Under the pieces are notes generated by a model. That model was not told the DNA's origin. It worked only from the letters and a program-made list of their open reading frames with translations, and made no database searches. A stretch of DNA of 61,427 nucleotides, taken from the NCBI GenBank assembly GCA_964354085.1, contig CAYGYA010000065.1, positions 1 to 61,427 on the forward strand. Reading direction: 5' to 3'. The translations under genes and the position numbers were made by a program. This stretch comes from an uncultured Methanosarcinales archaeon. Its GTDB lineage: Archaea; Nanobdellota; Nanobdellia; Woesearchaeales; SM23-78. Below are positions 1 to 61,427 of the stretch, one piece after another (position 1 is the first letter of the stretch; every line of letters starts with the position of its first letter).

Positions 1-80
1 CTGGGAACGAAAGCCATTAGAAGGGTAAATTCAGGCTTTTGTAGGATAAGTTTTTAAAGGCAGAAAAAGGAGATATTTAT

Positions 81-210
81 GCGCGCCGGTGCCGGAGCGG
101 AAAACGGGACAGCCTCAAGAGCTGTTGGCTCAGACAAGGCCAGGGGTCTTGGCTATACAAGACGCCATCTTGGAGCAGTGTCTACGCAGGTTCGAGTCCT
201 GTCACCCGCA
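81..210 (+). tRNA. tRNA-Leu(CAA)-like gene, abnormally long; possible intron or degenerate acceptor stem
   Basis: Anticodon arm ACAGC/CTCAAGA/GCTGT at 109-125 (anticodon CAA, U33, G37). D arm CCG/GAGCGGAAAA/CGG at 92-107. T arm GCAGG/TTCGAGT/CCTGT at 186-202. 3' acceptor strand CACCCGC plus discriminator A at 203-210. TATA-like TTTTTAAA at 51-58, about 25 nt upstream. The gene is about 40 nt longer than a normal class II tRNA. The 5' strand GCGCCGG (83-89) pairs with the 3' strand at only 4 of 7 positions. Confidence 0.55.
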
Positions 211-369
211 TTCACGCAGTGAATGAGGGTTCAGAAATTCTGTAGGAATTTCTGTTACCCGCATATTTTAAGTAACTGTGGGCTCAAAAATCCGTCAGGA
301 TTTTTGTTTGCCCGCAGTTTTAGGAAAACAAGGGCTCAAAAATCACCAAGTGATTTTTGTTTGCCCGCA
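211..369 (+). repeat. Three tandem 53-nt units, each a long imperfect hairpin ending in CCCGCA
   Basis: Units are 211-263, 264-316 and 317-369. Each has GGGY, T, an 8-10 bp A/T-rich stem, a 3-6 nt loop, the return stem, TT(T), RCCC, then GCA. U1 is GGGT(227-230)/ACCC(257-260) with CAGAAATTC/GAATTTCTG. U2 is GGGC(280-283)/GCCC(310-313) with CAAAAATC/GATTTTTG. U3 is GGGC(332-335)/GCCC(363-366) with CAAAAATCAC/GTGATTTTTG. Confidence 0.85.
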
Positions 370-465
370 TTTATTCTTTCTTAGAAACATTTTTATACTA
401 ATAATCCAAAAAATAGAGATATATACTATATTATCAAGAATTAATAAAAATATGAGGGTGGGAAA

Positions 466-3400
466 ATGGTTGATAAGAGAGTAGAGCATGATTTTATACT
501 AATGTCAGTTGTTGCTGTTGTTGCAGTAATAGCTATGTTTTCTTTGATTAGCCCTGCAAGCTTAGGAGACATAAGCATCACAGGTAATGTTATTGGCGAG
601 GCTAGTGCTATTCCGCCGCCTCTTTGTGAGGACACTGATGTGGGTCTGGATTATTCTACTAAAGGACGTTTAAGCGGGGATATACCTAGTGGATTCTATT
701 CAGAAGACCGTTGTTTCATGAAATATTTCCTGAGAGAAGTTTATTGTAAGGATAATCGTGCTGCTTCTCATACAACCTATTGTCGAACTGGCTGTGAAAA
801 TGGCATGTGCAAGGAAAAAAAGATTCAACAGAAATGCGGCGATGGTGTTCTCATTGGTTGGGAAAGGTGTGACGGCGCTAATTTGGGCGACAAGACATGC
901 AATAGCCTAGGATATATTGGCGGCGCTCTTAGCTGCACAAAATCTTGCATATTGAATACGAGTGGCTGCACAAAACCAGTATGCGGCAATAATATTAAAG
1001 AGGCTTATGAGGTATGTGATGGCAATGACTTAAATAACAAGACATGTAGAAACTTTGGCTTTATTGGAGGCACATTAAAATGCTCGAACTGCCAATATAA
1101 CATGACTAGTTGTGTCAAGACATGCTCTTCTGATTCAGAATGCGGTGTGCGTGTTTGTGCTGGAGTTAAGGTGCGTGAAACTTGCGAAAATGGTAGGTGT
1201 GTCTTTAAATCAAGTTGCACAGCTACTAAATGCGCAAAAGAAGGAGAATATGCTAGCGGAACAGTAGCACCCGAATATAGGGTTAGTTGTTGTGAAGGAT
1301 TAAAAGGATTTTATCCTTACCCTGATCGTGTAGGTGGAGGGCCTTTATGCTATAATCCTGAAAAAGGAACTCCCGTCTGCAAGAACCAGGGAACAAGGTC
1401 AGAAGGATGGTATTATCCTAAGACAGGCACATTGCTAAAGTATGAGACTTGTGGAGGAGGAGTTCGCTGTGGTAATAACATATGCGAAACAGGAGAAGCA
1501 GATAGTTGTCAAACACAATGCCCGCCTGATAGGGTTTGTGCTGCTGTTTGCATAATAGGAACCTGCCCCAAGGATTGTGCTAATACTGTTGTATGCACTG
1601 ATTCTGATGGGGGGAGGGATTTCAACCTGAAGGGCACAGTTAAAAAAATAGTTGATGGAAAACTGATGGAAGTAACAGATTATTGTATACTTGAACCATC
1701 TCCTGAATGGCCTGAGAAATATAACCTTGTTGAATACACTTGTGCAAACACGAATGAAAACATAAATTCAATATTTTATACTTGCCCTAGTGGCTGCAGG
1801 GACGGAGCCTGTGTGAATACTAGGTGTGCAAAAGAAGGAGAATATACGAGTGGCACAGTTGCGCCTGAGTACCAGTATGGCTGCTGTGAAGGATTAAGAA
1901 GATTTGATCAATATTCACAAGTTGATATAAGATATAGGCCTATCGGAGGCGGAGACTTGTGCTATGACCCTAATAAAGGGGATCCTATTTGCAGGAACTT
2001 AGGAACAAGTTCAGAAGGGTGGTATTATTCACGAACTGGAGGATTATTGAAATTGGGCAAATGCCCAACAGTGACTGTAGGCTGTGGAAATGGACTAATA
2101 GAACCTGGCGAAGAGTGTGATGGTTACAACTTGAATGGGATGACTTGTTCCGCGTTTAACTTTAGTGGAACAGTCGAATGCACAAACTGTAAACTAAATT
2201 TAAGCAAATGCACGCATGCTATGAGATGCAATACATACAATGATTGCCTACAGATTGCGCTTGCCCCCGATGGTTACAGAGAGTGCAATGGGAAAGATGC
2301 ATGCAAAGTAGGTGGAGGATACCTTTGTGAGAACAATACATGTGTTCTTCACAAGAGGATATATGATTGCCTAAATTGCACTGATGGATGCTTAGCTGTC
2401 GCTTACCCTATTGGCGCTGCTTGTGTGCCACCTGTTAATTATTGTGGCAATGGCATGATGAATCCTGGCGAGCAGTGTGACCCAGCTATGCCTTCTATAT
2501 CTATTCAGTGCAGCATGATTAGTGCTAACTTTACATCAGGCATTGTTACTTGCGACAAGAACTGTAAATATAATACTGCCAATTGCGTAGGCCCTGTTGG
2601 TGGCCGTTGCGGTGATGGTACTGTCACTGTTCGCAATATTGAGGGCTTTAATGAACAGTGTGATGGCAGTGTCAATAATAAGACTTGCAGAAACTTCGGG
2701 TTTATAATGGGTACTTTAACATGTTATGGTTGTCAATATAATACTTCCCGATGCTCTAATGAGCCTAGATGTGGCGAAGGAATCAAGAATCTTGCTGAGG
2801 AATGCGACGGCATGGATCTGGGAGGTGCTAGCTGTGCTTCATTAGATTTTTCTAGTGGATCAATAAGGTGCGCTTCTAATTGTACCATTGATAAGAGTCA
2901 TTGCTTGCCTTATAATTACTGTGGTAATAGGATTGTTGAGGCTGGTGAAGATTGCGACGGCGCTGCTAATGTAACCTGTCGGGCTTTAGACTTTGCTGGC
3001 GGGTCTATAAGGTGCAGCCTTAATTGTACTTTTGATACTAGTCATTGTTTGCCTTATGATTATTGTGGTAACTACTTAGTTGAGCCTGGCGAACAGTGTG
3101 ATGGCAGCACTAACACTGCTATTACTTGTGGTAAGTTTGGCTTTGAGAGCAGTCCTGGTTCTGTGATTTGTAGGAATTGTTATTATAATACCAGCCGCTG
3201 CACAGGTCATGCTGTTGGTGCTTGTGGTGATGGGGCTTTAGAACTTGGTGAGCAATGCGATGTTGGCATTAGCAGAATGATGTGCGCAGACTTTGGATTC
3301 ACAGGAGGAACAATTAGCTGTAATTTACAGACTTGTAAGTATGACACAAGCAAATGCGTAAATGGCATGCCTTGCAACACAAACATGGATTGCCCGCAGA

Positions 3401-5205
3401 TAGCAACTATTCCTGAATACATGGAATGTTACGGTAGTTCTCTTTGCAGAGTTGGTGAAGGCTATGATTGTGTGAACAGTAGATGCACCCTTAATAAGAA
3501 ATATTATGATTGCACACGTTGCCCTAATGGCTGCGGAAATGGCGCTTGCCTACCTATACCTGTTTCTGAATGCACAACAGCTACTGATTGCAAAGTAGAC
3601 CCTTGCGGAGAAAGCATGTGCATGCCTGTAAATGAGATAACTCTTCCGTGTGCTGTTTTACCTGCAGACAAAGTGGCTGATTACTGCACTTGCGAGAATA
3701 ATAAATGTGTTGGTCATAAGAAACCTTTACCTTATTGCGGTGATGGTTTTGTTAACCAGGCTGGTGAAGAATGTGATGGCATTGTTAGTCTGCCTTGCCC
3801 ATCTCATATTTCATTCTCAGGCTATCCTACTGGTACTTTGCGCTGCACTAATGACTGCAAATTTGATTACAGCAATTGTACAGATAATCCACCACCAACT
3901 CCTCGTTGCGGTGATGGCATTATTCAGAAGCCTAATGCTGTTGGCTTTAGTGAGGAGTGTGATGGAGACATTTTTATTGAACCTCTGAATATTTGTCCTC
4001 ATGGCTCTACTGGTGGCCCTGTATCTTGCAAAGATTGTAAATGGGATTACAGTTTATGCAAGCCTATTCCAGAACCTAGGTGTGGAGACGGCATTAGGCA
4101 GACTTTGCTGGGTGAGAATTGCGATGGCCCTGACTTTGGCGGCGAAACTTGCTTGTCTTTAGGTTATGCCGGAGGCAGTTTAAGTTGCACCTCTGGTTGC
4201 CTTATTGATACAACTGGCTGCACTTGGCCTCCGAGTATTTGTGGTGATGGTATTGTCAGCAAGCCTAATGATAATGGTGTTAATGAAGATTGTGATACTG
4301 TTGTAGTCGGCATGGGCTGTCCTTCAGAGTATTATGGCGGTTCTGTGCTTTGCACTAGAGGCTGCAAATATGATTACAGTAATTGCACTACTGTCCAACC
4401 TCCTCGTTGTGGTGATGGATATGTTAATACCCCTAACGAGCAATGCGATGGTGGTGACTTAAATGGGCAGAGTTGCGTGAGCCGAGGTTTCACTAGAGGC
4501 GATTTGGCGTGCGGTGGCAACTGCATGTTTGATGAGTCTTACTGTACTACCGATACTCCGCCTAGATGTGGCGATAACTTTGTTAATCAAGACTTTGAGT
4601 ATTGTGATGGCACTGATTTAAATGGAAATAGTTGTGAGAGCCGTGGTTTTGTTAGCGGAACCCTAAGATGCACAGGCAGTTGCGCATTTGACCCAAGAGA
4701 ATGTTCTATGTGCAACAACAACGGCGTATGCCAGCCAAGAACGGGTGAGACTGCTGATAATTGCATGGGAGATTGCTTTATTTCACCAATTGGAGTGGCG
4801 CTTTACCTTAACCCTGGCTCAATAGATGTTGCTACTGGAGACACTGTTAGCTTTGACATCGATGTATCAAACGTGAACAGCCTTTTTGGCTATCAGTTTG
4901 ACCTTAATTATGACCTTGAGTTGTTAGAGTTCATTGGATTGGAAGATGGAGACTTCCTTAGCACTACCCAGTCTCGTCCTTTCTGCGTTGAGTACACAGC
5001 ATCTCCTGGCTTGGTTGAGAATGTGGCGTGCACAAAACTAGGTGGAAGCGGAGTAAGCGGCAATGGCTTGTTAAAAAAGGTAAACTTTAGAGCTCTTGCC
5101 AGAGGGAATCCTAGTAATATAGTACTCTCAAATGTCAAGCTAGTTGATGCCACTGCAGCAACAATATCCGCACAGGTATTGTCCGGCCAGGTTAGTATTA
5201 GCTGA
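466..5205 (+). CDS. Giant (1579 aa) membrane-anchored, cysteine-repeat surface protein with a C-terminal cohesin domain
   Basis: SD-like GAGGGTGGG lies upstream of the ATG. One N-terminal TM helix (FILMSVVAVVAVIAMFSLI). About 15 copies by eye of CG[DN]G-x(4-9)-GE-x-CDG...C..GF.GG.L.C...C..[DN].S.C, which resembles the Myxococcus-type cysteine-rich repeat. Two copies each of two other Cys modules (CAKEGEY...CCEGL, and M[RP]CNT..DC.QIA). The cohesin-like tail contains VSFDIDVSNVNSLFGYQFDLNYDLELLEF. Confidence 0.9.
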   Translation: MVDKRVEHDFILMSVVAVVAVIAMFSLISPASLGDISITGNVIGEASAIPPPLCEDTDVGLDYSTKGRLSGDIPSGFYSEDRCFMKYFLREVYCKDNRAASHTTYCRTGCENGMCKEKKIQQKCGDGVLIGWERCDGANLGDKTCNSLGYIGGALSCTKSCILNTSGCTKPVCGNNIKEAYEVCDGNDLNNKTCRNFGFIGGTLKCSNCQYNMTSCVKTCSSDSECGVRVCAGVKVRETCENGRCVFKSSCTATKCAKEGEYASGTVAPEYRVSCCEGLKGFYPYPDRVGGGPLCYNPEKGTPVCKNQGTRSEGWYYPKTGTLLKYETCGGGVRCGNNICETGEADSCQTQCPPDRVCAAVCIIGTCPKDCANTVVCTDSDGGRDFNLKGTVKKIVDGKLMEVTDYCILEPSPEWPEKYNLVEYTCANTNENINSIFYTCPSGCRDGACVNTRCAKEGEYTSGTVAPEYQYGCCEGLRRFDQYSQVDIRYRPIGGGDLCYDPNKGDPICRNLGTSSEGWYYSRTGGLLKLGKCPTVTVGCGNGLIEPGEECDGYNLNGMTCSAFNFSGTVECTNCKLNLSKCTHAMRCNTYNDCLQIALAPDGYRECNGKDACKVGGGYLCENNTCVLHKRIYDCLNCTDGCLAVAYPIGAACVPPVNYCGNGMMNPGEQCDPAMPSISIQCSMISANFTSGIVTCDKNCKYNTANCVGPVGGRCGDGTVTVRNIEGFNEQCDGSVNNKTCRNFGFIMGTLTCYGCQYNTSRCSNEPRCGEGIKNLAEECDGMDLGGASCASLDFSSGSIRCASNCTIDKSHCLPYNYCGNRIVEAGEDCDGAANVTCRALDFAGGSIRCSLNCTFDTSHCLPYDYCGNYLVEPGEQCDGSTNTAITCGKFGFESSPGSVICRNCYYNTSRCTGHAVGACGDGALELGEQCDVGISRMMCADFGFTGGTISCNLQTCKYDTSKCVNGMPCNTNMDCPQIATIPEYMECYGSSLCRVGEGYDCVNSRCTLNKKYYDCTRCPNGCGNGACLPIPVSECTTATDCKVDPCGESMCMPVNEITLPCAVLPADKVADYCTCENNKCVGHKKPLPYCGDGFVNQAGEECDGIVSLPCPSHISFSGYPTGTLRCTNDCKFDYSNCTDNPPPTPRCGDGIIQKPNAVGFSEECDGDIFIEPLNICPHGSTGGPVSCKDCKWDYSLCKPIPEPRCGDGIRQTLLGENCDGPDFGGETCLSLGYAGGSLSCTSGCLIDTTGCTWPPSICGDGIVSKPNDNGVNEDCDTVVVGMGCPSEYYGGSVLCTRGCKYDYSNCTTVQPPRCGDGYVNTPNEQCDGGDLNGQSCVSRGFTRGDLACGGNCMFDESYCTTDTPPRCGDNFVNQDFEYCDGTDLNGNSCESRGFVSGTLRCTGSCAFDPRECSMCNNNGVCQPRTGETADNCMGDCFISPIGVALYLNPGSIDVATGDTVSFDIDVSNVNSLFGYQFDLNYDLELLEFIGLEDGDFLSTTQSRPFCVEYTASPGLVENVACTKLGGSGVSGNGLLKKVNFRALARGNPSNIVLSNVKLVDATAATISAQVLSGQVSIS
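4780..5202 (+). other. Cohesin-like domain (C-terminal 141 aa of the giant protein)
   Basis: Motif FGYQFDLNYD..LLEF...GDFL plus the beta-rich tail. Paralogous to the N-terminal domain of the ORF at 6473-8452 (YGFQFDLSYDSNVLEVVSVNEGTF). Confidence 0.7.
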
Positions 5206-5225
5206 TTTCCAGAGAGTGAAACACT

Positions 5226-6446
5226 ATGAAAAAGATTTTAATAAGTTGGAGTATCTTGTTGTTTTCACTTTCAGTGTTTGTGAATGCAGCAATTGTCGCT
5301 GACCATGCCTCTGTGGCTCAGTTCGATAATATTCCCCAGGTATGGATTCAGGCAGCAAAAGATAATTTAGCAATCGCTTATGGCCATACTTCTCACGGAA
5401 GCCAGCTGATTACTGGCATGAACATGCTTCTTACAGAGAAAGGCTCACTTTACTCATGGAATAATGGAGGAACTGGCGGTGCTCTTGACTTGAGAGATTA
5501 CGCTGGCGATTTTGGTGGCTTGCATATAGCTAACGATCTCGGATACCATTATGATTACTCTACGAATTATACTGCTTGGGCAGATGCTACGAGAGCCTAT
5601 CTTTCTCAGCATCCTGAGACGAACGTTATTATCTGGGCATGGTGCTGGCAGATGGAAACATCCGAGGAATACATAAACACTTACTTGACATTGATGCATC
5701 AGTTCGAGCACGATTTCCCTAATGTTAAGTTCGTCTATATGACTGGACATGTGACTGAGGGTCAAGCATTATGCACTGATCCGAGGTTATGGGCTTGTGT
5801 CAATAATTTGCGCGCCACTCAGATACGTAATTTTGTGAATGCCAATAACGGTATACTTTATGATTTCTCTAATATTGAGAGCTATGATCCTAGTGGTAAT
5901 TATTTTGGCGATAAGCTTGTGGATGCTGCATGCAATTATGACAGTAACGGAGACGGTACAACTGACAAGAACTGGGCTACGGATTGGTGCAGTACTCATT
6001 CCTGCGTTGCCTGTCCTGGTGGATGCGCTCACTCCCAATGCTTGAACTGCTATATGAAAGGCAAGGCTGTCTGGTGGCTATGGGCGAGGCTTGCTGGTTG
6101 GGACGGAAGTTCTGGAACACCAGCCTGCGCTGATAATGACCAGGATGGTTATGGAGTTGGCTGTGCCCTTGGTTCTGATTGCAATGATAATAATGCTGCT
6201 ATTCATCCTGGAGCTGCTGAAATCTGCGGAGATGGCATTGACCAGGACTGCAATGGCCAGGACTTATCCTGCCCTCAGACTGTTAGCGGCGATTTAAATG
6301 GTGATCTTAAAGTTGATATTGCTGATTTGGTTATTGTAGCTACTAATTTTGGCAAAGTGAATTTTGATTCCAGAGCTGATGTTAATAAGGATAATATGAT
6401 TGACATAACTGATTTGGTCTTTGTAGCAAGAAGATACACAGGATAA
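5226..6446 (+). CDS. Secreted protein: unknown enzyme-like N-terminal domain, Cys/Asp-rich putative metal-binding motif, C-terminal type I dockerin
   Basis: Signal peptide MKKILISWSILLFSLSVFVNA. Motif DQDGYG..C..DCNDNNAAIHPGAAEICGDGIDQDCNG. Last 54 aa carry the duplicated Ca-binding dockerin repeat GDLNGDLKVDIADLV...ADVNKDNMIDITDLV. Confidence 0.85.
   Translation: MKKILISWSILLFSLSVFVNAAIVADHASVAQFDNIPQVWIQAAKDNLAIAYGHTSHGSQLITGMNMLLTEKGSLYSWNNGGTGGALDLRDYAGDFGGLHIANDLGYHYDYSTNYTAWADATRAYLSQHPETNVIIWAWCWQMETSEEYINTYLTLMHQFEHDFPNVKFVYMTGHVTEGQALCTDPRLWACVNNLRATQIRNFVNANNGILYDFSNIESYDPSGNYFGDKLVDAACNYDSNGDGTTDKNWATDWCSTHSCVACPGGCAHSQCLNCYMKGKAVWWLWARLAGWDGSSGTPACADNDQDGYGVGCALGSDCNDNNAAIHPGAAEICGDGIDQDCNGQDLSCPQTVSGDLNGDLKVDIADLVIVATNFGKVNFDSRADVNKDNMIDITDLVFVARRYTG
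6282..6443 (+). other. Dockerin type I module
   Basis: Two EF-hand-like segments, D-L-N-G-D-L-K-V-D-I-A-D-L and D-V-N-K-D-N-M-I-D-I-T-D-L, about 20 aa apart. This is the canonical dockerin pattern. Confidence 0.75.
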
Positions 6447-6472
6447 GGTTTAAATGCTAGAGTTGAAACATC

Positions 6473-8452
6473 ATGAAAAAGATATTTTTTAAACAAAAGG
6501 CTTCTTACTTTATTATTACCATATTAATATTCTTAATTATTGTTTGCAGCGCATCTGCTTTAGTCCAGGTATCTCCTTCTTCCTCTAACCTAAGCCTTTG
6601 CCCCAACGATACTTTTTCAATTAATATAACTATAAGTGGCGTGGCAGATGTTTATGGTTTTCAGTTTGACTTGAGCTATGATTCAAATGTTCTTGAAGTA
6701 GTTAGTGTTAATGAAGGAACTTTTATCAATGTCAGCAGCCAGTACAGGACTTTCTGGATAGAGCCTGACCTTTCAACTTCAGGGCTAATAAAGAATGTTG
6801 TGTGCTCAAGATTAGGAAATGTGAGCTCAAGTTCTTCTAGCGGAGTGCTTGCAACCATAATCTTCAAGCTTAAAAACACTACAAGCTATCCTGCAACAAG
6901 CAATCTTGTGCTGAATAACCTAAAACTCTCAGACATAAACAGCGTTCTATTAGATAATACAAAACAAGATGGTCAGGTAATTATCCCATCATGTTCTTGC
7001 GCTGACGGAGATACTAGAAGCTGCACTGCTAGTAATGGTTGTTCAGGATTAAGAACTTGCACTGGAGGAGCCTTTGGTAATTGTGTGAGCGCTACTCCTT
7101 ATTTTTGTGATAGCAATTGCGACGGAACTAGTGAATGCTCTGTTAATAATTGCACTACTTGCCAATGCACAGGCTCTGTTTCTAGGAGTTGTAGAACAAG
7201 CGGTGGATGTGGTGGCAGAACATATTGTGTTAATGGCAGTTGGAGCGATTGCCAGATTACACACTATTACTGCGATTATAGTTGTGACGGGGTAAATGAA
7301 ACATGCAGTGATACCCCTTGCCCCTCTACTTGTGTTTGTATTGAAGATTGGGATTGTGATGCCTGGAGCACTTGCTCAGGAGGCAATCAGGAGAGGTCAT
7401 GTACTGACCTTAATGATTGCGGTACAGATGACAATATGCCTTCTGTTAGTAGGAGCTGCTCAACTGGTAGCAGTGGCGGAGGCGGTGGAGGAAGTGGCAG
7501 CAGTTTACCTCCTCCTTGTACTGAAGCCTGGAGTTGTGATGAGTGGTCTTCTTGCCAAACAGATGGTTTTAGCAGAAGAAGATGTAATGATGCTAATAAT
7601 TGTGGAACTTCGATGAGCAAGCCACAGGAATTAGAGATTTGCTTTTATGAAGGTGATTGTAATGATTGGATCATGAATCAGGATGAAACAGGCATTGATT
7701 GTGGAGGAAGCTGCCCAACGCTTTGCCCTGAGCCTGAACCAGAGCAGGTTCTTGCCGGCCCCCCGCAACTAAATATTATTATTGAACCTGTAAGCGCTGA
7801 AATTCTTGACCAGTATGTACTAAAAATAACTGTAGAGAACCAAGGGGAGGGTGAGGTTAATGATTTGAAGATTATTGCTAATAAATGGAGCGGAGAGCCA
7901 GGAGTTATTCAGAGTATTATGCCTGGCATGAGCGAGCAAAAAGGATTGGTGCTTAGCTTGCCAGCAAACCTTGATGAAACATCAGTGGATATCCAGGTGG
8001 TGCAAAATGGCGTTGTTATCGTAGTCCAAACTGTTCCTGTAACCTTATCTATTCCTCTGTTTAGCGTTAAGATTAACAAGGATATTGAGACTGGCAGGAC
8101 TTATGAAACAATTATTGTGGATAACAGAAATAATGCTCCAAGAAAATTAGAGATTGATGTTACAATAAACAAGGGCAAAGAGACCTATCTCATTGATACT
8201 GGCAAGACCTATGACATAGGAGAGAACCAGATATTTAACCAGGTTGATTACTTGTATCAGGACCTTCCAGCTGGGAAATACGAGATTAAATCTTTGTTCT
8301 ATGAGAACGGGCAAAAAATAGGTGAAGCAACTTCTTTTGTGGTTCTTGGCGGCAATAAAAGAGCATTTAACGTCAAATACTTATTTTACTTCATGCTTAT
8401 TGTCATAGTTGGAATTTCAGGCTATGTATTTTTTATGAGCCAGAAAAAATAA
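6473..8452 (+). CDS. Surface protein: signal peptide, N-terminal cohesin, Cys-rich modules, CARDB-like domain, C-terminal TM anchor
   Basis: Cohesin-like region at about 6563-6988 (FSINITISGVADVYGFQFDLSYD). Duplicated Cys modules include two W.C..WS.C..G...R.C.D.N.CGT units. One GIDCGGSC motif. CARDB-like segment LKITVENQGEGEVNDL. Terminal TM helix YLFYFMLIVIVGISGYVFFM. Confidence 0.85.
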   Translation: MKKIFFKQKASYFIITILIFLIIVCSASALVQVSPSSSNLSLCPNDTFSINITISGVADVYGFQFDLSYDSNVLEVVSVNEGTFINVSSQYRTFWIEPDLSTSGLIKNVVCSRLGNVSSSSSSGVLATIIFKLKNTTSYPATSNLVLNNLKLSDINSVLLDNTKQDGQVIIPSCSCADGDTRSCTASNGCSGLRTCTGGAFGNCVSATPYFCDSNCDGTSECSVNNCTTCQCTGSVSRSCRTSGGCGGRTYCVNGSWSDCQITHYYCDYSCDGVNETCSDTPCPSTCVCIEDWDCDAWSTCSGGNQERSCTDLNDCGTDDNMPSVSRSCSTGSSGGGGGGSGSSLPPPCTEAWSCDEWSSCQTDGFSRRRCNDANNCGTSMSKPQELEICFYEGDCNDWIMNQDETGIDCGGSCPTLCPEPEPEQVLAGPPQLNIIIEPVSAEILDQYVLKITVENQGEGEVNDLKIIANKWSGEPGVIQSIMPGMSEQKGLVLSLPANLDETSVDIQVVQNGVVIVVQTVPVTLSIPLFSVKINKDIETGRTYETIIVDNRNNAPRKLEIDVTINKGKETYLIDTGKTYDIGENQIFNQVDYLYQDLPAGKYEIKSLFYENGQKIGEATSFVVLGGNKRAFNVKYLFYFMLIVIVGISGYVFFMSQKK

Positions 8453-8496
8453 AAGGTTAATGAATAAAACAAATATTAAAATGAGGTGATTTTAAA

Positions 8497-8832
8497 ATGG
8501 CATATGTGTTTGGCATTGAGGGAGTTCCTATCTTTGAAATGTTACTAGTGCTATGCGTGCTCCTGTTATTAGGATTGTTCTTTATCCTGCTTGAGCTCAG
8601 GAAACTTACTTCCCTGATTGGCAAGGAAAAAGCTGACTTGAAACGCTTTGAAGACGACCTTGCAGAGCTAGAGAAAGACACAGGCAAGAAGTCCACAGAT
8701 GAAATCGTCCAATATATTAAGGGAGCGGTGGCAAAAGGAATGCCAAGGGCTCAGATAGAGGTTTCCCTTATCCAACGCGGATGGTCTAAGAAGGAAATAG
8801 ATACCATACTTGATCAAGTAGGTGGAAAATAA
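8497..8832 (+). CDS. Small membrane protein (one TM plus charged coiled segment), function unknown
   Basis: ORF with hydrophobic N-terminus LLVLCVLLLLGLFFILL. A T-rich stretch follows the stop. Confidence 0.5.
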   Translation: MAYVFGIEGVPIFEMLLVLCVLLLLGLFFILLELRKLTSLIGKEKADLKRFEDDLAELEKDTGKKSTDEIVQYIKGAVAKGMPRAQIEVSLIQRGWSKKEIDTILDQVGGK

Positions 8833-8899
8833 TTTTTTTGTTTTTTTATTCTTTTATTTAATACAAACCTTTAAAAACTCCATTAATTAAGGCACAACC

Positions 8900-10231
8900 A
8901 TGGGTTTACAAATAATCACGGTGGGTGGCTATTCTGAGATCGGCAGGAATTGCACAGTTGTAAAAGTTGATAACGAAGCTGTAATGCTTGACCTTGGCCT
9001 GCACATGGATAATTATATTGCCTACACGGAGGAGTCTGAGGATGTTGAGAAAAAAGATATGTCGGCAGAGGCAATGATTCATGTCAATGCTGTCCCAAAT
9101 ATTCATTCTATCCAGGACTTATTGGGTAAGATAAAAGCAATCTGCATAAGCCATGCTCATCTTGACCATCTGGGTGCTGTGCCTTTTCTCAGCAACAAGT
9201 TCAAGGCAGATATTCATGGAACAAGGTATACTATTGAAGTTCTCAGCTCAGTTGTTCAAAACGAAAAAATATCCTTGAGAAATAATCTTGTGTCTCATCC
9301 TGTTAATTCCAAGTTCAAGGTTTCTGACAAGATAACTGTGGAATTCGTTAATGTGACTCATTCTGTACCTCAGACGGTAATAATCGCAGTGCACACACCC
9401 TATGGCACGGTTGTTTATGCCAATGATTTCAAGCTTGACAATGCGCCAACACTAGGGGATAAGCCTAATTTCAAAAGATTAGCTGAGCTTGGCCAAAAAG
9501 GAGTTAAGGTGCTGATTGTCGATTCTCTCTATGCAAACACTCCTATGAAGACTCCTAGCGAGAGCATTGCCAAGGAAATGCTTAAAGATGTGTTGCTGGG
9601 TGTGAATTCAAAAGGCAAGGCAGTTATTGTAACAACATTTTCAAGCCATATTGCAAGATTGAAAAGCATTGTTGAGCTTGCAAGGAAGCTTAAGAGAAGG
9701 CCTGTATTCATTGGCAGGTCTCTTGACAAATACATAAGCGCTGCCCAGAGAGCAGGCATAATTGATTTTGAGAAGCAGGCAGAGCACATAAGGTATGGAA
9801 GCAAGGTAAGCAAGTTCTTTAAGAAAGTGAAGCATCCTGAAAAGCAATTGTTCATTGTGACAGGCCACCAAGGCGAACCAAAGGCAATTCTTTCAAGAAT
9901 GGTATTCCAGAACCTGTATCACTTTGAAGAAGAAGACCACGTAATATTCTCGTGCGGAGTAATACCTGTGGAGAATAACATTATTAATAGGGGAAAGCTT
10001 GATAGGGCTCTCAAAGACAAGAAAATCAGGCTGTTCACAGATGTTCACGTATCAGGCCATGCTTATAGGGAGGATTTAAGAGATTTAGTGCACTTGCTCA
10101 AGCCCCAGAATGTAATACCAACCCACGCCCAGGTTAAGAATCTTGAAGCAATGAAAGAGCTGTGCATGGAAATGGGCTACAAATCAGACAAAGTTCACAT
10201 ACTCCGCAATGGGACGCAGGTTAATTTTTAG
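8900..10231 (+). CDS. rnj: Archaeal RNase J-type beta-CASP metallo-beta-lactamase ribonuclease
   Basis: HAHLDHLG (HxHxDH) motif. Size is about 440 aa. N-terminus IITVGGYSEIGRNCTVV and C-terminal VHVSGHA are typical of the family. Confidence 0.8.
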   Translation: MGLQIITVGGYSEIGRNCTVVKVDNEAVMLDLGLHMDNYIAYTEESEDVEKKDMSAEAMIHVNAVPNIHSIQDLLGKIKAICISHAHLDHLGAVPFLSNKFKADIHGTRYTIEVLSSVVQNEKISLRNNLVSHPVNSKFKVSDKITVEFVNVTHSVPQTVIIAVHTPYGTVVYANDFKLDNAPTLGDKPNFKRLAELGQKGVKVLIVDSLYANTPMKTPSESIAKEMLKDVLLGVNSKGKAVIVTTFSSHIARLKSIVELARKLKRRPVFIGRSLDKYISAAQRAGIIDFEKQAEHIRYGSKVSKFFKKVKHPEKQLFIVTGHQGEPKAILSRMVFQNLYHFEEEDHVIFSCGVIPVENNIINRGKLDRALKDKKIRLFTDVHVSGHAYREDLRDLVHLLKPQNVIPTHAQVKNLEAMKELCMEMGYKSDKVHILRNGTQVNF

Positions 10232-10281
10232 CTTATAAGAATAATTCTATTATCTTTTTTCATTATCTTTTTTTCTCTTTA

Positions 10282-11472
10282 TTATCTTTTCAGAATTCTT
10301 ACAATCAAAGGCTTTTTTAGGTAGATTGCTTTGTAAGGGCACATCTCCTGGCAGCAATAGCACCTGATGCATTTTTTATAATCATAAATAGGGGGCTCTT
10401 TTTTATTGACTTTACCATTGCTTTTCTTGAATTGAAGAGCTTTGCCTTCAACAGGGCATTCATCAACGCAGATTCCGCACTTGGTGCACTTTTCAGCAAC
10501 TATAACTGGCTTTGCATAGAGGGCATTCATAACAAACCTGCCAGATGACCTGAATATGCTCGCACCAACAGGAGTCCTGTTTATCTTGAATTTCTTGTTA
10601 ATGAAACTGTTCAAGGGATCTCCTTTATAATCAAGCTCATCTATTTCATAAGCCCCCAAGCCTGAAGCCTTGCCATACTTATTTGTAGGAACAAATGATG
10701 GTTTCAAATTTATCATTCTGCAAAAGGTTGCATCCACGGCAACAAGATCAGTTGAGACAATGATGCAATTCATTTTTACTGGTTCACCACCCCTAGGGCC
10801 GTTGCCTTCCATTGCCATTATTCCATCCATTATGCAAAGCCTTGGCTTGAGAAGATTGTTCAAGTCAACCAGCATCTTGGAAAAAGTTACTGCATTAGGA
10901 TATTTTGCATGAAGAGCAGCCTTATGAAAGCCACGGACACAGCCAAGCTGGTTCTTGACTGCTCCAGTAATCCTGGTTAACCCATGAGTCTTCATTTTCG
11001 GCAAGCTTATAATGCCATCTGCTTCAAGGCAGGCATTGGCAATGTTAAATTTGTCACACACGATTGCCTTTGGGAAATCAACAGCTTTTCCATGCTCAAA
11101 ATCACCGATTTCAAGGCTGTACCTATCGCCAATATCTTTAAGACCTGATTTGGTAAGCGCAACTACAGGCTTTTCAAAACCAGGAGAATCACCATAGAAA
11201 ACACCGATATTTTTTTCAAGTAATATCTTTATCACAGCATTCAGGACTGAAGGATGAGTGCAAACAGCTTCTTCTGGTTTTGCGCCGGCCAAGTTGCTAA
11301 CCTTGAGAAGAATATTTTCTCCTTTTTTAACAAATAAGTCTATTCCGCCAATAAGCTCAATACCTTTCTTTACTGCATTATACACTATCTTTTCATCATA
11401 GCTCTCGCACCTGACGATTGCTACTTTTGTTTTTGCTTTTGTCATGATAACAGTTTTATTTGTTTTAGTCAC
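10282..11472 (-). CDS. DUF362-family protein with C-terminal 2x[4Fe-4S] ferredoxin domain
   Basis: C-terminal CTKCGICVDECP and CIRCYCCQEMCP cluster motifs. The DUF362 assignment of the N-terminal body is from recall only. Confidence 0.6.
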   Translation of the reverse strand: MTKTNKTVIMTKAKTKVAIVRCESYDEKIVYNAVKKGIELIGGIDLFVKKGENILLKVSNLAGAKPEEAVCTHPSVLNAVIKILLEKNIGVFYGDSPGFEKPVVALTKSGLKDIGDRYSLEIGDFEHGKAVDFPKAIVCDKFNIANACLEADGIISLPKMKTHGLTRITGAVKNQLGCVRGFHKAALHAKYPNAVTFSKMLVDLNNLLKPRLCIMDGIMAMEGNGPRGGEPVKMNCIIVSTDLVAVDATFCRMINLKPSFVPTNKYGKASGLGAYEIDELDYKGDPLNSFINKKFKINRTPVGASIFRSSGRFVMNALYAKPVIVAEKCTKCGICVDECPVEGKALQFKKSNGKVNKKEPPIYDYKKCIRCYCCQEMCPYKAIYLKKPLIVRILKR

Positions 11473-11619
11473 GATTCAACACCAACTTAAGATCTCTTTT
11501 ATATACTTTTGGAATTTTTTATTTACCTGTTTCTCACTTTATCTTACCACAAAACTTAAATATTAGTGTTATGTCTCTCTTCTCATAAGGGTTATCATAA
11601 ATAGTATGGGGGTATTATC

Positions 11620-12357
11620 ATGAAGCTCACACTTGCTGATTCAAAATACTTGAAAGAAGGCGTATCAATTATTTCTGACCTGGTGACAGAAGGAGTTTTT
11701 AAGATAACACCTGATAATATTGAGCTTATAGCCATGGACCCTGCTAATGTTGCGATGGTGGTCTTCAGGCTCATGGGAAGCACTTTCACAGAATATGATG
11801 TGAATAAGCCAGAATCTCTTGGCATCAACTTAAACAATCTAAAACAAGTGCTTAGGAGAGCAGGAGCAAATGACAGCATAACCTTAGAAGTTGAGGAGAA
11901 CAAGCTCAAGATAACCCTAAAGGGAACAAGCACAAGAACCTTTCACTTGCCATTAATAGATGTTGAGGAAAAAGAGCAGAAAATGCCTGAGCTCAAATTC
12001 ACAGCAACAATTACAATGGACTCTAATATTCTTAATGAGGCAATAGAGGATGCTGATATCGTAGGAGAGTCTGTGAACTTCATGGCAGAGCCTAAAAGGT
12101 TTATTGTGAGCGCCACAGGAGACCTTAACAAGGCAAACATTGAAATTGATGCTGGTGAAGGAACAAAGATAACAGCAACAGACAAGGTAAAATCAAAATA
12201 CTCAATAGAATATCTAAAGAAGATGATACAAGGCAGCAAGCTCTCCAACAAGGTAAAGCTACAGTTTGCCAAGGATTATCCTCTTGAGCTTGAATACAAG
12301 GAAACCAATAAAGTGCAATTATTGTTTGTCCTTGCGCCAAGAGTGGATAATGACTGA
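11620..12357 (+). CDS. pcn: DNA polymerase sliding clamp (PCNA)
   Basis: 245 aa with the typical archaeal PCNA N-terminus and two-domain length (IELIAMDPANVAMVVF...; ...LEYKE...LLFVLAPRV). Confidence 0.9.
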   Translation: MKLTLADSKYLKEGVSIISDLVTEGVFKITPDNIELIAMDPANVAMVVFRLMGSTFTEYDVNKPESLGINLNNLKQVLRRAGANDSITLEVEENKLKITLKGTSTRTFHLPLIDVEEKEQKMPELKFTATITMDSNILNEAIEDADIVGESVNFMAEPKRFIVSATGDLNKANIEIDAGEGTKITATDKVKSKYSIEYLKKMIQGSKLSNKVKLQFAKDYPLELEYKETNKVQLLFVLAPRVDND

Positions 12358-12381
12358 TTAGAGAGATTATGATGGGATAAA

Positions 12382-12762
12382 ATGAATAAAATAATTTTAT
12401 TTTTCCTGGTTCTGATCTTCATAATAGCCATGGATTTTATTTTTCTGAACCTTTTGATGAAAGGATTTTATGACAAGCAGCTTTCGTCTTTTCCAAGAAC
12501 ATTAAGGCTTTGGTCAGGATTAATAGCTTGGGCGCTAATAGCATTGGGCGCTGTTATTTTTGTCATTCCTTTTGCAAAGAATTATCCTTCAGCAGCAATG
12601 TATGGAGCAATCTTTGGTTTAGTATTATACGGAGTTTATGATTTCTCTAATTATGCGATACTAAAAAATTATACTCTTGCAATGACTTTGGTAGACTGGG
12701 CTTGGGGCACTTTCCTCTGCACCTTGACCTCTATATTTGCTTTCTTCATCAAATCAATTTAG
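12382..12762 (+). CDS. Small polytopic membrane protein (DUF2177-like)
   Basis: Four predicted TM segments and an MKGFYDKQL motif. Family assignment is from recall only. Confidence 0.45.
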   Translation: MNKIILFFLVLIFIIAMDFIFLNLLMKGFYDKQLSSFPRTLRLWSGLIAWALIALGAVIFVIPFAKNYPSAAMYGAIFGLVLYGVYDFSNYAILKNYTLAMTLVDWAWGTFLCTLTSIFAFFIKSI

Positions 12763-12803
12763 ATTGATGGTTAATAGAATTTTTTGCAATTATTGCTCTT
12801 CAT

Positions 12804-13376
12804 TCATTTCTTATCTTTCTTTGACCAGAAGAAAGCCATCACAATCACGATGATGAATGCGGTGAAAGCCATGAGCGGAATGGTGACGTAGCCGAACTCA
12901 GTGAAATAGTCCACAAGGCAGGAAGGGCCTACTGCGGAGGCAGAGCAAACTCCAGAAGAAGTTATATTCGCTAGTTTTGAAATATAATAGTGATAGGCAG
13001 CGATTATTACTCCGATTATTGACATAGGAATAACATAGCGGGAAACGCTTCTGTCTTTTTTCCACAGGGCAATGCCCAGCAGCAAAACCTGAGGGTACAT
13101 GAAAATCCTCTGGAACCAGCAGAGATCACAGGGCTGGTACTTGGCAATCTCAGAAAAGAAAAGGCTTCCTAGCGTTGCAGTCAGGGTGACTATGAATGCT
13201 ATGAGCAGGGCTTTCTTCTTCAAAAACCCAAAAGCCCTTTCAAACTTCTTAACTTTCCCGACTCCTGAAACTAAAAGAATAAGAAACAAGATTATTCCTA
13301 TCTGGCTTGCTACTGTTAATGATGACAAGATTTGGGTTACTATTTGAACTATTGATGACATTTTGATTACTTGCAA
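12804..13376 (-). CDS. DsbB/BdbC-like disulfide bond formation membrane protein
   Basis: Four TM helices. First periplasmic-type loop has YQPCDLCWFQRIFMYP (CxxC followed by QR). A second Cys pair (GVCSASAVGPSC) sits in a later loop. Confidence 0.7.
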   Translation of the reverse strand: MQVIKMSSIVQIVTQILSSLTVASQIGIILFLILLVSGVGKVKKFERAFGFLKKKALLIAFIVTLTATLGSLFFSEIAKYQPCDLCWFQRIFMYPQVLLLGIALWKKDRSVSRYVIPMSIIGVIIAAYHYYISKLANITSSGVCSASAVGPSCLVDYFTEFGYVTIPLMAFTAFIIVIVMAFFWSKKDKK

Positions 13377-13461
13377 AGAACTTCTGTTTGTTTAAAAAGA
13401 TTACTATGCAGATTTGTTCCCGAGCAATAATCCAGCAAAAAACTTATAAATAATATCTTTC

Positions 13462-15000
13462 TTGAACGCGGGTATGATTAAGAACACTTTCAAACAGCAA
13501 GAGCCAGAAGCAAAAAAAATAAAGAGAAGCCTGACTTTCTCTATTATTGACGGCTCTTTCTTTAACATAATGGATGGCTTCACTACGCCGTTCATTGCTC
13601 CCTATGCCTTATTCCTCAAGGCTTCTACAATGGTTATATCCTTGCTTGCCTCTGTTCCTGACCTATTAGCCTCTGTTTTTCAGCTCTCTGCAATAAAGGC
13701 AAACGAGGTTTTCAAGTCAAGGAAATTATTGATTGTCGCAGTAGTCTTATTCCAGGCGTTACTATGGCTTCCGCTTATGCTAATCCCGAAATTATTTGCC
13801 AACGGAGCATCAGGCTCAATGGTTCTTGTTTTCATGGTTTTTATTGCCATGCTAGGCTACTTTGCAAGCCCGCTTTGGAGAGGAATGATGGGAGATTTGG
13901 TTGCAGAGCATGAAAGAGGAAGCTTTTTCAGCAAGAGAAACCAGATAATCGCGGTTGTAGGCTTTATCTCAACTTTTGCTGCAGGAGCAATTCTCCAGCA
14001 CCATTCAGCAACCAATGCGCTGAAAGGCTTCACTGTCCTTTTCATTGTAGCTTTCATAGCAAGAGCGTTATCAGGGCTTTTCATTTTCCTGATGCATGAG
14101 AAAAAGTCATTTTCTGCACAGCCAGCTTTCATGAAAAAAAATACTTTTACTTTGAGAAGTTTTCTCAAGAATCTGAGAAAGACAGATTATGGCAGGTTTG
14201 TGGTTTTTGCATGCTTTTTCAGGATTGCAGTGTCAATAGCCAGCCCTTTCTTTGTGGTTTATGAGCTCAAATACCTGAAGTTTACCTACATGCAATTCAC
14301 AATATTATGCGCTGCAGAAGTGCTTGCCAGCTTTCTGCTCCTCGGAATCTGGGGCAAGATGAATGATAATCAGGGAAGCAAGATGGTAATGCTGATTACA
14401 GGCTTGCTACTCCCAATATTCCCATTTTTATATTTCTTTAGCGGGAACTTCTATGTGCTTTTGATAGCAGCCCTTATGTCAGGGGCTGCCTGGGGCGGAT
14501 TCAACCTTGCAGTGAGCAATTTTATGTATGATGCATCAACCAGGGAAAACAGGATCAAATATGTTGCCTACTTTAACCTGCTCCATGGCATAGCCATCTT
14601 TATAGGCGCAACAACAGGGGGTTTGTTGCTCAAATTCCTTGGTGATAGCGTAAGCTCACTAAGAGTGCTGTTCCTAATATCAGGGCTTGCAAGGCTGGGA
14701 GTTGCTCTGTTCCTCTTTCCAGCATTGAGAGAGATGCGCATAATACAGGTATCATTTGACAAGAGACTCTTCAACTATTCTCTATTCATCAAGCCAAGGC
14801 AGGGATTTGTAGAAGACCCGTTTGACTATTACATGGCATATGAGAAAAAGCCGTCAGGGCCAAGACCGCAACTGAAAATCGACAGGCAGCTGGTTGACGA
14901 TTCCATGTATAGAGACAAATTTGAGGAGGAAGTCAAGGAACACGCCACCTATAAGAATTTCATCGAGGTAATGCTGGATAATGCAAAGAAAAAGAAATGA
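13462..15000 (+). CDS. MFS-type transporter
   Basis: About 12 hydrophobic segments over roughly 500 aa. The annotated start is TTG; ATG at 13474 is the likelier start. Confidence 0.6.
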   Translation: MNAGMIKNTFKQQEPEAKKIKRSLTFSIIDGSFFNIMDGFTTPFIAPYALFLKASTMVISLLASVPDLLASVFQLSAIKANEVFKSRKLLIVAVVLFQALLWLPLMLIPKLFANGASGSMVLVFMVFIAMLGYFASPLWRGMMGDLVAEHERGSFFSKRNQIIAVVGFISTFAAGAILQHHSATNALKGFTVLFIVAFIARALSGLFIFLMHEKKSFSAQPAFMKKNTFTLRSFLKNLRKTDYGRFVVFACFFRIAVSIASPFFVVYELKYLKFTYMQFTILCAAEVLASFLLLGIWGKMNDNQGSKMVMLITGLLLPIFPFLYFFSGNFYVLLIAALMSGAAWGGFNLAVSNFMYDASTRENRIKYVAYFNLLHGIAIFIGATTGGLLLKFLGDSVSSLRVLFLISGLARLGVALFLFPALREMRIIQVSFDKRLFNYSLFIKPRQGFVEDPFDYYMAYEKKPSGPRPQLKIDRQLVDDSMYRDKFEEEVKEHATYKNFIEVMLDNAKKKK

Positions 15001-15050
15001 GAAAAGCTAAAATAATCTTATGTACGCATCATTTAAATATACGGCAAGTG

Positions 15051-15416
15051 TTATTTTGACTTATATCTCGATTTACAATATTGTTCCGCATAATATAATC
15101 CTGTGCCTTCTTTATTTTTATATGTTTTGAATATCGCTAATCTGTTATCTCTCTTATTTACAAACAAAGGCGTTGCTACATGCTTAATTTTTCCATTGAC
15201 ATGAAGATTTACTCCGAAGAAAGCTTCTTTAAGTACAAGTCCATATTTTGATCCGATTTCTTTAAAATCAAAAACATTTATTTCACTAGGCAGATCTGCG
15301 ATTCTTTCTCTCAATACCAATTCCAATCCTCCATACATAGGAATTCTTTCATTCATTCTATGTATGTAATCTTCCGTTCTATCAGCACAAATCTTGTTTG
15401 TCATTGCTATCACCAC
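15051..15416 (-). CDS. Hypothetical protein
   Basis: ORF only; no motif recognised. Confidence 0.35.
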   Translation of the reverse strand: MVIAMTNKICADRTEDYIHRMNERIPMYGGLELVLRERIADLPSEINVFDFKEIGSKYGLVLKEAFFGVNLHVNGKIKHVATPLFVNKRDNRLAIFKTYKNKEGTGLYYAEQYCKSRYKSK

Positions 15417-15470
15417 TATTAAGAAGTACTAATAGGCATATTAAATTTTACCCGTTCATAGCCGGTATAA

Positions 15471-16115
15471 TCACCTTTTCTTTAGAGAAGGTACTAATTT
15501 CGCTTCAGCACGCCTTAAATGTTCCTGAAATGTGGAATAAGAAACCTTCATCAGCTTAGCTAACTTATGAACAGTTATCTTCCTGGGAAAAGAGTAATAT
15601 TCCTCAGCCACAGCCAATTCAAAAGCTTTCTTCTGCTTATCAGACAATCCCGGTAGGAATGAAGTGAATGCTATGTTTCTTAATTTTTCCTGTCTCAGCT
15701 TCAATATCTTGCCTTGATGATACTTCTTTGCAATATCAATAACCGGCTTCAAGTCCTGCTTATCCCAACTCGCCAATTCCCAAATATGATATCCCTCATG
15801 CGAAATAAAATCAGGATTTGGCCTTATGAATCTAGGATTATAGACCTGCTCGAGATGTGCGGGTTGCTTAGCTACACTCACAACAAAATCTCCATTGATT
15901 TCAATATTAGAGAAATTATCGCTTTTCTTAAGATATTCAATAAGCAATTTCTTGTTTTTCTCATCACCCATGATCAACCCGGCTGTCGTCAAATACAAAT
16001 CATTACCTTTCTTATAATATCCTAAAGGATAACCCGTAAGATCCACATTAAACTTATGGGCTAAGCCTCCTAATAAGAAATTTTCACAACTCAACCTTAA
16101 TTTCAACACCCACAT
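15471..16115 (-). CDS. HTH_10 (bacterio-opsin activator-type) DNA-binding protein
   Basis: C-terminal LSDKQKKAFELAVAEEYYSFPRKITVHKLAKLMKVSYSTFQEHLRRAEAKL matches the archaeal HTH_10 pattern. Confidence 0.7.
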   Translation of the reverse strand: MWVLKLRLSCENFLLGGLAHKFNVDLTGYPLGYYKKGNDLYLTTAGLIMGDEKNKKLLIEYLKKSDNFSNIEINGDFVVSVAKQPAHLEQVYNPRFIRPNPDFISHEGYHIWELASWDKQDLKPVIDIAKKYHQGKILKLRQEKLRNIAFTSFLPGLSDKQKKAFELAVAEEYYSFPRKITVHKLAKLMKVSYSTFQEHLRRAEAKLVPSLKKR

Positions 16116-16252
16116 GATGACAAGATAAGAGTCAATGCTAATAAAGTTTTCTAAATACGATCATCCCACTTCTAGTTAAATCCTATGCCTTATCTGCCCT
16201 TTCTAAAAATTTATAAACAGCCCATTTACCCATCTTTTCAAGGTGATTTATT

Positions 16253-16543
16253 ATGGCTAAGGCAAAAATAACTAAGAAGATATCGGAATCAGCAAAAAAA
16301 ACAGTAAGCAAGAAAGCAGTGAAGAAAGAGGCAAAACAGCTTGTTACCAAGAAAATGCTTATAGGAGAGCTTGCTTCTAGATATCCTCAGGCAGTAGAGA
16401 TCATGTTCAAGAATGGAATGCACTGCATTGGCTGCGGCATGACAGCGTACGAGAGCTTAGAGCAAGGCTGCCAGGCTCATGGCATGAGCGAAGAAGAGAT
16501 TGACAAGATGGTTGAGGAGATTAATAAGGTCATCAGTAAATAA
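16253..16543 (+). CDS. DUF1858 / redox-disulfide small protein with Lys-rich N-terminal extension
   Basis: The segment IGELASRYPQAVEIMFKNGMHCIGCGMTAYESLEQGCQAHG is typical of the hybrid-cluster-protein-associated CxxC domain. Confidence 0.65.
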   Translation: MAKAKITKKISESAKKTVSKKAVKKEAKQLVTKKMLIGELASRYPQAVEIMFKNGMHCIGCGMTAYESLEQGCQAHGMSEEEIDKMVEEINKVISK

Positions 16544-16594
16544 AAGATGCCTTAATCTAACATAAGTTTTATAAACAATTCTCTAGTTTATATA

Positions 16595-16840
16595 ATGCGA
16601 GAGTTTAATATGGCAAAGTACAAGATTGAGGTTGTCAGGGAAGAGTGCACTGGCTGCATGGCTTGCAATGCCAGCTGCCCTGAGAGCTTTGAAATGAAGG
16701 ATGATGATTCTGGCATTCCTAAGGCTAAGGTTAAGAAGGCTGATGTTGATGAGCTAGGGTGCGCCATGGATGCTGCCCAGGTCTGCCCTGTAAACTGCAT
16801 TCACATAACAGAAACAGAGACTGGCAATAAGCTGATTTAG
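16595..16840 (+). CDS. Small [4Fe-4S] ferredoxin
   Basis: CTGCMACNASCP ... CPVNC cluster ligands. An alternative start at 16610 (MAKYKIEV) is plausible. Confidence 0.75.
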   Translation: MREFNMAKYKIEVVREECTGCMACNASCPESFEMKDDDSGIPKAKVKKADVDELGCAMDAAQVCPVNCIHITETETGNKLI

Positions 16841-16991
16841 TGGTTTAGAGTCTTTTCAGAGTTGTTTATTCTTTATTTTGGAATATACTATTTCTATATT
16901 ATATTTTTGATTACGAGAATATTTATAAACAAGAGCTCTACACAAGATATGGGGTTTTTAAATACCTAATACGCTACGGGTGGTGTTTTTC

Positions 16992-17474
16992 ATGAAATGC
17001 CCTTTTTGCTCGCATAAGGATACGCAAGTAGTTGAAACCAGAGAAACATGCGAAGACATAACCAGGAGAAGGCGTGAATGCCTGAAGTGCAAGAAGCGCT
17101 TCACAACCTATGAAAAGCTTGAGAACATTAACCTGCGCATTATTAAAAAGGATGGCAATAGGGAGATGTTTGACAGGGAAAAGGTGAGAAAGGGATTTCT
17201 GCGAGCCTGTGAAAAAAGGTCTATAACTATTGAGCAGATTGACAAGGCAGTTGATGAGATTGAAAAAATACTAAGGAACAAGGGCTTGAAAGAAGTCAAG
17301 AGCTCAGTAATAGGAGATTTGGTCATGAAGTACTTGAAAAGGATGGATTCTGTAGCCTACATACGCTTTGCCTCTGTTTACAGGGCTTTCCAAGACATAG
17401 GAGAGTTTGAAAAAGAGGTTAAGCTTCTGAAAAGTCATAATCATAACAATGCAAAATCATCAAAGAGAAAATAA
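16992..17474 (+). CDS. nrdR: NrdR transcriptional repressor (Zn-ribbon plus ATP-cone)
   Basis: MKCPFCSHKDTQVVETRE...CLKCKKRFTTYE zinc ribbon followed by an ATP-cone. The track ORF begins at a GTG at 16980; ATG at 16992 gives the canonical N-terminus. Confidence 0.9.
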   Translation: MKCPFCSHKDTQVVETRETCEDITRRRRECLKCKKRFTTYEKLENINLRIIKKDGNREMFDREKVRKGFLRACEKRSITIEQIDKAVDEIEKILRNKGLKEVKSSVIGDLVMKYLKRMDSVAYIRFASVYRAFQDIGEFEKEVKLLKSHNHNNAKSSKRK

Positions 17475-17485
17475 GAGGTCTTAAT

Positions 17486-19984
17486 ATGAAAAATAAAATA
17501 GAGCCTGAAGAGATGGACAAAATAAAAAAAGAGCTTATCAAAAACAAAGCTGAAATAACAGATAATGCAAGGACTGTTCTTGAAAGAAGGTACTTGATGA
17601 AGGATGAGCGTGGCAAGGCTTGTGAAACTCCTGAAGAATTATTTGCAAGGGTTGCCATTAATATAAGCCTTGCTGACAAAAATTATGATGAAAAAGCTAA
17701 CATTAAGAAGACAGCAGAAGAGTTCTATAAAATCATGCTCGATTATGATTTCATACCTAATTCTCCTACTCTTATGAACGCTGGCAGAATTCTGCAGCAG
17801 CTATCAGCTTGCTTTGTGCTGCCAATAGAGGATGACATGTCAAGCATAATGCAGACTCTTTATGATACAGTAATGGTTCATAAATCAGGAGGAGGAACTG
17901 GCTTTAGCTTTTCAAGGCTTAGGGCTAATGGCTCAAGGATAAAAACAACCAATGGAACATCGCCGGGCCCGCTCTCTTTTATCAGGATGTACAACAACAC
18001 AACAGAGGAAGTAAAGCAGGGAGGGACAAGAAGAGGAGCTAACATGGGCATCCTTAAGGTTGACCATCCTGACATTATTAATTTCATCTATGCAAAACAG
18101 GACAATACAGCAATAACTAATTTCAATCTTTCAGTTGCTGTGACTGACAAGTTCATGCAGGCAGTGAGCAAGAACCAGCATTACAATCTTATCAACCCTC
18201 ATAACAAGACCCATTTCACAATAGAACAGTTGGAATTAATCCAGTACCAGACTCACAAGGATGCTTCTGCCCTAAGGCTGAGCTCTGATAACAAGAAGAT
18301 TATTGATGTGCACACAGGTGATGAGATTGGGGTTATAAGAGATGATGCTGTTCTGCTAAGCGCAAAAAAGGTTTTTGATCTTATTGTGAGAATGGCGTGG
18401 AACAATGGAGAGCCAGGCATAATCTTTATTGACAGGATGAATGAATTCAACCCAACGCCAGCAATTGGTGAGATTGAGAGCACTAATCCGTGCGGAGAAC
18501 AGCCACTTCTTCCATATGAATCATGCAATCTTGGCTCAATCAATCTTGCAAATTTTGTAAAAAAAGGAGAATTAGATTATGAGCGACTGGGAAAAGTGAT
18601 CCATGCAACAGTGCACTTCCTGGATAATGTTATTGACATGAACAACTACCCATTAAAACATATTGAGAGCACGACTCTTTCTAACAGGAAGATAGGCCTT
18701 GGAGTTATGGGATTTGCTGACCTGCTCCTGCAATTATGCATTCCTTATAATTCTGAGAAAGGAATCAAGCTTGCAGAGAAAATTATGAAGTTCATTGATG
18801 ATGAGTCAAAAAAAGCTTCTGCTGAACTTGCAAAGGTAAGAGGAGTGTTTCCCAATTTCAAGGATAGCATTTATGACAAGAGCTCAAAGAATTTCAAAGA
18901 CAGGGACCTGCTCTTGAGAAATGCAACTACCACAACCATTGCTCCTACAGGAAGCATAAGCATAATTGCCAATGCCTCGGGAGGTGTTGAGCCTTTGTTC
19001 GCTATTGCTTTTAAGAGAAAGAACATACTGCAAAAAGGAGACGAGCTTATAGAAGTTAATCCTTTCTTTGAAAAAAAGCTAAAAGAATTGAAGATATATT
19101 CAAAAGAAATCATGGATGAGGTTTGTGAGAAAGGAACAATACATGATATTGAAAAAATTCCTTCTGATGTGAGAAAAGTTTTTGTAACCTCCCACGACAT
19201 AAGCCCTGAATATCATATAAAGATGCAGGCAGCATTCCAGAAATACACAGACAATGCAGTGAGCAAGACAGTCAACTTTCCTCATAGCGCAACAGAAGAG
19301 GACATAGCAAAGGTGTATGAACTGGCATTTGAGCTTGGATGCAAAGGAGTGACTGTTTATAGGGATGGCAGCAGGCAAGAGCAAGTGCTCAACATTATGA
19401 GCAAGAAAGAGGAGGCAAAGGAAGAGAAAAAAGAATCGCTGATCAAAAGAAAAAGGCCTCCTGTGACTATTGGAGCAACAAGAAGAGTGAAGACTGGCTG
19501 CGGCAACATGTACGTTACTATAAATCAGGATGAGAAAGGAGAGCTTTTCGAGGTTTTCAACCAGATAGGAAAAGCAGGAGGATGCGCAGATTCCCAGGCA
19601 GAAGCAATAGGCAGGCTGACTTCACTTGCTCTGAGGTCAGGCATTCATCCAAAAGAGATAATATTAGAACTAAAAGGTATAAGCTGCCATAGGCCATTTG
19701 GCCTTGGGCCTAACAGAGTATTGTCTTGTGCAGATGCTCTTGGCAGGGCTATTGAGCAGCACATGCTAGAGATGGGAGTGCACCTGCCACAGCCTCCGCA
19801 GCAAGCTGAGCTAAGTAACTACACCAAGCCAGCAGCAGAGCTTGCAGCAGAGATAGGAACTGGAGTTCCAGGTTCTGAAGAAATAAGATTGACAGGAGCC
19901 TGCCCAATGTGCGGAGGACCATTAATCAATGTGGAAGGATGCATAAAGTGCGCTGCTAACTGCGGCTATAGTGAGTGTGCTTAA
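17486..19984 (+). CDS. nrdJ: Adenosylcobalamin-dependent (class II) ribonucleotide reductase
   Basis: LSACFVL, HKSGGGTGFSFSRLR and STNPCGEQPLLPYESCNLGSINL motifs. C-terminal Cys-rich tail CPMCGG...CIKC. Length is continuous with no intein-sized insertion. Confidence 0.9.
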   Translation: MKNKIEPEEMDKIKKELIKNKAEITDNARTVLERRYLMKDERGKACETPEELFARVAINISLADKNYDEKANIKKTAEEFYKIMLDYDFIPNSPTLMNAGRILQQLSACFVLPIEDDMSSIMQTLYDTVMVHKSGGGTGFSFSRLRANGSRIKTTNGTSPGPLSFIRMYNNTTEEVKQGGTRRGANMGILKVDHPDIINFIYAKQDNTAITNFNLSVAVTDKFMQAVSKNQHYNLINPHNKTHFTIEQLELIQYQTHKDASALRLSSDNKKIIDVHTGDEIGVIRDDAVLLSAKKVFDLIVRMAWNNGEPGIIFIDRMNEFNPTPAIGEIESTNPCGEQPLLPYESCNLGSINLANFVKKGELDYERLGKVIHATVHFLDNVIDMNNYPLKHIESTTLSNRKIGLGVMGFADLLLQLCIPYNSEKGIKLAEKIMKFIDDESKKASAELAKVRGVFPNFKDSIYDKSSKNFKDRDLLLRNATTTTIAPTGSISIIANASGGVEPLFAIAFKRKNILQKGDELIEVNPFFEKKLKELKIYSKEIMDEVCEKGTIHDIEKIPSDVRKVFVTSHDISPEYHIKMQAAFQKYTDNAVSKTVNFPHSATEEDIAKVYELAFELGCKGVTVYRDGSRQEQVLNIMSKKEEAKEEKKESLIKRKRPPVTIGATRRVKTGCGNMYVTINQDEKGELFEVFNQIGKAGGCADSQAEAIGRLTSLALRSGIHPKEIILELKGISCHRPFGLGPNRVLSCADALGRAIEQHMLEMGVHLPQPPQQAELSNYTKPAAELAAEIGTGVPGSEEIRLTGACPMCGGPLINVEGCIKCAANCGYSECA

Positions 19985-20521
19985 ATGAAGGATGATTTAG
20001 GATATATTCACGTCTATACAGGGGATGGCAAGGGCAAAACTACTGCAGCTGTTGGCTTAGCAGCCAGAATGCTTGGTAGAGGAAAGTCAGTTCTTTTTGC
20101 CCAGCTCTTTAAGTATGAAGAAGAATCTGGTGAGATTGTTTCTCTCAAGAAGCTGGGTGCCAAGTACATGGCGTATTCTCATCGCCACCCTGCCCTATGC
20201 AAATCCTATTCAGAAAAAGAATTAGAGCATCTTGCTAATGAATGCGAGCTTTTTGTAGAAAATGTTTTTGAGATTGCTAAAAAAGACAAATACGGTTTGC
20301 TAGTACTCGATGAGATAGGTCCTGCCTTTAGCTGCAACTTTATTGCAGTTGATAAATTAATTTCTATGATTAGATCAAAACCAGAGCACACAGAGCTGGT
20401 AATGACAGGACAGAATATTCCTAAGAAGATTATTGACTTGGCTGATTATGTCACGTTTATGAATAAGGGAAAACATATATATGACAACGGAGTTCTTGCA
20501 AGAGAAGGGATTGAAAAATAG
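19985..20521 (+). CDS. cobO: Cob(I)alamin adenosyltransferase (CobO/BtuR type)
   Basis: GYIHVYTGDGKGKTTAAVGLAARMLGRG P-loop and LLVLDE motif. The start immediately follows the nrdJ stop. Confidence 0.85.
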   Translation: MKDDLGYIHVYTGDGKGKTTAAVGLAARMLGRGKSVLFAQLFKYEEESGEIVSLKKLGAKYMAYSHRHPALCKSYSEKELEHLANECELFVENVFEIAKKDKYGLLVLDEIGPAFSCNFIAVDKLISMIRSKPEHTELVMTGQNIPKKIIDLADYVTFMNKGKHIYDNGVLAREGIEK

Positions 20522-20539
20522 CAAACCTAGGTAAATAAA

Positions 20540-20821
20540 ATGATTATGTTTATTCTTCTAGGATTATTAGATACGATTGTAGCAGCTCTTATGATAGCAA
20601 CGCATTTAGGGATTCTGCATGAGTGGAGAATTGCAATAATGAGCGCTGCTTATCTCATAGGTAAGGGAGTAATAATGCGAGGAAGCTTTCTAAGCATACT
20701 AGATGTAGTTATAGGTATTTATTTTATACTGATAATGCTTGGTGTTAGAACAATCCTGGTTTATGCCTTTGCCTTGGTTCTGGTTTATAAGTTTGTTACA
20801 AGCCTGATAATGAGGGGCTAG
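20540..20821 (+). CDS. Small membrane protein, unknown function
   Basis: 93 aa with three hydrophobic segments. Confidence 0.4.
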   Translation: MIMFILLGLLDTIVAALMIATHLGILHEWRIAIMSAAYLIGKGVIMRGSFLSILDVVIGIYFILIMLGVRTILVYAFALVLVYKFVTSLIMRG

Positions 20822-21112
20822 GGTAGACTTCGTTGTTTGAGGGTGAAGGTTTCGGTTCTTGCAACGATGATTTTTTTTAAACCACGGAGGTAAAAAACCC
20901 TGCCTCCTCACATCATCTTAGGCTTCTTAGGTAAATACTCAACATGATTTGTTATTTTTTTAATTTCCTCCTGGCAAAAAGGCGCATTTTTCGCGCTTTT
21001 GCCATGACAGTATTAATTATAGGGGTACATCCCTTATAAATACCCTGTGAAGCAATAATCAAGATTAAAATATCACAAGTTTTTTAAATCAATTCTAACC
21101 TTTTACTACTCT

Positions 21113-21829
21113 ATGGTTTACTGGCTCGAGTTCGTTTACAGCCCACCAGGGTTCTATGGCAAGGACATAGCAATAGATGTCCTTAGCGCTATTGTCGTGC
21201 TCTTAATCGGAATATTCAGTTTCAGGAATTTTTCCCTTGACAAAAGAAATAAAAAACACTTGTTCCTGGGAGCTGCTTTTGTTCTGCTCGGATTATCATT
21301 TATAGTGAAGATTATGACCAACATACTTTCTCATGCAGAAGAATGGTCTTCAAAACCATTCCTGATTCCAATGTTCGGGGGGGATATACTTACGTCATAT
21401 TCCCTAATACCCGCGTTAGGTTTCCTCCTTTATGCTCTCTTAACGCTATTCGGCTTTTACATTATATATGCACTATCATCAAAAGATGAGTTATCAATGA
21501 ATTATCTGATAATCGCTTATTTCATCCTCATATCAACCTATTTCACCAGATTCACCTACTTTATTATTTACCTAACTGCCTTTATCTTTGTTCTAGCGCT
21601 TTCTAGGAGATATTTCCTAGAATACAAGAAGAATAGCTATAAGAACACTCTTTTTTTGTGCATAAGTTTTAGCATAATAACCCTGAGCCAGTTTGTCTTC
21701 ATATTTACAGCAACAAACCACATGCTCTATGTTCTTGCAGAGTTCATCCAGCTGATAGGCTATCTTTTCCTTCTCTACACATTTGTAATGGTTCTGAGGA
21801 ATGCAACAAATGCAACGAAAACGAAGTAG
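21113..21829 (+). CDS. Polytopic membrane protein, unknown function
   Basis: 238 aa with 6-7 hydrophobic segments. Confidence 0.45.
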
Positions 21830-22082
21830 ATTAGACATCGTGTATGATATGCTCCTAACTATTGGAAATAAAGGAGGAAGAATTAAGCCAACCCATTTGA
21901 TGTACAAAGCCAATCTTTCTCATACCCAGATGAGACTTTATCTTGATGAGTTAATACAAAAAAATCTTGTTGAAGAGCAGGCAAAGGATGAAAGAAAAAT
22001 GCTGGTTCTTACAGAAAAAGGATTTGCCCTTATCCAGAAGTTCAATCAGATGAAAGAATTCGAGAAGACTTTCGGTCTCTAA
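21801..22082 (+). CDS. Small winged-helix DNA-binding protein
   Basis: [48 protein letters not shown] is a wHTH pattern. The start is probably at 21810. Confidence 0.55.
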
Positions 22083-22106
22083 AGATTTATTTCTAGATTT
22101 CTGAAT

Positions 22107-22826
22107 TCAAGGAGTCGGAATCGGGATTGGGGCCAAAGGCATTATATTCATCCTGACACAGGATGGTTCTGGAGGTGGAGAGATTATTTGATTAATATAG
22201 CAGCCGCTTGTTGAATTCTCAACCCAGCTGCTGTCGATTATTTCACTAAAATCTTGATGCCACAATCCGTACACTGACACATTTATGCTTACAATCTTAT
22301 TTATTCTTGACCAGTTAGTATCAAAAGCACTGAAGAAATAATTTGATCTGAAATTAAGCCTTATCGAATCATAAGTGAGCTGCTCTGCACTTTCAAGCCT
22401 GTAACTGAAGCTTGCATTATCTAATTTAAAGGAAAGGGTTGCTAGTGATTGCTGAAAATTCTCATTTGTAGCTAGCAAGGGATTGATGCGCAAGCCAGAA
22501 TCGCTGTCAAAACCATTTGTCATCAAATCAATTAGCTGGCTCCTATTAAAAGGAGAATCCCTGGTCAGGTTAATCAAGGCAGGCTTGGCTGCTGTCTGCA
22601 ATATATTCTCTGCATAGTATCTGTCAAAATCCCTTACAAAATGGTCCATGATAATTATTTTTACTCTTTCAACATGGAACTCCTCATCCTTTTTCAACAC
22701 CTGTGCCTTGCTGTTAAAAACAATCACCAAGAAAATCAGGAACAATACTGCTGAAATAGAATAAAATACTCCTTTCTTATTCAGTCTAGTCAGCCTACGT
22801 GTTTTTCCCATCATTCTTTCATCCAT
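22107..22826 (-). CDS. Pilus-operon protein with possible class III (prepilin-like) signal
   Basis: N-terminus ...RLNKKG/VFYSISAVLFLIFLVIVF. Overlaps the preceding giant gene by 16 nt and is the last gene of the operon. Confidence 0.5.
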   Translation of the reverse strand: MDERMMGKTRRLTRLNKKGVFYSISAVLFLIFLVIVFNSKAQVLKKDEEFHVERVKIIIMDHFVRDFDRYYAENILQTAAKPALINLTRDSPFNRSQLIDLMTNGFDSDSGLRINPLLATNENFQQSLATLSFKLDNASFSYRLESAEQLTYDSIRLNFRSNYFFSAFDTNWSRINKIVSINVSVYGLWHQDFSEIIDSSWVENSTSGCYINQIISPPPEPSCVRMNIMPLAPIPIPTP

Positions 22827-25800
22827 ACTTTTGCTATAAAAATATATGGACCTTTGCTAAATACAAAGCCATCTTTTTCATAATATCCAGTGACTGCTCT
22901 TGAGCCAGCAATGAGCAAGGTTGAGTTTGGCTCATAGCTAAGCTCTCCAATGTAGTAATGGAATCTTTTTAGTTTAGGGCATATTCTTACATAATCTTGA
23001 GAAGGGTTATGATACTCATCAAAGGTTATTTTGATTACTGAGCCATTTTCAGTGCCATGAGTAATATTAGTAAGATTGGTTATATAGAAAGTTGTTGCCT
23101 GGGTTCCTGAAGAAGGAGACCCTCCAAACCCGTCAAAAGTTGTAAAATCAGCTGCATATGTAAGATGATGTAAGGTAAAGCCCGAGAGCAAGTAGCTGGA
23201 TATATAGTCAGATACTCTTACTGGTGCATATGGGTCAGTAACCCAGATTTCATTGTCAAGACAACCTGATGAATTCAAACCTTCGAAATCCCCTGAATCT
23301 GCATAAGCTTCACAAATTGGATTGTCACATTTTGAATCGAGATTAAGGACAGTCACATTGCACGAGTCCGAATCAACACCTTCATCAGTAGTTACTCTAA
23401 TATTAACAGTTTCTAATGTTGCATCATTAGATGTTATGCTAATGCTACTTGGAAGATTATCATTTATTGTAATAGCAGAAATGTGAGGATGAGAAATGCT
23501 AATTATCCCCCCTGTGTCTCCGTTAAAAATATTGCTAAGGTTGATAATAAGGGGTTGTCCTGTGTGTAATAAGTAATTGGGAATTGATGACTCGCAGTGC
23601 AAGGGATTTGGTATACAATCTCCCATGGTGCATGTTGCTAAGTCGCAAGTTCTTGTTCCCTCATGCCCTGCTCCCGTATTACAATCTTCAGGCGGAGTGG
23701 TTGCATCGCAACTAGCTCCGCACTTGGCTACTGAGCAATTAAGAGCCTCTCCAAAAACATCATATGCGCATGTGCACAGATCACTGCAGTCTCCGTAAGA
23801 GTCTCTTGCTGCTATCTTTGGTCCAAAGCACTGTTCAATAGATTGGTTGCAATCAGTGTTATTGTTAGTGCTTGGAAGTTCGCATGATTCTGGCGGGTTA
23901 GTGATGATGTTATCTCCACAGCTTAGAGTTGTAGTGCATATGTTCCAGTTGCAATTGGTTTCATCACAAGTTTGAGTTCCAGGATAGCCATCTATTGTGT
24001 TGCACGGCTGGCTTGTTCCATTTGTGCAAATAGCTCCGCATATGCCCGCTATGCAGATTGGTTCACTCCAAGTATCATTAACACATCCGCAATTAGCATT
24101 ACAGTTTCCATATAAGTCTCTTGTCCTCGCTTTCGGAGCATCTGTGCAGTTCTCTGCGTCTTGGTTGCAATAGGCATTATTTACTGTGTTGTTTCTTTCG
24201 CATTGCTCTATTTGCTGGTTTATGGTTCCGTCCCCACACTTTCCTGTTGGTGTGCATGTGTTCCATTGGCATGTTGTGATGTTGCAAGCCTGTATTCCTG
24301 GGAATCCTCCGGGTACTGGGCATTGCCGGGTTTGTCCATCGCTGCATTCTGCTCCGCATTTGTTTGCTGTGCAAATGGCTGTGCTCCATGAGTCATTGTA
24401 GCACTCGCATATGCCATTGCAGTACCCTATCTGGTCTGGTCTTGTTGCTAGTCTTGGCCCGTCACAGCTTTCATTATCTTGATAGCAGTTTGAGTTTTTT
24501 TGATTATCATTTGGCTCGCATTGTTCTGTTTGTTGGTTTATGGTTCCATCTCCACAGCTTCCCAGGGCAGTGCATGTGTTCCATTGGCATGTTGTGGCGT
24601 TGCAGTCTTGTATTCCTGGGAATCCTCCTGGTACTGGGCAGTTCTGAGTTTCTCCGTAACTACATTCTGCTCCGCATTTGTTTGCTGTGCAAATGGCTGT
24701 GCTCCATGAGTCATTGTAGCATTCGCATATGTTATCGCAGTTTCCTACTCGATCTGGTCTTGTTGCTAGTCTTGATTCGTCACAGCTCTCATTGTCTTGT
24801 TGGCAGTATTGGTTGTTTTCGTTATTATTTGGTTCGCATTGTTCTCCTGCCTGATTTATTGTGCCATCTCCACATACACCTAGTGGTCTGCAAATATTCC
24901 ATTGGCATGTTGTGATGTTGCAAGCCCGTATTCCAGGAAATCCTCCTGACATCGGGCAGTTCTGAGTTTGTCCATCGCTGCAAATAGCCCCGCACTTGCT
25001 TGCTACACAAAGTGCAGCACTCCACGAGTCATTGTAGCATTGACATTCATTATTGCAATTACCAAAAATGTCTGGCCTTGTTGTTAATTGTGGTCCCACG
25101 CAGCTCTCATTTTGTTGTGAGCAATAAGGGTTATTATCATTATTGCTGGGCTCACACTGCTCTCCGGCTTCTCGCACGTTATTTCCGCAATATAGAGCGC
25201 ACCCTGCATAACTCACATTGATGCATGACATAGTTGATGCTCCCCAGGGGTCTGATATGTTAAAGAAAAAAGTTCTCCAGAATGGGTTCTGCAAATAAGC
25301 TGAATCAACTAGGAAGGCTAATTGCCTGGCAGTGTTAAAGTTATTATTGTAAGTGAAGTGAGAACCCCCTGATGATTCCATTAAGTAATTATTATACCGC
25401 CAAGTTAAAGTATTCAAAGGATCATTTGCATCAGTTACTAGGCCCGTATTCTCATCATCAATGCCTACGTAAGCGACGTCTTGATCACAGAGCATTGGCA
25501 CAAAAAGGCAATTCCCAATTGGGGGATAATTGCCAACAGGAGGCACGTTTATCTCGATGAATAATTCGGAAAGATTAAGCATTCCAACTGTGAGTGAATA
25601 GACTGAAAACCTGATGTCGCAGGGACTGAGAGTGCACTGGGCTAGATTATCCTGCACAAGGCTTCTGAAATCATTGCAATTGGCACCACTGCCACAAGAG
25701 GCACCATTCCAAAGGACATTACCATTATATAAGTCAGGATAGCTCCAGCCAAAGATATTTGAAGGGCTGGTAGAGCGTATTGTGGGCGTTGTGAGATTGG

Positions 25801-26692
25801 TTGTTTCTATTATTTCGGAAATGTTATTGTAAATGTCAATTAAAGCCTGGCCAGTTGAGGCATTAAAGTACAATCCTCCTTTGGTTTGATTTGAAACATT
25901 CTGCATGAATGAGCAATGAGCAGTAGTTCCCCCCCCGCCTGTAGTGTATGTTGTGCCACAACCTCCAAATGAGATTGCGAAAATAGTGATGTTGCTGCTA
26001 TTAGCAGTTCTAGCAAGGCTTAATATCCATGCTTCTGCTGCTCTATTAGTGTCAGAGTTATCTGCGCATGAACCACTTGAAAGGCAATTTGGCCATCCAT
26101 CAGTCATCAACAAAATATATTTCTTAGTGCCCACTCTCTGTGCTCTTACGCTGTTCAATTCATTTATTGCAAGCTGTAGAGCTGCTCCTAGGTTTGTATA
26201 CGAACCAACACGGTAATTGTTTATTGAATTGTCAAGTGTCACCTTGTTTGTTATCAGGGGTTGGTTTAGAGTAGCAACTGTTGAATAATTGACAAGTCCT
26301 ACCTGAATATAATTGGTGTCAACATTGCTGATAAAACTTCTATCAGCTGCCTGTGCACTAACTAACTTTACTACTCCTTGAACCGCTTGACCCATGCTTC
26401 CAGATAAATCTGTAACAATAATGACGTCCCTTGGCAGACCTTTGAGTCCTTGCATATTAAAGCCCTGTATTCTCATCCTTGCCTCAGCTACTGTTCCGTT
26501 GGGAACCCTTACAAAGAAAGTCTTAGTCATGAATTCTTGTGTGAAAGTCAGGTTTAGGGAGCTTAAGCTGGTGTTGAAAAGAGTTATCTGAGCGCTAGTT
26601 AGTTCATAGCTTAATGCAAATAAAGCCATGATTGCAATAGCAATGAATAATGCTTTGCTTGCCTTATTTGTTGAATTGGTTATTTTGCTCAT
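22811..26692 (-). CDS. Giant (1293 aa) secreted vWA-domain protein with five 106-aa cysteine-rich repeats; putative pilus-associated adhesin
   Basis: N-terminal hydrophobic signal. vWA with MIDAS residues (IIVTDLSGSMG, SYTNLG, LLMTDGWPN) at about 25958-26431. Five repeats begin at CG[DN]G/N...EQCEP. Confidence 0.85.
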   Translation of the reverse strand: MSKITNSTNKASKALFIAIAIMALFALSYELTSAQITLFNTSLSSLNLTFTQEFMTKTFFVRVPNGTVAEARMRIQGFNMQGLKGLPRDVIIVTDLSGSMGQAVQGVVKLVSAQAADRSFISNVDTNYIQVGLVNYSTVATLNQPLITNKVTLDNSINNYRVGSYTNLGAALQLAINELNSVRAQRVGTKKYILLMTDGWPNCLSSGSCADNSDTNRAAEAWILSLARTANSSNITIFAISFGGCGTTYTTGGGGTTAHCSFMQNVSNQTKGGLYFNASTGQALIDIYNNISEIIETTNLTTPTIRSTSPSNIFGWSYPDLYNGNVLWNGASCGSGANCNDFRSLVQDNLAQCTLSPCDIRFSVYSLTVGMLNLSELFIEINVPPVGNYPPIGNCLFVPMLCDQDVAYVGIDDENTGLVTDANDPLNTLTWRYNNYLMESSGGSHFTYNNNFNTARQLAFLVDSAYLQNPFWRTFFFNISDPWGASTMSCINVSYAGCALYCGNNVREAGEQCEPSNNDNNPYCSQQNESCVGPQLTTRPDIFGNCNNECQCYNDSWSAALCVASKCGAICSDGQTQNCPMSGGFPGIRACNITTCQWNICRPLGVCGDGTINQAGEQCEPNNNENNQYCQQDNESCDESRLATRPDRVGNCDNICECYNDSWSTAICTANKCGAECSYGETQNCPVPGGFPGIQDCNATTCQWNTCTALGSCGDGTINQQTEQCEPNDNQKNSNCYQDNESCDGPRLATRPDQIGYCNGICECYNDSWSTAICTANKCGAECSDGQTRQCPVPGGFPGIQACNITTCQWNTCTPTGKCGDGTINQQIEQCERNNTVNNAYCNQDAENCTDAPKARTRDLYGNCNANCGCVNDTWSEPICIAGICGAICTNGTSQPCNTIDGYPGTQTCDETNCNWNICTTTLSCGDNIITNPPESCELPSTNNNTDCNQSIEQCFGPKIAARDSYGDCSDLCTCAYDVFGEALNCSVAKCGASCDATTPPEDCNTGAGHEGTRTCDLATCTMGDCIPNPLHCESSIPNYLLHTGQPLIINLSNIFNGDTGGIISISHPHISAITINDNLPSSISITSNDATLETVNIRVTTDEGVDSDSCNVTVLNLDSKCDNPICEAYADSGDFEGLNSSGCLDNEIWVTDPYAPVRVSDYISSYLLSGFTLHHLTYAADFTTFDGFGGSPSSGTQATTFYITNLTNITHGTENGSVIKITFDEYHNPSQDYVRICPKLKRFHYYIGELSYEPNSTLLIAGSRAVTGYYEKDGFVFSKGPYIFIAKVWMKE
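23612..25189 (-). repeat. Five tandem coding repeats, period 318 nt (106 aa)
   Basis: Repeat starts are at residues C502, C607, C713, C819 and C925. A 59-nt run is identical at a 318-nt offset (from 24345 and from 24663). Confidence 0.85.
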
Positions 26693-26709
26693 TTCTTTCT
26701 CTTTTGTTT

Positions 26710-27210
26710 CTATTGTGGATTATGATAAGTCTCTGTATTGTATAATTCCAGGAGCGGCGCTGCGCCGCCTTGGTAGAGCAGGGCAAAGCCGAATCTTTTC
26801 TCATCTATCACATTCTTTTTAGCAAATACTTCCTTGATAGCATCTCTTACAACCTCACCAGGGCAGTTGCCTGTGGTGATTACTTCGCTCATCATTGAAA
26901 GCAGGTTTCCATTATCATCTTTTAGCTGTCCCATGCATGGCGAGTTGCTGCATACTATCTGTGTAAGATTCTTGTAGTTTGGGCAGTCACAGCCAGGCTC
27001 ACTAATATTAGTGCACAGGTCATTCATTTGGGTGTAGGATAATACCCCGATGATATCCTCGGATAATTGCTCTGTGAAGTAAATAGTCTTATTTCCCGAA
27101 ATAAAATTATAGAATATGATGCCAATGCCCACTATTAGGATAATTATCGCAATTGTCAGGTCCAAGGTAAACATATAAGCTTTTTTATTCATTCTAATCA
27201 TTTTCTTCAT
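26710..27210 (-). CDS. Pilin-like protein (class III signal peptide)
   Basis: N-terminus MNKKA/YMFTLDLTIAIIILIVGIGIIF. Confidence 0.55.
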   Translation of the reverse strand: MKKMIRMNKKAYMFTLDLTIAIIILIVGIGIIFYNFISGNKTIYFTEQLSEDIIGVLSYTQMNDLCTNISEPGCDCPNYKNLTQIVCSNSPCMGQLKDDNGNLLSMMSEVITTGNCPGEVVRDAIKEVFAKKNVIDEKRFGFALLYQGGAAPLLELYNTETYHNPQ

Positions 27211-27222
27211 TTTTCATTCTCT

Positions 27223-27828
27223 TTATCTCTTACACATCACTATGTTCATTTGCAGTATTCTATTCCTACTATAATCTTTCTCATCAAATAACACTGGCTT
27301 GAAAAGGGATATTGCCTGCTTGTAAGCGTCGCACGGGTCATTGCCTGAAATAATCATTTCCTGATTGCAAGATCTGCCTGTTTTCCTTAGCTGGCCAAGC
27401 ACTTTTACTTCTGGCGGGCCTGGAAGGATAGTTAGTATTGCATTATTATTGTCTGTAAAGTACAGGCATACATCATGGCTTGCTTCATCCAAGCCAATGC
27501 CGTGGCTCTCACCAACTATTCCAATAACATAGGAATTAATGCTGCCTGAGCCAATGGCTGAAGCAAAGTTTTCTAGCCTTGTCTTGTCAACTCTATAACC
27601 TGCAAAGAAATCTCTCTCAGCAGCGCCAAACTTCAAATTATTCTCAAGATTGGCAAACACGTACTCAAGCTCAAAATCTGGCTTTTTCTCGCTGTTTTGG
27701 CTTAGAAGAAAAAGGCCCATAAATATTACTATGAAAATTACAAAGATAATAAGGCTGCTGCTAAAGTCAAAAGTTATTATTTGGGCTTTTTTCGCGTTCC
27801 TGAGACTAAATAATGGTTTGTTTTTCAT
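27223..27828 (-). CDS. Pilin-like protein (class III signal peptide)
   Basis: N-terminus RNAKKA/QIITFDFSSSLIIFVIFIVIF. Confidence 0.6.
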   Translation of the reverse strand: MKNKPLFSLRNAKKAQIITFDFSSSLIIFVIFIVIFMGLFLLSQNSEKKPDFELEYVFANLENNLKFGAAERDFFAGYRVDKTRLENFASAIGSGSINSYVIGIVGESHGIGLDEASHDVCLYFTDNNNAILTILPGPPEVKVLGQLRKTGRSCNQEMIISGNDPCDAYKQAISLFKPVLFDEKDYSRNRILQMNIVMCKR

Positions 27829-27840
27829 TCTATTTTCATC

Positions 27841-28281
27841 CTAAATCTCTCTCACAACTTCAATTGATAAATTGTTAGTGGCTGCGTTCTTTCTGATTAT
27901 TAGTTCCTTAATAGGCCTGCCTGGATTAAGGTCATTTACTGAGCTTATTATTGGCAGGAAAACCCTGGCCAGCTCCTCACGATCATAACCATCTTTGATA
28001 ATCAGCATATTATCTGGATAAGCACGAAGCTCAATCTGAATCCTGGCACTGTTAATCCTGTTAGGAATGATTATTTCTGTTACAAAATCTGATTCTGAAA
28101 GAGAGGCTGTTATGGCTTTCACCTTAATGTCCTTAGCCAGGTTTTCAGCAAGCCCTTTTGTAGATGATGCCTTGTCAACGCTGCCGGGAAAAAATCCAGC
28201 CAAGAATATGAATATGAAGAAGACAATGGTGAACAATACAATAAATTCAAAAGATATCTGTGCTTTTTTCATTCTAATCAA
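27841..28281 (-). CDS. Archaeal type IV pilin-like protein (Q+1, DUF361-type signal)
   Basis: N-terminus MIRMKKA/QISFEFIVLFTIVFFIFIFL. Confidence 0.7.
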   Translation of the reverse strand: MIRMKKAQISFEFIVLFTIVFFIFIFLAGFFPGSVDKASSTKGLAENLAKDIKVKAITASLSESDFVTEIIIPNRINSARIQIELRAYPDNMLIIKDGYDREELARVFLPIISSVNDLNPGRPIKELIIRKNAATNNLSIEVVREI

Positions 28282-28852
28282 TAAGTGGGATGATATTAAC
28301 CTTTACCTCGTTACTGCCAGTATTATCATATTTGGTCTCTAGCTTGAATTTCTTTTTTCCAGGATGAATCACACTATCCTTAAAATTATAGAAATTACAT
28401 GATGAAGAAGCACACTCAGCTATATACACTGAGCTGTCTGAGTTGTCAACATACATGGAATTAGGGTCAGATGCAAGAGGAACTGACATTAAAGGGACAT
28501 CTGATGGAATAAAATACTTGCTTTCTTCTTTTCCATTGTTTATTATAATTCCAATATAATAATACTTCCTGCCGGTGCCAGTCTGGTTGAATTCTAGTAT
28601 AAAAAACCTTTTTACATTATCAGGAACATCATAGGTTACTATTTTCTTTGAATAAAGTCCAAGATAATACATTTGTTTTGCATTTTCTACCAGGCCATTG
28701 CCCAGGTCATTTGCTTTCTGAGTGCTGACTGTGCCGTACACGCTCTTATTGGCAAAAGAGAAAAGAAAGATGGCAGAAGGAACAATTATTATCAGCAGGA
28801 TAAACCCAGTCAAAATCAGGTATTCCATGGATATTTGAGCCTGTTTTGACAT
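28274..28852 (-). CDS. Archaeal type IV pilin-like protein
   Basis: N-terminus MSKQA/QISMEYLILTGFILLIIIV. 8-nt overlap with the next gene. Confidence 0.7.
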   Translation of the reverse strand: MSKQAQISMEYLILTGFILLIIIVPSAIFLFSFANKSVYGTVSTQKANDLGNGLVENAKQMYYLGLYSKKIVTYDVPDNVKRFFILEFNQTGTGRKYYYIGIIINNGKEESKYFIPSDVPLMSVPLASDPNSMYVDNSDSSVYIAECASSSCNFYNFKDSVIHPGKKKFKLETKYDNTGSNEVKVNIIPLID

Positions 28853-28928
28853 GTATACCTACCTCTTTTTTTGCTTTACCACACCCTCACAAAAATTAAA
28901 AAAATACAATAAATATTTTTTATCAAGC

Positions 28929-29447
28929 TTATGAAGCTTTTATCCTAATAGAACCTGTTGATTCCTGAGTGATTGCGCCTTCAGTGAATTTGTACTGTGT
29001 TGTCAAAGTGCCCCTAAGCAGCTTGCCTGCCATTGCATCAGTAGTATCAATAGTCACCTTTGCAATTTCTCCGGGTGGCAATGAAACACAGTCAGCGCAC
29101 GTACCAATTTGTTCGTCATTGTATGTGGCGTCTGCATCAGCTGATGTTTTTGTACCGCTAAACTGCACTGATGATTTGTCTGTAACAGATATTTTTAATG
29201 TATCAACTGGTTTCTGTCCTATGTTCCTTATGCCAAGCTCAATTGTGTGGGTTGAGGCAACAAAACTCCATTCCTCGCACTTAAGGTCGCTACCAGTGCC
29301 TCCGAGGTCACACTTGTCAGGAAGATAGCTTCCCAAGTCCAGGATGTTGAAATACAGCAGTCCTCCAATCACAGAAAGCGTAACCAATATTACCAGACCG
29401 TAGATGATCATGGTTTCAATTGATAGCTGGGCTCTTTTGTTCTTCAT
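28929..29447 (-). CDS. Archaeal type IV pilin-like protein (candidate major pilin; has its own upstream AT-rich region)
   Basis: N-terminus MKNKRA/QLSIETMIIYGLVILVTLSVIGG. Preceded by a 177-nt intergenic region with TATA-like elements. Confidence 0.7.
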   Translation of the reverse strand: MKNKRAQLSIETMIIYGLVILVTLSVIGGLLYFNILDLGSYLPDKCDLGGTGSDLKCEEWSFVASTHTIELGIRNIGQKPVDTLKISVTDKSSVQFSGTKTSADADATYNDEQIGTCADCVSLPPGEIAKVTIDTTDAMAGKLLRGTLTTQYKFTEGAITQESTGSIRIKAS

Positions 29448-29543
29448 TTTTCACGCACCTCTCTAACTTTTTTAGTTCATTCTATTTATATTAACTATCT
29501 TACTATTTAAATTATTGATACTAACTATATTTAAAAGTTTCGC

Positions 29544-29621
29544 TTAAGTCTTTGCCAAAGACTTAACAGAAACAAATTAAGGAGGGTGTGCCAAAAACAT
29601 TTAGGTTTTTGTCAACCCTCC
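29544..29621 (-). terminator. Two perfect hairpins immediately downstream of the thiolase-like gene stop
   Basis: TTAAGTCTTT-gcc-AAAGACTTAA (29544-29566). GGAGGGT..CAAAAAC-atttag-GTTTTTG..ACCCTCC (29581-29621), beginning 3 nt after the stop codon at 29625-29627. A T5 run is embedded in the stem. Confidence 0.5.
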
Positions 29622-29624
29622 GAA

Positions 29625-30653
29625 TTATCTCCTGATAATAATGGCTCCTGATGAGCAGTCATAGTTGGCTGTTACCAAGGCTATGATGTCAAGGTTTCTT
29701 AGATTAGGGTTTTTCAGGGTATAATGTAGGTTGTATAGAATGTCTGCATGGCCCAAGTGACCGTTTTCTGATGAGGTGTTAAAAATCCTGTCAGGAGTGA
29801 TGTTGAGCTTTTTGCACAGCCTCTCTGTCTCTTCTAGTGAAAGCTGGGTTTTTATGAAATGGTTTATGTCAGAAACATCAAGATTTATTGATTTCATGCA
29901 TGACTCAATCACCTTGTAGGAATTCTCAACCCACCTTTCTGTTAGCTTGCTCATGCTCTGCTTTTGCCTTATGGTCTTAACCACAGCTATGCTCCTAAAC
30001 TTTTCAAAAACCCTGTGTAGCTTGCTATCCTTGGCAAGGCTTTCTGCTAATAATTCATCAATAAAGCTAGTATTATGGTCGATCACAAAATTAGAAGTAA
30101 GTATCTTGTTATTGTTAGCTTCCTTGCTTAGCACTATGGCTGCTGCTCCATCACCAAATATCATGTTTCTAACTCTTGCAGCTCCTCCTCCAAAAAGGTA
30201 CAGCTCATCAAACTCCTGGGCAGCAACTATGATGGCATTTTTAGTAGAGTAATTGTTTTTAATCATATCATTGGCTATCTGAATGCCTAGCAGGCCACCT
30301 ATAAGTCCTCCTTCAATGTCAAAGCCATAGGCTTCTGTCGCATTGATCTCCTGGATGATTTGCGAAGATATGGTTCTTGCGGTTTTCTGCCTTGTGATCC
30401 CTTTGCAGAATATTACCACATTAATGTCCTTAGGGCTCAAATTTGAGTCGCGCAAGGCTTCCTCTGTGGCCCTGATTGCCATGAAGAGCTCGCTTTCACT
30501 AGGGCTGGCCACATGTATTCTTTTTATGCCATGGTCCTTAAGAAGCTGAAGATAATTAAGATGATATTTCTGTGCGAGCTGCTTGACCTCTACTTCCTGC
30601 CTTGGGAAATAGGCTCCGCTTCCACTGATTCCAATCATATTTGAAGTTGGCAT
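29625..30653 (-). CDS. Thiolase-fold (KAS III / HMG-CoA synthase-like) protein lacking the expected catalytic Cys
   Basis: FabH-like N-terminus and FGDGAAAIVL motif. The nucleophile site reads FDIEGGLIGGLLG, with Leu where FabH has Cys by eye alignment to D.SAACSGF. Confidence 0.5.
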   Translation of the reverse strand: MPTSNMIGISGSGAYFPRQEVEVKQLAQKYHLNYLQLLKDHGIKRIHVASPSESELFMAIRATEEALRDSNLSPKDINVVIFCKGITRQKTARTISSQIIQEINATEAYGFDIEGGLIGGLLGIQIANDMIKNNYSTKNAIIVAAQEFDELYLFGGGAARVRNMIFGDGAAAIVLSKEANNNKILTSNFVIDHNTSFIDELLAESLAKDSKLHRVFEKFRSIAVVKTIRQKQSMSKLTERWVENSYKVIESCMKSINLDVSDINHFIKTQLSLEETERLCKKLNITPDRIFNTSSENGHLGHADILYNLHYTLKNPNLRNLDIIALVTANYDCSSGAIIIRR

Positions 30654-30712
30654 GTTGGGCTAACCTTTTAGCTGAACTATAAATATTTTTTTTCTTTGCA
30701 AAAAATCAAAAA

Positions 30713-31840
30713 TTAAATATTGAACATTGAGAAGAATAATTCGAATATGGTCAAACATATCCTGTAGCTGATGACTGAGCAGGCAGCAAAGAGCACCACT
30801 TGCTTGTAACCTTCCTTGATAGAGCCTGTTTTTATTATTGATATTATCATCGCAGTGCACACTGACATTATGATCAGGGCTAGGGCTGAGAACCACATGA
30901 AATGGCTGTTATTTACTCTAACTGCGTTTATGCTGATGGGGAGGATTACATTGGATGAAACCTCTGAAATAGTGCCTGTTATTGACTTGATGAGGGAAAT
31001 AAGGTGATAGGACAACGCAAACATGGCAGGAGCAATCAATATGGTCACAATTGACAGGAATATCCTGTAGCTGGTAACGCTTGCAACAACTTTCTTTTTA
31101 AGATATCTTATCATCTCCAGGTTTTCATAAAGCCTGTCAACTAGTTGGGATGTGGTTCCTCCTTTTTTCCAGCTGGTAACCATTAGGTCAAAGGTCTCAT
31201 TGATAATATCAGAATCAAAGCTTTCTGTGAATTCCTTTATAGCGACTTCGATATCTATTCCGAGCCTGACTTTCTTGTATACCCTCTCCATTTCTTGGCC
31301 AAGATAGCCGAATTCTTTTTCTGTTGAATTGCCAATTGCCTCATCCAAGTTTTGGCCTGATTTCAGGTTAAGCGCGAGCTCTGAGAGGAATTCGGGAAAG
31401 ATTTCTTCCATTTGCCTGACTTTATAATAGATCTTTGCTTCAAGATACAGTTTATACATGATGATGATGGCCAGGGAGATAATGGTAAATATGACTGGCA
31501 GCAACAAAAGGAACAGGAACGGGATAGCGAATGAGGCATTTACAAATAATTCTGTTGTCATTAGAATTACATCAAGGATAACTGATATAAGAAAAATTAT
31601 GATTGTTGCCACGCCATATGAAAAGTAAGGCACTCCTTCTATGCTTGCCCGCTCGAGGTATTTCAAAACACCTTTCCTGTATTTCTTAGGGATTATCCCA
31701 TCCCCCAGGCCCTCAATAAATAATCTAAGTTTACTTTTTCTTTTAGGTTCAGAATCCTTCTTAGTAGGATTATCATCTTTTTTATCAGGGTTATCGCTAA
31801 GGTTTTTTTCATCCCTGTTGACAAGGTCATCTTTACTCAT
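30713..31840 (-). CDS. Type II secretion system F-domain membrane protein (TadC/FlaJ-like)
   Basis: T2SS-F style cytoplasmic domain (LKSGQNLDEAI...) flanked by TM helices. 4-nt overlap with the upstream gene. Confidence 0.75.
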   Translation of the reverse strand: MSKDDLVNRDEKNLSDNPDKKDDNPTKKDSEPKRKSKLRLFIEGLGDGIIPKKYRKGVLKYLERASIEGVPYFSYGVATIIIFLISVILDVILMTTELFVNASFAIPFLFLLLLPVIFTIISLAIIIMYKLYLEAKIYYKVRQMEEIFPEFLSELALNLKSGQNLDEAIGNSTEKEFGYLGQEMERVYKKVRLGIDIEVAIKEFTESFDSDIINETFDLMVTSWKKGGTTSQLVDRLYENLEMIRYLKKKVVASVTSYRIFLSIVTILIAPAMFALSYHLISLIKSITGTISEVSSNVILPISINAVRVNNSHFMWFSALALIIMSVCTAMIISIIKTGSIKEGYKQVVLFAACSVISYRICLTIFELFFSMFNI

Positions 31841-32661
31841 AGTTTCACCAGCGGTCGCGTGCTTTTGAATATCCTTACAAAGAACAGCTGCAGAATCAGG
31901 ATTAGGATTAGCAGGATGAACAGGCTTGGAAAGAATTCCACTTTTATCCCTGCTACAGACATGATTATTACCACTCCGACAATGCCAATTGCTGGGAGTA
32001 TGGTGCCAAAAATCATGTAAAACATTGAGAGAGGGTTAAGCCTCTTCTCGTACTGTTCAATCTCGACAATCTTATTCTGGGAAAGCTCTTGCAGCGTAGC
32101 AAGCAGGTTCTTTTGTATGTCTGTCCCTGTCTTCAAAGACTTCTTGATGGGCTCCATGACCATGCGAAAGCTGTCGCTCGGAGTATATTTGATAGCATCC
32201 TCTATGGCTTGGTCAACATTTTTTCCAAGGTATATTTCTGAAGCTATTTTCCCAAAATACTTGCTTGACTTGGCTTTTGTATAAGAAACGCTTTCTAGCG
32301 CAGAAATAAGTGAGTTGCCTGCTTCAAGGAGAGTGAGAAGCATCCTGCTCGGAACAAAAATGTCGCTCTCAATCTCCTGTCTTACCTTGGCTATGTTGAG
32401 CTTAGGTATGCTTTTGAACATTAGAAAAAAGACAATAAAAAAGAAAGCAAAAGCAGGAATGGTCAATAGGTAAAGCCCTTGTTTAGACAGCACAAAAAAT
32501 ACCACAACTGAAAAGTTTAATGCAAATATGAAAGCCAGAATTAAGCACTTGTTGATAAATGAAACTACATTAGCATCCATTTGTGCTAATTTAAGGTTTT
32601 CCTTAAGCTTAGGAAAGAGCCTGTTGATAAAATCTTCAGTCTGATCCTGTATTTTTATCAC
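31837..32661 (-). CDS. Type II secretion system F-domain membrane protein (TadB-like)
   Basis: LLEAGNSLISALESV... domain plus TM helices. Overlaps the ATPase gene by 26 nt. Confidence 0.75.
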   Translation of the reverse strand: MIKIQDQTEDFINRLFPKLKENLKLAQMDANVVSFINKCLILAFIFALNFSVVVFFVLSKQGLYLLTIPAFAFFFIVFFLMFKSIPKLNIAKVRQEIESDIFVPSRMLLTLLEAGNSLISALESVSYTKAKSSKYFGKIASEIYLGKNVDQAIEDAIKYTPSDSFRMVMEPIKKSLKTGTDIQKNLLATLQELSQNKIVEIEQYEKRLNPLSMFYMIFGTILPAIGIVGVVIIMSVAGIKVEFFPSLFILLILILILQLFFVRIFKSTRPLVKL

Positions 32662-34534
32662 CGCCGCTGAAAAGTTTTTTCATAAGATAATCCTTGTTGA
32701 TATAGTAGTAGCTTATCATAAGAGCTATTTCTTCATTGTTAGTTATCTTGTTGTCTGTCAGGTATTTCAGAATCTTTATCTTGTCATTGATTTCCTTGTC
32801 AACCTCTGACTTGTCCAAGCCTGCAAAGAGCTCTATAGTCTTGTAGAACATGTAAGGATCCTTGACTTTCAGGAGCTTGTCTGCCTTAAAATTATAGTTG
32901 AACAGCAGAGTATAGTCCCCGTTTTCCAGCACTTCAGCCACTTGGAAGGTTCTTCTGGTGTTAGTTCTCCTGTTCCTGTTCTGCACAAATATCAGGTCAA
33001 TTGCTCCGAGAAGAGATTTGGCTATTCCAATTGGCTCTGTGGTGAGCCTGATGATAGCCTCATTCACGGTGTTGGCGTGCAGAGTAGCATATACACTATG
33101 ACCTGTGTGCATTGCCTCGAACAAAACCTCTGCCTCTTTTTTTCTCCTTATCTCTCCGACAATAATCCTGTCAGGCCTCATTCTTAATGAGTTAATAATA
33201 AGGTCAAGCATAGATATCTCTCCCTTGCCTTCAGGATTAGGAAGCCTGGTCTCCATAGGCACCCAGTGCAAAGTTCTTGGAAGCCTGATTTCTCTTGTAT
33301 CCTCTATGCTTACAATTCTCTGAGTCGGCGGGATAAATATGCTGAAAACATTCAAGGTTGAGGTTTTACCAGAGCCAGTTCCTCCAACAATAAGTATTGA
33401 GAGCTCGTACTGCATGGCTGTCCATACCAAAGCTGCAGTGTAATAATCAATTGTATTCGTCATGATGAAATCAGTGATTGACCATGGAGACTCTGCGAAC
33501 TTCCTGATAGTCATGGTATTGCCCTTGGTGCTTATGGGAGCAAGAGTAGCATTGACCCTGTCCCCTGATTTTAAGTGGGCGTCCATTAATGGTGTGAGTG
33601 TGGTTATCATCTTGTCCACGTTCCTGCCTGCAAGAGTGGAGTAATGAACAATCTCTGCTTCATCATCAATAATGACATTAGTCTCAAGCCAGCCGTATTT
33701 CTTATGGTAAACCCATATTGGCTCAAAAGCATTGTTAATAACAACCTCTTCAAGATGCTTGTCTCTCAGCAAGAACTCAATCTCACCCATGCCAAGGCTA
33801 GTTAGGACAATATAGTCGCTGAAAATATGAATCCTGTCCTCTGAAAGGTCTGGGAAAACCTCTTTCATTATTCCAAGGATTTTTCTCTTATATTCATTCC
33901 TTACCATGTTCTCTTCTTCATGGCTCTTGAAGACAATGTTAAAAGTAATCTTGCTAATAACATCCTCCTTGATCTTATCAATAACCATGCGTGTTATGTC
34001 GCTTATCCTTAGCAACGATATCATGTAGAAAGGCACAGGCTCAAGCTCCTGCTTAACAATTTCAACCTCAACCACCATGCTCTCGACATCAATGTTATAG
34101 CTGTCAATCTTGGTGATAGGGTCTTTTATTTTCTTGTCAAAGCTTTTCATGAAATTCTCAACATAGTACTTGCGAACACTAACATAAGTTTCCTTGGTCT
34201 CAGCATCATCCCTGTGCTTAAGATACCTATACAAGTCATAAATGAGCTTGTTTGCTGCCTTGACGTTCTGGAAGCTTTTGAAAAACTTTAACTTATTGAC
34301 CAGTTCGGTCTCATCAACATGCTTGAACTCTGGCTCAGGAGTCTTAACATACTTAATAGCAGCGCCCTTGACATTCTTATAATCAAGCTCAACAAAGCCT
34401 AATTGCTCAAGATACCTGGCAATCTTAATCACGCTAGATGATGGAATGCCCAATTCCTTTGCCAGGCTAAGCACATAAGCCTTCTTTTTTTGTTCAACAA
34501 TATCGAACAGAGTATCTATTTTAGTCAAGAACAT
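32636..34534 (-). CDS. Type II/IV secretion ATPase (archaeal FlaI/PilB family) with N-terminal wHTH-like extension
   Basis: Walker A GGTGSGKTSTLN. SIEDTREI, PDRIIVGEIR and HTGHSVYATLHAN boxes. Confidence 0.9.
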   Translation of the reverse strand: MFLTKIDTLFDIVEQKKKAYVLSLAKELGIPSSSVIKIARYLEQLGFVELDYKNVKGAAIKYVKTPEPEFKHVDETELVNKLKFFKSFQNVKAANKLIYDLYRYLKHRDDAETKETYVSVRKYYVENFMKSFDKKIKDPITKIDSYNIDVESMVVEVEIVKQELEPVPFYMISLLRISDITRMVIDKIKEDVISKITFNIVFKSHEEENMVRNEYKRKILGIMKEVFPDLSEDRIHIFSDYIVLTSLGMGEIEFLLRDKHLEEVVINNAFEPIWVYHKKYGWLETNVIIDDEAEIVHYSTLAGRNVDKMITTLTPLMDAHLKSGDRVNATLAPISTKGNTMTIRKFAESPWSITDFIMTNTIDYYTAALVWTAMQYELSILIVGGTGSGKTSTLNVFSIFIPPTQRIVSIEDTREIRLPRTLHWVPMETRLPNPEGKGEISMLDLIINSLRMRPDRIIVGEIRRKKEAEVLFEAMHTGHSVYATLHANTVNEAIIRLTTEPIGIAKSLLGAIDLIFVQNRNRRTNTRRTFQVAEVLENGDYTLLFNYNFKADKLLKVKDPYMFYKTIELFAGLDKSEVDKEINDKIKILKYLTDNKITNNEEIALMISYYYINKDYLMKKLFSGGDKNTGSD

Positions 34535-34701
34535 AATATTCGCCTCTTTTCCCTCTTTTTAATATTATAATAGCTATACCCCTTATTTCTGAATTCAAGG
34601 TATATATATTTTGCGGTTGATAATCATTACTCGTTCTACACTATTTATCGTTAACTTTTTAACTTAATCTTAATTCACTATTTTTATTCGGGGGTGGTAT
34701 T

Positions 34702-34956
34702 TTGGCTGATGAAAGAGAAGTTGGGAAAGTATCGCATTATTTCAGCAAGATTGGCGTGGCTGTGATTGAGCTGATAGATGTCTTAAAAGTAGGTCAGACT
34801 ATTCATATCAAGGGGGCTACTACTGACTTCACCCAGAAGGTTGACTCTATGCAGATTGAGCACGTTGGAGTCAAAGAGGCTAAGAAAGGAGAAAGCATTG
34901 GCATGAAAGTCCAGGACCATGTCAGGGAGCATGACCAGGTCTTTGTTGTGGAGTAA
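34702..34956 (+). CDS. Small EF-Tu domain 2-like beta-barrel protein (translation elongation factor-like)
   Basis: 84 aa with GKVSHYFSKIGVAVIEL...GQTIHIKG...MQIEH..V.EAKKGESIG. TTG start preceded by GGGGTGGT. Confidence 0.55.
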   Translation: MADEREVGKVSHYFSKIGVAVIELIDVLKVGQTIHIKGATTDFTQKVDSMQIEHVGVKEAKKGESIGMKVQDHVREHDQVFVVE

Positions 34957-35029
34957 TAAAATAATTTTTTTTGTAGTATTCTTTTTCATTAAACTTATAA
35001 ATACAAACTAGCTTATTGTATCTTGATAA

Positions 35030-35962
35030 ATGCAGAGAATCGTTGTAATCGGAGGGGGAACAGGCTCTTACACTGTTCTAAGAGGATTAAAAAAGTATAG
35101 TGTTGAGCTTACTGCAGTTATTAACATGATGGATTCTGGCGGCAGCGCAGGCAGGCTCAGGGATGAGTTCGGCTTTCTGCCAGCAGGTGATGTAAGGAGA
35201 GGACTTATTGCTCTCAGCCCTGAGACAAGCATGCTTAGGAAGCTCTTTGAGTACAGGTTCAGTAAGGGCAAAGGTCTTGAAGGCCATAGTTTTGGCAACT
35301 TATTCTTGACTGCTTTACGAGATATCACTGGCAATGATGCCAATGCTATTGAAGAAGCAGGCCATATACTTAATATTAAAGGCAGGGTTTTGCCTGTTAC
35401 AACAACTGATTCTCATGTTGGAGCAATTCTTGAAAACGGCCAGGTGATTGTAAGCGAGGTAAACCTAGTAAGCCCAAAGCATGACTCTAAGCTTAGGATA
35501 AAGAAAGTTTTCCTCGTGCCAAAGGCAAAGGCTTACAAGCCAGCGATAGATAGTATACTCAAAGCTGACAAGGTAGTGATAGGACCTGGTGGACTGCATT
35601 ACAGCCTATTGCCAAGCATATTAGTCAGTGGTATAGTAGCTGCTTTGAAGAAGACCAAGGCTAAGAAGATTTATGTTTGCAACATTATGACCAAGGCAGG
35701 AGATGCAACTGGCTTCAAAGCTTCTGATTATGTGGCTGAAATGGAGAAATACCTGGGTAAAGGAGTAATTGATTATGTCATCTGCAACAACAAGAAACCT
35801 TCTGAGAACCTACTGAAAGAGTATGAGAAGGAAAAAGCAGAGTTTGTTGAGCCTGATCTTAAGAATCACAGGTTCCAGGTGATAAAAACCGATCTTCTTG
35901 ATAATATTCACCTTGCAAGGCATAACCCTGACAAGCTTGCAAAAGCAATCATGAGCATCTGA
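35030..35962 (+). CDS. YvcK/CofD-family (UPF0052, 2-phospho-L-lactate transferase-like) protein
   Basis: IVVIGGGTGSYTVLRGLK ... MMDSGGSAGRLRDEFGFLPAGDVRR. Confidence 0.8.
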   Translation: MQRIVVIGGGTGSYTVLRGLKKYSVELTAVINMMDSGGSAGRLRDEFGFLPAGDVRRGLIALSPETSMLRKLFEYRFSKGKGLEGHSFGNLFLTALRDITGNDANAIEEAGHILNIKGRVLPVTTTDSHVGAILENGQVIVSEVNLVSPKHDSKLRIKKVFLVPKAKAYKPAIDSILKADKVVIGPGGLHYSLLPSILVSGIVAALKKTKAKKIYVCNIMTKAGDATGFKASDYVAEMEKYLGKGVIDYVICNNKKPSENLLKEYEKEKAEFVEPDLKNHRFQVIKTDLLDNIHLARHNPDKLAKAIMSI

Positions 35963-35971
35963 GGCAGGGGG

Positions 35972-36601
35972 ATGATAAAGCTTCTGATATTTGACCTTGA
36001 CAATACATTATTTGACACTTACAGCCAACTTGGAATCAAGGTTCTTGACAAAATGATTATTCAGATGAGAAAACTTGGATTGACAAAAGAGCAAGAGCAA
36101 CTGTTAAGGAAAAAATATATTATCACGGGCTTTAGGATTATAGCAAAGGAGTTAGGCTTGTCAGAAGAAGTAAAGAATATTGGCATGCAGACTTACAGGG
36201 GCATGGATCTTTTGCACATAACTCCTTATGAAGATGTCAAATTGTTAGATGAGTTCAATCAGAAAAAAATACTTGTGACATCTGGGCTTGAGGAAGTGCA
36301 ACTAAAAAAGGTCAAGATTTTAAAGATTGGAGACTTATTCGAAGAAGTGATTGTTGACGAGTCAAGCAGCTATGAGAACAAGAAGAAAATATTTGCAGAT
36401 ATAATGAGGAAACATAAATTAAAGCCGAAAGAAGTGATGATTATCGGAGATAATCCTGAGTCAGAGATAGCTGCTGGCAATGCACTTGGTATGATAACAG
36501 TCCAGATTCTAAGAAGGCCTGACATGCTCAAAGGAAAGGCTGATTATCATATTACTGAGTTGCATGAGTTAGAAAAAATTCTTAAAGGTGCTGAAAAATA
36601 A
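35972..36601 (+). CDS. HAD-superfamily hydrolase
   Basis: Motif I LIFDLDNTLFDT; motif III/IV K...MIIGDN. Confidence 0.75.
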   Translation: MIKLLIFDLDNTLFDTYSQLGIKVLDKMIIQMRKLGLTKEQEQLLRKKYIITGFRIIAKELGLSEEVKNIGMQTYRGMDLLHITPYEDVKLLDEFNQKKILVTSGLEEVQLKKVKILKIGDLFEEVIVDESSSYENKKKIFADIMRKHKLKPKEVMIIGDNPESEIAAGNALGMITVQILRRPDMLKGKADYHITELHELEKILKGAEK

Positions 36602-36650
36602 AAATAATTTACTTTGCAAGATAAGCTATCTGCCAGAAGAGATTGCGTGA

Positions 36651-37004
36651 TTAATGCTTCTTGTAGCCGAAGCGCTTGTTGTATTTCTTGTGATCTATAA
36701 TTTCTATTATGAAGGCTATTATCTCTATCTCGTTCTTATTTTCATTAAGGGAATAAAGCATCCTCCAGAATATCGGAAGCTCGATCCGAAACAAGGTTTT
36801 TACTTTGTACTTATCTTTGTAATACTCAGGAATTAGCCTTTTTGGCACATTATCACCGTAATAAGGTTTGTTTTTTATTACTTCGATTTTGTCCCTTATC
36901 GCGTCGAAGAGCATTCTCTCCTTTTTAGAGGATAATGATTTCTCTGCCAGAAAAGAGAACATGCCTTTTGCTTCATCTGAGAATTTTATGCTTGCCGAAA
37001 TCAT
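36651..37004 (-). CDS. RelE/ParE-like toxin (tentative)
   Basis: C-terminal pattern LFRIELPIFWRMLYSL...EIEIIAFIIEIIDHKKYNKRF resembles RelE/ParE family cores. Confidence 0.45.
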   Translation of the reverse strand: MISASIKFSDEAKGMFSFLAEKSLSSKKERMLFDAIRDKIEVIKNKPYYGDNVPKRLIPEYYKDKYKVKTLFRIELPIFWRMLYSLNENKNEIEIIAFIIEIIDHKKYNKRFGYKKH

Positions 37005-37018
37005 TTATTCTTAGAAGA

Positions 37019-37360
37019 TTAACTGGTTAATAAACCTCTCCTCTTAAAATCCGCAATGATTTCATCATAATCGTGAGCTTTTCGGAGTGCTTCCTGGAAC
37101 TTAGGGTTGTCATTCACCAGCCAAACAATGCCCTTGACGCTGATAAGTATTTTATTGCTTTTTTGGAGATAATCAAGTATATTGAGAAGAGTGCTATGAT
37201 TAATCTGTTTCGGAAGCTTCTTCTTCAGCTGAGAAACCTTAATGATGCTGTCATCCATGTTCTCCAATGCATTTTCTACCATGAGAATAGTGTTAAGCCT
37301 GGGAGAATGCGAAGGCTTGGGCTTTTCTGCTTTCTTCTTTTTCTGAACCATAATAATCAC
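37019..37360 (-). CDS. Putative cognate antitoxin / small wHTH protein (tentative)
   Basis: Sits 14 nt upstream of the toxin-like ORF on the same strand. Basic N-terminus and a helix-rich body. Confidence 0.35.
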   Translation of the reverse strand: MIIMVQKKKKAEKPKPSHSPRLNTILMVENALENMDDSIIKVSQLKKKLPKQINHSTLLNILDYLQKSNKILISVKGIVWLVNDNPKFQEALRKAHDYDEIIADFKRRGLLTS

Positions 37361-37462
37361 AAAAAGTTATTAATTGATAACAAATAGATACTAATTGGTA
37401 TTTAAAGGTTGTGGTTCTTACCTTCAATAACCTTTTTATATTCCACAGTTTACCTTTATGTC

Positions 37463-38572
37463 ATGAAATCCGAACTAACCTCACTAGACTTGCATTACCT
37501 GGTCAGGGAATTTCAGCAATTAGTAGGCGCAAGAGTAGACAAGATTTATGAGCAAGCTGAGGACAAAAAAGAATTCTTGTTTGTTTTTCACAAGCCTAGC
37601 ACTGGTAAGCTAATGCTGAGGATTCATCTGCCTAATCTTGCTTACCTGACTGATTACAAACAAACATTTCCCGAGACTCCGCCTGGTTTTTGCATGTTTC
37701 TGAGAAAACACCTGGCAAGCGGAAAGATTAAGGAAGTTAGACAAAGAGGTTTTGACAGGATTCTTGAGATTGTGTTTGACACAAAAGAAGGCCTTCGCTT
37801 CTTAATCTGCGAATTGTTCAGCAAAGGCAACATGGTATTAGTTGATGAGGATTACAAGATTAAAGGGCTTTTGGAATCCCAGAACTGGGAAGCCAGGACT
37901 GTCAGAGGAGGGACCAAGTATGAGTATCCTCCTGAGCAGCTTAATTCAACCAGCATAAGTGAAGCTCAATTCCGTGAAGCAATAAGTAATTCAAAGATGG
38001 ACTCAATTGTCAAAAGCCTTGCAGTTGATCTTGGCCTTGGAGGATTATACGCAGAAGAGCTTTGCAAGAGAGCAGGCGTTGATAAGGATAAGAAACAGGT
38101 TAGTGAGAATAAGTTTGAAGCATTATTCTCAGAACTATATTCTCTTTTTAATGAGCAGATAAAGGCCAATAAAGTAAATGACGAAATAGTCCCATTTTAT
38201 TTGAGCGTAGACGCTACTGGGCGAGTTGATTATCCCAGCTTTAGCAACGCGCTAGATGAGAATTTGACCGCTAAGTCTATGATGATTGCAGAGAACAAGC
38301 AGGCAAAGGAAAAGCAGACCAAGCAAGACAAAGTCAAACTTGTTATTGAGAAACAAGCAGCAAGATTAAAAGAATCAGAGCAGAGCATTATTGACAACCA
38401 GAGGAAAGGAGAGTTAATCTATGAGCATTATCAGGAAGTCAAGGAATTGCTTGGCAGCATTAATGCTGACAGGAAAAAGATGAGCTGGGAAGAATTAAAA
38501 AAGAAATATGCTAATAACAAATTAGTTAAAGGTATCGATGAGAATAAAGGACAGATACTTGTTGAATTCTGA
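37463..38572 (+). CDS. NFACT-N (Rqc2/FbpA-like) protein, short form lacking the C-terminal NFACT-R/DUF814 part
   Basis: MKSELTSLDLHYLVREFQQLVGARVDKIYE N-terminus, then a coiled-coil tail. The track ORF starts at TTG 37409; ATG 37463 is the likelier start. Confidence 0.65.
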   Translation: MKSELTSLDLHYLVREFQQLVGARVDKIYEQAEDKKEFLFVFHKPSTGKLMLRIHLPNLAYLTDYKQTFPETPPGFCMFLRKHLASGKIKEVRQRGFDRILEIVFDTKEGLRFLICELFSKGNMVLVDEDYKIKGLLESQNWEARTVRGGTKYEYPPEQLNSTSISEAQFREAISNSKMDSIVKSLAVDLGLGGLYAEELCKRAGVDKDKKQVSENKFEALFSELYSLFNEQIKANKVNDEIVPFYLSVDATGRVDYPSFSNALDENLTAKSMMIAENKQAKEKQTKQDKVKLVIEKQAARLKESEQSIIDNQRKGELIYEHYQEVKELLGSINADRKKMSWEELKKKYANNKLVKGIDENKGQILVEF

Positions 38573-38579
38573 TATTTTT

Positions 38580-39137
38580 TTATTCTCCTTCAAAATCAAC
38601 CAGGTTGAAGAGCGTGTAATCTAGAAGCTTTTCCCTGCCTTTTAATTCTGGCAATTCAACAACAAAGCAGCACTCAACAACTTTTCCGCCTAGTTTTTCA
38701 ACAAGCTTGATTGCTGCGCCAATTGTTCCGCCAGTTGCAATTAGGTCATCCACTATGAGCACTTTCTGCCCTTTCTTAATAGCATCCTCGTGAATCTCAA
38801 TAGTGCTTTTCCCATATTCTAATTCATATTCTTCTTTTATTGTCTTATAAGGTAACTTTCCAGGTTTTCTAATAGGCACAAAACCAACTCCTAGCATATA
38901 AGCAAGCACTGCTCCGAACACAAACCCTCTGCTCTCAATGCCTACAACAGCATCAATCTTCTTGTCCTTGTAGCGCTTGTAGAATGCATCGCAAGTCTTT
39001 TTGAAAGCTTTAGGGTCCTGCAGCAGGGTTGTGATGTCTCTGAACATTATCCCTTTTTTTGGAAAATGAGGAATAGTCCTGATGGAATCCTTGATTAGAT
39101 TCTTTTTTTCTTTTATTATTTTTTTATGTTTCATCAT
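38580..39137 (-). CDS. apt: Adenine phosphoribosyltransferase
   Basis: IRTIPHFPKKGIMFRDITTLL and the PRPP motif VLIVDDLIATGGT. Confidence 0.9.
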   Translation of the reverse strand: MMKHKKIIKEKKNLIKDSIRTIPHFPKKGIMFRDITTLLQDPKAFKKTCDAFYKRYKDKKIDAVVGIESRGFVFGAVLAYMLGVGFVPIRKPGKLPYKTIKEEYELEYGKSTIEIHEDAIKKGQKVLIVDDLIATGGTIGAAIKLVEKLGGKVVECCFVVELPELKGREKLLDYTLFNLVDFEGE

Positions 39138-39153
39138 TTTCCTTTGCTGACTA

Positions 39154-39903
39154 TTATTTTATCTTAGGAATAGTTGTTGTTAATAGCTTTGTGACTTTAG
39201 TTACATTCTCACCAAATACTTTTAGTATCTCTTCCCAGGTAACTGGCTTTTCATTTTTCTTCCAACTATCGAAGTCAGTACTCATGGCAACAGCCGCATA
39301 GGGTATGCCTGATTCATTGGCTAGTGCGCATTCTGGTGCAATGCTCATGTTAATCACATCAGCGCCCCATATCCTGAACATCTTGCTCTCTGCCTTGGTT
39401 GAGAATCTTGCTCCTTCAATAGTAATCACTGTGCCTTTTGAGTGATGCTTTAATTTTAGCTCTTTGCAACCATCAATTAATAGTGTTCTTAGCTTAGCAT
39501 TAAATGGCTCTGCCATGGTCGCATGCATTGGCTTATGAGGCTCGAACTGTTCATAAAAAGAAATATGCCTATGCCTTGTGAAATCAATGAACTGGTCAAG
39601 AATAACCAGGTCTCCGCGACCAATCTCTTCCCTAAGCGAACCACAAGCAGTAGTTGCTAATATGTGAGTACAGCCAGCTTCTTTCAAAGCCATTATGTTG
39701 GCTCTGTTATTGACGTGCGTTGGTGGGATTGTGTGCTCTCTTCCGTGCCTTGCTAGAAGAACAACATCAATTTTTCCTATCTTTCCAATCTTTAAAGGGC
39801 TGCTAGGCTTGCCGTGCGGTGTGTTTACCTCAACATCCTTTGCATTCTTCAGAATATCTGGATTGTCAAGTCCGCTGCCTCCGATAATGCCTATCTTTAC
39901 CAT
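39154..39903 (-). CDS. mtnP: S-methyl-5'-thioadenosine phosphorylase
   Basis: KIGIIGGSGL...LARHGREHTIPP...TTACGSL pattern of MTAP/PNP-family-2. Confidence 0.85.
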   Translation of the reverse strand: MVKIGIIGGSGLDNPDILKNAKDVEVNTPHGKPSSPLKIGKIGKIDVVLLARHGREHTIPPTHVNNRANIMALKEAGCTHILATTACGSLREEIGRGDLVILDQFIDFTRHRHISFYEQFEPHKPMHATMAEPFNAKLRTLLIDGCKELKLKHHSKGTVITIEGARFSTKAESKMFRIWGADVINMSIAPECALANESGIPYAAVAMSTDFDSWKKNEKPVTWEEILKVFGENVTKVTKLLTTTIPKIK

Positions 39904-39987
39904 TCTCTTGCTTCATGGATAATTGAATTATTCTTAAATCTTTTGCTAGAACAAACATTTATTAACCAATAGAATCTCCTCTTTATC

Positions 39988-40869
39988 ATGAATGTTTTCA
40001 TAGAAAGGTACAAGCAACTAGGTGAAGAATTTAACCTGGAAGAAATCAATCTTAAGCCTGCTCTTAGGATTAACACTCTTAAGATAAAAGATGCTGAGCT
40101 TATCAAAAGGATTAATGCCAAGCTTACCAAGATCGCTTTCCTGAAGCACGGTTATTATTATGAGTCAGATTATGCTGTTGGAGCAATGCCTGAATACTTG
40201 CAGGGCTATTATTATTTGCAAGAAACAGCCAGCCAGTTGCCTGCGGAAATACTTATGCCAGAAGAAAATGATTTGGTGCTGGACATGTGCGCTGCTCCTG
40301 GAAGCAAGACAACACAACTAGCAATGATGATGAACAACAAAGGAAGAATAATCGCTCTTGAGCTTAACAACCCCAGGCTTCCAAGCTTGCAGAACAACCT
40401 TGAAAGGTGCGGAGTAACAAACACTATTGTTTACAAGAAAGATGCACGTTATGCAGATGACTTGAATATGGAATTTGACAAAATACTTCTTGATGCTCCT
40501 TGCTCTGGTAATTTTGCAAATGATGAGAATTGGTTCGAGGAACGAAAATTAGAAGATTTAAGACAAATGAGCAAGACTCAAAGGCAGCTCTTGGAATCAG
40601 CACTTAATGTTCTCAAACCAGGTGGAATCATAGTTTATTCAACCTGCTCCTTAGAGCCAGAAGAGAATGAGATGAACATTGACTGGCTATTAAAAACCCA
40701 TAAAAATGTTTCTCTTGAAAAGATTAATCTTGAAATAGGAGCCCCTGGTCTGACGAATGTTTTTGGCCAAGAATTAGATAAAGAAATATCAAAATGCAAA
40801 AGGTTATGGCCTCACAAGGCAGGGACACAAGGGTTTTTCTTAGCGAAGCTGAGAAAAGCTCAAAAATAG
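39988..40869 (+). CDS. NOL1/NOP2/Sun-family RNA cytosine-C5 methyltransferase
   Basis: DMCAAPGSKT (SAM), DAPCSG and YSTCS catalytic Cys motifs. Confidence 0.85.
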   Translation: MNVFIERYKQLGEEFNLEEINLKPALRINTLKIKDAELIKRINAKLTKIAFLKHGYYYESDYAVGAMPEYLQGYYYLQETASQLPAEILMPEENDLVLDMCAAPGSKTTQLAMMMNNKGRIIALELNNPRLPSLQNNLERCGVTNTIVYKKDARYADDLNMEFDKILLDAPCSGNFANDENWFEERKLEDLRQMSKTQRQLLESALNVLKPGGIIVYSTCSLEPEENEMNIDWLLKTHKNVSLEKINLEIGAPGLTNVFGQELDKEISKCKRLWPHKAGTQGFFLAKLRKAQK

Positions 40870-40940
40870 AATATTTTTGTTGTTCTTTATTGCTAAGATT
40901 CGTAAAATTAATAAAACCCTAAATTAACTTACTATTTGAG

Positions 40941-41306
40941 ATGAATCTTGGTTCAGAGACTAATATTATGTATATCGTGCCGTATGTAGGTAGAACTTTT
41001 AAGACAGACAATAAGTCTAATTACACTTTGACTCCAGATGGGAAAATTAGTGGCAGAGCCAGCATTGAAGGTGCAGATATTAAATATGTTGTTGGAGTAG
41101 CATATAACATAGCTGAGGATTTAAAAAAATGCCTTACCCCGTCAGTTCCAAAATCCGAGTTTGACAAGATGATTCAAGAGCATGGCCAGGAGCCAAGAGA
41201 AGGGCTTTGCTTGGTGGTGAGCTTGACTTCCAGGTCAGCTGAGGAGAAAAATAGAAAAGGCATTGTTACCAGCGTTATAATTGGTGTAGATCCTCCCTTG
41301 CATTAA
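40941..41306 (+). CDS. Hypothetical protein
   Basis: ORF only. Confidence 0.35.
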   Translation: MNLGSETNIMYIVPYVGRTFKTDNKSNYTLTPDGKISGRASIEGADIKYVVGVAYNIAEDLKKCLTPSVPKSEFDKMIQEHGQEPREGLCLVVSLTSRSAEEKNRKGIVTSVIIGVDPPLH

Positions 41307-41411
41307 TTAAAACATTTCTGTTTTAGCTGGAATTTCTCCGATTTTTCATAATAGCATTATTTTAAGCACCTCATTACTTATTCTCATCAAAAGAACACGA
41401 GGTGATTCAAT

Positions 41412-41648
41412 ATGGGATTAAGCAGTAAGAAAGAAGAGCAGCTCAGAAGAATGCCGCTCATCCAGAACAGGATAAAAGCGAGCAAGAACGGCAGGTACAT
41501 CATACAGCAGACAGTAATAACCAGCATCAAGCCAATAGAGTACTACAACGCCATACTGGCAAACACTGTGAAAGTCACAGACGAGCCTCTTGGCGATGAT
41601 GAGCTCATGATGGAGGATGGTGCAGAGCTTGCCAGAAAGATGAAGTGA
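41412..41648 (+). CDS. Hypothetical small protein
   Basis: ORF with SD-like GAGGTGA upstream. Confidence 0.4.
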   Translation: MGLSSKKEEQLRRMPLIQNRIKASKNGRYIIQQTVITSIKPIEYYNAILANTVKVTDEPLGDDELMMEDGAELARKMK

Positions 41649-41703
41649 TAAAATAATTTTTCTTTTTTTTGTTTTTTATATATGAATTGAGATTAGGAAA
41701 GTA

Positions 41704-41815
41704 GGACAGCTTTCCGGGTCTCCCACACGTAAGTGCAGTACGCCCCGGAACGTGTGCGTGCTTAACTTCTGTGTTCGAAATGGGAACAGGTGTAACCACG
41801 CAGCTATGACCGTCC
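41704..41815 (-). rRNA. rrf: 5S ribosomal RNA
   Basis: The reverse complement reads GGACGGTCATAGCTGCGTGGTTACACCTGTTCCCATTTCGAACACAGAAGTTAAGCACGC...GGGAGACCCGGAAAGCTGTCC. It has the conserved CCCATTTCGAAC...GAAGTTAAGC core and terminal helix GGACGG/CTGTCC. TATA-like TTTTAAAT lies about 25 nt upstream. Ends are accurate to about +/-3 nt. Confidence 0.9.
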
Positions 41816-41917
41816 AATATCCCAGGAGATATTTACCATTTAAAAAGGTTATTGTTTTTTCGGTTTATATTCTGCTTTAGTTAAATTTAAATAGAATAAT
41901 GCTTATTTCTCTTATTT

Positions 41918-42160
41918 ATGAAATGGCACTATCTTATTTTACTTGCTTTATTGCTTTCAGGCTGTGCTCCTCCATGTAAAAACAGGGATACGTCAGGTTG
42001 TGACCGCTCATGTATGACTGATGATGATTGCATATGCTCTTGTGATTGTGGTTGCATTAATATCAATGAGAAATGCACAACTAATGATATCAGATGTGAC
42101 CGAGGTCCTGGACTTCCTTATTGCGATAATGGTATGTGTAAAAGCAAATATCCCTCTTAA
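41918..42160 (+). CDS. Small cysteine-rich putative lipoprotein
   Basis: Lipobox-like LLLSGC after a hydrophobic signal. 13 Cys in 80 aa. Confidence 0.55.
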   Translation: MKWHYLILLALLLSGCAPPCKNRDTSGCDRSCMTDDDCICSCDCGCININEKCTTNDIRCDRGPGLPYCDNGMCKSKYPS

Positions 42161-42206
42161 TATCAATTAGACTAACTACTACATGCTTCTTAACATTTTT
42201 CTTGTC

Positions 42207-42331
42207 GGTTGGCACCCGGCTTCGGCGCACTGTTGTTTTTTAGTGCTTCGGCTCCCCGTAAGGGGCATGTCCCCCTCCTTCGTGTTAGATGTTTTTTATA
42301 ATTGAAGCCTTTGCATAAAATGGTGCCAACC
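42207..42331 (+). ncRNA. Candidate structured ncRNA (GC-rich island closed by a 10-bp helix)
   Basis: GGTTGGCACC (42207-42216) is perfectly complementary to GGTGCCAACC (42322-42331). Inside are GC-UUCG-GC twice, CCCC-GUAA-GGGG and GCACT/AGTGC. A T6 run lies at about 42291. The island is GC-rich against an AT-rich intergenic background. Confidence 0.4.
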
Positions 42332-42437
42332 TTGGAAACCTTGCAGAACCTCCTTCCACAAGCTTTAAAAACACTCTTTCTCCTCTTTCTATTGATAGTA
42401 ATATTATTCCTATTTGGCTTAAAAAGGAGGTTTTAAT

Positions 42438-43748
42438 ATGAAGCTTTTATTCATAGGTAGCGGTTATGTAGGATTGGTCAGCGGCGTCGGCTTTGCTGAC
42501 CTTGGTAATGATGTTGTTTGCCTGGATGTTGATGAGAAAAAGATTGAAACTCTCAATCAAGGAAAAGTCCACTTTTATGAGCTGGGCTTAAGAGACCTGG
42601 TTGAGAGGAATGCAAGGCTCGGAAGATTAAAGTTCACAACAGATTATGAGAAGTCTGTCAAAGAAGCAGATGTAATCTTTATTTGCGTTGGCACTCCTCC
42701 TAAAGCTAACGGAGAGGCTGATATGGGCTTTTTCTATTCTGCCGCTGAGAACATTGGCAAGTACATGGATTCTTACAAAGTGATTGTTGATAAGAGCACT
42801 GTTCCTGTCGGCACTGCTGAGAAAGTCAAGAAGATTATTAGCGAAGAGTTAATGAAAAGAAACAAGCTTATTGAATTTGATGTGGTGAGCAACCCAGAAT
42901 TCCTGAGAGAAGGAGCTGCTATCAAGGATTTCCAGAATCCAGAAAGGATTATTATTGGAACTACGAGCGAGAAGGCAAAAGAGATTATTTCTAAGCTTTA
43001 CAAAGTCTTGAGCAGGACTGACAAGCCTATCCTCTTCACTACTGAGAAGAATGCAGAGCTCATAAAGTATGCTGCCAATGCAATGCTTGCAACCAGGATT
43101 AGTTTCATGAATGAGTTCAGCCAGCTGTGCGAGCACATCGGCGCAGACATAAAAGTAGTTGCCAAGGGCATTGGCTTGGACACAAGGATTGGACCAAGAT
43201 TCTTGCAAGCAGGCTGCGGCTATGGAGGAAGCTGCTTCCCAAAAGATGTCAAAGCTCTCAGCCAGATGCTTGAGCAGTATGGCTTGACCTCTAACCTGAT
43301 GAGAACTGTTGATTACATTAATGAGAGGCAGAAGAGAAGCATTGTGCCTAAACTTAAGAAGTTCCTGCCAGCTCTTGAAGGCAAGACCATTGCTATTTGG
43401 GGCATTGCTTTTAAGCCAAGGACAGACGATATCAGAGAAGCTCCAAGCCTGACTGTGATTGACCAGCTGCTAAAAGAAGAAGCTATTGTCAGAGCCTATG
43501 ATCCAGAGGGAATGGAAAATGCAAAGAGCGTTTTCAAGAAAGGAGTGTATTTTGCAGCCAATGGCTATGAGGCATTAGAAGGAGCAGATGCACTCATTAT
43601 CCTTACTGAGTGGGATGAATTCAGAGAGCCTGACTTTGAGAAGATGAAACAGCTCATGAAGCAGCACATCATAATTGACGGCAGGAATATCTATGAGCCT
43701 GCTGATATTGAAAAGCTAGGCTTTGAGTACAAGGGAGTTGGGAGGTAA
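42438..43748 (+). CDS. ugd: UDP-glucose 6-dehydrogenase
   Basis: FIGSGYVGLVSG Rossmann N-terminus and the catalytic GGSCFPKD motif. Strong SD AAGGAGGT. Confidence 0.9.
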   Translation: MKLLFIGSGYVGLVSGVGFADLGNDVVCLDVDEKKIETLNQGKVHFYELGLRDLVERNARLGRLKFTTDYEKSVKEADVIFICVGTPPKANGEADMGFFYSAAENIGKYMDSYKVIVDKSTVPVGTAEKVKKIISEELMKRNKLIEFDVVSNPEFLREGAAIKDFQNPERIIIGTTSEKAKEIISKLYKVLSRTDKPILFTTEKNAELIKYAANAMLATRISFMNEFSQLCEHIGADIKVVAKGIGLDTRIGPRFLQAGCGYGGSCFPKDVKALSQMLEQYGLTSNLMRTVDYINERQKRSIVPKLKKFLPALEGKTIAIWGIAFKPRTDDIREAPSLTVIDQLLKEEAIVRAYDPEGMENAKSVFKKGVYFAANGYEALEGADALIILTEWDEFREPDFEKMKQLMKQHIIIDGRNIYEPADIEKLGFEYKGVGR

Positions 43749-45236
43749 ATGTCCTATACTAAGCGTGCTGTCAGGGCATTCATACTTGTTTTTGTAATCA
43801 ACATAATAGCTGCTTTTCTAGGCTATCTTATAAGAATAGTTCTTGCTAGGAATTTGACTGTGGCAGAGTACGGCTTGTTCTTCTCAGTGTTCACGCTGAT
43901 AAGCTTATTGTCAGTCTTCATAGGCTTTGGAATGATTGAATCCCTGGTGAAGTATATACCGGAATTTTTAGTGAGAAAAAAGCATGACAAGATAAAAAAT
44001 TCCATTGCCATAACCCTGATTGCATCATTAGGCTCAGTCGCAGTTCTCGCAATCATCCTCATATTATCATCTGATTTCCTGGCTAAGAATTACTTCAAGG
44101 TCGCATTTGCAAAGCAGGTGATGATCTTTTTCATAATCATAATGCTGTTCTCAAACCTTAGGTGGATAGTAAGGTCAATATTTCAGGCATTCCAGAGAAT
44201 GACTGCTTATTCCATTATGTATCTTACAGAGAACATACTAATACTAGCCCTGTTGCTATATTTCTTTGCAATTAAAAAAAACCTATACAGCGTATTTTAT
44301 TCCCACATCTTAGCCTATGTTGTGATTTTAATTGTCTTTTCTTTTGTCCTTTTCAGGGTTTTTAACTTCTTCAATCATAAGCTGTCATTAAAAAAAGAGC
44401 TGGCAGTGACATTGCTCAGTTTCGGGCTGCCAGTGATGCTCTCTGGCATTGGCGGAACAATTATTATCTATGTTGACACACTAATCTTGACGTACTTTCG
44501 GAGCATAGAAGAAGTAGGCATATATAACGTTGTAGTTCCGACAGTGATGCTGTTTCAGTTCTTTGCCTCATCTATCGCTACTGTTATCTTTCCCATGGTC
44601 TCAGAGTTATGGGTAAAGAATAAAAAACAATACCTCGCTTCAGGACTAAAGATACTCTATCAGTATGCTTTTGTAATACTTGTGCCCATGACTTTGATAG
44701 CCTTGTCTTTTTCTAAGGCTATATTACATATCATGTTTGGCGAGTCTTATATAGCAGGGGCTGTTGCTATGCAAATTCTCCTTATAGCAATAATGTTCTT
44801 AGGATTGTATTCTATTACCTCGATCATCTTAAGCGGCATAGGCAAGCCAGCCATAGGAACCAAGATACTCCTTGAAGGTGCACTCATCAATTTTATAATT
44901 AACTTGTTCATAATACCCTTGCTGGGCATGGTAGGAGCGGCAATAGCTTCACTCATTACATATGCCTATGTCGCCATAAGATGCATGCTGAAAATAAGAG
45001 AATTTATTGAGGTCCAAATTCCTTGGAAAGCCTGGCTTAGAACCTTTATTGCAGGCATGCTCATGTTAGGATTAATAGTTATCCTAAGTAAACTGCTTGT
45101 TTCAAGTATTTATCTGACAGCTGCAATATGCATTGTTTCAGGAGGATTATTCTATCTTGCCTTGATATTTATTTTCAAGATTATCAATATCAATGAAATT
45201 AAGGATTTAGCAAAGCATATCTCTCTAAGAAAGTGA
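43749..45236 (+). CDS. Polysaccharide/oligosaccharide flippase (Wzx, MOP superfamily)
   Basis: About 14 TM segments over 495 aa. The start abuts the ugd stop. Confidence 0.7.
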   Translation: MSYTKRAVRAFILVFVINIIAAFLGYLIRIVLARNLTVAEYGLFFSVFTLISLLSVFIGFGMIESLVKYIPEFLVRKKHDKIKNSIAITLIASLGSVAVLAIILILSSDFLAKNYFKVAFAKQVMIFFIIIMLFSNLRWIVRSIFQAFQRMTAYSIMYLTENILILALLLYFFAIKKNLYSVFYSHILAYVVILIVFSFVLFRVFNFFNHKLSLKKELAVTLLSFGLPVMLSGIGGTIIIYVDTLILTYFRSIEEVGIYNVVVPTVMLFQFFASSIATVIFPMVSELWVKNKKQYLASGLKILYQYAFVILVPMTLIALSFSKAILHIMFGESYIAGAVAMQILLIAIMFLGLYSITSIILSGIGKPAIGTKILLEGALINFIINLFIIPLLGMVGAAIASLITYAYVAIRCMLKIREFIEVQIPWKAWLRTFIAGMLMLGLIVILSKLLVSSIYLTAAICIVSGGLFYLALIFIFKIININEIKDLAKHISLRK

Positions 45237-45274
45237 ACACTGCTACTCTATTATTCCATCTCATCAAAGCAATA

Positions 45275-46297
45275 TCAGACAATCTGTTGCTGGCGCAGAA
45301 TCTTTCTTATATCATCTTTTGAGATTAAGGGTATGTTTCCTGAATTATAGTCTTTGTGGTTAGCATTGTTATTCTTTTTCTGAATCTTCTTCTTGCCATA
45401 ATCTGCTAATATTGAATTATACAACACCAGCATTTCCTCATTTTCAACCATATATTCTGCTTCTTCTGCAGTCATCAGGGATTCGTGGATCTTTTCCCCT
45501 GGCCTGACTCCAATGATTTTTATTTCAATCTTTTTCGGGTCATGATTATATTTTGGCGCCAATTCCTCAATCATCACTTCTGCCAAATCAATTATTTTTA
45601 AGGCTTTCATTTTTAATATGAAGGTCTCTCCTTTTTTTGCCATTTCAGCAGTCTTCAGTACAAGCCTAACTGCTTCGCTCATGCTCATGAAGAAACGTGT
45701 CATCTCTTTGGAAGTAATAGTGACAGGCCCTCCATTCTCAATCTGCCTCTTAAAAATCGGTATAACTGAGCCGACTGAGTTCAGCACATTGCCAAACCTA
45801 ACGCAGCAGAATACGCAAGGGGAAAAGCCAATAGGCGCGCTTGTTACCAGTTTCTCGCTCATCAGCTTGGTGGCTCCCAGGGTGTTAATAGGATTAACTG
45901 CCTTGTCAGTTGATATGCCTATGAAAATCTTGACCTGGTGATGTATTGCTGCTTCAATAAGGTTCTGGGTTCCTGTGATATTGGTCTGGACTGCCTCAAA
46001 AGGATTGTATTCGCAGAACGGGACGTGCTTAAGCGCAGCTGCGTGGAACACGATGTCTACTTTTTCCATGGCCCGCATTACACGATCTTTGTCCCTTATG
46101 TCTCCGACAAGGTTTCTTATCAGATGCATCTTATCTGGCGGAATCTCCTGATTAATCCTGAAATGGCCACCTTCGTCATGGTCAAGTATCCTTACTCTGT
46201 CAGGCTCGCACTTGAGCAATTGTTTTACTATCTCTGAGCCTATGGAGCCTGTCCCTCCTGTCACAAGAATGTCTTTTCCCTTGAAAATGTTAGTCAT
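45275..46297 (-). CDS. UDP-GlcNAc 4,6-dehydratase (CapD/PseB/PglF family short-chain dehydratase)
   Basis: KDILVTGGTGSIGSEIVKQLL Rossmann motif. Size is about 340 aa. Set in a nonulosonic-acid gene context. Confidence 0.75.
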   Translation of the reverse strand: MTNIFKGKDILVTGGTGSIGSEIVKQLLKCEPDRVRILDHDEGGHFRINQEIPPDKMHLIRNLVGDIRDKDRVMRAMEKVDIVFHAAALKHVPFCEYNPFEAVQTNITGTQNLIEAAIHHQVKIFIGISTDKAVNPINTLGATKLMSEKLVTSAPIGFSPCVFCCVRFGNVLNSVGSVIPIFKRQIENGGPVTITSKEMTRFFMSMSEAVRLVLKTAEMAKKGETFILKMKALKIIDLAEVMIEELAPKYNHDPKKIEIKIIGVRPGEKIHESLMTAEEAEYMVENEEMLVLYNSILADYGKKKIQKKNNNANHKDYNSGNIPLISKDDIRKILRQQQIV

Positions 46298-46371
46298 ATT
46301 TTTCTCCTCCGATTCATGTTTTTTTTATGATTCTTAATTTATTTTATGTAATCATTATTTTATTTTTATTA

Positions 46372-47529
46372 TTACCTGCCAGATAAATATGCTTGCACTT
46401 CTTCAACCTTATCGCACACATACTGAATATCATCTTCGCTCATGCCTGTGTAAAATGGTAATGCAATGGTTAACTTTGCAACTTGCTCGCACACAGGTAG
46501 GTCTCCTGGCTTAAAGCCGTATTTCTCCTTGTAAAACTCCATCAAATGGATTGGGTTGAAATAATCAGAGCAGGCAACGCCTCTCTTTTTAAGTTCTTCC
46601 ATAAACTTATCCCTGTCAACGCCCTTTGAAGCATCAATCTGTATAACATAAACAAACCATGAAACCTTTAAGTCTTTTGTCGAGTCAAAAGGCACTTTTA
46701 TCCCTTTTATCTTGCTCAACCTTTTAGCGTACTCTGCAGCAACATTAGCTCTCATCTTCAGAATCTTATCAATCTTCTGCAGCTGGCTGATTCCTAAGGC
46801 ACAGTTTATGTCGCTAAGGCGATAATTATAGCCAAGCCTCACATGGTCGTGCCATTTCTCATCAGTCCCTCTGCCTTGATTACGATAGCTCTTGCAAAGC
46901 TCATAAATATCTTTTCTATTGGTCACTAGTACTCCGCCTTCGCCAGTTGTTATCTGCTTATTTGGATAAAAGGCAAAGATTGCGCAGTCGCCAAAAGTCC
47001 CGACTTTTTTTCCTTTGTAAGATGCTCCAAGCGCTTCTGCTGAATCCTCAATAACCTTGAGATTATGTTTTTTTGCAATTTTCAGGATTGCTTCCTTGTC
47101 AGAAGGCCTTCCAAAAACATCAACAGGAATAATAGCCTTGGTCTTGCTGGTTATCTTCTTCTCAATTTTCTTGGGGTCGATGTTAAAGGTTTCTGACTCG
47201 ATATCAATAAAAACAGGAGTTGCTCCTTCAAAGAGCACGCAATTGGCAGATGCCACAAAGCTGAAAGAAGTGACAATAACCTCGTCACCAGGGCCGATGC
47301 CAAGGGCTTTAACTGCTATATGAAGAGCGCTCGTGCCAGAGTTAACAGCAACAGCATATTTTGTCCCAATGTGTTTTGCAAACTTCTCCTCGAACTCAGT
47401 CAGCTTTGGACCAAGACTCAGCCATCTTGTCTTGAGCACATCAACAACTGCCTTGATGTCATCTTTCTCGATGAAAGGGCTTGAGAGAGGGATTTCTTTC
47501 TTGTCAGTTATCTTTTCCTTATTTGCCAT
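46372..47529 (-). CDS. DegT/DnrJ/EryC1-family PLP sugar aminotransferase (LegC/PseC/PglE-like)
   Basis: Family-typical length and motifs (AVNSGTSALHIA...; SFYPNKQITTGEGG with the PLP lysine). Confidence 0.85.
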   Translation of the reverse strand: MANKEKITDKKEIPLSSPFIEKDDIKAVVDVLKTRWLSLGPKLTEFEEKFAKHIGTKYAVAVNSGTSALHIAVKALGIGPGDEVIVTSFSFVASANCVLFEGATPVFIDIESETFNIDPKKIEKKITSKTKAIIPVDVFGRPSDKEAILKIAKKHNLKVIEDSAEALGASYKGKKVGTFGDCAIFAFYPNKQITTGEGGVLVTNRKDIYELCKSYRNQGRGTDEKWHDHVRLGYNYRLSDINCALGISQLQKIDKILKMRANVAAEYAKRLSKIKGIKVPFDSTKDLKVSWFVYVIQIDASKGVDRDKFMEELKKRGVACSDYFNPIHLMEFYKEKYGFKPGDLPVCEQVAKLTIALPFYTGMSEDDIQYVCDKVEEVQAYLSGR

Positions 47530-47929
47530 CTTGCTTTATCTCCTTAACAACTTTTGCAGGAATGCCTAGTGCAATAACATTATCAGGGATGTCCTTGTTC
47601 ACAAAACTAAAAGCTCCAACAATTGAATTCTTGCCAATTGTTACTCCGGGCATCACAACACTATGAGAGCCAAGGCAAGCATTTTCCTTTATCACTACCT
47701 TGCCGTTCTTGTTATCAATAGTGCTCAGGCTGTATATGGAGCAATGGCTTGCTATCTGGACATTGTCACCTATTTCAACTCCACAGCTAGCATTTATGTA
47801 AGTGAAAGCGCCAATATCAGTATTCTTTCCGAGCTTAAGCCCTTTAACTCCCTGAACCATCCAGTTCCATTTAGTTAGTTTTCCCTCCTTAATCACAGGA
47901 GGTTTCCAGTTTGAAAATCTATCAGCCAT
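47519..47929 (-). CDS. Hexapeptide-repeat (LbH) sugar N-acetyltransferase
   Basis: Repeating [LIV]G.. hexapeptide pattern (IGDNVQIASHCSIY..., LGSHSVVMPGVTIGKNSIVGAFSFV). 11-nt overlap with the aminotransferase gene. Confidence 0.75.
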   Translation of the reverse strand: MADRFSNWKPPVIKEGKLTKWNWMVQGVKGLKLGKNTDIGAFTYINASCGVEIGDNVQIASHCSIYSLSTIDNKNGKVVIKENACLGSHSVVMPGVTIGKNSIVGAFSFVNKDIPDNVIALGIPAKVVKEIKQDGK

Positions 47930-47945
47930 AATAACACCTCATTTC

Positions 47946-49115
47946 TTAGTATGTGATTCTTTTTTGTAAGATTTTATCATTTATCTTGATTTCAGCAAGT
48001 AGCTTTGCAATTCTTTGGGCTGATTTCCCATCACCATAAGGATTTTTGCATTTATTAAGAGCAGACCTGAACTTCTTGTCATCAAGAGCTTTTTTTATTG
48101 CGGTTAATATTTTTTTTCTGTCATAATCAGCATCAATTACATTGCATGTTCTCTGCCTTCCGCTCTGCCTTGTGCCAATATTAACTACAGGAAGCTTGAA
48201 GCTCGCAGCCTCGATTATGCCTGCGCTTGAATTGCCAATCATCACAGATGCATGTTTCATTAAGCCCAGGAATTCATCGCGCTTCAGGCTCTTGAATATG
48301 CTCATTGATGGATTATTCCTGTATTGCTCAATTACTTCAATCATGGCTCTTCCGCCAGCATCAGCATTAGGATAAATAATAACTGCCTGCAAGCCAGCAG
48401 AAAGCACTGCTTCAATTGTTTCCTTTATCTGTTTTTTAACCTCGCCAATTTCTGCGCTTACAGGATGCTGGGTAACAATTGCAAAACTATCAGCCAGTTT
48501 AATGCCGAGCCTTTTTTCTAATTCATATTTTTTTATTGAGACTTTTATTATATCATCAATCCCAGGTGCTCCAACAACACGAATATTCTTCTTTTCCTCA
48601 CCCATCCTTATTATTCTCTCTGCGCTTTCCTTGGTAGATGCAAGATGGATGTGGCTAAGCTTGGTTATAGCGTGCCTTGCAACCTCATCCACAGTTGAGC
48701 TAACTTCTCCACCATGAACATGCACAATACATATCCCAAGATAAGTGCCAACAACTGCACCAGCAAGCATCTCCCCTCTGTCACCAACCACTAAAAGCAT
48801 GTTTGGCTTCAATTCCTTGAGAACTCTTGTAAGCTCGACAATGAATTGTCCTACAAACTCTGCCATTGAAGTCCTCTCATCATTCTGGTAAGTAGCATTT
48901 AATTGCACTACTTCAAAACCTTGTTCTTTTCCATCTTTTTTTATACTATTGATTGTCATTCCAAACTCAGCTAGCAAGTGCATTCCTGCACCAATAACTG
49001 TAAGCTTTAACCCAGGATGTTTTGCTATCTCAACAAGGGTATTTTTCATAAGCCCATAATCAGCCCTGCTCCCACTTACATACACCATGTGCTTCCTAAC
49101 TTGATTCTTATCCAT
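47946..49115 (-). CDS. UDP-N-acetylglucosamine 2-epimerase, hydrolysing type (NeuC/LegG-like)
   Basis: N-terminus VYVSGSRADYGLM and HVHGGE motif, as in the NeuC family. Confidence 0.8.
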   Translation of the reverse strand: MDKNQVRKHMVYVSGSRADYGLMKNTLVEIAKHPGLKLTVIGAGMHLLAEFGMTINSIKKDGKEQGFEVVQLNATYQNDERTSMAEFVGQFIVELTRVLKELKPNMLLVVGDRGEMLAGAVVGTYLGICIVHVHGGEVSSTVDEVARHAITKLSHIHLASTKESAERIIRMGEEKKNIRVVGAPGIDDIIKVSIKKYELEKRLGIKLADSFAIVTQHPVSAEIGEVKKQIKETIEAVLSAGLQAVIIYPNADAGGRAMIEVIEQYRNNPSMSIFKSLKRDEFLGLMKHASVMIGNSSAGIIEAASFKLPVVNIGTRQSGRQRTCNVIDADYDRKKILTAIKKALDDKKFRSALNKCKNPYGDGKSAQRIAKLLAEIKINDKILQKRITY

Positions 49116-49122
49116 TATTTTT

Positions 49123-50235
49123 TTACCTCAAATATGACCAGCTTAACAGACTGTCTTTTGCAATATCTTTCTTAGTTGTCTTTCCAATAATGTTGTAATA
49201 TTCTCTTGGGTGAAGCCCATTGCCAGGCCTCTTAATAGTCAGCATTTCTTCTGTGATTACACTGCCTTTCTTTATGTCCTGTGCTGCAACAACACTCTTT
49301 CTTGCTACTTTCATGGTTGCGTATTCTGAAGGCATAGGTCTCTTTATTCCATCGCCCATTATCTCTTTGGGAACCTTAAGCGCATTCAAAATCTCATCAA
49401 TGCTCTTATTTTTCTCAAGCATTTTTTCAACGAGCCTGACTTCCTTGACAAGAGCTGCTGCTTCATCAGGTTCAAGAGATGCCTTGTGGTCAGGTCCTTC
49501 CATTTTCTTGTCTAATGTAAGATGTTTCTCAACTAAGCAAGCTCCCATTGCAACAGCAGCCACAGAAACAATAATTCCTTCTGTGTGGTCTGAGTAGCCA
49601 ATAGGAAGCTTGAATTCATTGTACATGGTTATCATTGATTTAAGATTAACCTCATTAAGAGGGGTGGGATAATTAGAAGTGCAGTGCAGGAGCACAAGCT
49701 GGTCATTGTAAGGTTTTATAGTATCAACAGCTTCCCTTACCTCTTCGAGAGTTCCCATGCCAGTTGATAATAATACTGGCAGGTTCTTATGAGCAATATA
49801 CTTCAGCAGAGGAATGTTTATCAAATCGCCACTGGCAACTTTTATTGCAGGGCAGAGCTTAGCAATAAGGTCAACATCTTCGTTGCATGAGTGCGGTGTT
49901 GAGAGGAAGGTTATGCCTTTCTTGTCGCAATATTTCTTCAGCTCCTCAAAATCATTATAGGTTAGCTCCAGGCGCTTCAACATGTCATACTGGGATTCTT
50001 TCTTGCCAATATTCTTTGTCTGGTATTCTGCCTGTTCTGCATCAGGAGTCACTATTTTCTCTGACTTGAAAGTCTGGAACTTGACAGCATCAACTCCTGC
50101 CTTCTTTGCAGCATCAACCAGCTTCTTTGCAAGCTTCATGCTTCCGTTATGATTAACTCCTGCATCTAGGATTATGTAGCAAGGATAGCCTTTCCCAATT
50201 ATCTTGTTTTCTATTATGATAATTTTACTTTTCAT
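49123..50235 (-). CDS. Nonulosonic acid synthase (NeuB/LegI family) with C-terminal SAF domain
   Basis: DAGVNHNGSMKLAKKLVDAAKKAGVDAVKFQTF. C-terminal SAF-like segment AAQDIKKGSVITEEMLTIKRPG. Confidence 0.85.
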   Translation of the reverse strand: MKSKIIIIENKIIGKGYPCYIILDAGVNHNGSMKLAKKLVDAAKKAGVDAVKFQTFKSEKIVTPDAEQAEYQTKNIGKKESQYDMLKRLELTYNDFEELKKYCDKKGITFLSTPHSCNEDVDLIAKLCPAIKVASGDLINIPLLKYIAHKNLPVLLSTGMGTLEEVREAVDTIKPYNDQLVLLHCTSNYPTPLNEVNLKSMITMYNEFKLPIGYSDHTEGIIVSVAAVAMGACLVEKHLTLDKKMEGPDHKASLEPDEAAALVKEVRLVEKMLEKNKSIDEILNALKVPKEIMGDGIKRPMPSEYATMKVARKSVVAAQDIKKGSVITEEMLTIKRPGNGLHPREYYNIIGKTTKKDIAKDSLLSWSYLR

Positions 50236-51038
50236 TTTTTCTCACCTTTTGAAAAGGATAGATAATATCCTTTTCTCCTGTCCTTGAGTGCTGTGAACTT
50301 AGTTCTCCATTCAGCCACTTCATCTGTGTTGATATCTCCAAAAACTATCTGCTCTTTGTCATCAGCTTTTGATATAACTTCTCCTTTTGGTGATATGATC
50401 ATTGAGCTCCCGAAGAAAGATAGCTCAGGGGAGTTACCGCATCGATTGATTCCTATGACATAGGACTGGTTCTCAATAGCCCTTGCCTTGAGCAAAGTCA
50501 CCCAGTGCTCTTTTCTTGGATTAGGCCAGTTAGCTGGAATAACAAATAAATTAGCTCCCATGTCAACTGCTATCCTGAATATTTCAGGGAACCTCAGATC
50601 ATAGCATATAAATGACGCAATGTTAAAGTCGCCAATCTTGAAAACATTGATTCCATCACCATTTGAGTAGGACTTATGCTCATTGCCAAATGTAAACACA
50701 TGATTCTTGTTGTACTTGCCGAGCATTTTACCCTCTGGGTTAAAAATTACAGCTGTGTTCAGAGGAAGTTTTCCAGGGTTTTCTTCTATAAATGTTCCTA
50801 GCAAAAAGATTTTGTTGGTTTTTGCCTGCTCTGAGAGGAACTTACAGGTTTTGCCATCAAGCTTCTCTGCAAACTTAGAAGCATTCATGGTTACTCCAGT
50901 TGAGAACAGCTCTGGCAAGCAAACCAGCTCTGCTCCTTTTTTCTTGGCTTCGCTGATAAGCTTTTTTACCTTTGCATAATTAGCTTTCTGGCTCTCCCAT
51001 TCAATATCTAACTGTATAAGCGCAATCTTCATCTTCAA
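50232..51038 (-). CDS. Carbon-nitrogen hydrolase (nitrilase-superfamily amidohydrolase)
   Basis: Glu (LPELF), Lys (YNKNHVF) and Cys (ICYDLRFPE) triad motifs. 4-nt overlap with the neuB-like gene. Confidence 0.8.
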   Translation of the reverse strand: MKMKIALIQLDIEWESQKANYAKVKKLISEAKKKGAELVCLPELFSTGVTMNASKFAEKLDGKTCKFLSEQAKTNKIFLLGTFIEENPGKLPLNTAVIFNPEGKMLGKYNKNHVFTFGNEHKSYSNGDGINVFKIGDFNIASFICYDLRFPEIFRIAVDMGANLFVIPANWPNPRKEHWVTLLKARAIENQSYVIGINRCGNSPELSFFGSSMIISPKGEVISKADDKEQIVFGDINTDEVAEWRTKFTALKDRRKGYYLSFSKGEKK

Positions 51039-51114
51039 CTCCTTGTGAACCAGATATATTAAAGTGATTTGTGAATGTTGCTTCTATAAATATTCAATTC
51101 CAGTCTTATAATCC

Positions 51115-52431
51115 TTAATTATACTTCCTGAATACTGGCTTTATAGGCCTGCTTTCCAGATATTTGTCAATCCCCTTGTTCAGAGCTTTTTTGTAAACTT
51201 TGAGTGCCTTTCTTATTGCTTTAAGGGTGTAGGCAAGTTCCTTTTCCTTGTGAGCATAGCAATTAGTCACCCATGGCATTATTATCTTGTTCTTTATCAT
51301 CTCCTGTGAAAACAGAGTCCTGAATTCCAATGAAGGATTGCCATCTTTGTCCTTGGTCACAAAATTAATCCTGCCAGGAAAGCCTTCAAAATAGAATTTG
51401 TCAGCTATACCTAACTCATTAGATATTGCATTCACTCCATCCATTAGCTTCTGGTTATAGTCCCAGAGATGCTTGAGCACATCATGCTCCTTGAAAAAGT
51501 CAATGGTTGCCATCATTGCACCAAGGCCTGACATTGAAGCGCCAAATGTTGTTGATATCAAAAATACTCTTTCCTGGTTGTGCCTAATGCCTCCAATTTC
51601 CATGACTTCTCTCTTTCCTAGCAATGCATCCACTGCAAAGCCATTTGCAATGCCCTTGCCAATGGTCACCATATCAGGCATGAAATCATACATTGGATAG
51701 ACTGCATAGCCTACCCTAAAGGTGCAGGATACTTCATCTGAGATAAGAAGAGCGCTGTTCTCGTGCGTCAGCTTTTCAACTTGCTTCATGAATCCTGGCT
51801 TTGGCTGGACATGGGTGGTAGGCTCGATCATGACGCAAGCTATCTGGTCCTTGTTCTCATCAAAAAGCTTTTTTAGCGAATCAATATCATTGAACTTGAA
51901 ATTCACAGTAAGCTTGCTTATCTCTTCAGGAACTCCCCTGTTAATCACAGTATCTCCGATAAACCAGTCATCATAGGAAAAGAAAGGGTGTTCAATACAT
52001 CTTGCGATCAGCTTTCTTCCAGTATAAGCCCTTGCAAGCTTGGTGGCTGCAGTCGTTACTGTTGAGCCATTGGTCGCGAACTTCACCATGTCCATTCCTG
52101 GGAACAGAGGCAAGAGCTTTTCTGCAGCAAGGAGTTCTGTCATCGATGCTTTGCTCATGTTGTTGCCTTTCTTTATCTCTTCAATGGCTGCATCGCAAAT
52201 CTCCTTCTGCCCGTAGCCGATGGTGATGGATCTAAGCCCCATGCCATAATCAAGATATTTTTTGCCGTCTGCATCCCATACATATGCGCCTTTGCCCCTA
52301 ACAATAACTGCAGGAGCATTGTCAGCAAACTGGTCATCTCCCCTGCTGTAAGTGTGCGCCCCGCCAGGAATGAGAGAGTTTATTCTGTCCTTGAGCTCTT
52401 TTTGATATATTGGGAATGTTGCTTCACTCAT
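51115..52431 (-). CDS. Class III PLP aminotransferase (glutamate-1-semialdehyde aminomutase-like)
   Basis: IPGGAHTYSRG..., family-typical length, and LISDEV. Confidence 0.7.
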   Translation of the reverse strand: MSEATFPIYQKELKDRINSLIPGGAHTYSRGDDQFADNAPAVIVRGKGAYVWDADGKKYLDYGMGLRSITIGYGQKEICDAAIEEIKKGNNMSKASMTELLAAEKLLPLFPGMDMVKFATNGSTVTTAATKLARAYTGRKLIARCIEHPFFSYDDWFIGDTVINRGVPEEISKLTVNFKFNDIDSLKKLFDENKDQIACVMIEPTTHVQPKPGFMKQVEKLTHENSALLISDEVSCTFRVGYAVYPMYDFMPDMVTIGKGIANGFAVDALLGKREVMEIGGIRHNQERVFLISTTFGASMSGLGAMMATIDFFKEHDVLKHLWDYNQKLMDGVNAISNELGIADKFYFEGFPGRINFVTKDKDGNPSLEFRTLFSQEMIKNKIIMPWVTNCYAHKEKELAYTLKAIRKALKVYKKALNKGIDKYLESRPIKPVFRKYN

Positions 52432-52433
52432 TT

Positions 52434-53267
52434 TTATTCCTCCTTGTGCTTCTCTCGGTTTTCGAAAACATTAATGGTGTAATCTTTAAATTCTTTGTTA
52501 AAGTTCCAGAGTGTGTGCGGAAAATTCAAGCCGCTAGTTCTTAAGAACACTTTGGCTTTGGTGAGGCTGAAACCGATGAAGTGGAATATGTTGGCTGCAG
52601 AAACAGCAGAAGCATGACCTTCCCTGATTCCATTCACTAAGTGCTCAAACTCTCCAACTCCTCCTGATGCAATAATCGGGATGTTCACGATTTCAGAGGC
52701 TTTTTTCACAAGAGCTAAGTCATAGCCTTGGCATTTGCCATCCTCGTCAATTGATGTCAGGAATATCTCGCCAGCTCCAAGGTTTTCAAGCTGCTTAAGC
52801 CATTCAAAGGCATTCATGCCAGTGTTCTTTGAGCCGTTACATATCCAGACTTCGTAACTTCCTTTTTTATTTTTTTTAACATCAACTGAAGCGACAACGC
52901 ACTGGCTTCCAAAAACTCTGGCTGCTTCTGTGACAAGCTCTGGATTCTCATAGGCTGCTGCGTTTATGATTACCTTGTCAGCTCCTGAATTCAAAAGTTT
53001 GTGGAAGTCATCTATGCTCTTTACGCCTCCTCCTGCAGCTATGGGCACAAAGCATCTTGTGGCAACATCAGCCACTCCTGCGCAGAACTCATCTATGTTT
53101 TTTTCTCCCCTCTCAACATTAAGTATGACTATCTCGTCAATTGAGTTGAAATCAAGGTACTGCTCAATAGTCTCTATGTTTCCAACAGGATTTAATTCAA
53201 AGTTCCTACTGTTCATGAATATGCCTTTATTCAGCAAGAGACATAAGATTAATCTTCTTTTAATCAT
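52434..53267 (-). CDS. HisF-like cyclase subunit (WbuZ-type, glycan-associated)
   Basis: (beta/alpha)8 HisF pattern (ADKVIINAAA..., IIASGGVG). Overlaps the HisH-like gene by 4 nt. Confidence 0.75.
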   Translation of the reverse strand: MIKRRLILCLLLNKGIFMNSRNFELNPVGNIETIEQYLDFNSIDEIVILNVERGEKNIDEFCAGVADVATRCFVPIAAGGGVKSIDDFHKLLNSGADKVIINAAAYENPELVTEAARVFGSQCVVASVDVKKNKKGSYEVWICNGSKNTGMNAFEWLKQLENLGAGEIFLTSIDEDGKCQGYDLALVKKASEIVNIPIIASGGVGEFEHLVNGIREGHASAVSAANIFHFIGFSLTKAKVFLRTSGLNFPHTLWNFNKEFKDYTINVFENREKHKEE

Positions 53268-53911
53268 TTTTTAGTCATCTCGATAAAGTTTTGCAATAGC
53301 TTCAAGCCATTCAGCTGGCTTTTTTCAGGGTGGAACTGCACTCCAAAGATGTTATCCTGCTCAATGCTTGCAGTGTAATTATCACCATACTCGAACTCAG
53401 AGGTCACTTTTTTCTTGTCTTTGCACTTTATGTAATAGCTGTGCACAAAATAAAAGTCAAGCTCCTTGACATCCTTGAAAAGGATGCTGGGATTTGCTAG
53501 TGAGACATCATTCCAGCCGATGTGAGGCACTTTAAGTTTTCTGTCAGATGGCTCTATACGCACAACTTCTGCGTCAATCCAGCCAAGCCCTTCGAATTCC
53601 CCTCCTTCATAGCTCTTTTTTGCAAAGAGCTGGGCTCCAAGGCATATCCCTAGGATCGGCTTTTTTTTCCCAAGCACTTCTTTGTTGAGCAATTCAATTA
53701 GATTTAGTTTTTTTAAGTTGTACATGCCAACTGAAAAAGCGCCTACTCCTGGAAGGATTAGCCTGTCAGCATTTTCAATATCGTTTTCTTTGTTGGATAT
53801 TACTGGAGAATAGCCTAGATGGGCTAGGGCATTAAACACTGAGCGCACATTTCCCATGTGATAATCAATGATTACAATTTTTGGCTTCTTGCTCTGAGTT
53901 TTTTGTTCCAT
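53264..53911 (-). CDS. HisH-like glutamine amidotransferase subunit (WbuY-type)
   Basis: IVIIDYHMGNVRSV, nucleophile GICLGAQLF, and FHPEKS. Confidence 0.8.
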   Translation of the reverse strand: MEQKTQSKKPKIVIIDYHMGNVRSVFNALAHLGYSPVISNKENDIENADRLILPGVGAFSVGMYNLKKLNLIELLNKEVLGKKKPILGICLGAQLFAKKSYEGGEFEGLGWIDAEVVRIEPSDRKLKVPHIGWNDVSLANPSILFKDVKELDFYFVHSYYIKCKDKKKVTSEFEYGDNYTASIEQDNIFGVQFHPEKSQLNGLKLLQNFIEMTKK

Positions 53912-53939
53912 TTTTTTCTTTCTTCAGGCTCCAAATCTT

Positions 53940-55241
53940 TCACATTTCATGAATGGCACGATCAAATGTGTTTGTAATCCTGTGAGCCTCTGTATTCTTT
54001 GGTCGTGGCATAGGAATTTGAAGAATTCTTTCTTCGCCATGCACAGTCTTTATCATTCTCCATTTGCCAGCACTGATTTTTTCCCACACGATGACCTTGT
54101 CAGGGATTTTATCTTCTGGAGTTCCGGCATCAATTGCTGCCTGCCTTTCTTTCTCCAGGTTTTCATTGTCTGCAACAAATTTCTTTATAGCTTCCCAGAA
54201 CTCATCCTCTGTCATGTCAAGCACTTTAAGAGCCATGTCAAAGCTGCTCCAGGGGAATTCACCATCGTAAAGCCTGGTCAGCTCAACAGCCTTGTCCCGC
54301 TTGAGCTTGCCTTCTCTTAAATCAATAGAAGCATATTTGTTGGCGCGTGTGAAACCAAACTTTGGGTACATCAGCCAGAAATAAATATCGTCAATCCAGT
54401 CATCTATTCCCTGGCTATGGGTGTAAGCTCCATAGGTCCTTTCCTTTGAAAGTTTGAAACCACCGAGCACGTTAAGTGCAAAGTGAACATGCTGGTTATT
54501 GTTCCAGGGAACATATTCTGAAAGGTTAATCCTGTCTACTGTTCCTTGAACTTTTGGCTCAAGATAGGGCCTTAGCTCTGCTATGGTAAAACCATAGTCA
54601 ACCCATTCATCAGGCGTCTTGAAAAAAAGCCTGTCACTCCTTATTCTCTTATCTATACCTTCCTTTGAGTTGAGGTCATTCCACTTTTCCTTGGTAGAGC
54701 CTCCGTGCTCTGTCTCTCCGTTCTCACCCATGAACACAATAGGGATCTTCTTTTGCTCAGCAAGCCTGGCAATGCCAGACCAGACTCCATAGAACCATGG
54801 CTTGAATGGGTCTCCGTGCAACAAAGTATTAATCTTTGTAAGCTTTGCATAAACATGGATGTTAGCATTCATTGATATGTGGTCAACTCCAATCTTCTCA
54901 AGCATGTTCCTTAGGTTATGAACTCCTGTTGGTGTTGGCATGAGAGGAGTAAATGTCACTGCAAGGACATTTAGGCCTAGCTTGTTTTTTAGATACCATG
55001 CCTGAAATGTGCTGTCCTTGCCTCCACTGACTCCTAGAATACAGTCATACTCCCTGTCAGGCATTCGTTCAAGGTTCCATTTTATCCTTTCCCTGAGCTC
55101 ATTCTCTCTTTCATTCCAGTCAGCTATCTTTTTGTAACTTTCTGCGTGCTTGCAGGCATTGCAAACACCTTCTTCATCAAACTCTATCCTTGGCCTTGAA
55201 TTAGGCGTTACGCAGGATGTACAGTATGTTATGGTTCGCAT
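53940..55241 (-). CDS. N-acetyl sugar amidotransferase (PP-loop; WbuX/PseA-like)
   Basis: N-terminal Zn-ribbon CTSCVTPNSRPRIEFDEEGVCNAC and PP-loop GVSGGKDS. Confidence 0.8.
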   Translation of the reverse strand: MRTITYCTSCVTPNSRPRIEFDEEGVCNACKHAESYKKIADWNERENELRERIKWNLERMPDREYDCILGVSGGKDSTFQAWYLKNKLGLNVLAVTFTPLMPTPTGVHNLRNMLEKIGVDHISMNANIHVYAKLTKINTLLHGDPFKPWFYGVWSGIARLAEQKKIPIVFMGENGETEHGGSTKEKWNDLNSKEGIDKRIRSDRLFFKTPDEWVDYGFTIAELRPYLEPKVQGTVDRINLSEYVPWNNNQHVHFALNVLGGFKLSKERTYGAYTHSQGIDDWIDDIYFWLMYPKFGFTRANKYASIDLREGKLKRDKAVELTRLYDGEFPWSSFDMALKVLDMTEDEFWEAIKKFVADNENLEKERQAAIDAGTPEDKIPDKVIVWEKISAGKWRMIKTVHGEERILQIPMPRPKNTEAHRITNTFDRAIHEM

Positions 55242-55316
55242 ATTCTTCTTCCTCTCACATCATTTTTTATATCAAATAGATTTGCTTATGATTGCTTATC
55301 TATGACTAGCATTTAG

Positions 55317-56318
55317 TTATTTTATGATTATATGCCTGCCTTCTTTTGCGCTTTTCTCACATGCCTCAAGCAAGCCCAGAATCTTTTTATCGTCTTCAAG
55401 TGTGTACATGTACTTCTCTTTGCCTGCAATGGCATTAAGGAAGTGCTTGATCTCCTCGATGTACATGCCTTCCTTTGTTACATAGCCTTTTTCCTTGAAG
55501 CCCTGCTCTTCCTTTAGCTCGGTCCATTTCTTTGTTTTTGCATCATAAACCTTGACAGTATCGCTCATCCAGTCCCATTCAATAGTGCCTTCCTCGCCTA
55601 TTATTCTCATGATCCGTGTCGGTGTCCTGGATATTACTTCGACAAGATAATTGCCAATGATTTTGTTCTTGAACTCTAGGATTAGCTGATAAACATCATC
55701 AATATCAGCCTTTAGGCTTGACATCTTGCCCTTGATGCAGGATATTCTTTTTATGTCCCCAAAAATCCAGGTAATCCATTCAAGCTCAAATGGAACCATC
55801 TCTCTTGTTGCAGCAGTATCTTTTTGGCCTGCGTAGAATTCAGTGATGTCTTCCCATGGATGCCAGTCAGGTAAATACTGCCCTAGATGGTAAGTGAGAG
55901 AGACTATTTTGCCAATCCTGTTCTTATCAACCAGTTTCTTGATTATCTTTACTGAGCCATTAAACCTGAAGGTGCAAGAAGGCGCTGCCACAATTTTGTT
56001 TTTTTTGCAGAGCTTGATAAGCTCTTCAAGTTTTTCTGTGAAGACTCCTGCTTCGCAGAAGAAATGCTTGCTGTTTTTTGCTGCAAGAAGCTCGTATTCC
56101 ATGTGATGATTAGGGGGAGTGGAAATTATTAGGGTGCCAGGGTTTTGCTTCATTGCCTCATCAATGTTGCCAAAAGTCTTGATGCCATATTTTTCTTCTG
56201 CTTCCTTTCTCCTGTCCTCTCGCATATCAAATCCTATAATATCTTTCTCCTTTAGGTACTGAAGATTCCTTATTCTCCTCTTGCCCATTGAACCTAATCC
56301 AACAACTAAGAATTTCAT
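55317..56318 (-). CDS. Gfo/Idh/MocA-family NAD(P)-dependent oxidoreductase
   Basis: MKFLVVGLGSMGKRRIRNL Rossmann N-terminus. Family-typical size. Confidence 0.7.
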   Translation of the reverse strand: MKFLVVGLGSMGKRRIRNLQYLKEKDIIGFDMREDRRKEAEEKYGIKTFGNIDEAMKQNPGTLIISTPPNHHMEYELLAAKNSKHFFCEAGVFTEKLEELIKLCKKNKIVAAPSCTFRFNGSVKIIKKLVDKNRIGKIVSLTYHLGQYLPDWHPWEDITEFYAGQKDTAATREMVPFELEWITWIFGDIKRISCIKGKMSSLKADIDDVYQLILEFKNKIIGNYLVEVISRTPTRIMRIIGEEGTIEWDWMSDTVKVYDAKTKKWTELKEEQGFKEKGYVTKEGMYIEEIKHFLNAIAGKEKYMYTLEDDKKILGLLEACEKSAKEGRHIIIK

Positions 56319-57125
56319 TTAGCACCTCTCTTTATGCTTTTCTGAACCTTTTTTCATATCTTTCTTAACTTTTTCTTGCTTTGCTTTTATGTTTTGCTCA
56401 TACACGTGGTGCATGTGCTCATTTATTTTCCTTATCTCGGGCTTCTTTTTGAGCAGGTTAACAATGTCTGCTAGTGAGAATGTATTTTTATCTCCCAGTT
56501 CATCAAAAACTCTTTTAAAGAAATTGAAGTCTTCCATATAGTCAAGGCTCATCCTGAAGTCAGGATAGTTCACATCAGGGCTTGCTTTTATAACAGCTTT
56601 CTTGAAAGCATCATTCTTATAGAAATAATCGCCCCACACTTCTGTGTCTGATTCTTTTTTTTTCTCGCAAACCTGTTGAAGAGCACTTAAGGTCATGCCA
56701 TGAGATGCTGCTCCGAAAGGCAAGCCTTGGCATGAAATAAAATCAGCTCCAGTCTCCTTGTATTTTTCTATAATCTTATCCATATACCCTGGATCACAGA
56801 ACAAATCATCGCCATCAACTATCACCATGAAATCAATTGAGAACTTCTTGGCTGCGCCAAGGTATCGCTCAAGCTTATCATCCTCGCTACCCTGGAAGAA
56901 GTTAATCTTGTTCTTCTTTGCAATCTCTACAAGGCAGTCATCATCATGATTCGTGGAGGTGCAGAGCACTATCATATCAGCTAATCTTGAAAGCTTAAGC
57001 CTGTCAATCAGGTGCTCAATCGTGGTCCTGCCTTTTATCTTAAGGAATGACTTGCCTGGCAACCTTGTTGACTTGTTCCTCACTGTTAAAAAAATTGCTG
57101 ATTTCATCTTTATTTTATTCCTCAA
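56319..57125 (-). CDS. Cytidylyltransferase (CMP-nonulosonate synthetase / SpsF-like)
   Basis: AIFLTVRNKSTRLPGKSF nucleotidyl-transferase N-terminus. The stop abuts the next gene start. Confidence 0.65.
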   Translation of the reverse strand: MRNKIKMKSAIFLTVRNKSTRLPGKSFLKIKGRTTIEHLIDRLKLSRLADMIVLCTSTNHDDDCLVEIAKKNKINFFQGSEDDKLERYLGAAKKFSIDFMVIVDGDDLFCDPGYMDKIIEKYKETGADFISCQGLPFGAASHGMTLSALQQVCEKKKESDTEVWGDYFYKNDAFKKAVIKASPDVNYPDFRMSLDYMEDFNFFKRVFDELGDKNTFSLADIVNLLKKKPEIRKINEHMHHVYEQNIKAKQEKVKKDMKKGSEKHKERC

Positions 57126-57158
57126 TGATTTTTATCCTGTTGCTAAATTAATTAAATG

Positions 57159-58220
57159 TTAATCAAAATCATCCAGCTTGAAAGATAAATTCTTGCTTAT
57201 GTCTTTCTTGAGCTTTCTTCCAAGGATGTAGTCTGTCTGGTCAGGAAACATGCCTTCATTTGCCCTTTTATATGCAATATCCTCTTGCTTGAGCACGCTT
57301 GCTTTTTTCAAATCCTTGCTTGCAACAATCCTTTTCTTGCTGATGTTCCTGTATTTGAGCTCATCTTCAGAGAAAATACGCATGGATGCTTTTCCAAAGG
57401 TTTTTTCTGCTTCCCTGACATAACTTACGAATTTCTTGAAGTCATCTGGGTTGAGAGCAGACTCAAAATCTTCGCATTTCTTGCTTCTGTCATGAGTAAT
57501 ATGTTTCTCTAAAAAGGTAGCGCCGTAAGGCAAAGACAGCAAAGGGATAATTAAGGCTAGCTCTGAGCCACCATCAGTGTGGTCACCAAAGCCGACTTCG
57601 AGGCCAAACAACTCCTGCAGCGTCGGTATGAACCTGAGATTGACATCTTCAAGCTTGGTCGGATAGTTCTGATAGCCATGCAATAGCATTATATCATTAT
57701 TGCCTTCTTCTTTTATCCAACCAATTGTCTTTTCCAGCTCTCCCAGGAAAGTCCCACCGATTTTCAAGGTTACTGGCTTCTTGGTCTTAGCTATGATTTT
57801 GACCAGGTTCTTCTCAGACAGGGAAGAAGAATGTATTTGATATATGTCAACACCTAACTTAATCGCCAGCTTGGCACTGAACAGGTCATTGCAGGTTGCG
57901 CTAATCAAGAGCTTTTTCTTCCTTGCATGCTCAAACAATTCCTTCCATTCTTTTTCTCCGAAACAGAATATTTTCTTCAGGTAATTGTATATATCGCTCT
58001 CGTCTTTGCCAGCAGACACTCCGCCTGCGCTGTAGCTAGGGACCATGTAATCTTCAAGATTGGTCATCTGGAAGTTAATAGCATTAGCATCTGCCTGGCT
58101 GGCAGCATCAATTATCTTTTTAGCGATTTCAATTGAGCCATCATGGGTGCAGGCCATTTCTGCAACAATAAAAACAGGTTGGTCCTTCCCAATGCTTTTT
58201 TTATTTATTCTTATAGCCAT
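57159..58220 (-). CDS. Second nonulosonic acid synthase paralogue (NeuB/SpsE family) with SAF domain
   Basis: FIVAEMACTHDGSIEIAKKIIDAASQADANAINFQ. C-terminal SAF-like ASKDLKKASVLKQEDIAYKR. Confidence 0.8.
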   Translation of the reverse strand: MAIRINKKSIGKDQPVFIVAEMACTHDGSIEIAKKIIDAASQADANAINFQMTNLEDYMVPSYSAGGVSAGKDESDIYNYLKKIFCFGEKEWKELFEHARKKKLLISATCNDLFSAKLAIKLGVDIYQIHSSSLSEKNLVKIIAKTKKPVTLKIGGTFLGELEKTIGWIKEEGNNDIMLLHGYQNYPTKLEDVNLRFIPTLQELFGLEVGFGDHTDGGSELALIIPLLSLPYGATFLEKHITHDRSKKCEDFESALNPDDFKKFVSYVREAEKTFGKASMRIFSEDELKYRNISKKRIVASKDLKKASVLKQEDIAYKRANEGMFPDQTDYILGRKLKKDISKNLSFKLDDFD

Positions 58221-58244
58221 TTATATCATCCCGCGCTCTTATTT

Positions 58245-59381
58245 TCATTCTTCCCATATGGGGTTCTTGATTTTCCATTCGCAATTTACTCTTTCCCATA
58301 TGTCCTTGTTTCTGAATTTCTCAAGCACTCCCATGAATTCCTCTTCTGACATTTCAAGCCAGTCCATGCATTCCCTGAGGTATCTGTATGGGAATTCATA
58401 GAACACTTCTTTTATTTTCTTAACTGATTCTTTCCTTGTCAAGTGCCCCATCCTGATAAGAGGAGCTGCTTCTTTTTGTGCTCTGCTGATGCCGAACTTG
58501 AGAAGCATCAGATACTGATAAAAGGTGTCCATCTTGTCGTCCAGGCTGTGATAATTCATCCAGCTTCCTTCAAACCGGTAATCATGCTCATGCCATCCGA
58601 GCTTCTCTTTGCAGAAAACATAATTCTGATAAGGGTCCCATAAATGATAGAAGCCGAAATACACTGCTTTCATATCAGCCTCATCCAATTCTTCTTGAGT
58701 CGGGTAAATGTATGCTTTCAGGTCAGAAAGCTTCACAGAGCCGTCTTCAAACAGCCCAGGCCAATTCTCTGGAAGCTTGACATCCTTGACACTTCCTGTC
58801 TTAGCCAGCTCATTCACGCTCTGGACACTCATCTGCCCAATCTCTGGCCCGCCGTATTCACAAGGAGGCTCTCCATAGATAACCAGCTTTATGTTGAATG
58901 CCATTGCAATCTTTATAGGAATTGAATGAACTGCCCTGCTCCATGGAAGATATGGGTCTCCGTATAAAATGAAAAACTTTTTCAAGAGCTTTTTGTCAAC
59001 AGTAGTGTTAGGTGTGAACATGATATGGTCAGCGCCTATCTTTGTCCTGAATATCTCAAAATTTTTTCTGCCAGCATCAGTGTACATTTCAGTTGCGACA
59101 GGATAAGTTACCAGCAAGGGATTCATTTTGTATTCATGCTTTAGCCTATAAGCCACATATATGCTGTCTTTTCCGCCGCTGCCAGGCACAACGCAATCGT
59201 ATTTCAAAGGGTTGTTTGACCTCACTGCGTCCAGCATCTTCTCAAATTCTTTTTTTCTTGCTTTCCAGTCTATGCCTTTTTTCTTTTTTTCAGCATACCT
59301 GCAGGCGTTGCACACCCCTTCTTTGTCCAATACCACTCTTGGCCTAGTGTCTGGAGTAACACACCTTGTGCAATGTTTCAT
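58245..59381 (-). CDS. Second N-acetyl sugar amidotransferase paralogue (PP-loop)
   Basis: CTRCVTPDTRPRVVLDKEGVCNAC and VPGSGGKDS. Confidence 0.8.
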   Translation of the reverse strand: MKHCTRCVTPDTRPRVVLDKEGVCNACRYAEKKKKGIDWKARKKEFEKMLDAVRSNNPLKYDCVVPGSGGKDSIYVAYRLKHEYKMNPLLVTYPVATEMYTDAGRKNFEIFRTKIGADHIMFTPNTTVDKKLLKKFFILYGDPYLPWSRAVHSIPIKIAMAFNIKLVIYGEPPCEYGGPEIGQMSVQSVNELAKTGSVKDVKLPENWPGLFEDGSVKLSDLKAYIYPTQEELDEADMKAVYFGFYHLWDPYQNYVFCKEKLGWHEHDYRFEGSWMNYHSLDDKMDTFYQYLMLLKFGISRAQKEAAPLIRMGHLTRKESVKKIKEVFYEFPYRYLRECMDWLEMSEEEFMGVLEKFRNKDIWERVNCEWKIKNPIWEE

Positions 59382-59442
59382 TTAGTCACCTTCTCATTTT
59401 CATTTATCAATTTTCATCATTTCAATTAATTTTAATTTAATC

Positions 59443-60000
59443 TCAATTTGTTAGTTGGTTGTATTCATCTACTGTTAACCCGAGCCAGAGATTGTTCACG
59501 TACTTGTTCGTTTTTGTATCGAACCACATCTCCTTCTGCTCTCCTTCAAGCTTGAAGCCTACGCTAGTGTAGCACTTTACAGCGCCAGCATTTTCTTTCA
59601 CGACATTGATGCACATCTTCCTTAGGTTTAGCTTGGTAAAGGCATAGTTAACAAGTAGTTGAAGTGCTTCCTTGCATATGCCTTTGCCCCAATAATCTCT
59701 ATCCCCAATAAGAATGCCGAACTCACACCGCCTGTTTCTCCAATCTATCTTATATAGCTGGGTGTTGCCGATGTGCTTGTCTGTCTCCTTGTCTATGATT
59801 GCGAAATAGGCAGCATTCTTGTCTGCGCTCGCAGACTCATAGAATTGTCTTAGCATCTTCTTGGTCTGCGGGAATAAGCCTGTGGTCATATAGCCAGTCA
59901 CTTCAGGGTCATTGAGCCAGCTAAGATAATTCCCTTCTAAATCCTCTTCTTCCAGTGCACGAAGATATATTTGTTTTCCAATTAGAAATGCGTTTTTCAT
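59443..60000 (-). CDS. GNAT-family N-acetyltransferase (RimJ/RimL-like)
   Basis: 185 aa with the GNAT core pattern ...IGDRDYWGKGICKEALQLLVNYAF.... Confidence 0.7.
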   Translation of the reverse strand: MKNAFLIGKQIYLRALEEEDLEGNYLSWLNDPEVTGYMTTGLFPQTKKMLRQFYESASADKNAAYFAIIDKETDKHIGNTQLYKIDWRNRRCEFGILIGDRDYWGKGICKEALQLLVNYAFTKLNLRKMCINVVKENAGAVKCYTSVGFKLEGEQKEMWFDTKTNKYVNNLWLGLTVDEYNQLTN

Positions 60001-60036
60001 TTTATTTAGCTCCTTTTTTTATTTTTTCTTTTCTTT

Positions 60037-60966
60037 TTACTTGAGTTTCTTCTCTATCTCATGCTTTCTCATGCCGCAGTACCTGCAGCAAAGCATCCTG
60101 TGTGATTCCCCTTTCTTGTGTAGCTCCCTGAAGCCCTTGAGAAGCGGGCTGTTCCACATCTCAGCAACAGGCTTGTCATTGTAGTTGCCAAGCTTCATGC
60201 GGTTGTAATGGTCTCCGCAGCAGAGTATGTACTCGCCGTCGTACATTATAAGCAGTCGCTGCCAGAGCTGTGCGCAGGCAAAATCATTGTCAACTGTGCA
60301 TTGCTCTTGTTTTATGTTCCAGTCAAGCAGGTCTTCCATTGCTACATGGTCAGCAATTGCGCCCCAGAATTTTAAGTAGCCTTCAACCTGAGAATGAGTT
60401 TCAGGCGAATCAATCATCTGAACCCTGACAATCGGCTTGCTGGAATTCATCTCTTTTTTTAATTCCTGAAGCCTTTTTATGTTCTTGACAGCTGTCTCAA
60501 ACTTTGCTCCGCGCCTTATTTTCTCATAGGTTTCCTTGGTATAGCCGTCAATAGAGAAAATTATCTTATCAAGCCCTGCTTCAATGAGCTGGCGGGCCTT
60601 TTTTTCTGTAAGAAGCATACCGTTGGTGTTAAACATCACATCCAGGATGCCTTTGTCTTTCGCATACTTTATCATTTCTGGCAGTCCGGGATGTAAGAGC
60701 GGCTCTCCCCTGTAAGTAAGCTTTATAGAGCAAAGCCCATGTGCAGCACCCTCATCAATTATTCTCTTGTAAAGCGCAAGATCAATAAACCCTTTTGGAG
60801 GTGGGTTAAATGACTGGAAGCACATAGGGCATTTAAGATTGCAGCCAGAAGCAGGTTCAATATCAAGGTGGATTGGGAACTCTCCTGCTATGAAGTTTTT
60901 AGGATTTTCCTCCCATTTTCTCCTATACTCATTATATGCTGGGCTTTCATCATCCTGTTTCTTCAC
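60037..60966 (-). CDS. Radical SAM enzyme with C-terminal SPASM-like Cys cluster
   Basis: CNLKCPMC (CxxxCxxC). C-terminal CCGDHYN...CCRYCG. Confidence 0.75.
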   Translation of the reverse strand: MKKQDDESPAYNEYRRKWEENPKNFIAGEFPIHLDIEPASGCNLKCPMCFQSFNPPPKGFIDLALYKRIIDEGAAHGLCSIKLTYRGEPLLHPGLPEMIKYAKDKGILDVMFNTNGMLLTEKKARQLIEAGLDKIIFSIDGYTKETYEKIRRGAKFETAVKNIKRLQELKKEMNSSKPIVRVQMIDSPETHSQVEGYLKFWGAIADHVAMEDLLDWNIKQEQCTVDNDFACAQLWQRLLIMYDGEYILCCGDHYNRMKLGNYNDKPVAEMWNSPLLKGFRELHKKGESHRMLCCRYCGMRKHEIEKKLK

Positions 60967-61148
60967 AATTAACCTGAACGATGCATTAGGATCAATATTG
61001 CGAGAATTGCGATTATTGCTTTCTTTCTTTCCAACTTTTTTCTTGATTGTCTTTTTTACGATTTTTTTCCCTCCACAACTCCTCTTATTGACTATTTTTT
61101 GTTTTATAAGCTTTATGATATTCCAATCTAGGTTTATCTATCATTCCA

Positions 61149-61427
61149 TTATTGTTTTTTTGCTCCTGTTGCCTGCAATGCCTGCTTTATTTCTGCTACA
61201 GCTCTCTTGCTTGCTGTTCCATAATCAGGGAAGAGATATTTGCTTATGAATCTTTGTCTTTGCTCTGGATCCATATCTTTGCCCTCCAAGAGGCTCTTTC
61301 TTATATTGCTATCAAGCTCTTCATAATTCTCACAGTGCTTTATCAGGTTCTCTTTTATATACGGATTCCTTTGTTCAAGATTAGGGGTGAAATCAAGGAG
61401 AACTACTCTCTTGTTCAATAGGATGCA
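61149..61427 (-). CDS. 3' end of a gene running off the window (possibly a glycerophosphotransferase-like C-terminus)
   Basis: The minus-strand ORF is open to the window edge. Tail ...YLFPDYGTASKRAVAEI resembles the C-terminus of TagF-like enzymes, from recall only. Confidence 0.3.
   Translation of the reverse strand, partial: CILLNKRVVLLDFTPNLEQRNPYIKENLIKHCENYEELDSNIRKSLLEGKDMDPEQRQRFISKYLFPDYGTASKRAVAEIKQALQATGAKKQ

Follow-up and report, generated by a model that had tools for sequence, protein, structure and literature searches.

The window analysed here is the whole stretch of 61,427 nucleotides, and the three tandem units studied lie near its start, on the plus strand, between a tRNA gene and a giant surface gene. 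A tRNA-Leu(CAA)-like gene occupies positions 83–210 on the plus strand, as read by eye and aligned to the intact tRNA-Leu(CAA) copies of the relatives L016, L094, L083 and L096. Its D-arm and anticodon arm span 90–125, with the anticodon CAA at 116–118, the T-arm spans 186–202, the 3' strand of the acceptor stem spans 203–209, and A210 is the discriminator. A sequence-only reading of this DNA had named it a tRNA-like gene; it is indeed a tRNA-Leu(CAA) homologue, but one whose variable arm holds an insertion and whose 5' acceptor strand (83–89, GCGCCGG) is aberrant and mismatched to the 3' strand at base pairs 4–6. This strand may be real, through a pseudogene or a rearrangement at the site of the D-loop intron, or may come from an assembly chimera. 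Homology to the relatives begins at nucleotide 102, and nucleotides 1–101 of the window have no counterpart in them. The insertion of about 45 nucleotides (134–178, plus strand) was delimited by comparison with the relatives' tRNA, its bounds being ambiguous by 3 nucleotides because CAG stands at both ends; it is also found in L083/L095 and L096 and is missing from the otherwise near-identical tRNA of L094 and L016, and it is probably a non-canonical intron. The gene was called neither by ARAGORN at default settings nor by Rfam, and ARAGORN reports it under relaxed settings only.

On the other side, the repeat is bounded by an A/T-rich region (388–465, plus strand, ACAUUUUUAUAC...) that lies outside it and is 91–94% identical in L083/L095 and L096; a TATA-like sequence marks it as the putative promoter and 5'-UTR of the giant surface gene, which carries a cohesin domain and starts at 466. 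A look-up of this gene's exact product, aimed at the contig upstream of the window, gave no record. The 8.4-kb cohesin/dockerin cluster at 466–8832 is missing from L016 and present in other relatives. It was considered as an integrated island and rejected, since its far boundary has no copy of the tRNA end, it has no integrase, and other relatives have it too.

The three units, at 211–263, 264–316 and 317–369, have start-to-start spacings of exactly 53 and 53 nucleotides and all end in CCCGCA (258–263, 311–316 and 364–369), just as the sequence-only reading had described them. The predicted fold was also recovered, with a GGGY/RCCC lower stem, one unpaired U on the 5' side, an A/U-rich upper stem of 9–10 bp, a loop of 3–4 nucleotides and a UU or UUU on the 3' side. 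In unit 1, the main hairpin (225–263; MFE -17.4 kcal/mol, z -5.2) pairs G227–U230 with A257–C260 and G225 with C262, bulges U231, and continues into an upper stem (232–241 with 245–254) followed by UU at 255–256, with the tail GCA at 261–263. Unit 2 (MFE -22.5 kcal/mol, z -6.8) has a lower stem of 278–283 with 310–315 (G-C, U-G, G-C, G-C, G-C, C-G), a bulged U284, an upper stem of 285–293 with 298–306, UUU at 307–309 and an unpaired A316. Unit 3 (MFE -17.2 kcal/mol, z -4.9) pairs 332–335 with 363–366 below the bulged U336 and 337–346 with 350–359 above it, with UUU at 360–362 and the tail GCA at 367–369. The z-scores refer to the 39-nt hairpins against dinucleotide shuffles, none of 200 of which folded as well.

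The fold as first described was right and did not include the small spacer hairpins of units 1 and 3. The first (209–225, CAUUCAC-GCA-GUGAAUG, with a GNA triloop) consists of a 5-bp core and 2 bp that borrow C209 and A210 from the tRNA end, and the second lies at 317–329 (GUUUU-AGG-AAAAC). The spacer of unit 2 (264–277) is degenerate and is orthologous to the spacer of the second unit in L083; unit 3 has its orthologues in the last unit of L096 and the sole unit of L094. Compensatory differences among the three units can be read in the sequence as proposed, with GGGT/ACCC against GGGC/GCCC, CAGAA/UUCUG against CAAAA/UUUUG, and differing upper stems. A T5 run in every stem had been claimed too, and this is not the case, since unit 1 has just TTTCTGTT and the T5-G-T3 sequence is found in units 2 and 3. 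A covariance model made from the relatives recovered the three units at 71.6 (209–263), 45.6 and 26.9 bits (E 4e-15, 7e-9 and 2e-4), and the only other locus in the window below E 0.1 was a weak match at 40839–40887 (20 bits, E 0.011). Matches on the opposite strand over the three palindromic units were weaker than the sense matches. No further copies in the window were found by simple sequence searches, and Tandem Repeats Finder reported no repeat because the units are too divergent.

Pattern scans of genomes and metagenomes showed that the unit belongs to a family present at about 30 independent archaeal loci. Each copy immediately follows the 3' end of a tRNA-Leu or tRNA-Ala-like gene and has the same strand as that gene, and the tRNA-Leu hosts span all five anticodons (CAA, UAG, CAG, GAG and UAA). 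The family is specific to one lineage, within a subclade of Woesearchaeota/Nanoarchaeia-type DPANN archaea. The family is previously undescribed: a literature search returned no description of such tRNA-trailer repeats, Rfam 15 at the gathering threshold found 5S rRNA only in the window and no family matching the units, Rfam at E up to 10 gave chance-level matches far under threshold in positions 1–600, and six related loci gave Rfam matches to tRNA only. No unit was matched in viral, phage or plasmid collections. Family units score 50–78 bits with the covariance model, and strong-scoring units are confined to tRNA flanks; among 72 control loci, mostly bacterial tRNA-Leu loci without units taken from a scan with the tRNA 3' end, the only strong score was in L016, which holds a true unit.

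Arrays hold 1–4 units with a tail-to-tail period of 42–54 nucleotides (26 arrays). Close relatives differ in copy number (1–4) and in unit composition, terminal copies are decayed, and orphan spacers and decayed copies occur among relatives; this copy-number variation and terminal decay fit weak or no selection on single copies. Every tRNA-Leu locus examined in one subclade carries 50–220 nucleotides of conserved structured repeats. The conservation in related genomes that the sequence-only reading had called for extends over the roughly 30 loci and to genomes whose RNase J is only 73–84% identical, between which unit types persist, loops and spacers vary, and stem changes are compensatory only. 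The structure of the units is under purifying selection.

That structure rather than sequence is conserved, as had been suggested from the three window copies, is borne out by pair counts in 35 distinct units of the family. Standard pairs fill 95.5% of the tested cells compared with 83.9% in shuffles, although the upper-stem rates are partly built in because the pattern and the finder used to collect units required some of the pairing. Double-sided changes were observed in 95 cells, compared with 28.6 in shuffles, and none of 500 shuffles reached 95. When the 3' partner was slid by 1–3 columns as a control, pairing fell to 37–52%. Pairs were counted on an N-padded alignment; MAFFT on bare hairpins mis-registered the units with a 3-nt bulge. 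RNAalifold on an unfitted MAFFT alignment recovered the same helices, including the core of the spacer hairpin, in which four of the five pairs show double-sided changes across the family. Among paired cells, G-U (46) is far more frequent than A-C (9), and U2-G71 is present in 23 of the 35 units; the excess of G-U over A-C indicates that the sense (tRNA) strand is favoured. The Y-R pair that closes the lower stem is C-G in 21 units, U-A in 11, U-G in one and something else in two, so that it is standard-paired within the unit in 33 of 35, whereas the same Y pairs with the preceding tail in 15 of 35. The lower stem is therefore maintained through covariation within the unit and not through pairing with the previous tail.

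The conserved structure resembles the end of a tRNA. A family unit is composed of a spacer hairpin with a C-GNA-G triloop, followed by a two-tier hairpin whose helices of 4–6 bp and 8–10 bp (14–16 bp in total) are broken by a 1 x 2–3 internal loop. The lower stem, G-Y-G-G-G-Y/R-C-C-C-G-C with an unpaired A, corresponds to acceptor pairs 1–6 and discriminator A73 of tRNA-Leu, and in some units (GCGGGU...ACCCGCA) its sequence equals that of the tRNA ends. In all 35 aligned units, the last ones of arrays included, the terminal base is A; it is conserved in sequence together with the C-GNA-G loop and the nucleotides of the U / UU(U) internal loop. A helix based on CARAA/UUYUG occupies the place of the T-arm. 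Ala-type units carry a 7-bp acceptor mimic, GGAACCG/CGGGUCC or GGAACUG/CAGGUCC, that matches the 3' strand of their own tRNA, and for the trailer of L062 a four-way cloverleaf is predicted (MFE -50.4 kcal/mol, z -5.5).

The units are not canonical tRNA genes, as they are single two-tier hairpins without a cloverleaf; ARAGORN called no tRNA in the window, and the Rfam tRNA model had no match in 211–369 at E up to 10. Compared with a tRNA minihelix, they have the helix of acceptor sequence and the discriminator A73, but they lack the canonical 12-bp acceptor/T stack with a 7-nt T-loop (UUCRANY), the terminal loops being variable (3–7 nt) and only the 5' half GGGUUCAAAA resembling a T-stem and T-loop. 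C/D-box and H/ACA guide RNAs were considered as well and rejected, since GUGAAUGA is no C box and no D box, pseudouridylation pocket or K-turn was seen.

We tentatively favour, at somewhat below an even chance, the explanation that the units are trailer modules that mimic tRNA ends and make up the 3' trailer of tRNA-Leu and tRNA-Ala-like genes. The units probably belong to the tail of the precursor tRNA. The array would be transcribed from the tRNA promoter within the precursor, and each unit would fold alone into a minihelix resembling an acceptor stem, in which U stands at -1, G at +1 and A in the place of the discriminator. With such a fold and these nucleotides, tRNase Z and RNase P would be expected to treat the unit as a tRNA end, with tRNase Z cleavage following each ...GCA and RNase P cleavage preceding each G+1, which would free the 3' end of the tRNA and leave hairpins of about 48 nucleotides and spacers of about 14 nucleotides. 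Transcription would end in the T-rich 3' strands that some units have and in the T-run past the array. Possible benefits would be insulation, protection of the 3' end or action as a decoy. Arrays may expand and contract through tandem duplication and deletion of a unit made of the tRNA 3' end and its trailer. The units are likely to have arisen by duplication of the tRNA 3' end. Arrays are probably co-transcribed with the tRNA because most end before a T5–T8 run, which lies within 40 nucleotides of the last unit in 17 of 26 arrays. In relatives, a TATA-like element stands upstream of analogous 5' units, which begin with nucleotides 1–13 of the tRNA. Of the four options raised by the sequence-only reading, minihelix-like RNAs co-transcribed with the tRNA is the one best supported, through the acceptor mimicry, which extends to 7 bp in Ala-type relatives, the within-unit covariation and the place of most arrays ahead of the next T5–T8 run, its transcription and processing being predicted parts of the scheme.

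Several observations speak against trailer modules, among them the missing 12-bp acceptor/T stack and T-loop and the shifting copy number with decayed terminal units described above. Each tail can form a competing 12-bp hairpin with the 5' strand of the next unit that is thermodynamically competitive, and covariation separates the unit fold from this fold at one position only. Most units have U-G or an A/G mismatch at position 2:71. The trailer repeats of tRNA-His in L037, another Woesearchaeote, copy 19 nucleotides of the tRNA 3' end with no acceptor-like partner strand on inspection, so duplication alone can yield units that end like the tRNA.

tRNA-like structures act as processing signals in mascRNA from MALAT1 and in plant mitochondrial t-elements. 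Like tRNA minihelices and these RNAs, the units have a terminal helix with acceptor sequence and polarity and an unpaired discriminator, would lie within a longer transcript beside other genes, and would presumably be recognised by both RNase P and tRNase Z; in L062 the resemblance extends to a four-way junction like that of a cloverleaf. Unlike them, the units have no T-loop or 12-bp stack, contain a long A/U helix besides the U/UU(U) internal loop, stand in tandem arrays behind their cognate tRNA, and are weakened at 2:71 (Leu) or changed at 3:70 from G-U to A-U (Ala), and their processing is proposed by analogy. If the units are processed RNAs, the maturation of archaeal pre-tRNAs would gain a new element, and RNA databases a new family.

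Among the alternatives, it is rather unlikely in our judgement that disruption of tRNA genes produced the units as selfish or near-neutral by-products, namely as partial tandem duplications of the ends of intron-riddled tRNA genes. Such copies, possibly seeded by mobile-element recombination as in the Caldiarchaeum model, would be tolerated since end-processing removes them, and their hairpin shape would be kept since unstructured or mis-pairing trailers harm. In accordance with this, the same tRNA genes hold 1–3 non-canonical introns whose helices are likewise CAAAA...UUUUG, 5' units consist of tRNA nucleotides 1–13 and the first hairpin of the D-loop intron, spacers are identical at three different tRNA-Leu loci within one genome, which points to homogenisation, and the L037 trailer repeats, of 98 nucleotides, each end in the 19-nt copy of the tRNA end; the turnover, orphan spacers and decayed copies among close relatives also fit. 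By-products would not, however, be expected to keep their structure and several exact stem sequences at 73–84% RNase J identity, or to conserve the internal loop, the C-GNA-G loop and the terminal A in sequence. No recombinase is nearby, the ORFs scanned within the first 26.7 kb having no integrase, transposase or reverse transcriptase domain, and there were no mobile-element matches. DPANN archaea have small, reduced genomes, in which junk persisting at every tRNA-Leu locus is unexpected; these genomes are tiny and yet retain structured repeats that copy tRNA-Leu's own ends. If the units are by-products after all, they would offer a rare population-resolved view of tRNA genes gaining introns, fragments and flanking copies, which bears on how disrupted tRNA genes and split ones came about, a question of long standing.

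The by-product reading also draws on the published model (PMC3293823), in which integration leaves tRNA ends directly repeated and can introduce introns. The units resemble the 44-bp att site of SSV1 and the Caldiarchaeum tRNA-Thr fragment model (Sugahara et al. 2012, PMC3293823) in that an intact tRNA gene has its 3' end copied downstream and its 5' end copied upstream, that non-canonical introns are gained alongside, and that close relatives are heterogeneous. They differ in that the repeats are of 6–13 nucleotides rather than about 44, no recombinase gene accompanies them, the structure is under purifying selection, and about 45 nucleotides of conserved hairpin, not a kilobase-scale element, separate the copies. 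Scars of repeated integrations, one of the options first raised, are disfavoured as neutral scars, given a shared tail of just 6–8 nucleotides, a conserved structure, no recombinase domain in the ORFs scanned and no match in viral, phage or plasmid collections.

It is unlikely that the units are terminator or 3'-stabiliser hairpins, which would stop tRNA transcription through the T5-G-T3 of their 3' strands, leave a nuclease-resistant 3' hairpin and insulate the downstream surface-protein gene, with the likeness to the tRNA end a by-product of their origin. Between the tRNA and the next promoter in the window, units 2 and 3 hold the only T5 runs, an internal run of five or more T occurs in 17 of 49 family units, and two unit-like, GC-clamped CAAAAA/UUUUUG hairpins stand at the 3' ends of protein genes in the window (29575–29615, of a minus-strand gene, and 40839–40887). 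But unit 1 and all units of the widespread 'CAGAAAUUC' type lack a T-run, a separate T5–T8 run comes after most arrays, the usual gene ends in this genome are bare T6–T8 tracts without hairpins, a consensus terminator scan of positions 1–700 flagged none of the units, and the acceptor-like lower stem, the invariant A and the spacer hairpin with its C-GNA-G loop are left unexplained. The triple terminator or insulator envisaged by the sequence-only reading is partly tenable. A bacterial-type intrinsic terminator was rejected, since the T-runs belong to the 3' strand of a stem rich in A/U and do not follow a G+C-rich stem-loop, and the CAAAAA/UUUUUG hairpin was rejected as the genome's usual terminator because most gene ends are bare T-runs. 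Archaeal oligo-T termination works without a hairpin; the T5-G-T3 of units 2 and 3 and the T5–T8 usually found after arrays are candidates for such terminators, whereas many units have no T-run. Bacterial REP/BIME elements, with proposed roles in stabilising transcript 3' ends and in termination, are dispersed genome-wide in alternating orientation and tied to RAYT transposases. The units resemble them as short imperfect palindromes in 3' untranslated arrays with compensatory stem evolution, and differ in being restricted to tRNA flanks, in a single orientation, and in copying the tRNA end.

In a more doubtful reading, the units would give rise to small stable RNAs of a new class, acceptor-stem mimics released from the trailers and leaders of DPANN pre-tRNAs and acting on proteins that read tRNA ends. 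Their targets might, for instance, be the CCA-adding enzyme, RNase P, RNase Z, synthetases, acceptor-targeting toxins or viral factors, for which they would serve as decoys or buffers, and their weakened identity positions (2:71 U-G or A/G in Leu units, A-U for G-U at 3:70 in Ala units) would prevent aminoacylation.

We consider it very unlikely that the units are DNA-level elements, whether real or decoy att sites of an integrase, hairpins on which a single-strand transposase or recombinase would act (IS200/IS605-, REP- or attC-like), or phased protein-binding sites. The tRNA 3' end, the classic att region, is repeated in each unit, and opposite-strand covariance-model matches at 5' units show these to be similar to 3' units in reverse complement, which leaves the tRNA flanked by inverted hairpins. 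The spacer loop GCGAAGC is present, and d(GCGAAGC) forms unusually stable DNA mini-hairpins; the unpaired T in the stem recalls the ends of IS608-type elements, which carry one. Set against this, the tail common to Leu units and tRNA is merely 6–8 nucleotides long, the ORFs scanned in the first 26.7 kb contain no integrase or transposase domain, and viral, phage and plasmid matches are absent. Strong units occur in tRNA flanks only, with a period of 42–54 nucleotides that is not fixed, and G-U lies far above A-C, in favour of the tRNA sense strand. The attC R''/R' cores (RYYYAAC/GTTRRRY) were unmatched on inspection, and the integron reading was dropped; direct repeats of an integrative element were likewise rejected, with 45 nucleotides between copies of the short tail and no integrase domain in the scanned ORFs. 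The phased binding sites suggested earlier are disfavoured by the varying period, by the dominance of G-U over A-C and by the compensatory stem changes, which argue against binding to double-stranded DNA since this needs none.

Finally, it is highly improbable that the units are bulge-helix-bulge-like sites for the tRNA splicing endonuclease, through which, instead of through RNase Z, the trailer would be spliced off or an alternative 3' exon (RCCCGCA) joined: a 3-nt UUU bulge does immediately precede the outer helix's 3' strand, like the 3' splice-site bulge of that motif, and CAAAA/UUUUG is the inner helix of genuine D-loop introns in the same genes, but the second 3-nt bulge, four bp away on the 5' strand, is missing, a continuous helix follows the 1 x 2–3 internal loop, and the R of the tail covaries with the Y of its own unit and not with tRNA position 6. 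A formal bulge-helix-bulge motif was rejected in comparison with the genuine one of the L100 D-loop intron (GGUC-AAA-CC...GG-GACC-AAA-CGGG), as only the UU/UUU bulge of the 3' strand is present. Archaeal bulge-helix-bulge introns are known at non-canonical tRNA positions (PMC4033280, PMC4090602). The units share with these introns the host genes, the CAAAA...UUUUG helix and the exon-like duplicated segments, and differ from them in lying outside the mature tRNA and lacking the second bulge. The two probably have a common evolutionary origin. Repeat structures and introns together cause standard tRNA finders to miss such genes, and the same tRNA genes are unusually rich in non-canonical introns.

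The three-unit feature at 211–369 of the window is real, conserved and beyond chance. A repeat search placed the unit tails CCCGCA at 258–263, 311–316 and 364–369, with start-to-start distances of 53 and 53 nt, which bears out the three exactly 53-nt units that the sequence-only reading had described after a tRNA-like gene (211–263, 264–316 and 317–369). Every unit consists of a lower stem GGGY/RCCC, a single unpaired U, an A/U-rich upper stem of 9–10 bp and a hairpin loop of 3–4 nt, with UU or UUU carried on the 3' side; units 1 and 3 have a small extra hairpin in the spacer that precedes the main hairpin. Folding confirmed the claimed hairpin form, as the 39-nt hairpins of units 1, 2 and 3 had minimum free energies (MFE) of -17.4, -22.5 and -17.2 kcal/mol and z values of -5.2, -6.8 and -4.9 against dinucleotide shuffles. 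The T5 run said to be embedded in each stem was absent from unit 1, which has only TTTCTGTT there.

The gene at 83–210, called by neither ARAGORN nor Rfam, was recognized on inspection and from alignments with relatives as a tRNA-Leu(CAA) homologue, with the D-arm and anticodon arm at 90–125, a canonical T-arm at 186–202, and the acceptor 3' strand with A73 at 203–210. Its variable arm holds an insertion of ~45 nt that is common to the related loci L083/L095 and L096 and missing from L094 and L016. The 5' acceptor strand GCGCCGG (83–89) cannot pair with the 3' strand CACCCGC at base pairs 4–6. Window nucleotides 1–101, including tRNA positions 1–21, had no counterpart in any relative compared, and homology starts at nucleotide 102, the exact site of the relatives' D-loop intron; this segment may be a real rearrangement or pseudogenised tRNA, or the product of chimeric assembly where the contig ends.

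We found the unit in ~30 independent archaeal loci by running a degenerate hairpin pattern on representative genomes and metagenome contigs and removing chance matches; at all of these loci it was placed immediately 3' of a tRNA gene, in the orientation of that gene. The carriers were tRNA-Leu genes with all five anticodons and, at three Nanoarchaeia-type loci, G3-U70 tRNAs that are probably tRNA-Ala despite other ARAGORN labels; the G3-U70 pair gives tRNA-Ala identity. Where named, the relatives are MAGs of Woesearchaeota or Nanoarchaeia, and the window carries archaeal genes (PCNA, CofD, RNase J, NFACT and a lone 5S rRNA). Family members scored 50–78 bits with a covariance model trained on 33 units. 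The control set of 72 loci (521 kb) consisted mostly of bacterial tRNA-Leu genes sharing the identical 3' end, and its sole strong score was at L016, which has a true unit. Within the window, good scores were obtained for the three units only. Rfam held no family matching the units and full-text literature searches yielded no description of such repeats, so the family is not known to have been described before. Its best place is among tRNA-like or acceptor-mimic structural elements joined to tRNA genes.

What is conserved in the units is their structure. In 35 distinct units aligned in register, standard pairs of the within-unit fold filled 95.5% of cells, a rate partly built in for the upper stem because the pattern and the finder used for collection demanded part of that pairing, compared with 83.9% after shuffling. 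Cells changed on both sides numbered 95 compared with 28.6, and none of 500 shuffles matched the observed value for either measure. Sliding the 3' partner by 1–3 columns as a control brought pairing down to 37–52%. The double-sided changes fell on five upper-stem pairs, four of the five spacer-hairpin pairs and the Y-R pair that closes the lower stem; the collection had placed no constraint on the spacer or on which Y-R combination occurred. RNAalifold on an unfitted MAFFT alignment also recovered the spacer hairpin and the upper stem. A competing 12-bp hairpin could form from the tail, the spacer and GUGGGY of the next unit. However, Y pairs with the R of its own unit in 33 of 35 units (C-G 21, U-A 11, U-G 1) and with the R of the preceding tail in 15 of 35, and this single informative position decides for the within-unit fold. 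The excess of G-U pairs over A-C mismatches (46 versus 9), together with U2-G71 in 23/35 units, indicates that the selected fold is that of the tRNA-sense strand.

Comparison with the adjoining tRNAs showed mimicry of their ends. The lower stem of Leu-type units, G-Y-G-G-G-Y/R-C-C-C-G-C, corresponds to base pairs 1–6 of tRNA-Leu (GCGGGUG/CACCCGC-A), with GCGGGU...ACCCGCA exact in some units, and the invariant unpaired A corresponds to A73. Ala-type units carry the same core hairpin inside a 7-bp acceptor-like stem, whose 3' strand is identical to that of the tRNA and whose 5' strand co-varies (GGAACCG/CGGGUCC versus GGAACUG/CAGGUCC), with A3-U70 in place of G3-U70. The trailer of L062 forms a four-way, cloverleaf-like junction (MFE -50.4 kcal/mol, z -5.5). 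The mimicry is incomplete: the T-loop is absent, the helix exceeds 12 bp, and a conserved U/UU(U) internal loop interrupts it. Of the four readings proposed earlier, that of co-transcribed tRNA-minihelix-like RNAs is the best supported and accounts for more of the evidence than any rival: the location and strand of the units, the fold that is selected, the copied acceptor stem and the invariant discriminator. We adopt this reading tentatively. By analogy with their known recognition, tRNase Z and RNase P would cut the units.

At L062 (222–326 and 1158–1274), L064, L067 and L098, the trailer behind a G3-U70 tRNA folds as a minihelix or as a four-way junction resembling a cloverleaf, and the acceptor-like stem of these trailers combines A3-U70 with an A/G mismatch at 4:69.

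Array composition changes fast between relatives, with three units in the window, four in L096, two in L083 along with an orphan spacer left by a lost third unit, and one in L094. The window's RNase J, whose gene is syntenic with tRNA-Leu(CAA), shares 73–84% identity with those of L016, L094, L107 and L114, and despite this divergence unit types recur across these genomes; the type CAGAAAUUC/GGAAUUUCUG is shared by window unit 1, L016, L061, L068, L083, L087, L108 and L120. Inside a type, loops, spacers and the Y-R pair vary while stems stay intact. One MAG has an identical spacer and unit at three different tRNA-Leu loci, which points to intragenomic homogenisation. In L037 (620–850), a Woesearchaeote without Leu units, tRNA-His is followed by two 98-nt tandem trailer repeats, each with two hairpins and, at its end, 19 nt copied from the 3' end of the tRNA (ACAAUCCCGGGUACCGUCC), so tandem duplication of a tRNA 3' end with its trailer is a general process in the group. 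Around position 1040 there is a third, incomplete copy. That the units are selfish or near-neutral by-products would account for their origin, turnover and intron link and would parallel an integration model published for tRNA-gene ends (PMC3293823), but this is rather unlikely and fits less easily with the sequence-level conservation of loop and junction nucleotides.

In 17 of 26 arrays the last unit is followed within 40 nt by a T5–T8 run, internal T5+ runs were seen in only 17/49 units, and ordinary gene ends in the window are bare T6–T8 tracts. A role as terminators or stabilisers is unlikely as well: it would explain window units 2 and 3 but leaves the T-less units and the mimicry unexplained. 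DNA-level sites are improbable given the variable period (42–54 nt), the strand asymmetry, the lack of recombinases among the ORFs scanned in the first 26.7 kb and the lack of mobile-element matches; viral contigs, phage genomes and plasmids gave no match to the units. Splicing substrates are very improbable, as the second bulge is missing.

Also bearing on the minihelix-like reading, relatives carry one or two 5' units preceded, at a distance of ~30 nt, by a TATA-like element (CTTATAAA). Each 5' unit starts with tRNA nucleotides 1–13 (GCGGGUGUGCCGG), which are followed by a CAAAA...UUUUG hairpin and a closing CACACC. These units look like truncated copies in which the tRNA 5' part is joined to the D-loop intron's first hairpin; they match the covariance model on the opposite strand and resemble the reverse complement of 3' units. 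The TATA-like element ahead of the 5' units and the T-run behind the arrays suggest a single transcript, in which the tRNA appears to be accompanied by structured leader and trailer modules, each apparently built from a copy of the adjoining tRNA end.

The 5' units sit between promoter and tRNA-Leu in L083 (11237–11440) and L096 (2752–2822, minus strand), and also occur in L061, L065, L068, L093, L094, L097, L103 and L114. One to three non-canonical introns (D-loop, variable arm, T-loop) were present per tRNA-Leu gene in L083, L096, L074, L080, L061, L114, L100, L065, L086 and L102; their helices echo the CAAAA/UUUUG theme and include duplicated stretches that resemble exons. The intron of L100 is a classic bulge-helix-bulge example of 16 nt, GGUC-AAA-CC...GG-GACC-AAA-CGGG. 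In L119 (190–240) and L120, both related metagenome loci, CCA directly follows the terminal unit (GCCCGCA-CCA...), as if the CCA end were encoded, and between the tRNA and the first unit lies a 72-nt insert that contains a GC-rich hairpin; L119 has an additional orphan tail (UUACCCGCA) thereafter.

Elsewhere in the window, a degenerate look-alike at 40839–40887 matched the covariance model weakly (20 bits, E 0.011); it consists of a GAA-triloop spacer hairpin followed by CAAAAAUA-GAA-UAUUUUUG-UU and overlaps the stop codon of the ORF at 39988–40869. An orphan GC-clamped hairpin at 29575–29615, GGAGGGUGUGCC-AAAAAC...GUUUUUG-UCA-ACCCUCC, includes GGGUGUGCC (tRNA-Leu nucleotides 3–11), is like the relatives' 5' units, and lies directly past the stop of the minus-strand gene 29625–30653 (-16.1 kcal/mol, z -3.8 on that strand). 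The isolated 5S rRNA gene (41701–41817, minus strand, 75.7 bits) has no 16S/23S linkage within the window. The hairpin array and the RNase J gene are separated by an 8.4-kb cluster of cohesin-/dockerin-domain surface-protein genes (466–8832), which lacks an integrase and whose far boundary bears no copy of the tRNA end. This cluster is missing in L016 (6393–6476), where RNase J directly follows the single unit, and present in L094, L107 and L114.

Follow-up and report, generated by a model that had tools for sequence, protein, structure and literature searches.

Among the closest described counterparts of the locus reported here are bacterial cellulosomes and minimal cellulosome-like systems, such as those of Clostridium/Acetivibrio thermocellum (CipA–OlpB) and C. 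acetobutylicum (CohA2/Doc0917), in which cohesin-bearing surface proteins are held by SLH domains or sortase and spaced by Thr/Pro linkers or X modules. In the toxin/glycosidase complexes of Clostridium perfringens, cohesin–dockerin pairs assemble glycan-degrading enzymes that act against another organism's glycans. In archaea, cohesins and dockerins often occur as orphan, non-cellulosomal modules (PMC9012536, review), and the same review reports experimental evidence that archaeal pairs bind each other. ANME archaea, which are uncultured, anaerobic and engaged in close cell–cell partnerships, encode abundant non-cellulosomal cohesin/dockerin proteins whose domain content differs between close relatives and for which an interspecies role has been proposed; their dockerins are found mainly on substrate-binding proteins of ABC transporters, and as many as five cohesins can be joined with a dockerin in the scaffoldin-like proteins of these archaea (PMC9012536). 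In ultra-small Omnitrophota, an adhesin function has been proposed for giant adhesin-like proteins that contain non-cellulosomal dockerins (PMC10066038).

We analysed a 61,427-nt stretch of archaeal DNA (the window) encoding two cohesin proteins (A and C), a dockerin protein (B) and a small membrane protein (D). With moderate confidence, we favour a cellulosome-like system, anchored in the membrane, that displays glycan-active enzymes, apparently in a lineage, Woesearchaeota, without a previously described one. Shared with bacterial cellulosomes are the type I-like cohesin fold, C-terminal duplicated Ca-binding dockerins on secreted enzyme-like proteins, cohesin-bearing cell-surface anchoring proteins, clustered genes and, in sister cassettes, pectate-lyase-fold cargo. 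Unlike cellulosomes, the locus belongs to a DPANN archaeon, is anchored by transmembrane (TM) helices (N-terminal in A, C-terminal in C), bears a single cohesin on each protein (with a maximum of two, in relative L001), uses a 1400-residue six-Cys repeat array as spacer, lacks a carbohydrate-binding module (CBM) and a recognised glycoside hydrolase, and carries cargo families (the B family and a third family) that are uncharacterised. The non-cellulosomal modules of Archaeoglobus fulgidus (PDB 2xdh; Bayer 1999 and Peer 2009, cited through PMC9012536) are likewise archaeal and unrelated to cellulose degradation; they come from Archaeoglobi rather than Woesearchaeota, and they may differ too from the arrangement seen here, in which a single operon combines a Cys-rich stalk, cargo that can be exchanged and a pair of cohesin proteins with opposite anchoring. 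The locus shares with ANME archaea non-cellulosomal cohesin and dockerin proteins that vary between close relatives, but its cargo is enzyme-like (SGNH-like or β-helix), and each anchor combines a TM helix with a single cohesin and lacks a dockerin. NagH dockerin and NagJ cohesin of C. perfringens (PDB 2ozn/2jnk/2jh2) are also a non-cellulosomal pair, with weak sequence similarity to the modules here, and are carried by soluble secreted enzymes, whereas the cohesins here are on membrane anchors.

Architecture of the locus

The features of the locus, all on the forward strand, are as follows.

376..465, +, AT-rich upstream region, predicted promoter and ribosome-binding site (read from the sequence)
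466..5205, +, gene A, 1579 aa, A-type cohesin anchor/scaffold on a Cys-rich stalk (ORF)
499..552, +, A residues 12–29, sole hydrophobic segment (Kyte–Doolittle scan)
835..4713, +, A residues 124–1416, 15 six-Cys repeats, CGDG...E.CDG...C...C...C (regular expression and listing; TIGR02232)
4816..5196, +, A-type cohesin domain (Pfam PF00963; own profile match 4795–5199)
5226..6446, +, gene B, 406 aa, secreted dockerin-tagged cargo (ORF; orthologues)
5289..6110, +, B residues 22–295, conserved α/β domain (~270 aa), SGNH-hydrolase-like fold weakly supported (homologues, AlphaFold, Foldseek)
6177..6260, +, B residues 318–345, MopE-type Cys-rich motif PF11617, linker module (Pfam E 1.7e-12)
6282..6443, +, duplicated dockerin, two Ca-binding F-hand loops (Pfam; PDB dockerins; alignment; own profile)
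6473..8452, +, gene C, 659 aa, C-type cohesin anchor, type I membrane protein (ORF)
6563..6985, +, C-type cohesin domain (Pfam; Foldseek; phmmer)
6995..7642, +, C residues 175–390, small Cys-rich β modules, then a disordered linker rich in Pro and Glu (AlphaFold model)
7769..8347, +, C residues 433–625, two tandem β-sandwich (Ig/FnIII-like) domains (AlphaFold secondary structure)
8372..8446, +, C residues 634–658, C-terminal TM helix followed by the basic tail QKK (model and hydrophobicity)
8497..8832, +, gene D, 111 aa, single-pass membrane protein directly 3' of the C-type gene (neighbourhood comparison)
8833..8860, +, T-rich tract, predicted archaeal terminator of the A–B–C–D unit (sequence only)

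A, B and C (1579, 406 and 659 aa) are consecutive same-strand genes, as stated in the initial annotation, separated by gaps of 20 nt (A–B) and 26 nt (B–C); 44 nt separate C from D, and a T-tract follows D. TATA-like TTTTTATA and Shine–Dalgarno-like GAGGGTGGG sequences precede the ATG of gene A and may act as its promoter and ribosome-binding site, and the T-rich tract TTTTTTTGTTTTTTTATTCTTTTATTT may terminate a single A–B–C–D transcription unit. The window's RNase J is 75–87% identical to those of Woesearchaeota/Nanoarchaeia MAGs, and full-length relatives of C are rare (~6 among 5.8e9 proteins), the named ones being Ca. Woesearchaeota; by these comparisons the host is a Woesearchaeote, as the earlier supposition of a DPANN archaeon anticipated.

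Protein A has 162 Cys in 1,579 residues (10.3%), compared with 1.4% in the 35 other ORFs of the window. Its 15 repeats (unit ~50 aa, pattern C-G-[DNE]-x...E-x-C-D, six Cys each), interspersed with other duplicated Cys modules, share the CGDG...E.CD signature of TIGR02232/DUF4215 myxobacterial-type disulfide repeats. Of these two families, both suggested initially, TIGR02232 (myxo_disulf_rpt) was borne out at 26.4 bits (cut-off 20.8), whereas the DUF4215 match fell short at 17.5 bits (Pfam cut-off 27). The repeats would be expected to form disulfides; a rigid disulfide stalk is conjecture. In the literature searched, we found no case of TIGR02232-type Cys repeats that separate a cohesin from its membrane anchor. 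The hydrophobic segment of A, preceded by basic residues, is more likely to be an N-in signal-anchor than a cleavable signal peptide; in the latter case A would be a free protein. The same N terminus is retained in a minimal anchor (L093_212) and in a cohesin-less 123-aa protein of L004, and A orthologues of 1236 aa (L006) and 1138 aa (L001) occupy the equivalent locus position.

The data support the modules as real cohesins and a real dockerin. Both cohesins pass PF00963, A through residues 1451–1577 (E 1.2e-13, 51.8 bits, cut-off 24.1) and C through residues 44–170 (E 8.5e-15). The A cohesin also weakly matches NagJ cohesin (E 0.056). The AlphaFold model of the C cohesin matches type I cohesins in Foldseek, including C. 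acetobutylicum CohA2/Doc0917 (PDB 6kgd; 6kgd_A, E 7.5e-9, TM 0.76), and superposes on Archaeoglobus 2xdh (TM 0.77); phmmer adds 1g1k (E 2.8e-4). At 32% identity (tblastn E 4e-16), the two cohesins are paralogous, as first proposed. The dockerin of B (residues 355–403) is borderline against Dockerin_1 PF00404, at 23.3 bits only 0.4 above the cut-off of 22.9, and it matches the solved dockerins 2y3n_B (E 4.8e-5) and 2jnk_A (E 8.1e-5) in phmmer. Its 12-residue loops, DLNGDLKVDIAD and DVNKDNMIDITD, both have D/N at positions 1, 3, 5, 9 and 12.

The domain order originally described also holds: C has a signal peptide, an N-terminal cohesin, Cys modules (with an internal repeat detected by tblastn) and a C-terminal TM anchor; A combines its repeats with a C-terminal cohesin; B consists of a signal peptide, an uncharacterised N-terminal domain and a canonical duplicated dockerin; and AlphaFold and hydrophobicity place the cohesin distal to the membrane anchor in both A and C. 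A CARDB-like domain, also ascribed to C, could not be confirmed, with no Pfam match at E≤1 in the window protein and only a sub-threshold match in one orthologue (E 0.0064). D occurs solely beside C-type genes across all examined loci and is 85–86% identical where C is 65–72% identical; its family comprises 116 clusters, and D is probably a fourth member of the cassette.

Beyond its signal peptide, B has no TM segment, and its orthologues are 64–83% identical with unchanged neighbours. Its N-terminal domain belongs to a family of >4,636 homologues, 55–58% identical in bacteria and archaea, that matches no Pfam or NCBIfam family. The AlphaFold model is confident (pLDDT ~90), and SGNH carbohydrate esterases or O-acetyltransferases were consistently, although weakly, its best fold matches in two libraries, the best-ranked Foldseek matches being SGNH esterases or PatB (E 1.6e-3 or weaker, target TM ~0.5). 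None of 38 B-family members has an SGNH match in Pfam/NCBIfam, and the canonical SGNH blocks GDS, GxND and DxxH were not recognised. The domain is enzyme-like and probably a glycan esterase or other glycan-modifying enzyme. The MopE-type Cys motif of B, which the initial annotation did not mention, matches PDB 2vov_A (E 6.3e-6).

Cassette variation among related genomes

Across ~12 related contigs from several populations, the cassette forms an island of variable content, flanked by a tRNA-Leu-like sequence and RNase J, with the conserved order A-type anchor, 1–3 dockerin genes, C-type anchor and 111-aa gene, the last two invariably forming its 3' end. The genes occur together in every related cassette recovered; rather than a fixed three-gene set, they make up an island with 1–3 cargo genes, a fourth conserved gene and A-type anchor spacers of ~50 to ~1400 residues. 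Close relatives (RNase J 73–79% identical) lack the whole cassette. Profile matches to cohesin or dockerin are confined to the cassette across the 1.2 Mb examined near RNase J in 80 related archaeal species, and their co-location exceeds chance.

Three cargo classes each carry a C-terminal dockerin: the B family, right-handed β-helix (pectate-lyase-fold) proteins (Pect-lyase_RHGA_epim E 2.8e-12, Beta_helix E 7e-13, DUF1565, NosD, DUF5123) and a third family (~505 aa), whose enzyme-like domain is fused directly to a C-type cohesin in one MAG. Because B is weakly SGNH-like and orthologous cassettes encode dockerin-tagged pectate-lyase-fold proteins, the earlier view that the system has no carbohydrate-active enzyme is probably wrong. 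Dockerins evolve in concert within genomes, grouping by genome irrespective of cargo type: those of L004 are 76–80% identical to each other and 40–54% identical to those of other genomes, despite ~80% identity between the catalytic-type domains of B in L004 and the window. Such co-evolution is what a shared binding partner predicts. Cohesin:dockerin counts are 2:1 in the window, 2:3 in L004 and 1:0 in L014, where no dockerin gene lies near the C-type cohesin; this mismatch makes partners encoded elsewhere likely, our view of this genome being 61 kb.

Proposed function and alternatives

In an enzyme-display system, two cohesins would lie outside the cell, one at the tip of A, held by the N-terminal signal-anchor with ~1400 Cys-rich-repeat residues between cohesin and membrane, and one at the tip of C, whose shorter spacer is made up of Cys modules and a pair of Ig-like domains. 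B would be exported via its signal peptide and its dockerin captured by one or both cohesins, keeping the enzyme-like domain a set distance away from the cell. The two sockets of sister genomes would likewise serve 1–3 cargo proteins, including β-helix proteins, and shared sockets for varied cargo suggest a modular holder for extracellular glycan-active enzymes, which may act on environmental polysaccharide or on a partner cell's envelope or EPS.

The organism is a DPANN archaeon, and the Cys-rich stalk and cohesins could instead attach an episymbiont to its host cell, with enzymatic activity secondary; dockerin-like modules at the surface of the host might be the ligands of the cohesins, or the adhesive tip might be B. 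Host-range determinants are often variable in presence and content, and the island varies in both among close relatives, as does the A-type spacer length; the Omnitrophota proteins proposed as adhesins offer a precedent. Yet a Pfam search of A, B and C recognised no domain of an adhesin, lectin or CBM type, nor any other glycan-binding module on A or C, the cargo resembles enzymes rather than adhesins, and dockerins that co-evolve with their own genome's cassette point to a self-encoded partner. We consider this host-contact role, a conjecture, unlikely. A and C might also be structural coat proteins that tether enzymes remodelling the archaeon's own capsule or surface glycans, for instance through trimming or de-O-acetylation. 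Among the SGNH-fold matches are O-acetylesterases and PatB, a peptidoglycan O-acetyltransferase, enzymes that modify the wall of the cell producing them; one bacterial B homologue lies near Wzz/Poly_export capsule genes, and the window encodes a UDP-glucose dehydrogenase and a Polysacc_synt flippase. These polysaccharide-synthesis genes are, however, >30 kb from the cassette, β-helix lyase-like cargo is more typical of foreign-polymer depolymerisation, and absence of the cassette from close relatives indicates that it is dispensable for envelope building, making such a role quite improbable.

The numerical mismatch between modules, the borderline dockerin score and the frequency of orphan modules in archaea would also be compatible with neighbouring modules that are not partners: the cohesins would bind dockerins encoded elsewhere or have a non-dockerin role, the EF-hand pair of B would be a Ca-binding stabiliser, and gene clustering would reflect co-regulation of secreted proteins. 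We give this the lowest probability. The modules are strictly adjacent in every cassette, neither was found elsewhere in the 1.2 Mb of related DNA, both Ca-binding loops of the B dockerin are canonical, and unrelated cargo proteins within one genome carry near-identical dockerins.

Gene order and domain content

The cassette consists of four consecutive plus-strand genes, A to D, of the Woesearchaeote contig, with operon-like intergenic gaps of 20 nt (A-B), 26 nt (B-C) and 44 nt (C-D).

466..5205, + strand: gene A, ORF of 1579 aa, cysteine-rich stalk protein with a C-terminal cohesin
5226..6446, + strand: gene B, ORF of 406 aa, secreted cargo protein with a dockerin
6473..8452, + strand: gene C, ORF of 659 aa, cohesin protein with a C-terminal transmembrane (TM) helix
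8497..8832, + strand: gene D, ORF of 111 aa, membrane protein

Downstream of D lie a T-rich tract and then the RNase J gene; B begins 11 residues later in the database gene call than in the window ORF. Housekeeping genes of archaeal type flank the cassette (RNase J, PCNA, ribonucleotide reductase, 5S rRNA). RNase J is 75-87% identical to MAG proteins labelled Candidatus Woesearchaeota or Nanoarchaeia, and named full-length relatives of C come from Ca. Woesearchaeota only, a lineage placed within Nanobdellati, the DPANN group. Scans for sigma-70 promoters (23 promoter-like sequences against a shuffled expectation of 19.6) and intrinsic terminators (4 terminator-like sequences against 6.5) stayed near the chance level, and they are inapplicable to archaea.

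Both cohesins proposed in the initial annotation are real by Pfam profile PF00963 (cut-off 24.1 bits), at residues 1451-1577 of A (51.8 bits, E 1.2e-13) and 44-170 of C (55.6 bits, E 8.5e-15), and are 32% identical to each other. An AlphaFold model of C (mean pLDDT 67.5; 70-88 in the cohesin part) comprises, in order, the cohesin, small Cys-rich beta modules, a disordered Pro/Glu linker, two beta-sandwich domains and the TM helix. Its top 50 Foldseek matches in the PDB are overwhelmingly cohesins (E down to 7.5e-9, TM-score 0.65-0.77), with 6kgd_A the best (E 7.5e-9, TM-score 0.76), and it also matches the non-cellulosomal cohesin 2xdh of Archaeoglobus fulgidus (TM-score 0.77); the modelled C cohesin thus superposes on solved cohesins, whose fold is a nine-stranded beta-sandwich (jelly-roll). 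A ‘CARDB-like’ domain earlier ascribed to C was not recovered, as PF07705 has no match at E ≤ 1 in the window protein and remains sub-threshold (17.1 bits versus a cut-off of 22.7) in the orthologue at L014, one of the loci of relatives compared below.

C carries a signal peptide and, at its C-terminus, a TM helix with QKK after it; A has a single hydrophobic segment, N-terminal and preceded by basic residues, which might be cleaved rather than anchoring. The predicted topology of the two proteins bears out the proposal that each cohesin is extracellular and sits at the end farthest from the anchor. B has a signal peptide and no other membrane segment. Its proposed dockerin passes Dockerin_1 (PF00404) marginally at residues 355-403 (23.3 bits versus a cut-off of 22.9), with phmmer matches to the solved dockerins 2y3n_B (E 4.8e-5), 2jnk_A (E 8.1e-5) and 5lxv_B. 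The dockerin layout of two tandem segments of ~22 residues, each a loop plus a helix, is present: the Ca-binding loops are DLNGDLKVDIAD, followed by LVIVATNF, and DVNKDNMIDITD, followed by LVFVARRY, each 12-residue loop has the canonical Ca ligands (D/N at positions 1, 3, 5, 9 and 12), and the modelled helices span 365-374 and 394-405. A dockerin-profile search of a 5.8e9-protein set returned only fragments of ≤100 aa, too short to tell anything about the range of cargo. A MopE-type Cys motif occupies residues 318-345 of B (Pfam, E 1.7e-12).

Cysteines make up 10.3% of A (162 residues), which contains 15 repeats of ~50 aa with six Cys in each; the counts in A, B and C are all even (162, 16 and 40). 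The repeated six-Cys unit has the form CGDG...E.CD. Of the two repeat families suggested for it, TIGR02232 (myxo_disulf_rpt, ‘cysteine-rich acidic repeat’) scores above its cut-off in A (26.4 versus 20.8, six stretches), whereas DUF4215 of Pfam falls below (17.5 versus 27). No DNA-level tandem repeats were found in A-C, so the Cys repeats are old and diverged.

An uncharacterized domain in protein B

Residues 22-295 of B have >4636 relatives at E ≤ 1e-3 (matches/clusters). Identity is still 55-58% in Acidobacteriota, Planctomycetes and Thermoplasmata, and most members are stand-alone proteins of ~294 aa or fused to PKD domains. The domain has no sequence relative in Pfam, NCBIfam, PHROGs or the PDB, the last searched with both the single sequence and a profile. 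Across 38 family members Pfam assigned no family, and none matched an SGNH family; the haemophore family MHB, sub-threshold in 22 of the 38, was rejected as non-significant because these members are homologous and their matches not independent. We note the family (window 5289-6110, + strand; P0008-P0120) as a candidate new DUF or enzyme family. The genomic surroundings of two bacterial homologues, one next to PKD-rich surface proteins and one near CBM9/DUF5916 and capsule export genes, gave no clue to function.

AlphaFold models the domain with a pLDDT of ~90 as a five-stranded alpha/beta fold, its strands alternating with helices. The best-ranked PDB matches in Foldseek are nearly all of SGNH fold (carbohydrate esterases or O-acetyltransferases), led by PatB (7tjb, E 1.6e-3) and including CE3, Axe2, sialate esterases and a peptidoglycan O-acetylesterase, with weak target TM-scores of 0.43-0.50; in the viral library BFVD most of the matches that bear a name are phage SGNH/GDSL hydrolases and tail proteins (E 9e-3 or weaker), and no fold match falls below E 1e-3. 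The canonical SGNH blocks I-V (GDS nucleophile, Gly, GxND, DxxH) are not recognizable in the sequence. Invariant in the family are YG-x-x-SHG-x-Q, after strand 1, and D104, N133, E161, D163, D213, E218, D239, D247, N249 and H269, and from the model we infer that S56 sits at the expected nucleophile position. With moderate to low confidence, we describe B as enzyme-like, with an SGNH-like predicted fold, probably acting on glycans.

Related cassettes carry exchangeable cargo

Loci were gathered from contigs with close homologues of B or C, from an RNase J scan of genomes and from a C-profile scan of metagenomes, and home-made cohesin and dockerin profiles and tblastn were applied to all of them. 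Assemblies that carry the cassette include GCA_041490125.1, GCA_016935175.1 and a 358-kb contig of ERZ27247948. The survey recovered ~12 independent copies of the cassette locus with a constant order: a tRNA-Leu-like sequence, an A-type cohesin (orthologous to that of A), one to three dockerin-ended cargo genes, a C-type cohesin and the 111-aa gene, followed by a radical-SAM gene in some genomes and then RNase J. The co-occurrence expected of the initially described three-gene set thus holds for the modules, which are adjacent in every copy, but not for the gene number, as there are one to three cargo genes and a 111-aa gene is added.

Cassette genes at loci of relatives, in order (A to D, orthologues of the window genes)
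L006, L096, L101: A-B-C-D, as in the window
L001, L002, L099: A with two cohesins; B; 508-516-aa protein; 605-616-aa beta-helix protein; C; D
L004: 123-aa N-terminal fragment gene; 190-aa lipoprotein-like A-type cohesin; 659-aa beta-helix/Big_7 protein; B; 620-aa beta-helix protein; C
L093 and L016 (one MAG), L093 part: 212-aa TM-anchored A-type cohesin; C-type cohesin fused to an enzyme-like domain; contig gap
L093 and L016 (one MAG), after the gap: 503-aa protein; 547-aa beta-helix protein; C; D
L100: 786-aa beta-helix/NosD/DUF5123 protein; C; D
L014: C and D, no other cassette gene

The cargo is exchangeable. Besides B it includes beta-helix proteins matching the Pfam families Pect-lyase_RHGA_epim (2.8e-12), Beta_helix (7.3e-13 and 2.7e-11) and DUF1565 (4.6e-6), and a third family, within which the 503-aa and 508-aa proteins share 34% identity. 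The A-type and C-type cohesins form separate clades, ~30% identical between clades and 38-79% within each. The spacer of A-type proteins ranges from ~50 residues (L093_212) to ~1400 residues in the window, and reach is therefore evolutionarily tunable; as a rough guess, the stalks might be some 40-60 nm long.

Three relatives whose RNase J is 73-79% identical (L010, L015, L017) have no cassette at the site. Across the 1.2 Mb of DNA anchored on RNase J in 80 species, every cohesin or dockerin match falls inside a cassette. The locus is thus a variable island, restricted to certain lineages. None of the cassettes shows an integrase, and downstream of the cassette there is no second copy of the tRNA 3'-end-like motif GTTTGCCCGCA. 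The splitting of one cassette across L093 and L016 within a single MAG suggests that the region is hard to assemble.

Two gene models call for comment. At L001 (14720-16822) the C-type gene is split into four small database genes; we rejected a pseudogene, since the DNA is 99.95% identical to that of L002 and holds one open frame, an intact one of 722 codons, and regard the split as a gene-calling artefact. At L093 (10001-11887, + strand; GCA_016935175.1) one polypeptide joins a C-type cohesin to Cys/MopE modules and to a third-family enzyme-like domain; its gene runs off the contig end.

Probable partnership and possible function

By sequence identity, the dockerins group by genome and not by cargo. 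The three at L004, on B and two unrelated beta-helix proteins, are 76-80% identical to one another and 40-54% identical to those of other genomes, despite a B N-domain that is ~80% identical between L004 and the window; two dockerins at L001 are 89% identical to each other. Such genome-specific dockerins are what a shared, self-encoded receptor under selection predicts, namely concerted evolution within the genome, and recent module duplication or gene conversion in the cassette would give the same pattern. The L093 fusion of a C-type cohesin to an enzyme-like domain of the third family links these parts functionally. The adjacency of the modules in every copy of the cassette is likewise indirect evidence for partnership. 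That cohesins and dockerin are non-partners under shared regulation we consider very unlikely. As to which cohesin would receive the dockerins, L004 combines the most divergent dockerins with the most divergent A-type cohesin, its C-type cohesin being not unusually divergent; this co-divergence, in three or four genomes, is only a lead.

In the mechanism that we favour, A (signal-anchored) and C (type I) would expose their cohesins at two distances from the membrane, and B, with the other cargo in relatives, would be secreted and then caught through Ca-dependent dockerin binding, so that captured enzymes might modify or depolymerize polysaccharide near the cell. Conceivably, though we hold this as doubtful, an episymbiotic DPANN archaeon would use the cassette as an organelle of host range or host attack, presenting exchangeable dockerin-tagged depolymerases at two distances, with cargo swapping setting host specificity. 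The cargo, esterase-like B and tailspike-like beta-helix proteins, would strip away or breach a specific host's glycan envelope from sockets on a long disulfide stalk and a short anchor, and the gain, loss and cargo swaps of the island beside the tRNA-Leu-like sequence would resemble the way phages swap tailspike depolymerases. A device purely for adhesion or host contact, the idea first put forward for this locus, is unlikely beside an SGNH-like predicted fold and pectate-lyase-fold cargo. The same enzyme-like cargo enters a reading in which tethered enzymes remodel the archaeon's own envelope, which we rate as quite unlikely.

Comparison with known systems

The most apt description of the locus is that it would function in the manner of a minimal cellulosome, yet is not one. 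A strict cellulosome has a multi-cohesin scaffoldin, whereas A and C of the window carry one cohesin each (the A orthologue at L001 has two); it has a CBM on the scaffoldin and SLH or sortase attachment, whereas the window has no CBM or SLH match at E ≤ 1 and anchoring is by TM segments; and its dockerins are borne by plant-cell-wall glycoside hydrolases or other CAZymes. On this last point no glycoside hydrolase family was detected here, the N-domain of B gives weak SGNH-esterase fold matches, and sister cassettes carry pectate-lyase-fold beta-helix cargo. Lacking, in this genome, a multi-cohesin scaffoldin, CBM, SLH/sortase and a recognized glycoside hydrolase, it is not a strict cellulosome; more cohesin or dockerin genes may exist elsewhere, because 61 kb of the genome is visible. 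The initial statement that there is no carbohydrate-active enzyme is accurate in that no established CAZy family occurs in the window, but is probably wrong in spirit, given the SGNH-like fold of B and the beta-helix cargo of sister cassettes.

Cohesin-dockerin pairs serve as the textbook case of modular assembly outside the cell; to our knowledge, their roles outside cellulolytic bacteria are mostly unknown. Archaea already were known to carry non-cellulosomal modules of both kinds, including an A. fulgidus pair that binds, and ANME archaea have many, mostly on substrate-binding proteins (PMC9012536). Ultra-small Omnitrophota bear non-cellulosomal dockerins on giant proteins, suggested to be adhesins (PMC10066038). 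A full-text literature search for cohesin-dockerin systems in Woesearchaeota, Nanoarchaeota or DPANN turned up no description of one. New here are the lineage, the TM anchors in opposite orientations, the stalk of six-Cys repeats and the exchangeable cargo of uncharacterized families in a small island.

This compact, syntenic DPANN case is suited to comparison: the genes for sockets, plugs and exchangeable cargo are neighbours, which makes partner assignment and specificity directly testable with a few recombinant modules. It also flags three uncharacterized secreted families as probable glycan-active enzymes, one of which, the domain of B, has thousands of highly conserved bacterial and archaeal members. 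If the cargo acts on the envelope of a partner cell, the cassette would be one of few molecular handles on the Woesearchaeota-host interaction. The small Cys-rich modules, TM-anchored cohesins and matched dockerins could serve as surface-display parts.

Protein D and other features of the window

D is predicted to have a cytoplasmic helical tail besides its one TM helix. Among the loci examined it occurs nowhere but beside C, and its conservation exceeds that of C. D could be a membrane partner of C; its family is broader and comprises 116 clusters at 50% identity. The last ~45 residues (...IKGAVAKGMPRAQIEVSLIQRGWSKKEIDTIL), an unnamed small helical module, recur, often in multiple copies, at the very C-terminal ends of giant proteins (833-5173 aa) in a representative library.

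Just upstream of A we noted a probable tRNA-Leu(CAA)-derived sequence. It is missed by Rfam and by ARAGORN, whether or not introns are allowed, and can be aligned to a genuine tRNA-Leu(CAA) that occupies the syntenic position in cassette-less L010. In the window copy the 5' acceptor region is aberrant and the variable arm contains an insertion of 45 nt. Behind it stand hairpin units, and the fold z-score for 78-375 is -6.97; L001, L006 and L004 have extra partial tRNA 5'-end copies upstream. These tRNA-like repeats may represent signals for introns or processing, or else scars left where DNA inserted repeatedly at a tRNA-linked island.

80-213, + strand: tRNA-Leu(CAA)-derived sequence, probable
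214-372: three hairpin units at 53-nt spacing, each ending in CCCGCA, the 3' end of the tRNA
22811-26692, - strand: 1292-aa protein with an N-terminal von Willebrand factor A domain
26710-34534, - strand: several small genes beside it and a T2SSE/type IV pilus-type ATPase (32636-34534)
41701-41817: 5S rRNA gene
42438-61000: gene run, mostly minus-strand, with UDP-glucose dehydrogenase and a Polysacc_synt flippase at its start

Farther along the window, the region 22811-34534 may be a second surface-appendage or adhesion locus, and the run at 42438-61000 looks like a surface-polysaccharide biosynthesis cluster.

Follow-up and report, generated by a model that had tools for sequence, protein, structure and literature searches.

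Loci of the archaeal type IV pilus group known as system 1, or clade 1, hold two platform genes, at least five minor pilins and large adhesins, and the group has been reported in DPANN archaea (PMC4858521; bioRxiv 10.64898/2026.04.22.720090). Bacterial Tad pili are considered probable descendants of Epd-like pili of archaea (PMC6668835). In bacterial type IV filaments, C-terminal β-strand addition is achieved in trans by PilC, PilY1 and MshQ, which dock to PilK-type minor pilins, and in cis by TadG and CpaL (Ellison et al. 2026, PMC13533445).

Here, we analyze a pilus gene cluster within a 61-kb stretch of DNA (61,427 nucleotides, hereafter the window) that encodes a 1293-aa vWA protein, referred to below as the adhesin, followed by a gene for a pilin-like protein, p239. 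Like system 1, of which the Methanococcus maripaludis Epd pilus is an example (Makarova et al. 2016, PMC4858521; Sivabalasarma & Albers 2026 preprint), the cluster encodes one secretion ATPase and two platform proteins, together with a large putative adhesin that is secreted and at least five minor pilins carrying class III signals and Gln at +1. Unlike system 1, its adhesin lacks a DUF2341/PilY-like domain and combines a vWA domain and 14-Cys modules with a C-terminal module specific to its family. The two also differ in that the window has no gene for an EppA peptidase, a MinD/FleN ATPase or a ~70-aa major pilin, and in that the cluster has a conserved additional component, a FabH-like protein that is catalytically dead. 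Two platform genes together with many DUF361-type pilins bearing Gln at +1, by which system 1 is recognized, are both present, and on this gene content we provisionally assign the locus to that group.

Three further comparisons place the adhesin itself. As with PilC/PilY1 and MshQ of type IVa and MSHA pili, it is a large non-pilin Sec-exported protein encoded beside minor pilins; at its N terminus stands a vWA similar to the one in P. aeruginosa PilY1, and its strictly conserved extreme C-terminal strand suggests in-trans strand addition to a minor pilin. Unlike PilC/PilY1, it contains neither the PilY1 β-propeller nor a Pfam PilC/PilY1 domain, its C-terminal region being predicted to be Ig-like, and its putative partner gene lies downstream, whereas the partner lies upstream of PilY1 and MshQ; moreover, the setting here is an archaeal Tad/Epd-like machine. 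With TadG/CpaL of bacterial Tad systems, the locus shares a platform divided into TadB and TadC and a large vWA protein whose gene follows those of TadE/TadF-like minor pilins, but TadG and CpaL are pilin-like at their own N termini and provide the final strand in cis, whereas the locus has one gene for the pilin-like part (p239) and another for the adhesin, which has a Sec signal. A vWA domain with a MIDAS is likewise used as a pilus tip adhesin in Streptococcus sanguinis PilB and in SpaC of sortase pili; however, PilB is a true type IV pilin with a grafted vWA, SpaC is covalently polymerised by sortase, and both lack a cysteine-module stalk and a C-terminal tail module. New in this locus are the Sec signal of the adhesin, its rare C-terminal module, the swapping of its head, its pairing with p239, the hypervariability of the surrounding cassette and the dead FabH-like protein. 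We propose, with a probability of about 0.65, that the locus encodes an archaeal type IV pilus of an Epd/Tad-like, 'system 1' type and, coupled to it, a modular non-pilin adhesin, docked by its C-terminal strand and tuned in its specificity by the swapping of heads and by a hypervariable pilin-adhesin cassette.

Locus and assembly machinery

The cluster comprises 11 tightly packed open reading frames on the minus strand (22107-34534), at the coordinates given in the first-pass annotation. The organism is a tiny, probably host-dependent archaeon of the DPANN type, and relatives with the cluster are MAGs labelled Woesearchaeota or Nanoarchaeia. Pfam searches for PF00437, PF00482 and PF00092/PF13519 matched all three groups in proteins of the cluster. 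The assembly genes are as follows.

32636..34534, minus strand: assembly ATPase of the FlaI/TadA/GspE2 type, 632 aa (PF00437, E 7.6e-36)
31837..32661, minus strand: platform protein of the N-terminal-half type, TadB-like, 274 aa (PF00482, E 2.9e-9)
30713..31840, minus strand: platform protein of the C-terminal-half type, TadC-like, 375 aa (PF00482, E 2e-15)

These matches bear out the earlier proposal of a FlaI/PilB-type ATPase with split TadB- and TadC-like T2SS-F proteins: the two platform proteins cover opposite halves of the 555-position FlaJ model (positions 3-248 and 270-540, respectively). The TadB-like gene overlaps the ATPase gene by 26 nt and the TadC-like gene by 4 nt. The ATPase bears an N-terminal extension of ~190 aa, and its closest PDB structures are GspE of A. 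fulgidus (2OAP, 7e-70), FlaI and CpaF; against NCBIfam, all of its matches fell under the equivalog cut-offs, as did every other NCBIfam hit. As judged by homology, the assembly machine consists of an ATPase and a platform split over two genes, so that the secretion ATPase and the polytopic platform (GspF/FlaJ/TadBC) of a TFF system are both represented.

As noted previously for the window, a search of its 61 kb found no class III (prepilin) signal peptidase. In Epd organisms, the major pilin and peptidase genes are often located elsewhere, and a peptidase encoded outside the window would cleave the pilins after [KR][GA]. The sole unassigned polytopic membrane protein of the window (21113-21829) was considered as a cryptic GxGD prepilin peptidase on the strength of its size, six TM segments and an 'FGGD' motif, and was rejected: the motif is not conserved and the protein has no Pfam or PDB match.

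Pilin-like proteins and transcription signals

Six genes encode pilin-like proteins, and three putative transcription signals flank the first of them.

29581..29621, minus strand: hairpin followed by a U-rich tract, just past the stop of the FabH-like gene (folding and sequence reading)
29526..29542, minus strand: BRE/TATA-like element cgAAACTTTTAAATATA (direct sequence reading)
28929..29447, minus strand: pilin 1, 172 aa, KRA/QLSIET (class III motif conserved in orthologues)
28891-28904, minus strand: T-run after the pilin 1 gene (sequence reading)
28274..28852, minus strand: pilin-like 2, 192 aa, KQA/QISMEY, with the Flp-like G/XXXXEY pattern (PF04021, E 0.0011, below cut-off; motif conserved)
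27841..28281, minus strand: pilin-like 3, 146 aa, KKA/QISFEF (PF04021, E 5e-4, below cut-off; motif conserved)
27223..27828, minus strand: pilin-like 4, 201 aa, KKA/QIITFD (motif conserved)
26710..27210, minus strand: pilin-like 5, 166 aa, KKA/YMFTLD ([KR][AG]/[YF].[FY]T[LV]D conserved)
22107..22826, minus strand: p239, pilin-like, KKG/VFYSISA (motif conserved in orthologues)

All five class III-like N termini quoted in the first-pass annotation are present, and a sixth, KKG/VFYSISA, stands on the last gene, p239, whose product has no acidic residue at +5/+6. N termini of the form [KR][GA]/Q...E/D are kept in orthologues down to ~30% identity, and pilin-like 4 retains K[AG]/Q...[FL]D in its orthologues, including that of a locus with unrelated flanks (L008). 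Within the window, such N termini are confined to the cluster, bar a few unrelated hydrophobic ones. The six proteins, in each of which a hydrophobic helix comes after a conserved [KR][GA] site, would provide the class III subunits of a TFF system; PF04021 matched two of the pilin-like genes only, both below threshold, and these two genes (pilin-like 3 and 2) overlap by 8 nt.

The cluster had been described as a single operon, of which the close packing of genes holds, but the genes probably form two or three transcription units and not one. A bacterial sigma-70/intrinsic-terminator scan was uninformative, the organism being an archaeon, and the spacers were read by eye instead. No spacers in the cluster are longer than the two on either side of the pilin 1 gene, which is flanked by long spacers in relatives too. 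The hairpin past the FabH-like gene (MFE -20 kcal/mol, z -4.5, with 0 of 200 shuffles as stable) and its U-rich tract are the probable end of the first transcription unit, and from the known consensus we infer that cgAAACTTTTAAATATA, ~80 nt upstream of the pilin 1 gene, may be an archaeal promoter.

Pilin 1 is a candidate for the major pilin: with its own TATA-like element and T-run terminator it would supply the bulk of the filament, provided that no gene for a small major pilin lies elsewhere, and the remaining pilin-like proteins would form the initiation/tip complex. The same genes could alternatively build a short pseudopilus, similar to those of type II secretion or bindosomes, that displays or releases the adhesin, with all six pilin-like proteins acting as pseudopilins. 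The window contains no ORF for a ~70-aa Epd-type major pilin without a globular domain, the six proteins all measure 146-239 aa and have globular parts, and TFF systems in which class III proteins have been functionalised for binding are documented in archaea (bioRxiv 10.64898/2026.04.22.720090). However, the promoter-like element and terminator-like T-run around pilin 1 fit a highly expressed major subunit, and two platform genes, at least five minor pilins and a large adhesin match the pilus-forming loci of system 1 (PMC4858521), making a pseudopilus quite improbable and favoring a pilus.

Architecture of the adhesin and its proposed docking to p239

The adhesin gene and the parts of its product are listed below (domain and homologue analysis).

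22811..26692, minus strand: adhesin, 1293 aa
aa 1-35: Sec signal peptide
aa 36-88: conserved β segment
aa 89-296 (DNA 25805-26428, minus strand): vWA with intact MIDAS
aa 297-500: conserved post-vWA region
aa 502-1030 (DNA 23603-25189, minus strand): five 14-Cys modules
aa 1031-1247 (DNA 22952-23602, minus strand): two predicted Ig-like domains
aa 1248-1293 (DNA 22814-22951, minus strand): conserved C-terminal tail, ending in GPYIFIAKVWMKE

An exact-sequence look-up of the adhesin found no record. At E<=1, Pfam matched only VWA (PF00092, E 3.7e-15) and VWA_2 (PF13519, E 8e-12), with no PilC/PilY1 or TadE domain. The MIDAS (DxSxS...T...D) is intact, as previously claimed, with D95, S97, S99, T166 and D198 invariant in the homologue alignment, and the vWA fold was modelled confidently (AF2) and matches integrin I-domains, SpaC, S. 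sanguinis PilB and Mfa5, the last three being pilus tip adhesins. The five disulfide-rich modules proposed earlier were located as repeats 105-106 aa long, which begin at aa 502, 607, 713, 819 and 925 and have 14 Cys apiece, in a protein with a total of 88. A repeat idiom was said to be common to these modules and a cohesin giant encoded at 466-5205; this is true of the short motif CG[DN]G...GE[EQ]C[ED] but not of any wider relationship, and a deeper kinship was rejected, as the two proteins have only this short DUF4215-like motif in common. The N terminus is, as read from the homologue alignment, a Sec signal and not a pilin signal: a possible class III signal (SKA/LF) was discarded, its [KR][GA] site not being conserved in homologues, whereas a Sec-type (S/Y)AQ site is.

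The defining part of the adhesin family is the rare C-terminal module and not the vWA head. The module consists of Ig-like domains and a near-invariant extreme tail, GPYIF(I/T)AKVWLR(E/K), and in an exhaustive HMM search it occurred in only 41 representative clusters of 1.84 billion proteins; that search was needed, as a word-indexed search with the C-terminal domain gave 3 fragments only. In 40 of the 41 clusters the match ends <=3 residues from the C terminus, the exception (P0052) being the weakest match and internal in position. The tail is kept in the absence of the pre- and post-vWA segments in P0020, which has a β-propeller head, in P0027 (PA14 and DUF4215) and in P0032. The C-terminal ~260 aa had been called a domain of unknown fold; they are now predicted to form two Ig-like β-sandwiches and an unplaced conserved tail, and a fold search with the model returned generic Ig-like matches only, at low TM-scores. 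In AF2 models of monomer fragments, the Ig-like domains are confident (pLDDT about 90), but the last 46 residues, the most conserved, appear as unplaced strands (pLDDT <50), as expected if this segment folds on a partner. The low pLDDT could instead stem from the shallow alignment (14-17 sequences) or mean that the tail packs on another part of the adhesin.

The start of the p239 gene overlaps the adhesin stop, and a p239 homologue lies immediately downstream in 20/20 distinct loci that show the 3' end of the adhesin gene; a PDB profile search with the p239 family returned noise only. By analogy with the bacterial proteins, we propose p239 as the acceptor and anchor for the adhesin tail, although the acceptor could be the 166-aa protein instead, because the gene for the bacterial PilK-type acceptor is upstream of PilY1/MshQ. 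Under our model, the adhesin would be exported by Sec, cleaved at the conserved (S/Y)-A/Q site and oxidised into a disulfide-rich stalk. Its near-invariant extreme C-terminal strand, GPYIF(I/T)AKVW, would hold it on the pilus by completing a β-sheet in the product of the overlapping downstream gene, and the MIDAS-intact vWA head would bind a ligand on a host cell or surface via a metal ion. Docking through the C-terminal strand, as in bacterial PilY1/MshQ, is probable, and the adhesin may sit at the pilus tip.

Linkage and variability in relatives

Between the upstream pilin gene and the adhesin gene lie 17 nt, and the adhesin gene overlaps the downstream pilin-like gene. The cluster is retained with unrelated flanks in L008, and its order is circularly permuted in L011, L024, L033, L034, L037 and L040, where the adhesin is still found with the pilus genes. 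Relatives keep the cluster in three different arrangements, and the adhesin is therefore genuinely tied to the pilus genes, as in the first-pass annotation. The two checks proposed there, on co-conservation with the pilus genes and on the class III N termini, both left that reading standing. One lineage, with common flanks, accounts for most of the loci, so the independent observations are fewer than the loci. A single-protein pattern scan of GTDB genomes found no relatives, and alignment-based and degenerate-DNA scans recovered only about 8 MAGs.

This linkage bears on the idea that the adhesin is an ordinary Sec-secreted surface or S-layer-associated protein, merely co-regulated and filament-independent, whose tail anchors to the envelope or to itself. 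In keeping with that idea, the adhesin bears a Sec signal and no pilin signal, and further disulfide-rich surface giants, built on a cohesin/dockerin logic, are encoded in the window. Yet its gene is wedged between pilin-like genes (17-nt spacer on one side, start/stop overlap on the other), the pair of adhesin and p239 is retained in every arrangement and with every head type, and no envelope anchor was recognisable in the C-terminal module, which has no TM segment and no PGF-CTERM-like end. We regard a filament-independent adhesin as unlikely and retain the pilus-borne one.

In relatives, the head is a β-propeller or PA14 in place of the vWA, and the propeller- and PA14-headed proteins fill the same slot, between orthologues of the same pilins and of p239. 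The constant feature is the C-terminal module with its p239 partner, and the vWA head is not constant. Stalk length also varies through tandem repeats. In a strain comparison, nucleotide identity was 94-99% for the machinery genes and 57-86% for the pilins and adhesin; the cassette from the pilins to p239 is hypervariable between near-identical strains. Specificity would be tuned by the swapping of heads (vWA, β-propeller, PA14) together with this cassette.

The vWA protein might instead serve in assembly or anchoring at the base of the pilus, a role once proposed for TadG, and not as a ligand-binding adhesin. TadG-type vWA proteins were at one time hypothesised to be membrane anchors of pili (as cited in PMC4858521), and proteins of the PilY1/CpaL type are required for assembly (PMC13533445). 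Against a role at the base, the head is interchangeable with PA14 and β-propeller domains, which are typical ligand-binding domains, the stalk is variable in length and the cassette is hypervariable between near-identical strains; taken together, these features point to an exposed binding function. A purely basal role is very unlikely in our judgment, and a part in priming assembly is compatible with our preferred reading of a pilus-borne adhesin.

Implications for DPANN attachment

Few DPANN archaea have been cultivated, and how they attach to hosts or surfaces is largely obscure. The locus is a concrete candidate for such attachment, with a constant machine, a constant adaptor (the C-terminal module and p239) and an exchangeable head, and its extracellular cassette differs sharply between strains that are nearly identical otherwise. 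Should the C-terminal strand dock in p239, the β-strand-addition rule of bacterial type IV filaments would extend to Archaea, the antiquity of this mechanism would be supported, and ...GPYIF[TI]AKVWLR[KE]-COOH followed by a p239-like gene would provide a signature for pilus-borne adhesins in metagenomes. A broader view, which we offer tentatively and consider rather doubtful as a whole, is that in-trans strand addition is ancestral to type IV filaments, with a swappable adhesin on p239, specificity cassettes in DPANN archaea and a thiolase-fold pseudoenzyme as a cytoplasmic component of the machine.

A pilus-linked FabH-like pseudoenzyme

One further gene lies between the platform genes and pilin 1.

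29625..30653, minus strand: FabH/KAS III-fold protein, 342 aa (Pfam ACP_syn_III N- and C-terminal domains)

The thiolase fold assigned earlier to this protein is upheld by the ACP_syn_III domains, but the catalytic triad is absent throughout its clade. Alignment to 2EBD shows Cys-His-Asn replaced by Leu, Thr and His, respectively, and all 36 aligned members of the clade, whose identity to the window protein is 35-98%, have L/F/M-T/S-H at these positions, unlike the ordinary FabH proteins P0089-P0091, in which C-H-N is present. As read from these alignments, the protein is a conserved pilus-linked pseudoenzyme, a putative new accessory component whose gene adjoins pilin genes in three gene arrangements.

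A lineage-restricted pilus gene cluster

The minus strand of the window carries a cluster of 11 overlapping or short-spaced ORFs that represents an archaeal pilus type already known, in a lineage-restricted variant. The first-pass annotation had described a type IV pilus operon ending in a vWA/cysteine-repeat adhesin and a final pilin-like protein, and its overall reading holds, with the adhesin proposed to sit at the tip. Three elements are new: a modular adhesin with its adaptor as a cassette, the strain-level hypervariability of that cassette, and an additional conserved component, a pseudoenzyme of thiolase fold.

22107-34534, minus strand: pilus gene cluster
22107-22826, minus strand: p239, the last pilin-like protein
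22811-26692, minus strand: adhesin, 1293 aa
24198-25123, minus strand: 318-nt tandem repeat within the adhesin gene
29625-30653, minus strand: FabH-like thiolase-fold protein, 342 aa

Pfam matches support a real pilus cluster, comprising a 632-aa ATPase (T2SSE, E 7.6e-36; nearest PDB structures A. fulgidus GspE (2OAP), FlaI and CpaF), two T2SSF proteins of 274 and 375 aa, the FabH-like protein, in which both FabH domains are matched, and the adhesin (VWA, E 3.7e-15, with no other Pfam match). The first T2SSF protein is the counterpart of the N-terminal half of FlaJ and the second that of the C-terminal half, so the platform is split into TadB-like and TadC-like parts, as annotated. In gene content the cluster is like the 'clade 1/system 1' pili reported from methanogens, Thermococcales and DPANN, whose loci pair an ATPase with two platform genes and also encode five or more minor pilins and large proteins that may act as tip adhesins (PMC4858521; bioRxiv 10.64898/2026.04.22.720090); these pili are the presumed origin of bacterial Tad pili (PMC6668835).

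In a six-frame scan of the window by motif and hydrophobicity, class III N-termini were confined to the cluster, bar a few unrelated hydrophobic ORFs. The annotated signals were borne out by alignment, with cleavage-site motifs kept in orthologues down to 22-33% identity (in L008, a homologous locus). Gln at +1 and Glu at +5 form the DUF361/Epd and Flp-like pattern, and two pilin-like genes match PF04021 slightly under the cut-off.

Table. Class III cleavage-site motifs conserved in orthologues (arrow, cleavage site) and identity of proteins from loci L029/L030 to those of the window.
Protein; motif; identity
ATPase; –; 99%
TadB-like; –; 97%
TadC-like; –; 97.6%
FabH-like; –; 97.6%
Pilin 1 (172 aa); [KR][GA]↓Q(L/I)(S/T)xE; 81%
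Pilin-like 2 (192 aa); …↓Q.S.E[YF]; 78-79%
Pilin-like 3 (146 aa); K[AS]↓Q.S.EF; 61%
Pilin-like 4 (201 aa); K[AG]↓Q…[FL]D; 55%
Pilin-like 5 (166 aa); [KR][AG]↓[YF].[FY]T[LV]D; 58%
Adhesin, N-terminal part; –; 74%
Adhesin, C-terminal part; –; 41%
p239; K[GS]↓[VIM]F.S, without acidic residue; 59%

Proposed transcription units

The single operon first proposed stands as to tight packing, most junctions being overlaps or spacers of at most 17 nt, but we read three transcription units from the sequence features at the longer spacers (TadC-like/FabH-like, 59 nt; FabH-like/pilin 1, 177 nt; pilin 1/pilin 2, 76 nt). The FabH-like stop directly precedes a hairpin (-20 kcal/mol, z -4.5) and then a U-rich tract; downstream are cgAAACTTTTAAATATA, which resembles an archaeal BRE/TATA element, and a GAGAGGTG ribosome-binding site ahead of pilin 1, whose stop is followed by a TTTTTTTAATTTTT run. 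Long spacers flank pilin 1 in relatives too. The first unit would then comprise the machinery and FabH-like genes; the second, pilin 1 alone, probably expressed separately and strongly; and the third, tightly coupled, pilin-like 2-5, the adhesin and p239, with candidate p239 starts overlapped by the stop of the adhesin gene (…GTATGGATGAAAGAATGATGG). No small major pilin was found within the window, where pilin 1 is the candidate major subunit. Given the likeness in gene content to known pili, we regard as quite improbable that the machine is instead a pseudopilus display or secretion device. The annotation was also right that the window holds no detectable prepilin peptidase gene.

Linkage of the adhesin to the pilus genes

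Fifteen homologous clusters were recovered from a 5.8-billion-protein set, with the same gene cluster on their contigs. Many loci have their flanks in common, with CofD to one side and HTH_45, a six-TM protein, CobA and ribonucleotide reductase to the other; by themselves those loci are no proof of functional linkage. L008 keeps the machinery, pilins, vWA giant and p239 between unrelated flanks, with an ATPase of 49% identity; BLAST detected no homologue of pilin-like 3 there, and a 449-aa protein replaces the FabH-like one. In six further loci (L011, L024, L033, L034, L037 and L040) the genes are circularly permuted and run FabH-like, pilins, adhesin, p239, ATPase, TadB, TadC. An independent surface adhesin is unlikely given this co-conservation with the pilus genes.

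The source organisms are uncultivated, and their MAGs are deposited as Candidatus Nanoarchaeia, Candidatus Woesearchaeota or 'Euryarchaeota archaeon SM23-78'. In L008, L011 and L024 the cluster is of DPANN type and the MAGs are labelled 'uncultured Methanosarcinales archaeon', which may reflect mis-binning, mislabelling or transfer.

Adhesin architecture and proposed docking

The vWA domain has the intact MIDAS expected from the annotation, D95, S97, S99, T166 and D198 being invariant across homologues, and the five predicted disulfide-rich modules were counted as 105-106 aa with 14 Cys each, among 88 Cys and 38 N-x-S/T sequons overall. The 318-nt tandem repeat (~2.4-2.7 copies, 77-81% identity) has the 106-aa module as its unit and includes about three modules, which points to recent duplication; homologues of 955 to 1644 aa indicate that stalk length varies. 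A short hydrophobic stretch and a conserved (S/Y)-A-Q site, which we read as a putative Sec signal, begin the protein; with a [KR][GA] site in some homologues only, it is not itself a pilin.

AF2 models were built from shallow alignments (14-17 sequences). For aa 36-520, the vWA domain is confident, matching integrin I-domains and the pilus tip adhesins SpaC, S. sanguinis PilB and Mfa5, and the highly conserved aa 36-85 and 297-392 are left unplaced. The C-terminal domain (aa 1020-1293), annotated as of unknown fold, gives only generic Ig-like matches in a fold search, but two Ig-like beta-sandwiches are confidently modelled (pLDDT about 90). Conservation across the protein is highest in its final 46 residues, but these are modelled as unplaced strands (pLDDT <50).

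When 1.84 billion proteins were searched exhaustively with a profile of the C-terminal 274 aa, no more than 41 representative clusters matched. Of these, 40 match to within three residues of the C-terminus (consensus GP[YF]IF[TI]AKVW[LQ]R[KE]); in P0052, the weakest hit, the match is internal. Most tail-bearing members have the N-terminal vWA set as head, while others carry an SGL/NHL beta-propeller (P0020), DUF4215 plus PA14 (P0027, P0042), an internal vWA with a SpaA-like domain (P0040) or cysteine-rich sequence only (P0032). Members lacking segments like aa 36-88 and 297-500 retain the tail, which is therefore independent of them. Propeller- and PA14-headed proteins occupy the identical slot, after the same pilin-like orthologues and before the p239 orthologue, and a p239 homologue lies directly 3' of the tail-bearing gene, overlapping or <20 nt off, in all 20 distinct loci with a visible 3' end. 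The constant part of the adhesin system is the C-terminal module plus p239.

GspK/PilK-type tip subunits lack an acidic residue at +5/+6, as does p239. In bacteria, a minor pilin of the PilK type receives its final beta-strand in trans from the last ~10 residues of PilC/PilY1 (Ellison et al., PMC13533445); the same source models this for MshQ, describes donation in cis for GspK and TadG/CpaL, and mentions Archaea in its introduction only. Our adhesin is like PilY1/MshQ in its size, putative Sec export, gene position among minor pilins and near-invariant extreme C-terminal strand. It belongs to neither the PilY1 family, having no beta-propeller or PilY1 domain by Pfam, nor the TadG family, having no pilin-like N-terminus. 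From these traits and the constant pairing with p239 we propose, by analogy, that the C-terminal strand would dock in trans on p239, the upstream 166-aa pilin-like protein being an alternative acceptor. With exchangeable heads, a stalk of variable length and a hypervariable cassette, we consider it highly improbable that the adhesin is instead a basal assembly factor.

In most relatives an extra gene (148-215 aa) separates the 166-aa pilin-like gene from the adhesin (L001 9509-9988; L003 9457-10035; L005 7816-8463; L008 9387-9983; L037 2705-3151), with an N-terminal membrane anchor in both sequences read (L008, L037). The window, L012 and L029/L030 lack this gene.

A hypervariable cassette

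A near-identical strain, with another allele of the adhesin (1510 aa, P0008), is the source of L029 and L030. Against window 22107-32947, their nucleotides are 94-99% identical over the ATPase, TadB, TadC and FabH-like genes, to ~29648 in the FabH-like/pilin spacer; beyond it, pilins and adhesin are only 57-86% identical, and the far flank is 87% identical. The extracellular module has thus been exchanged or diversified independently of the motor, which we would consider typical of exposed, specificity-determining structures.

The FabH-like pseudoenzyme

The thiolase-fold assignment stands, but not as a catalytic enzyme of the ordinary kind: aligned to FabH 2EBD, the window protein has Leu, Thr and His in place of Cys, His and Asn, and the 36 clade members in the alignment (35-98% identical to it) without exception have L/F/M, T/S and H, whereas C, H and N are retained in the ordinary FabH hits (P0089-P0091). 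Its genes adjoin pilin genes in three arrangements, including P0088 (35% identity; L040 9001-9954) within a permuted cluster and P0086 (L041 2628-3650) beside pilins in divergent orientation. Our guess is a cytoplasmic scaffold or regulator.

Neighboring genes

466-8452, plus strand: three surface-protein genes in a run, encoding 1579 aa (C-terminal cohesin), 406 aa (MopE-type metal-binding motif and dockerin) and 659 aa (cohesin)
12804-13376, minus strand: DsbB-family disulfide-bond-formation membrane protein (PF02600, E 1.6e-12)
17486-19984: ribonucleotide reductase, 832 aa, without intein
21113-21829, plus strand: conserved six-TM protein without Pfam or PDB match
21801-22082, plus strand: HTH_45 winged-helix gene
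41701-41817, minus strand: isolated 5S rRNA gene
42438-60966, mostly minus strand: long block with UDP-glucose dehydrogenase and polysaccharide flippase at its start

The overlapping six-TM and HTH_45 genes are convergent to the pilus cluster and syntenic in closer relatives, not beside permuted or distant clusters; the six-TM protein was ruled out as a GxGD peptidase. The repeat idiom said to link the 1579-aa protein (466-5205) with the adhesin amounts to a common short CG[DN]G..GE[EQ]C[ED] (DUF4215-like) motif and nothing beyond it. The DsbB-family gene is in keeping with the several very cysteine-rich secreted giants that the genome encodes. In L005 (15399-19052) the ribonucleotide reductase large subunit (1217 aa) contains an intein with a LAGLIDADG endonuclease. 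The window has no tRNA genes, and the block at 42438-60966 is probably a surface glycan cluster.
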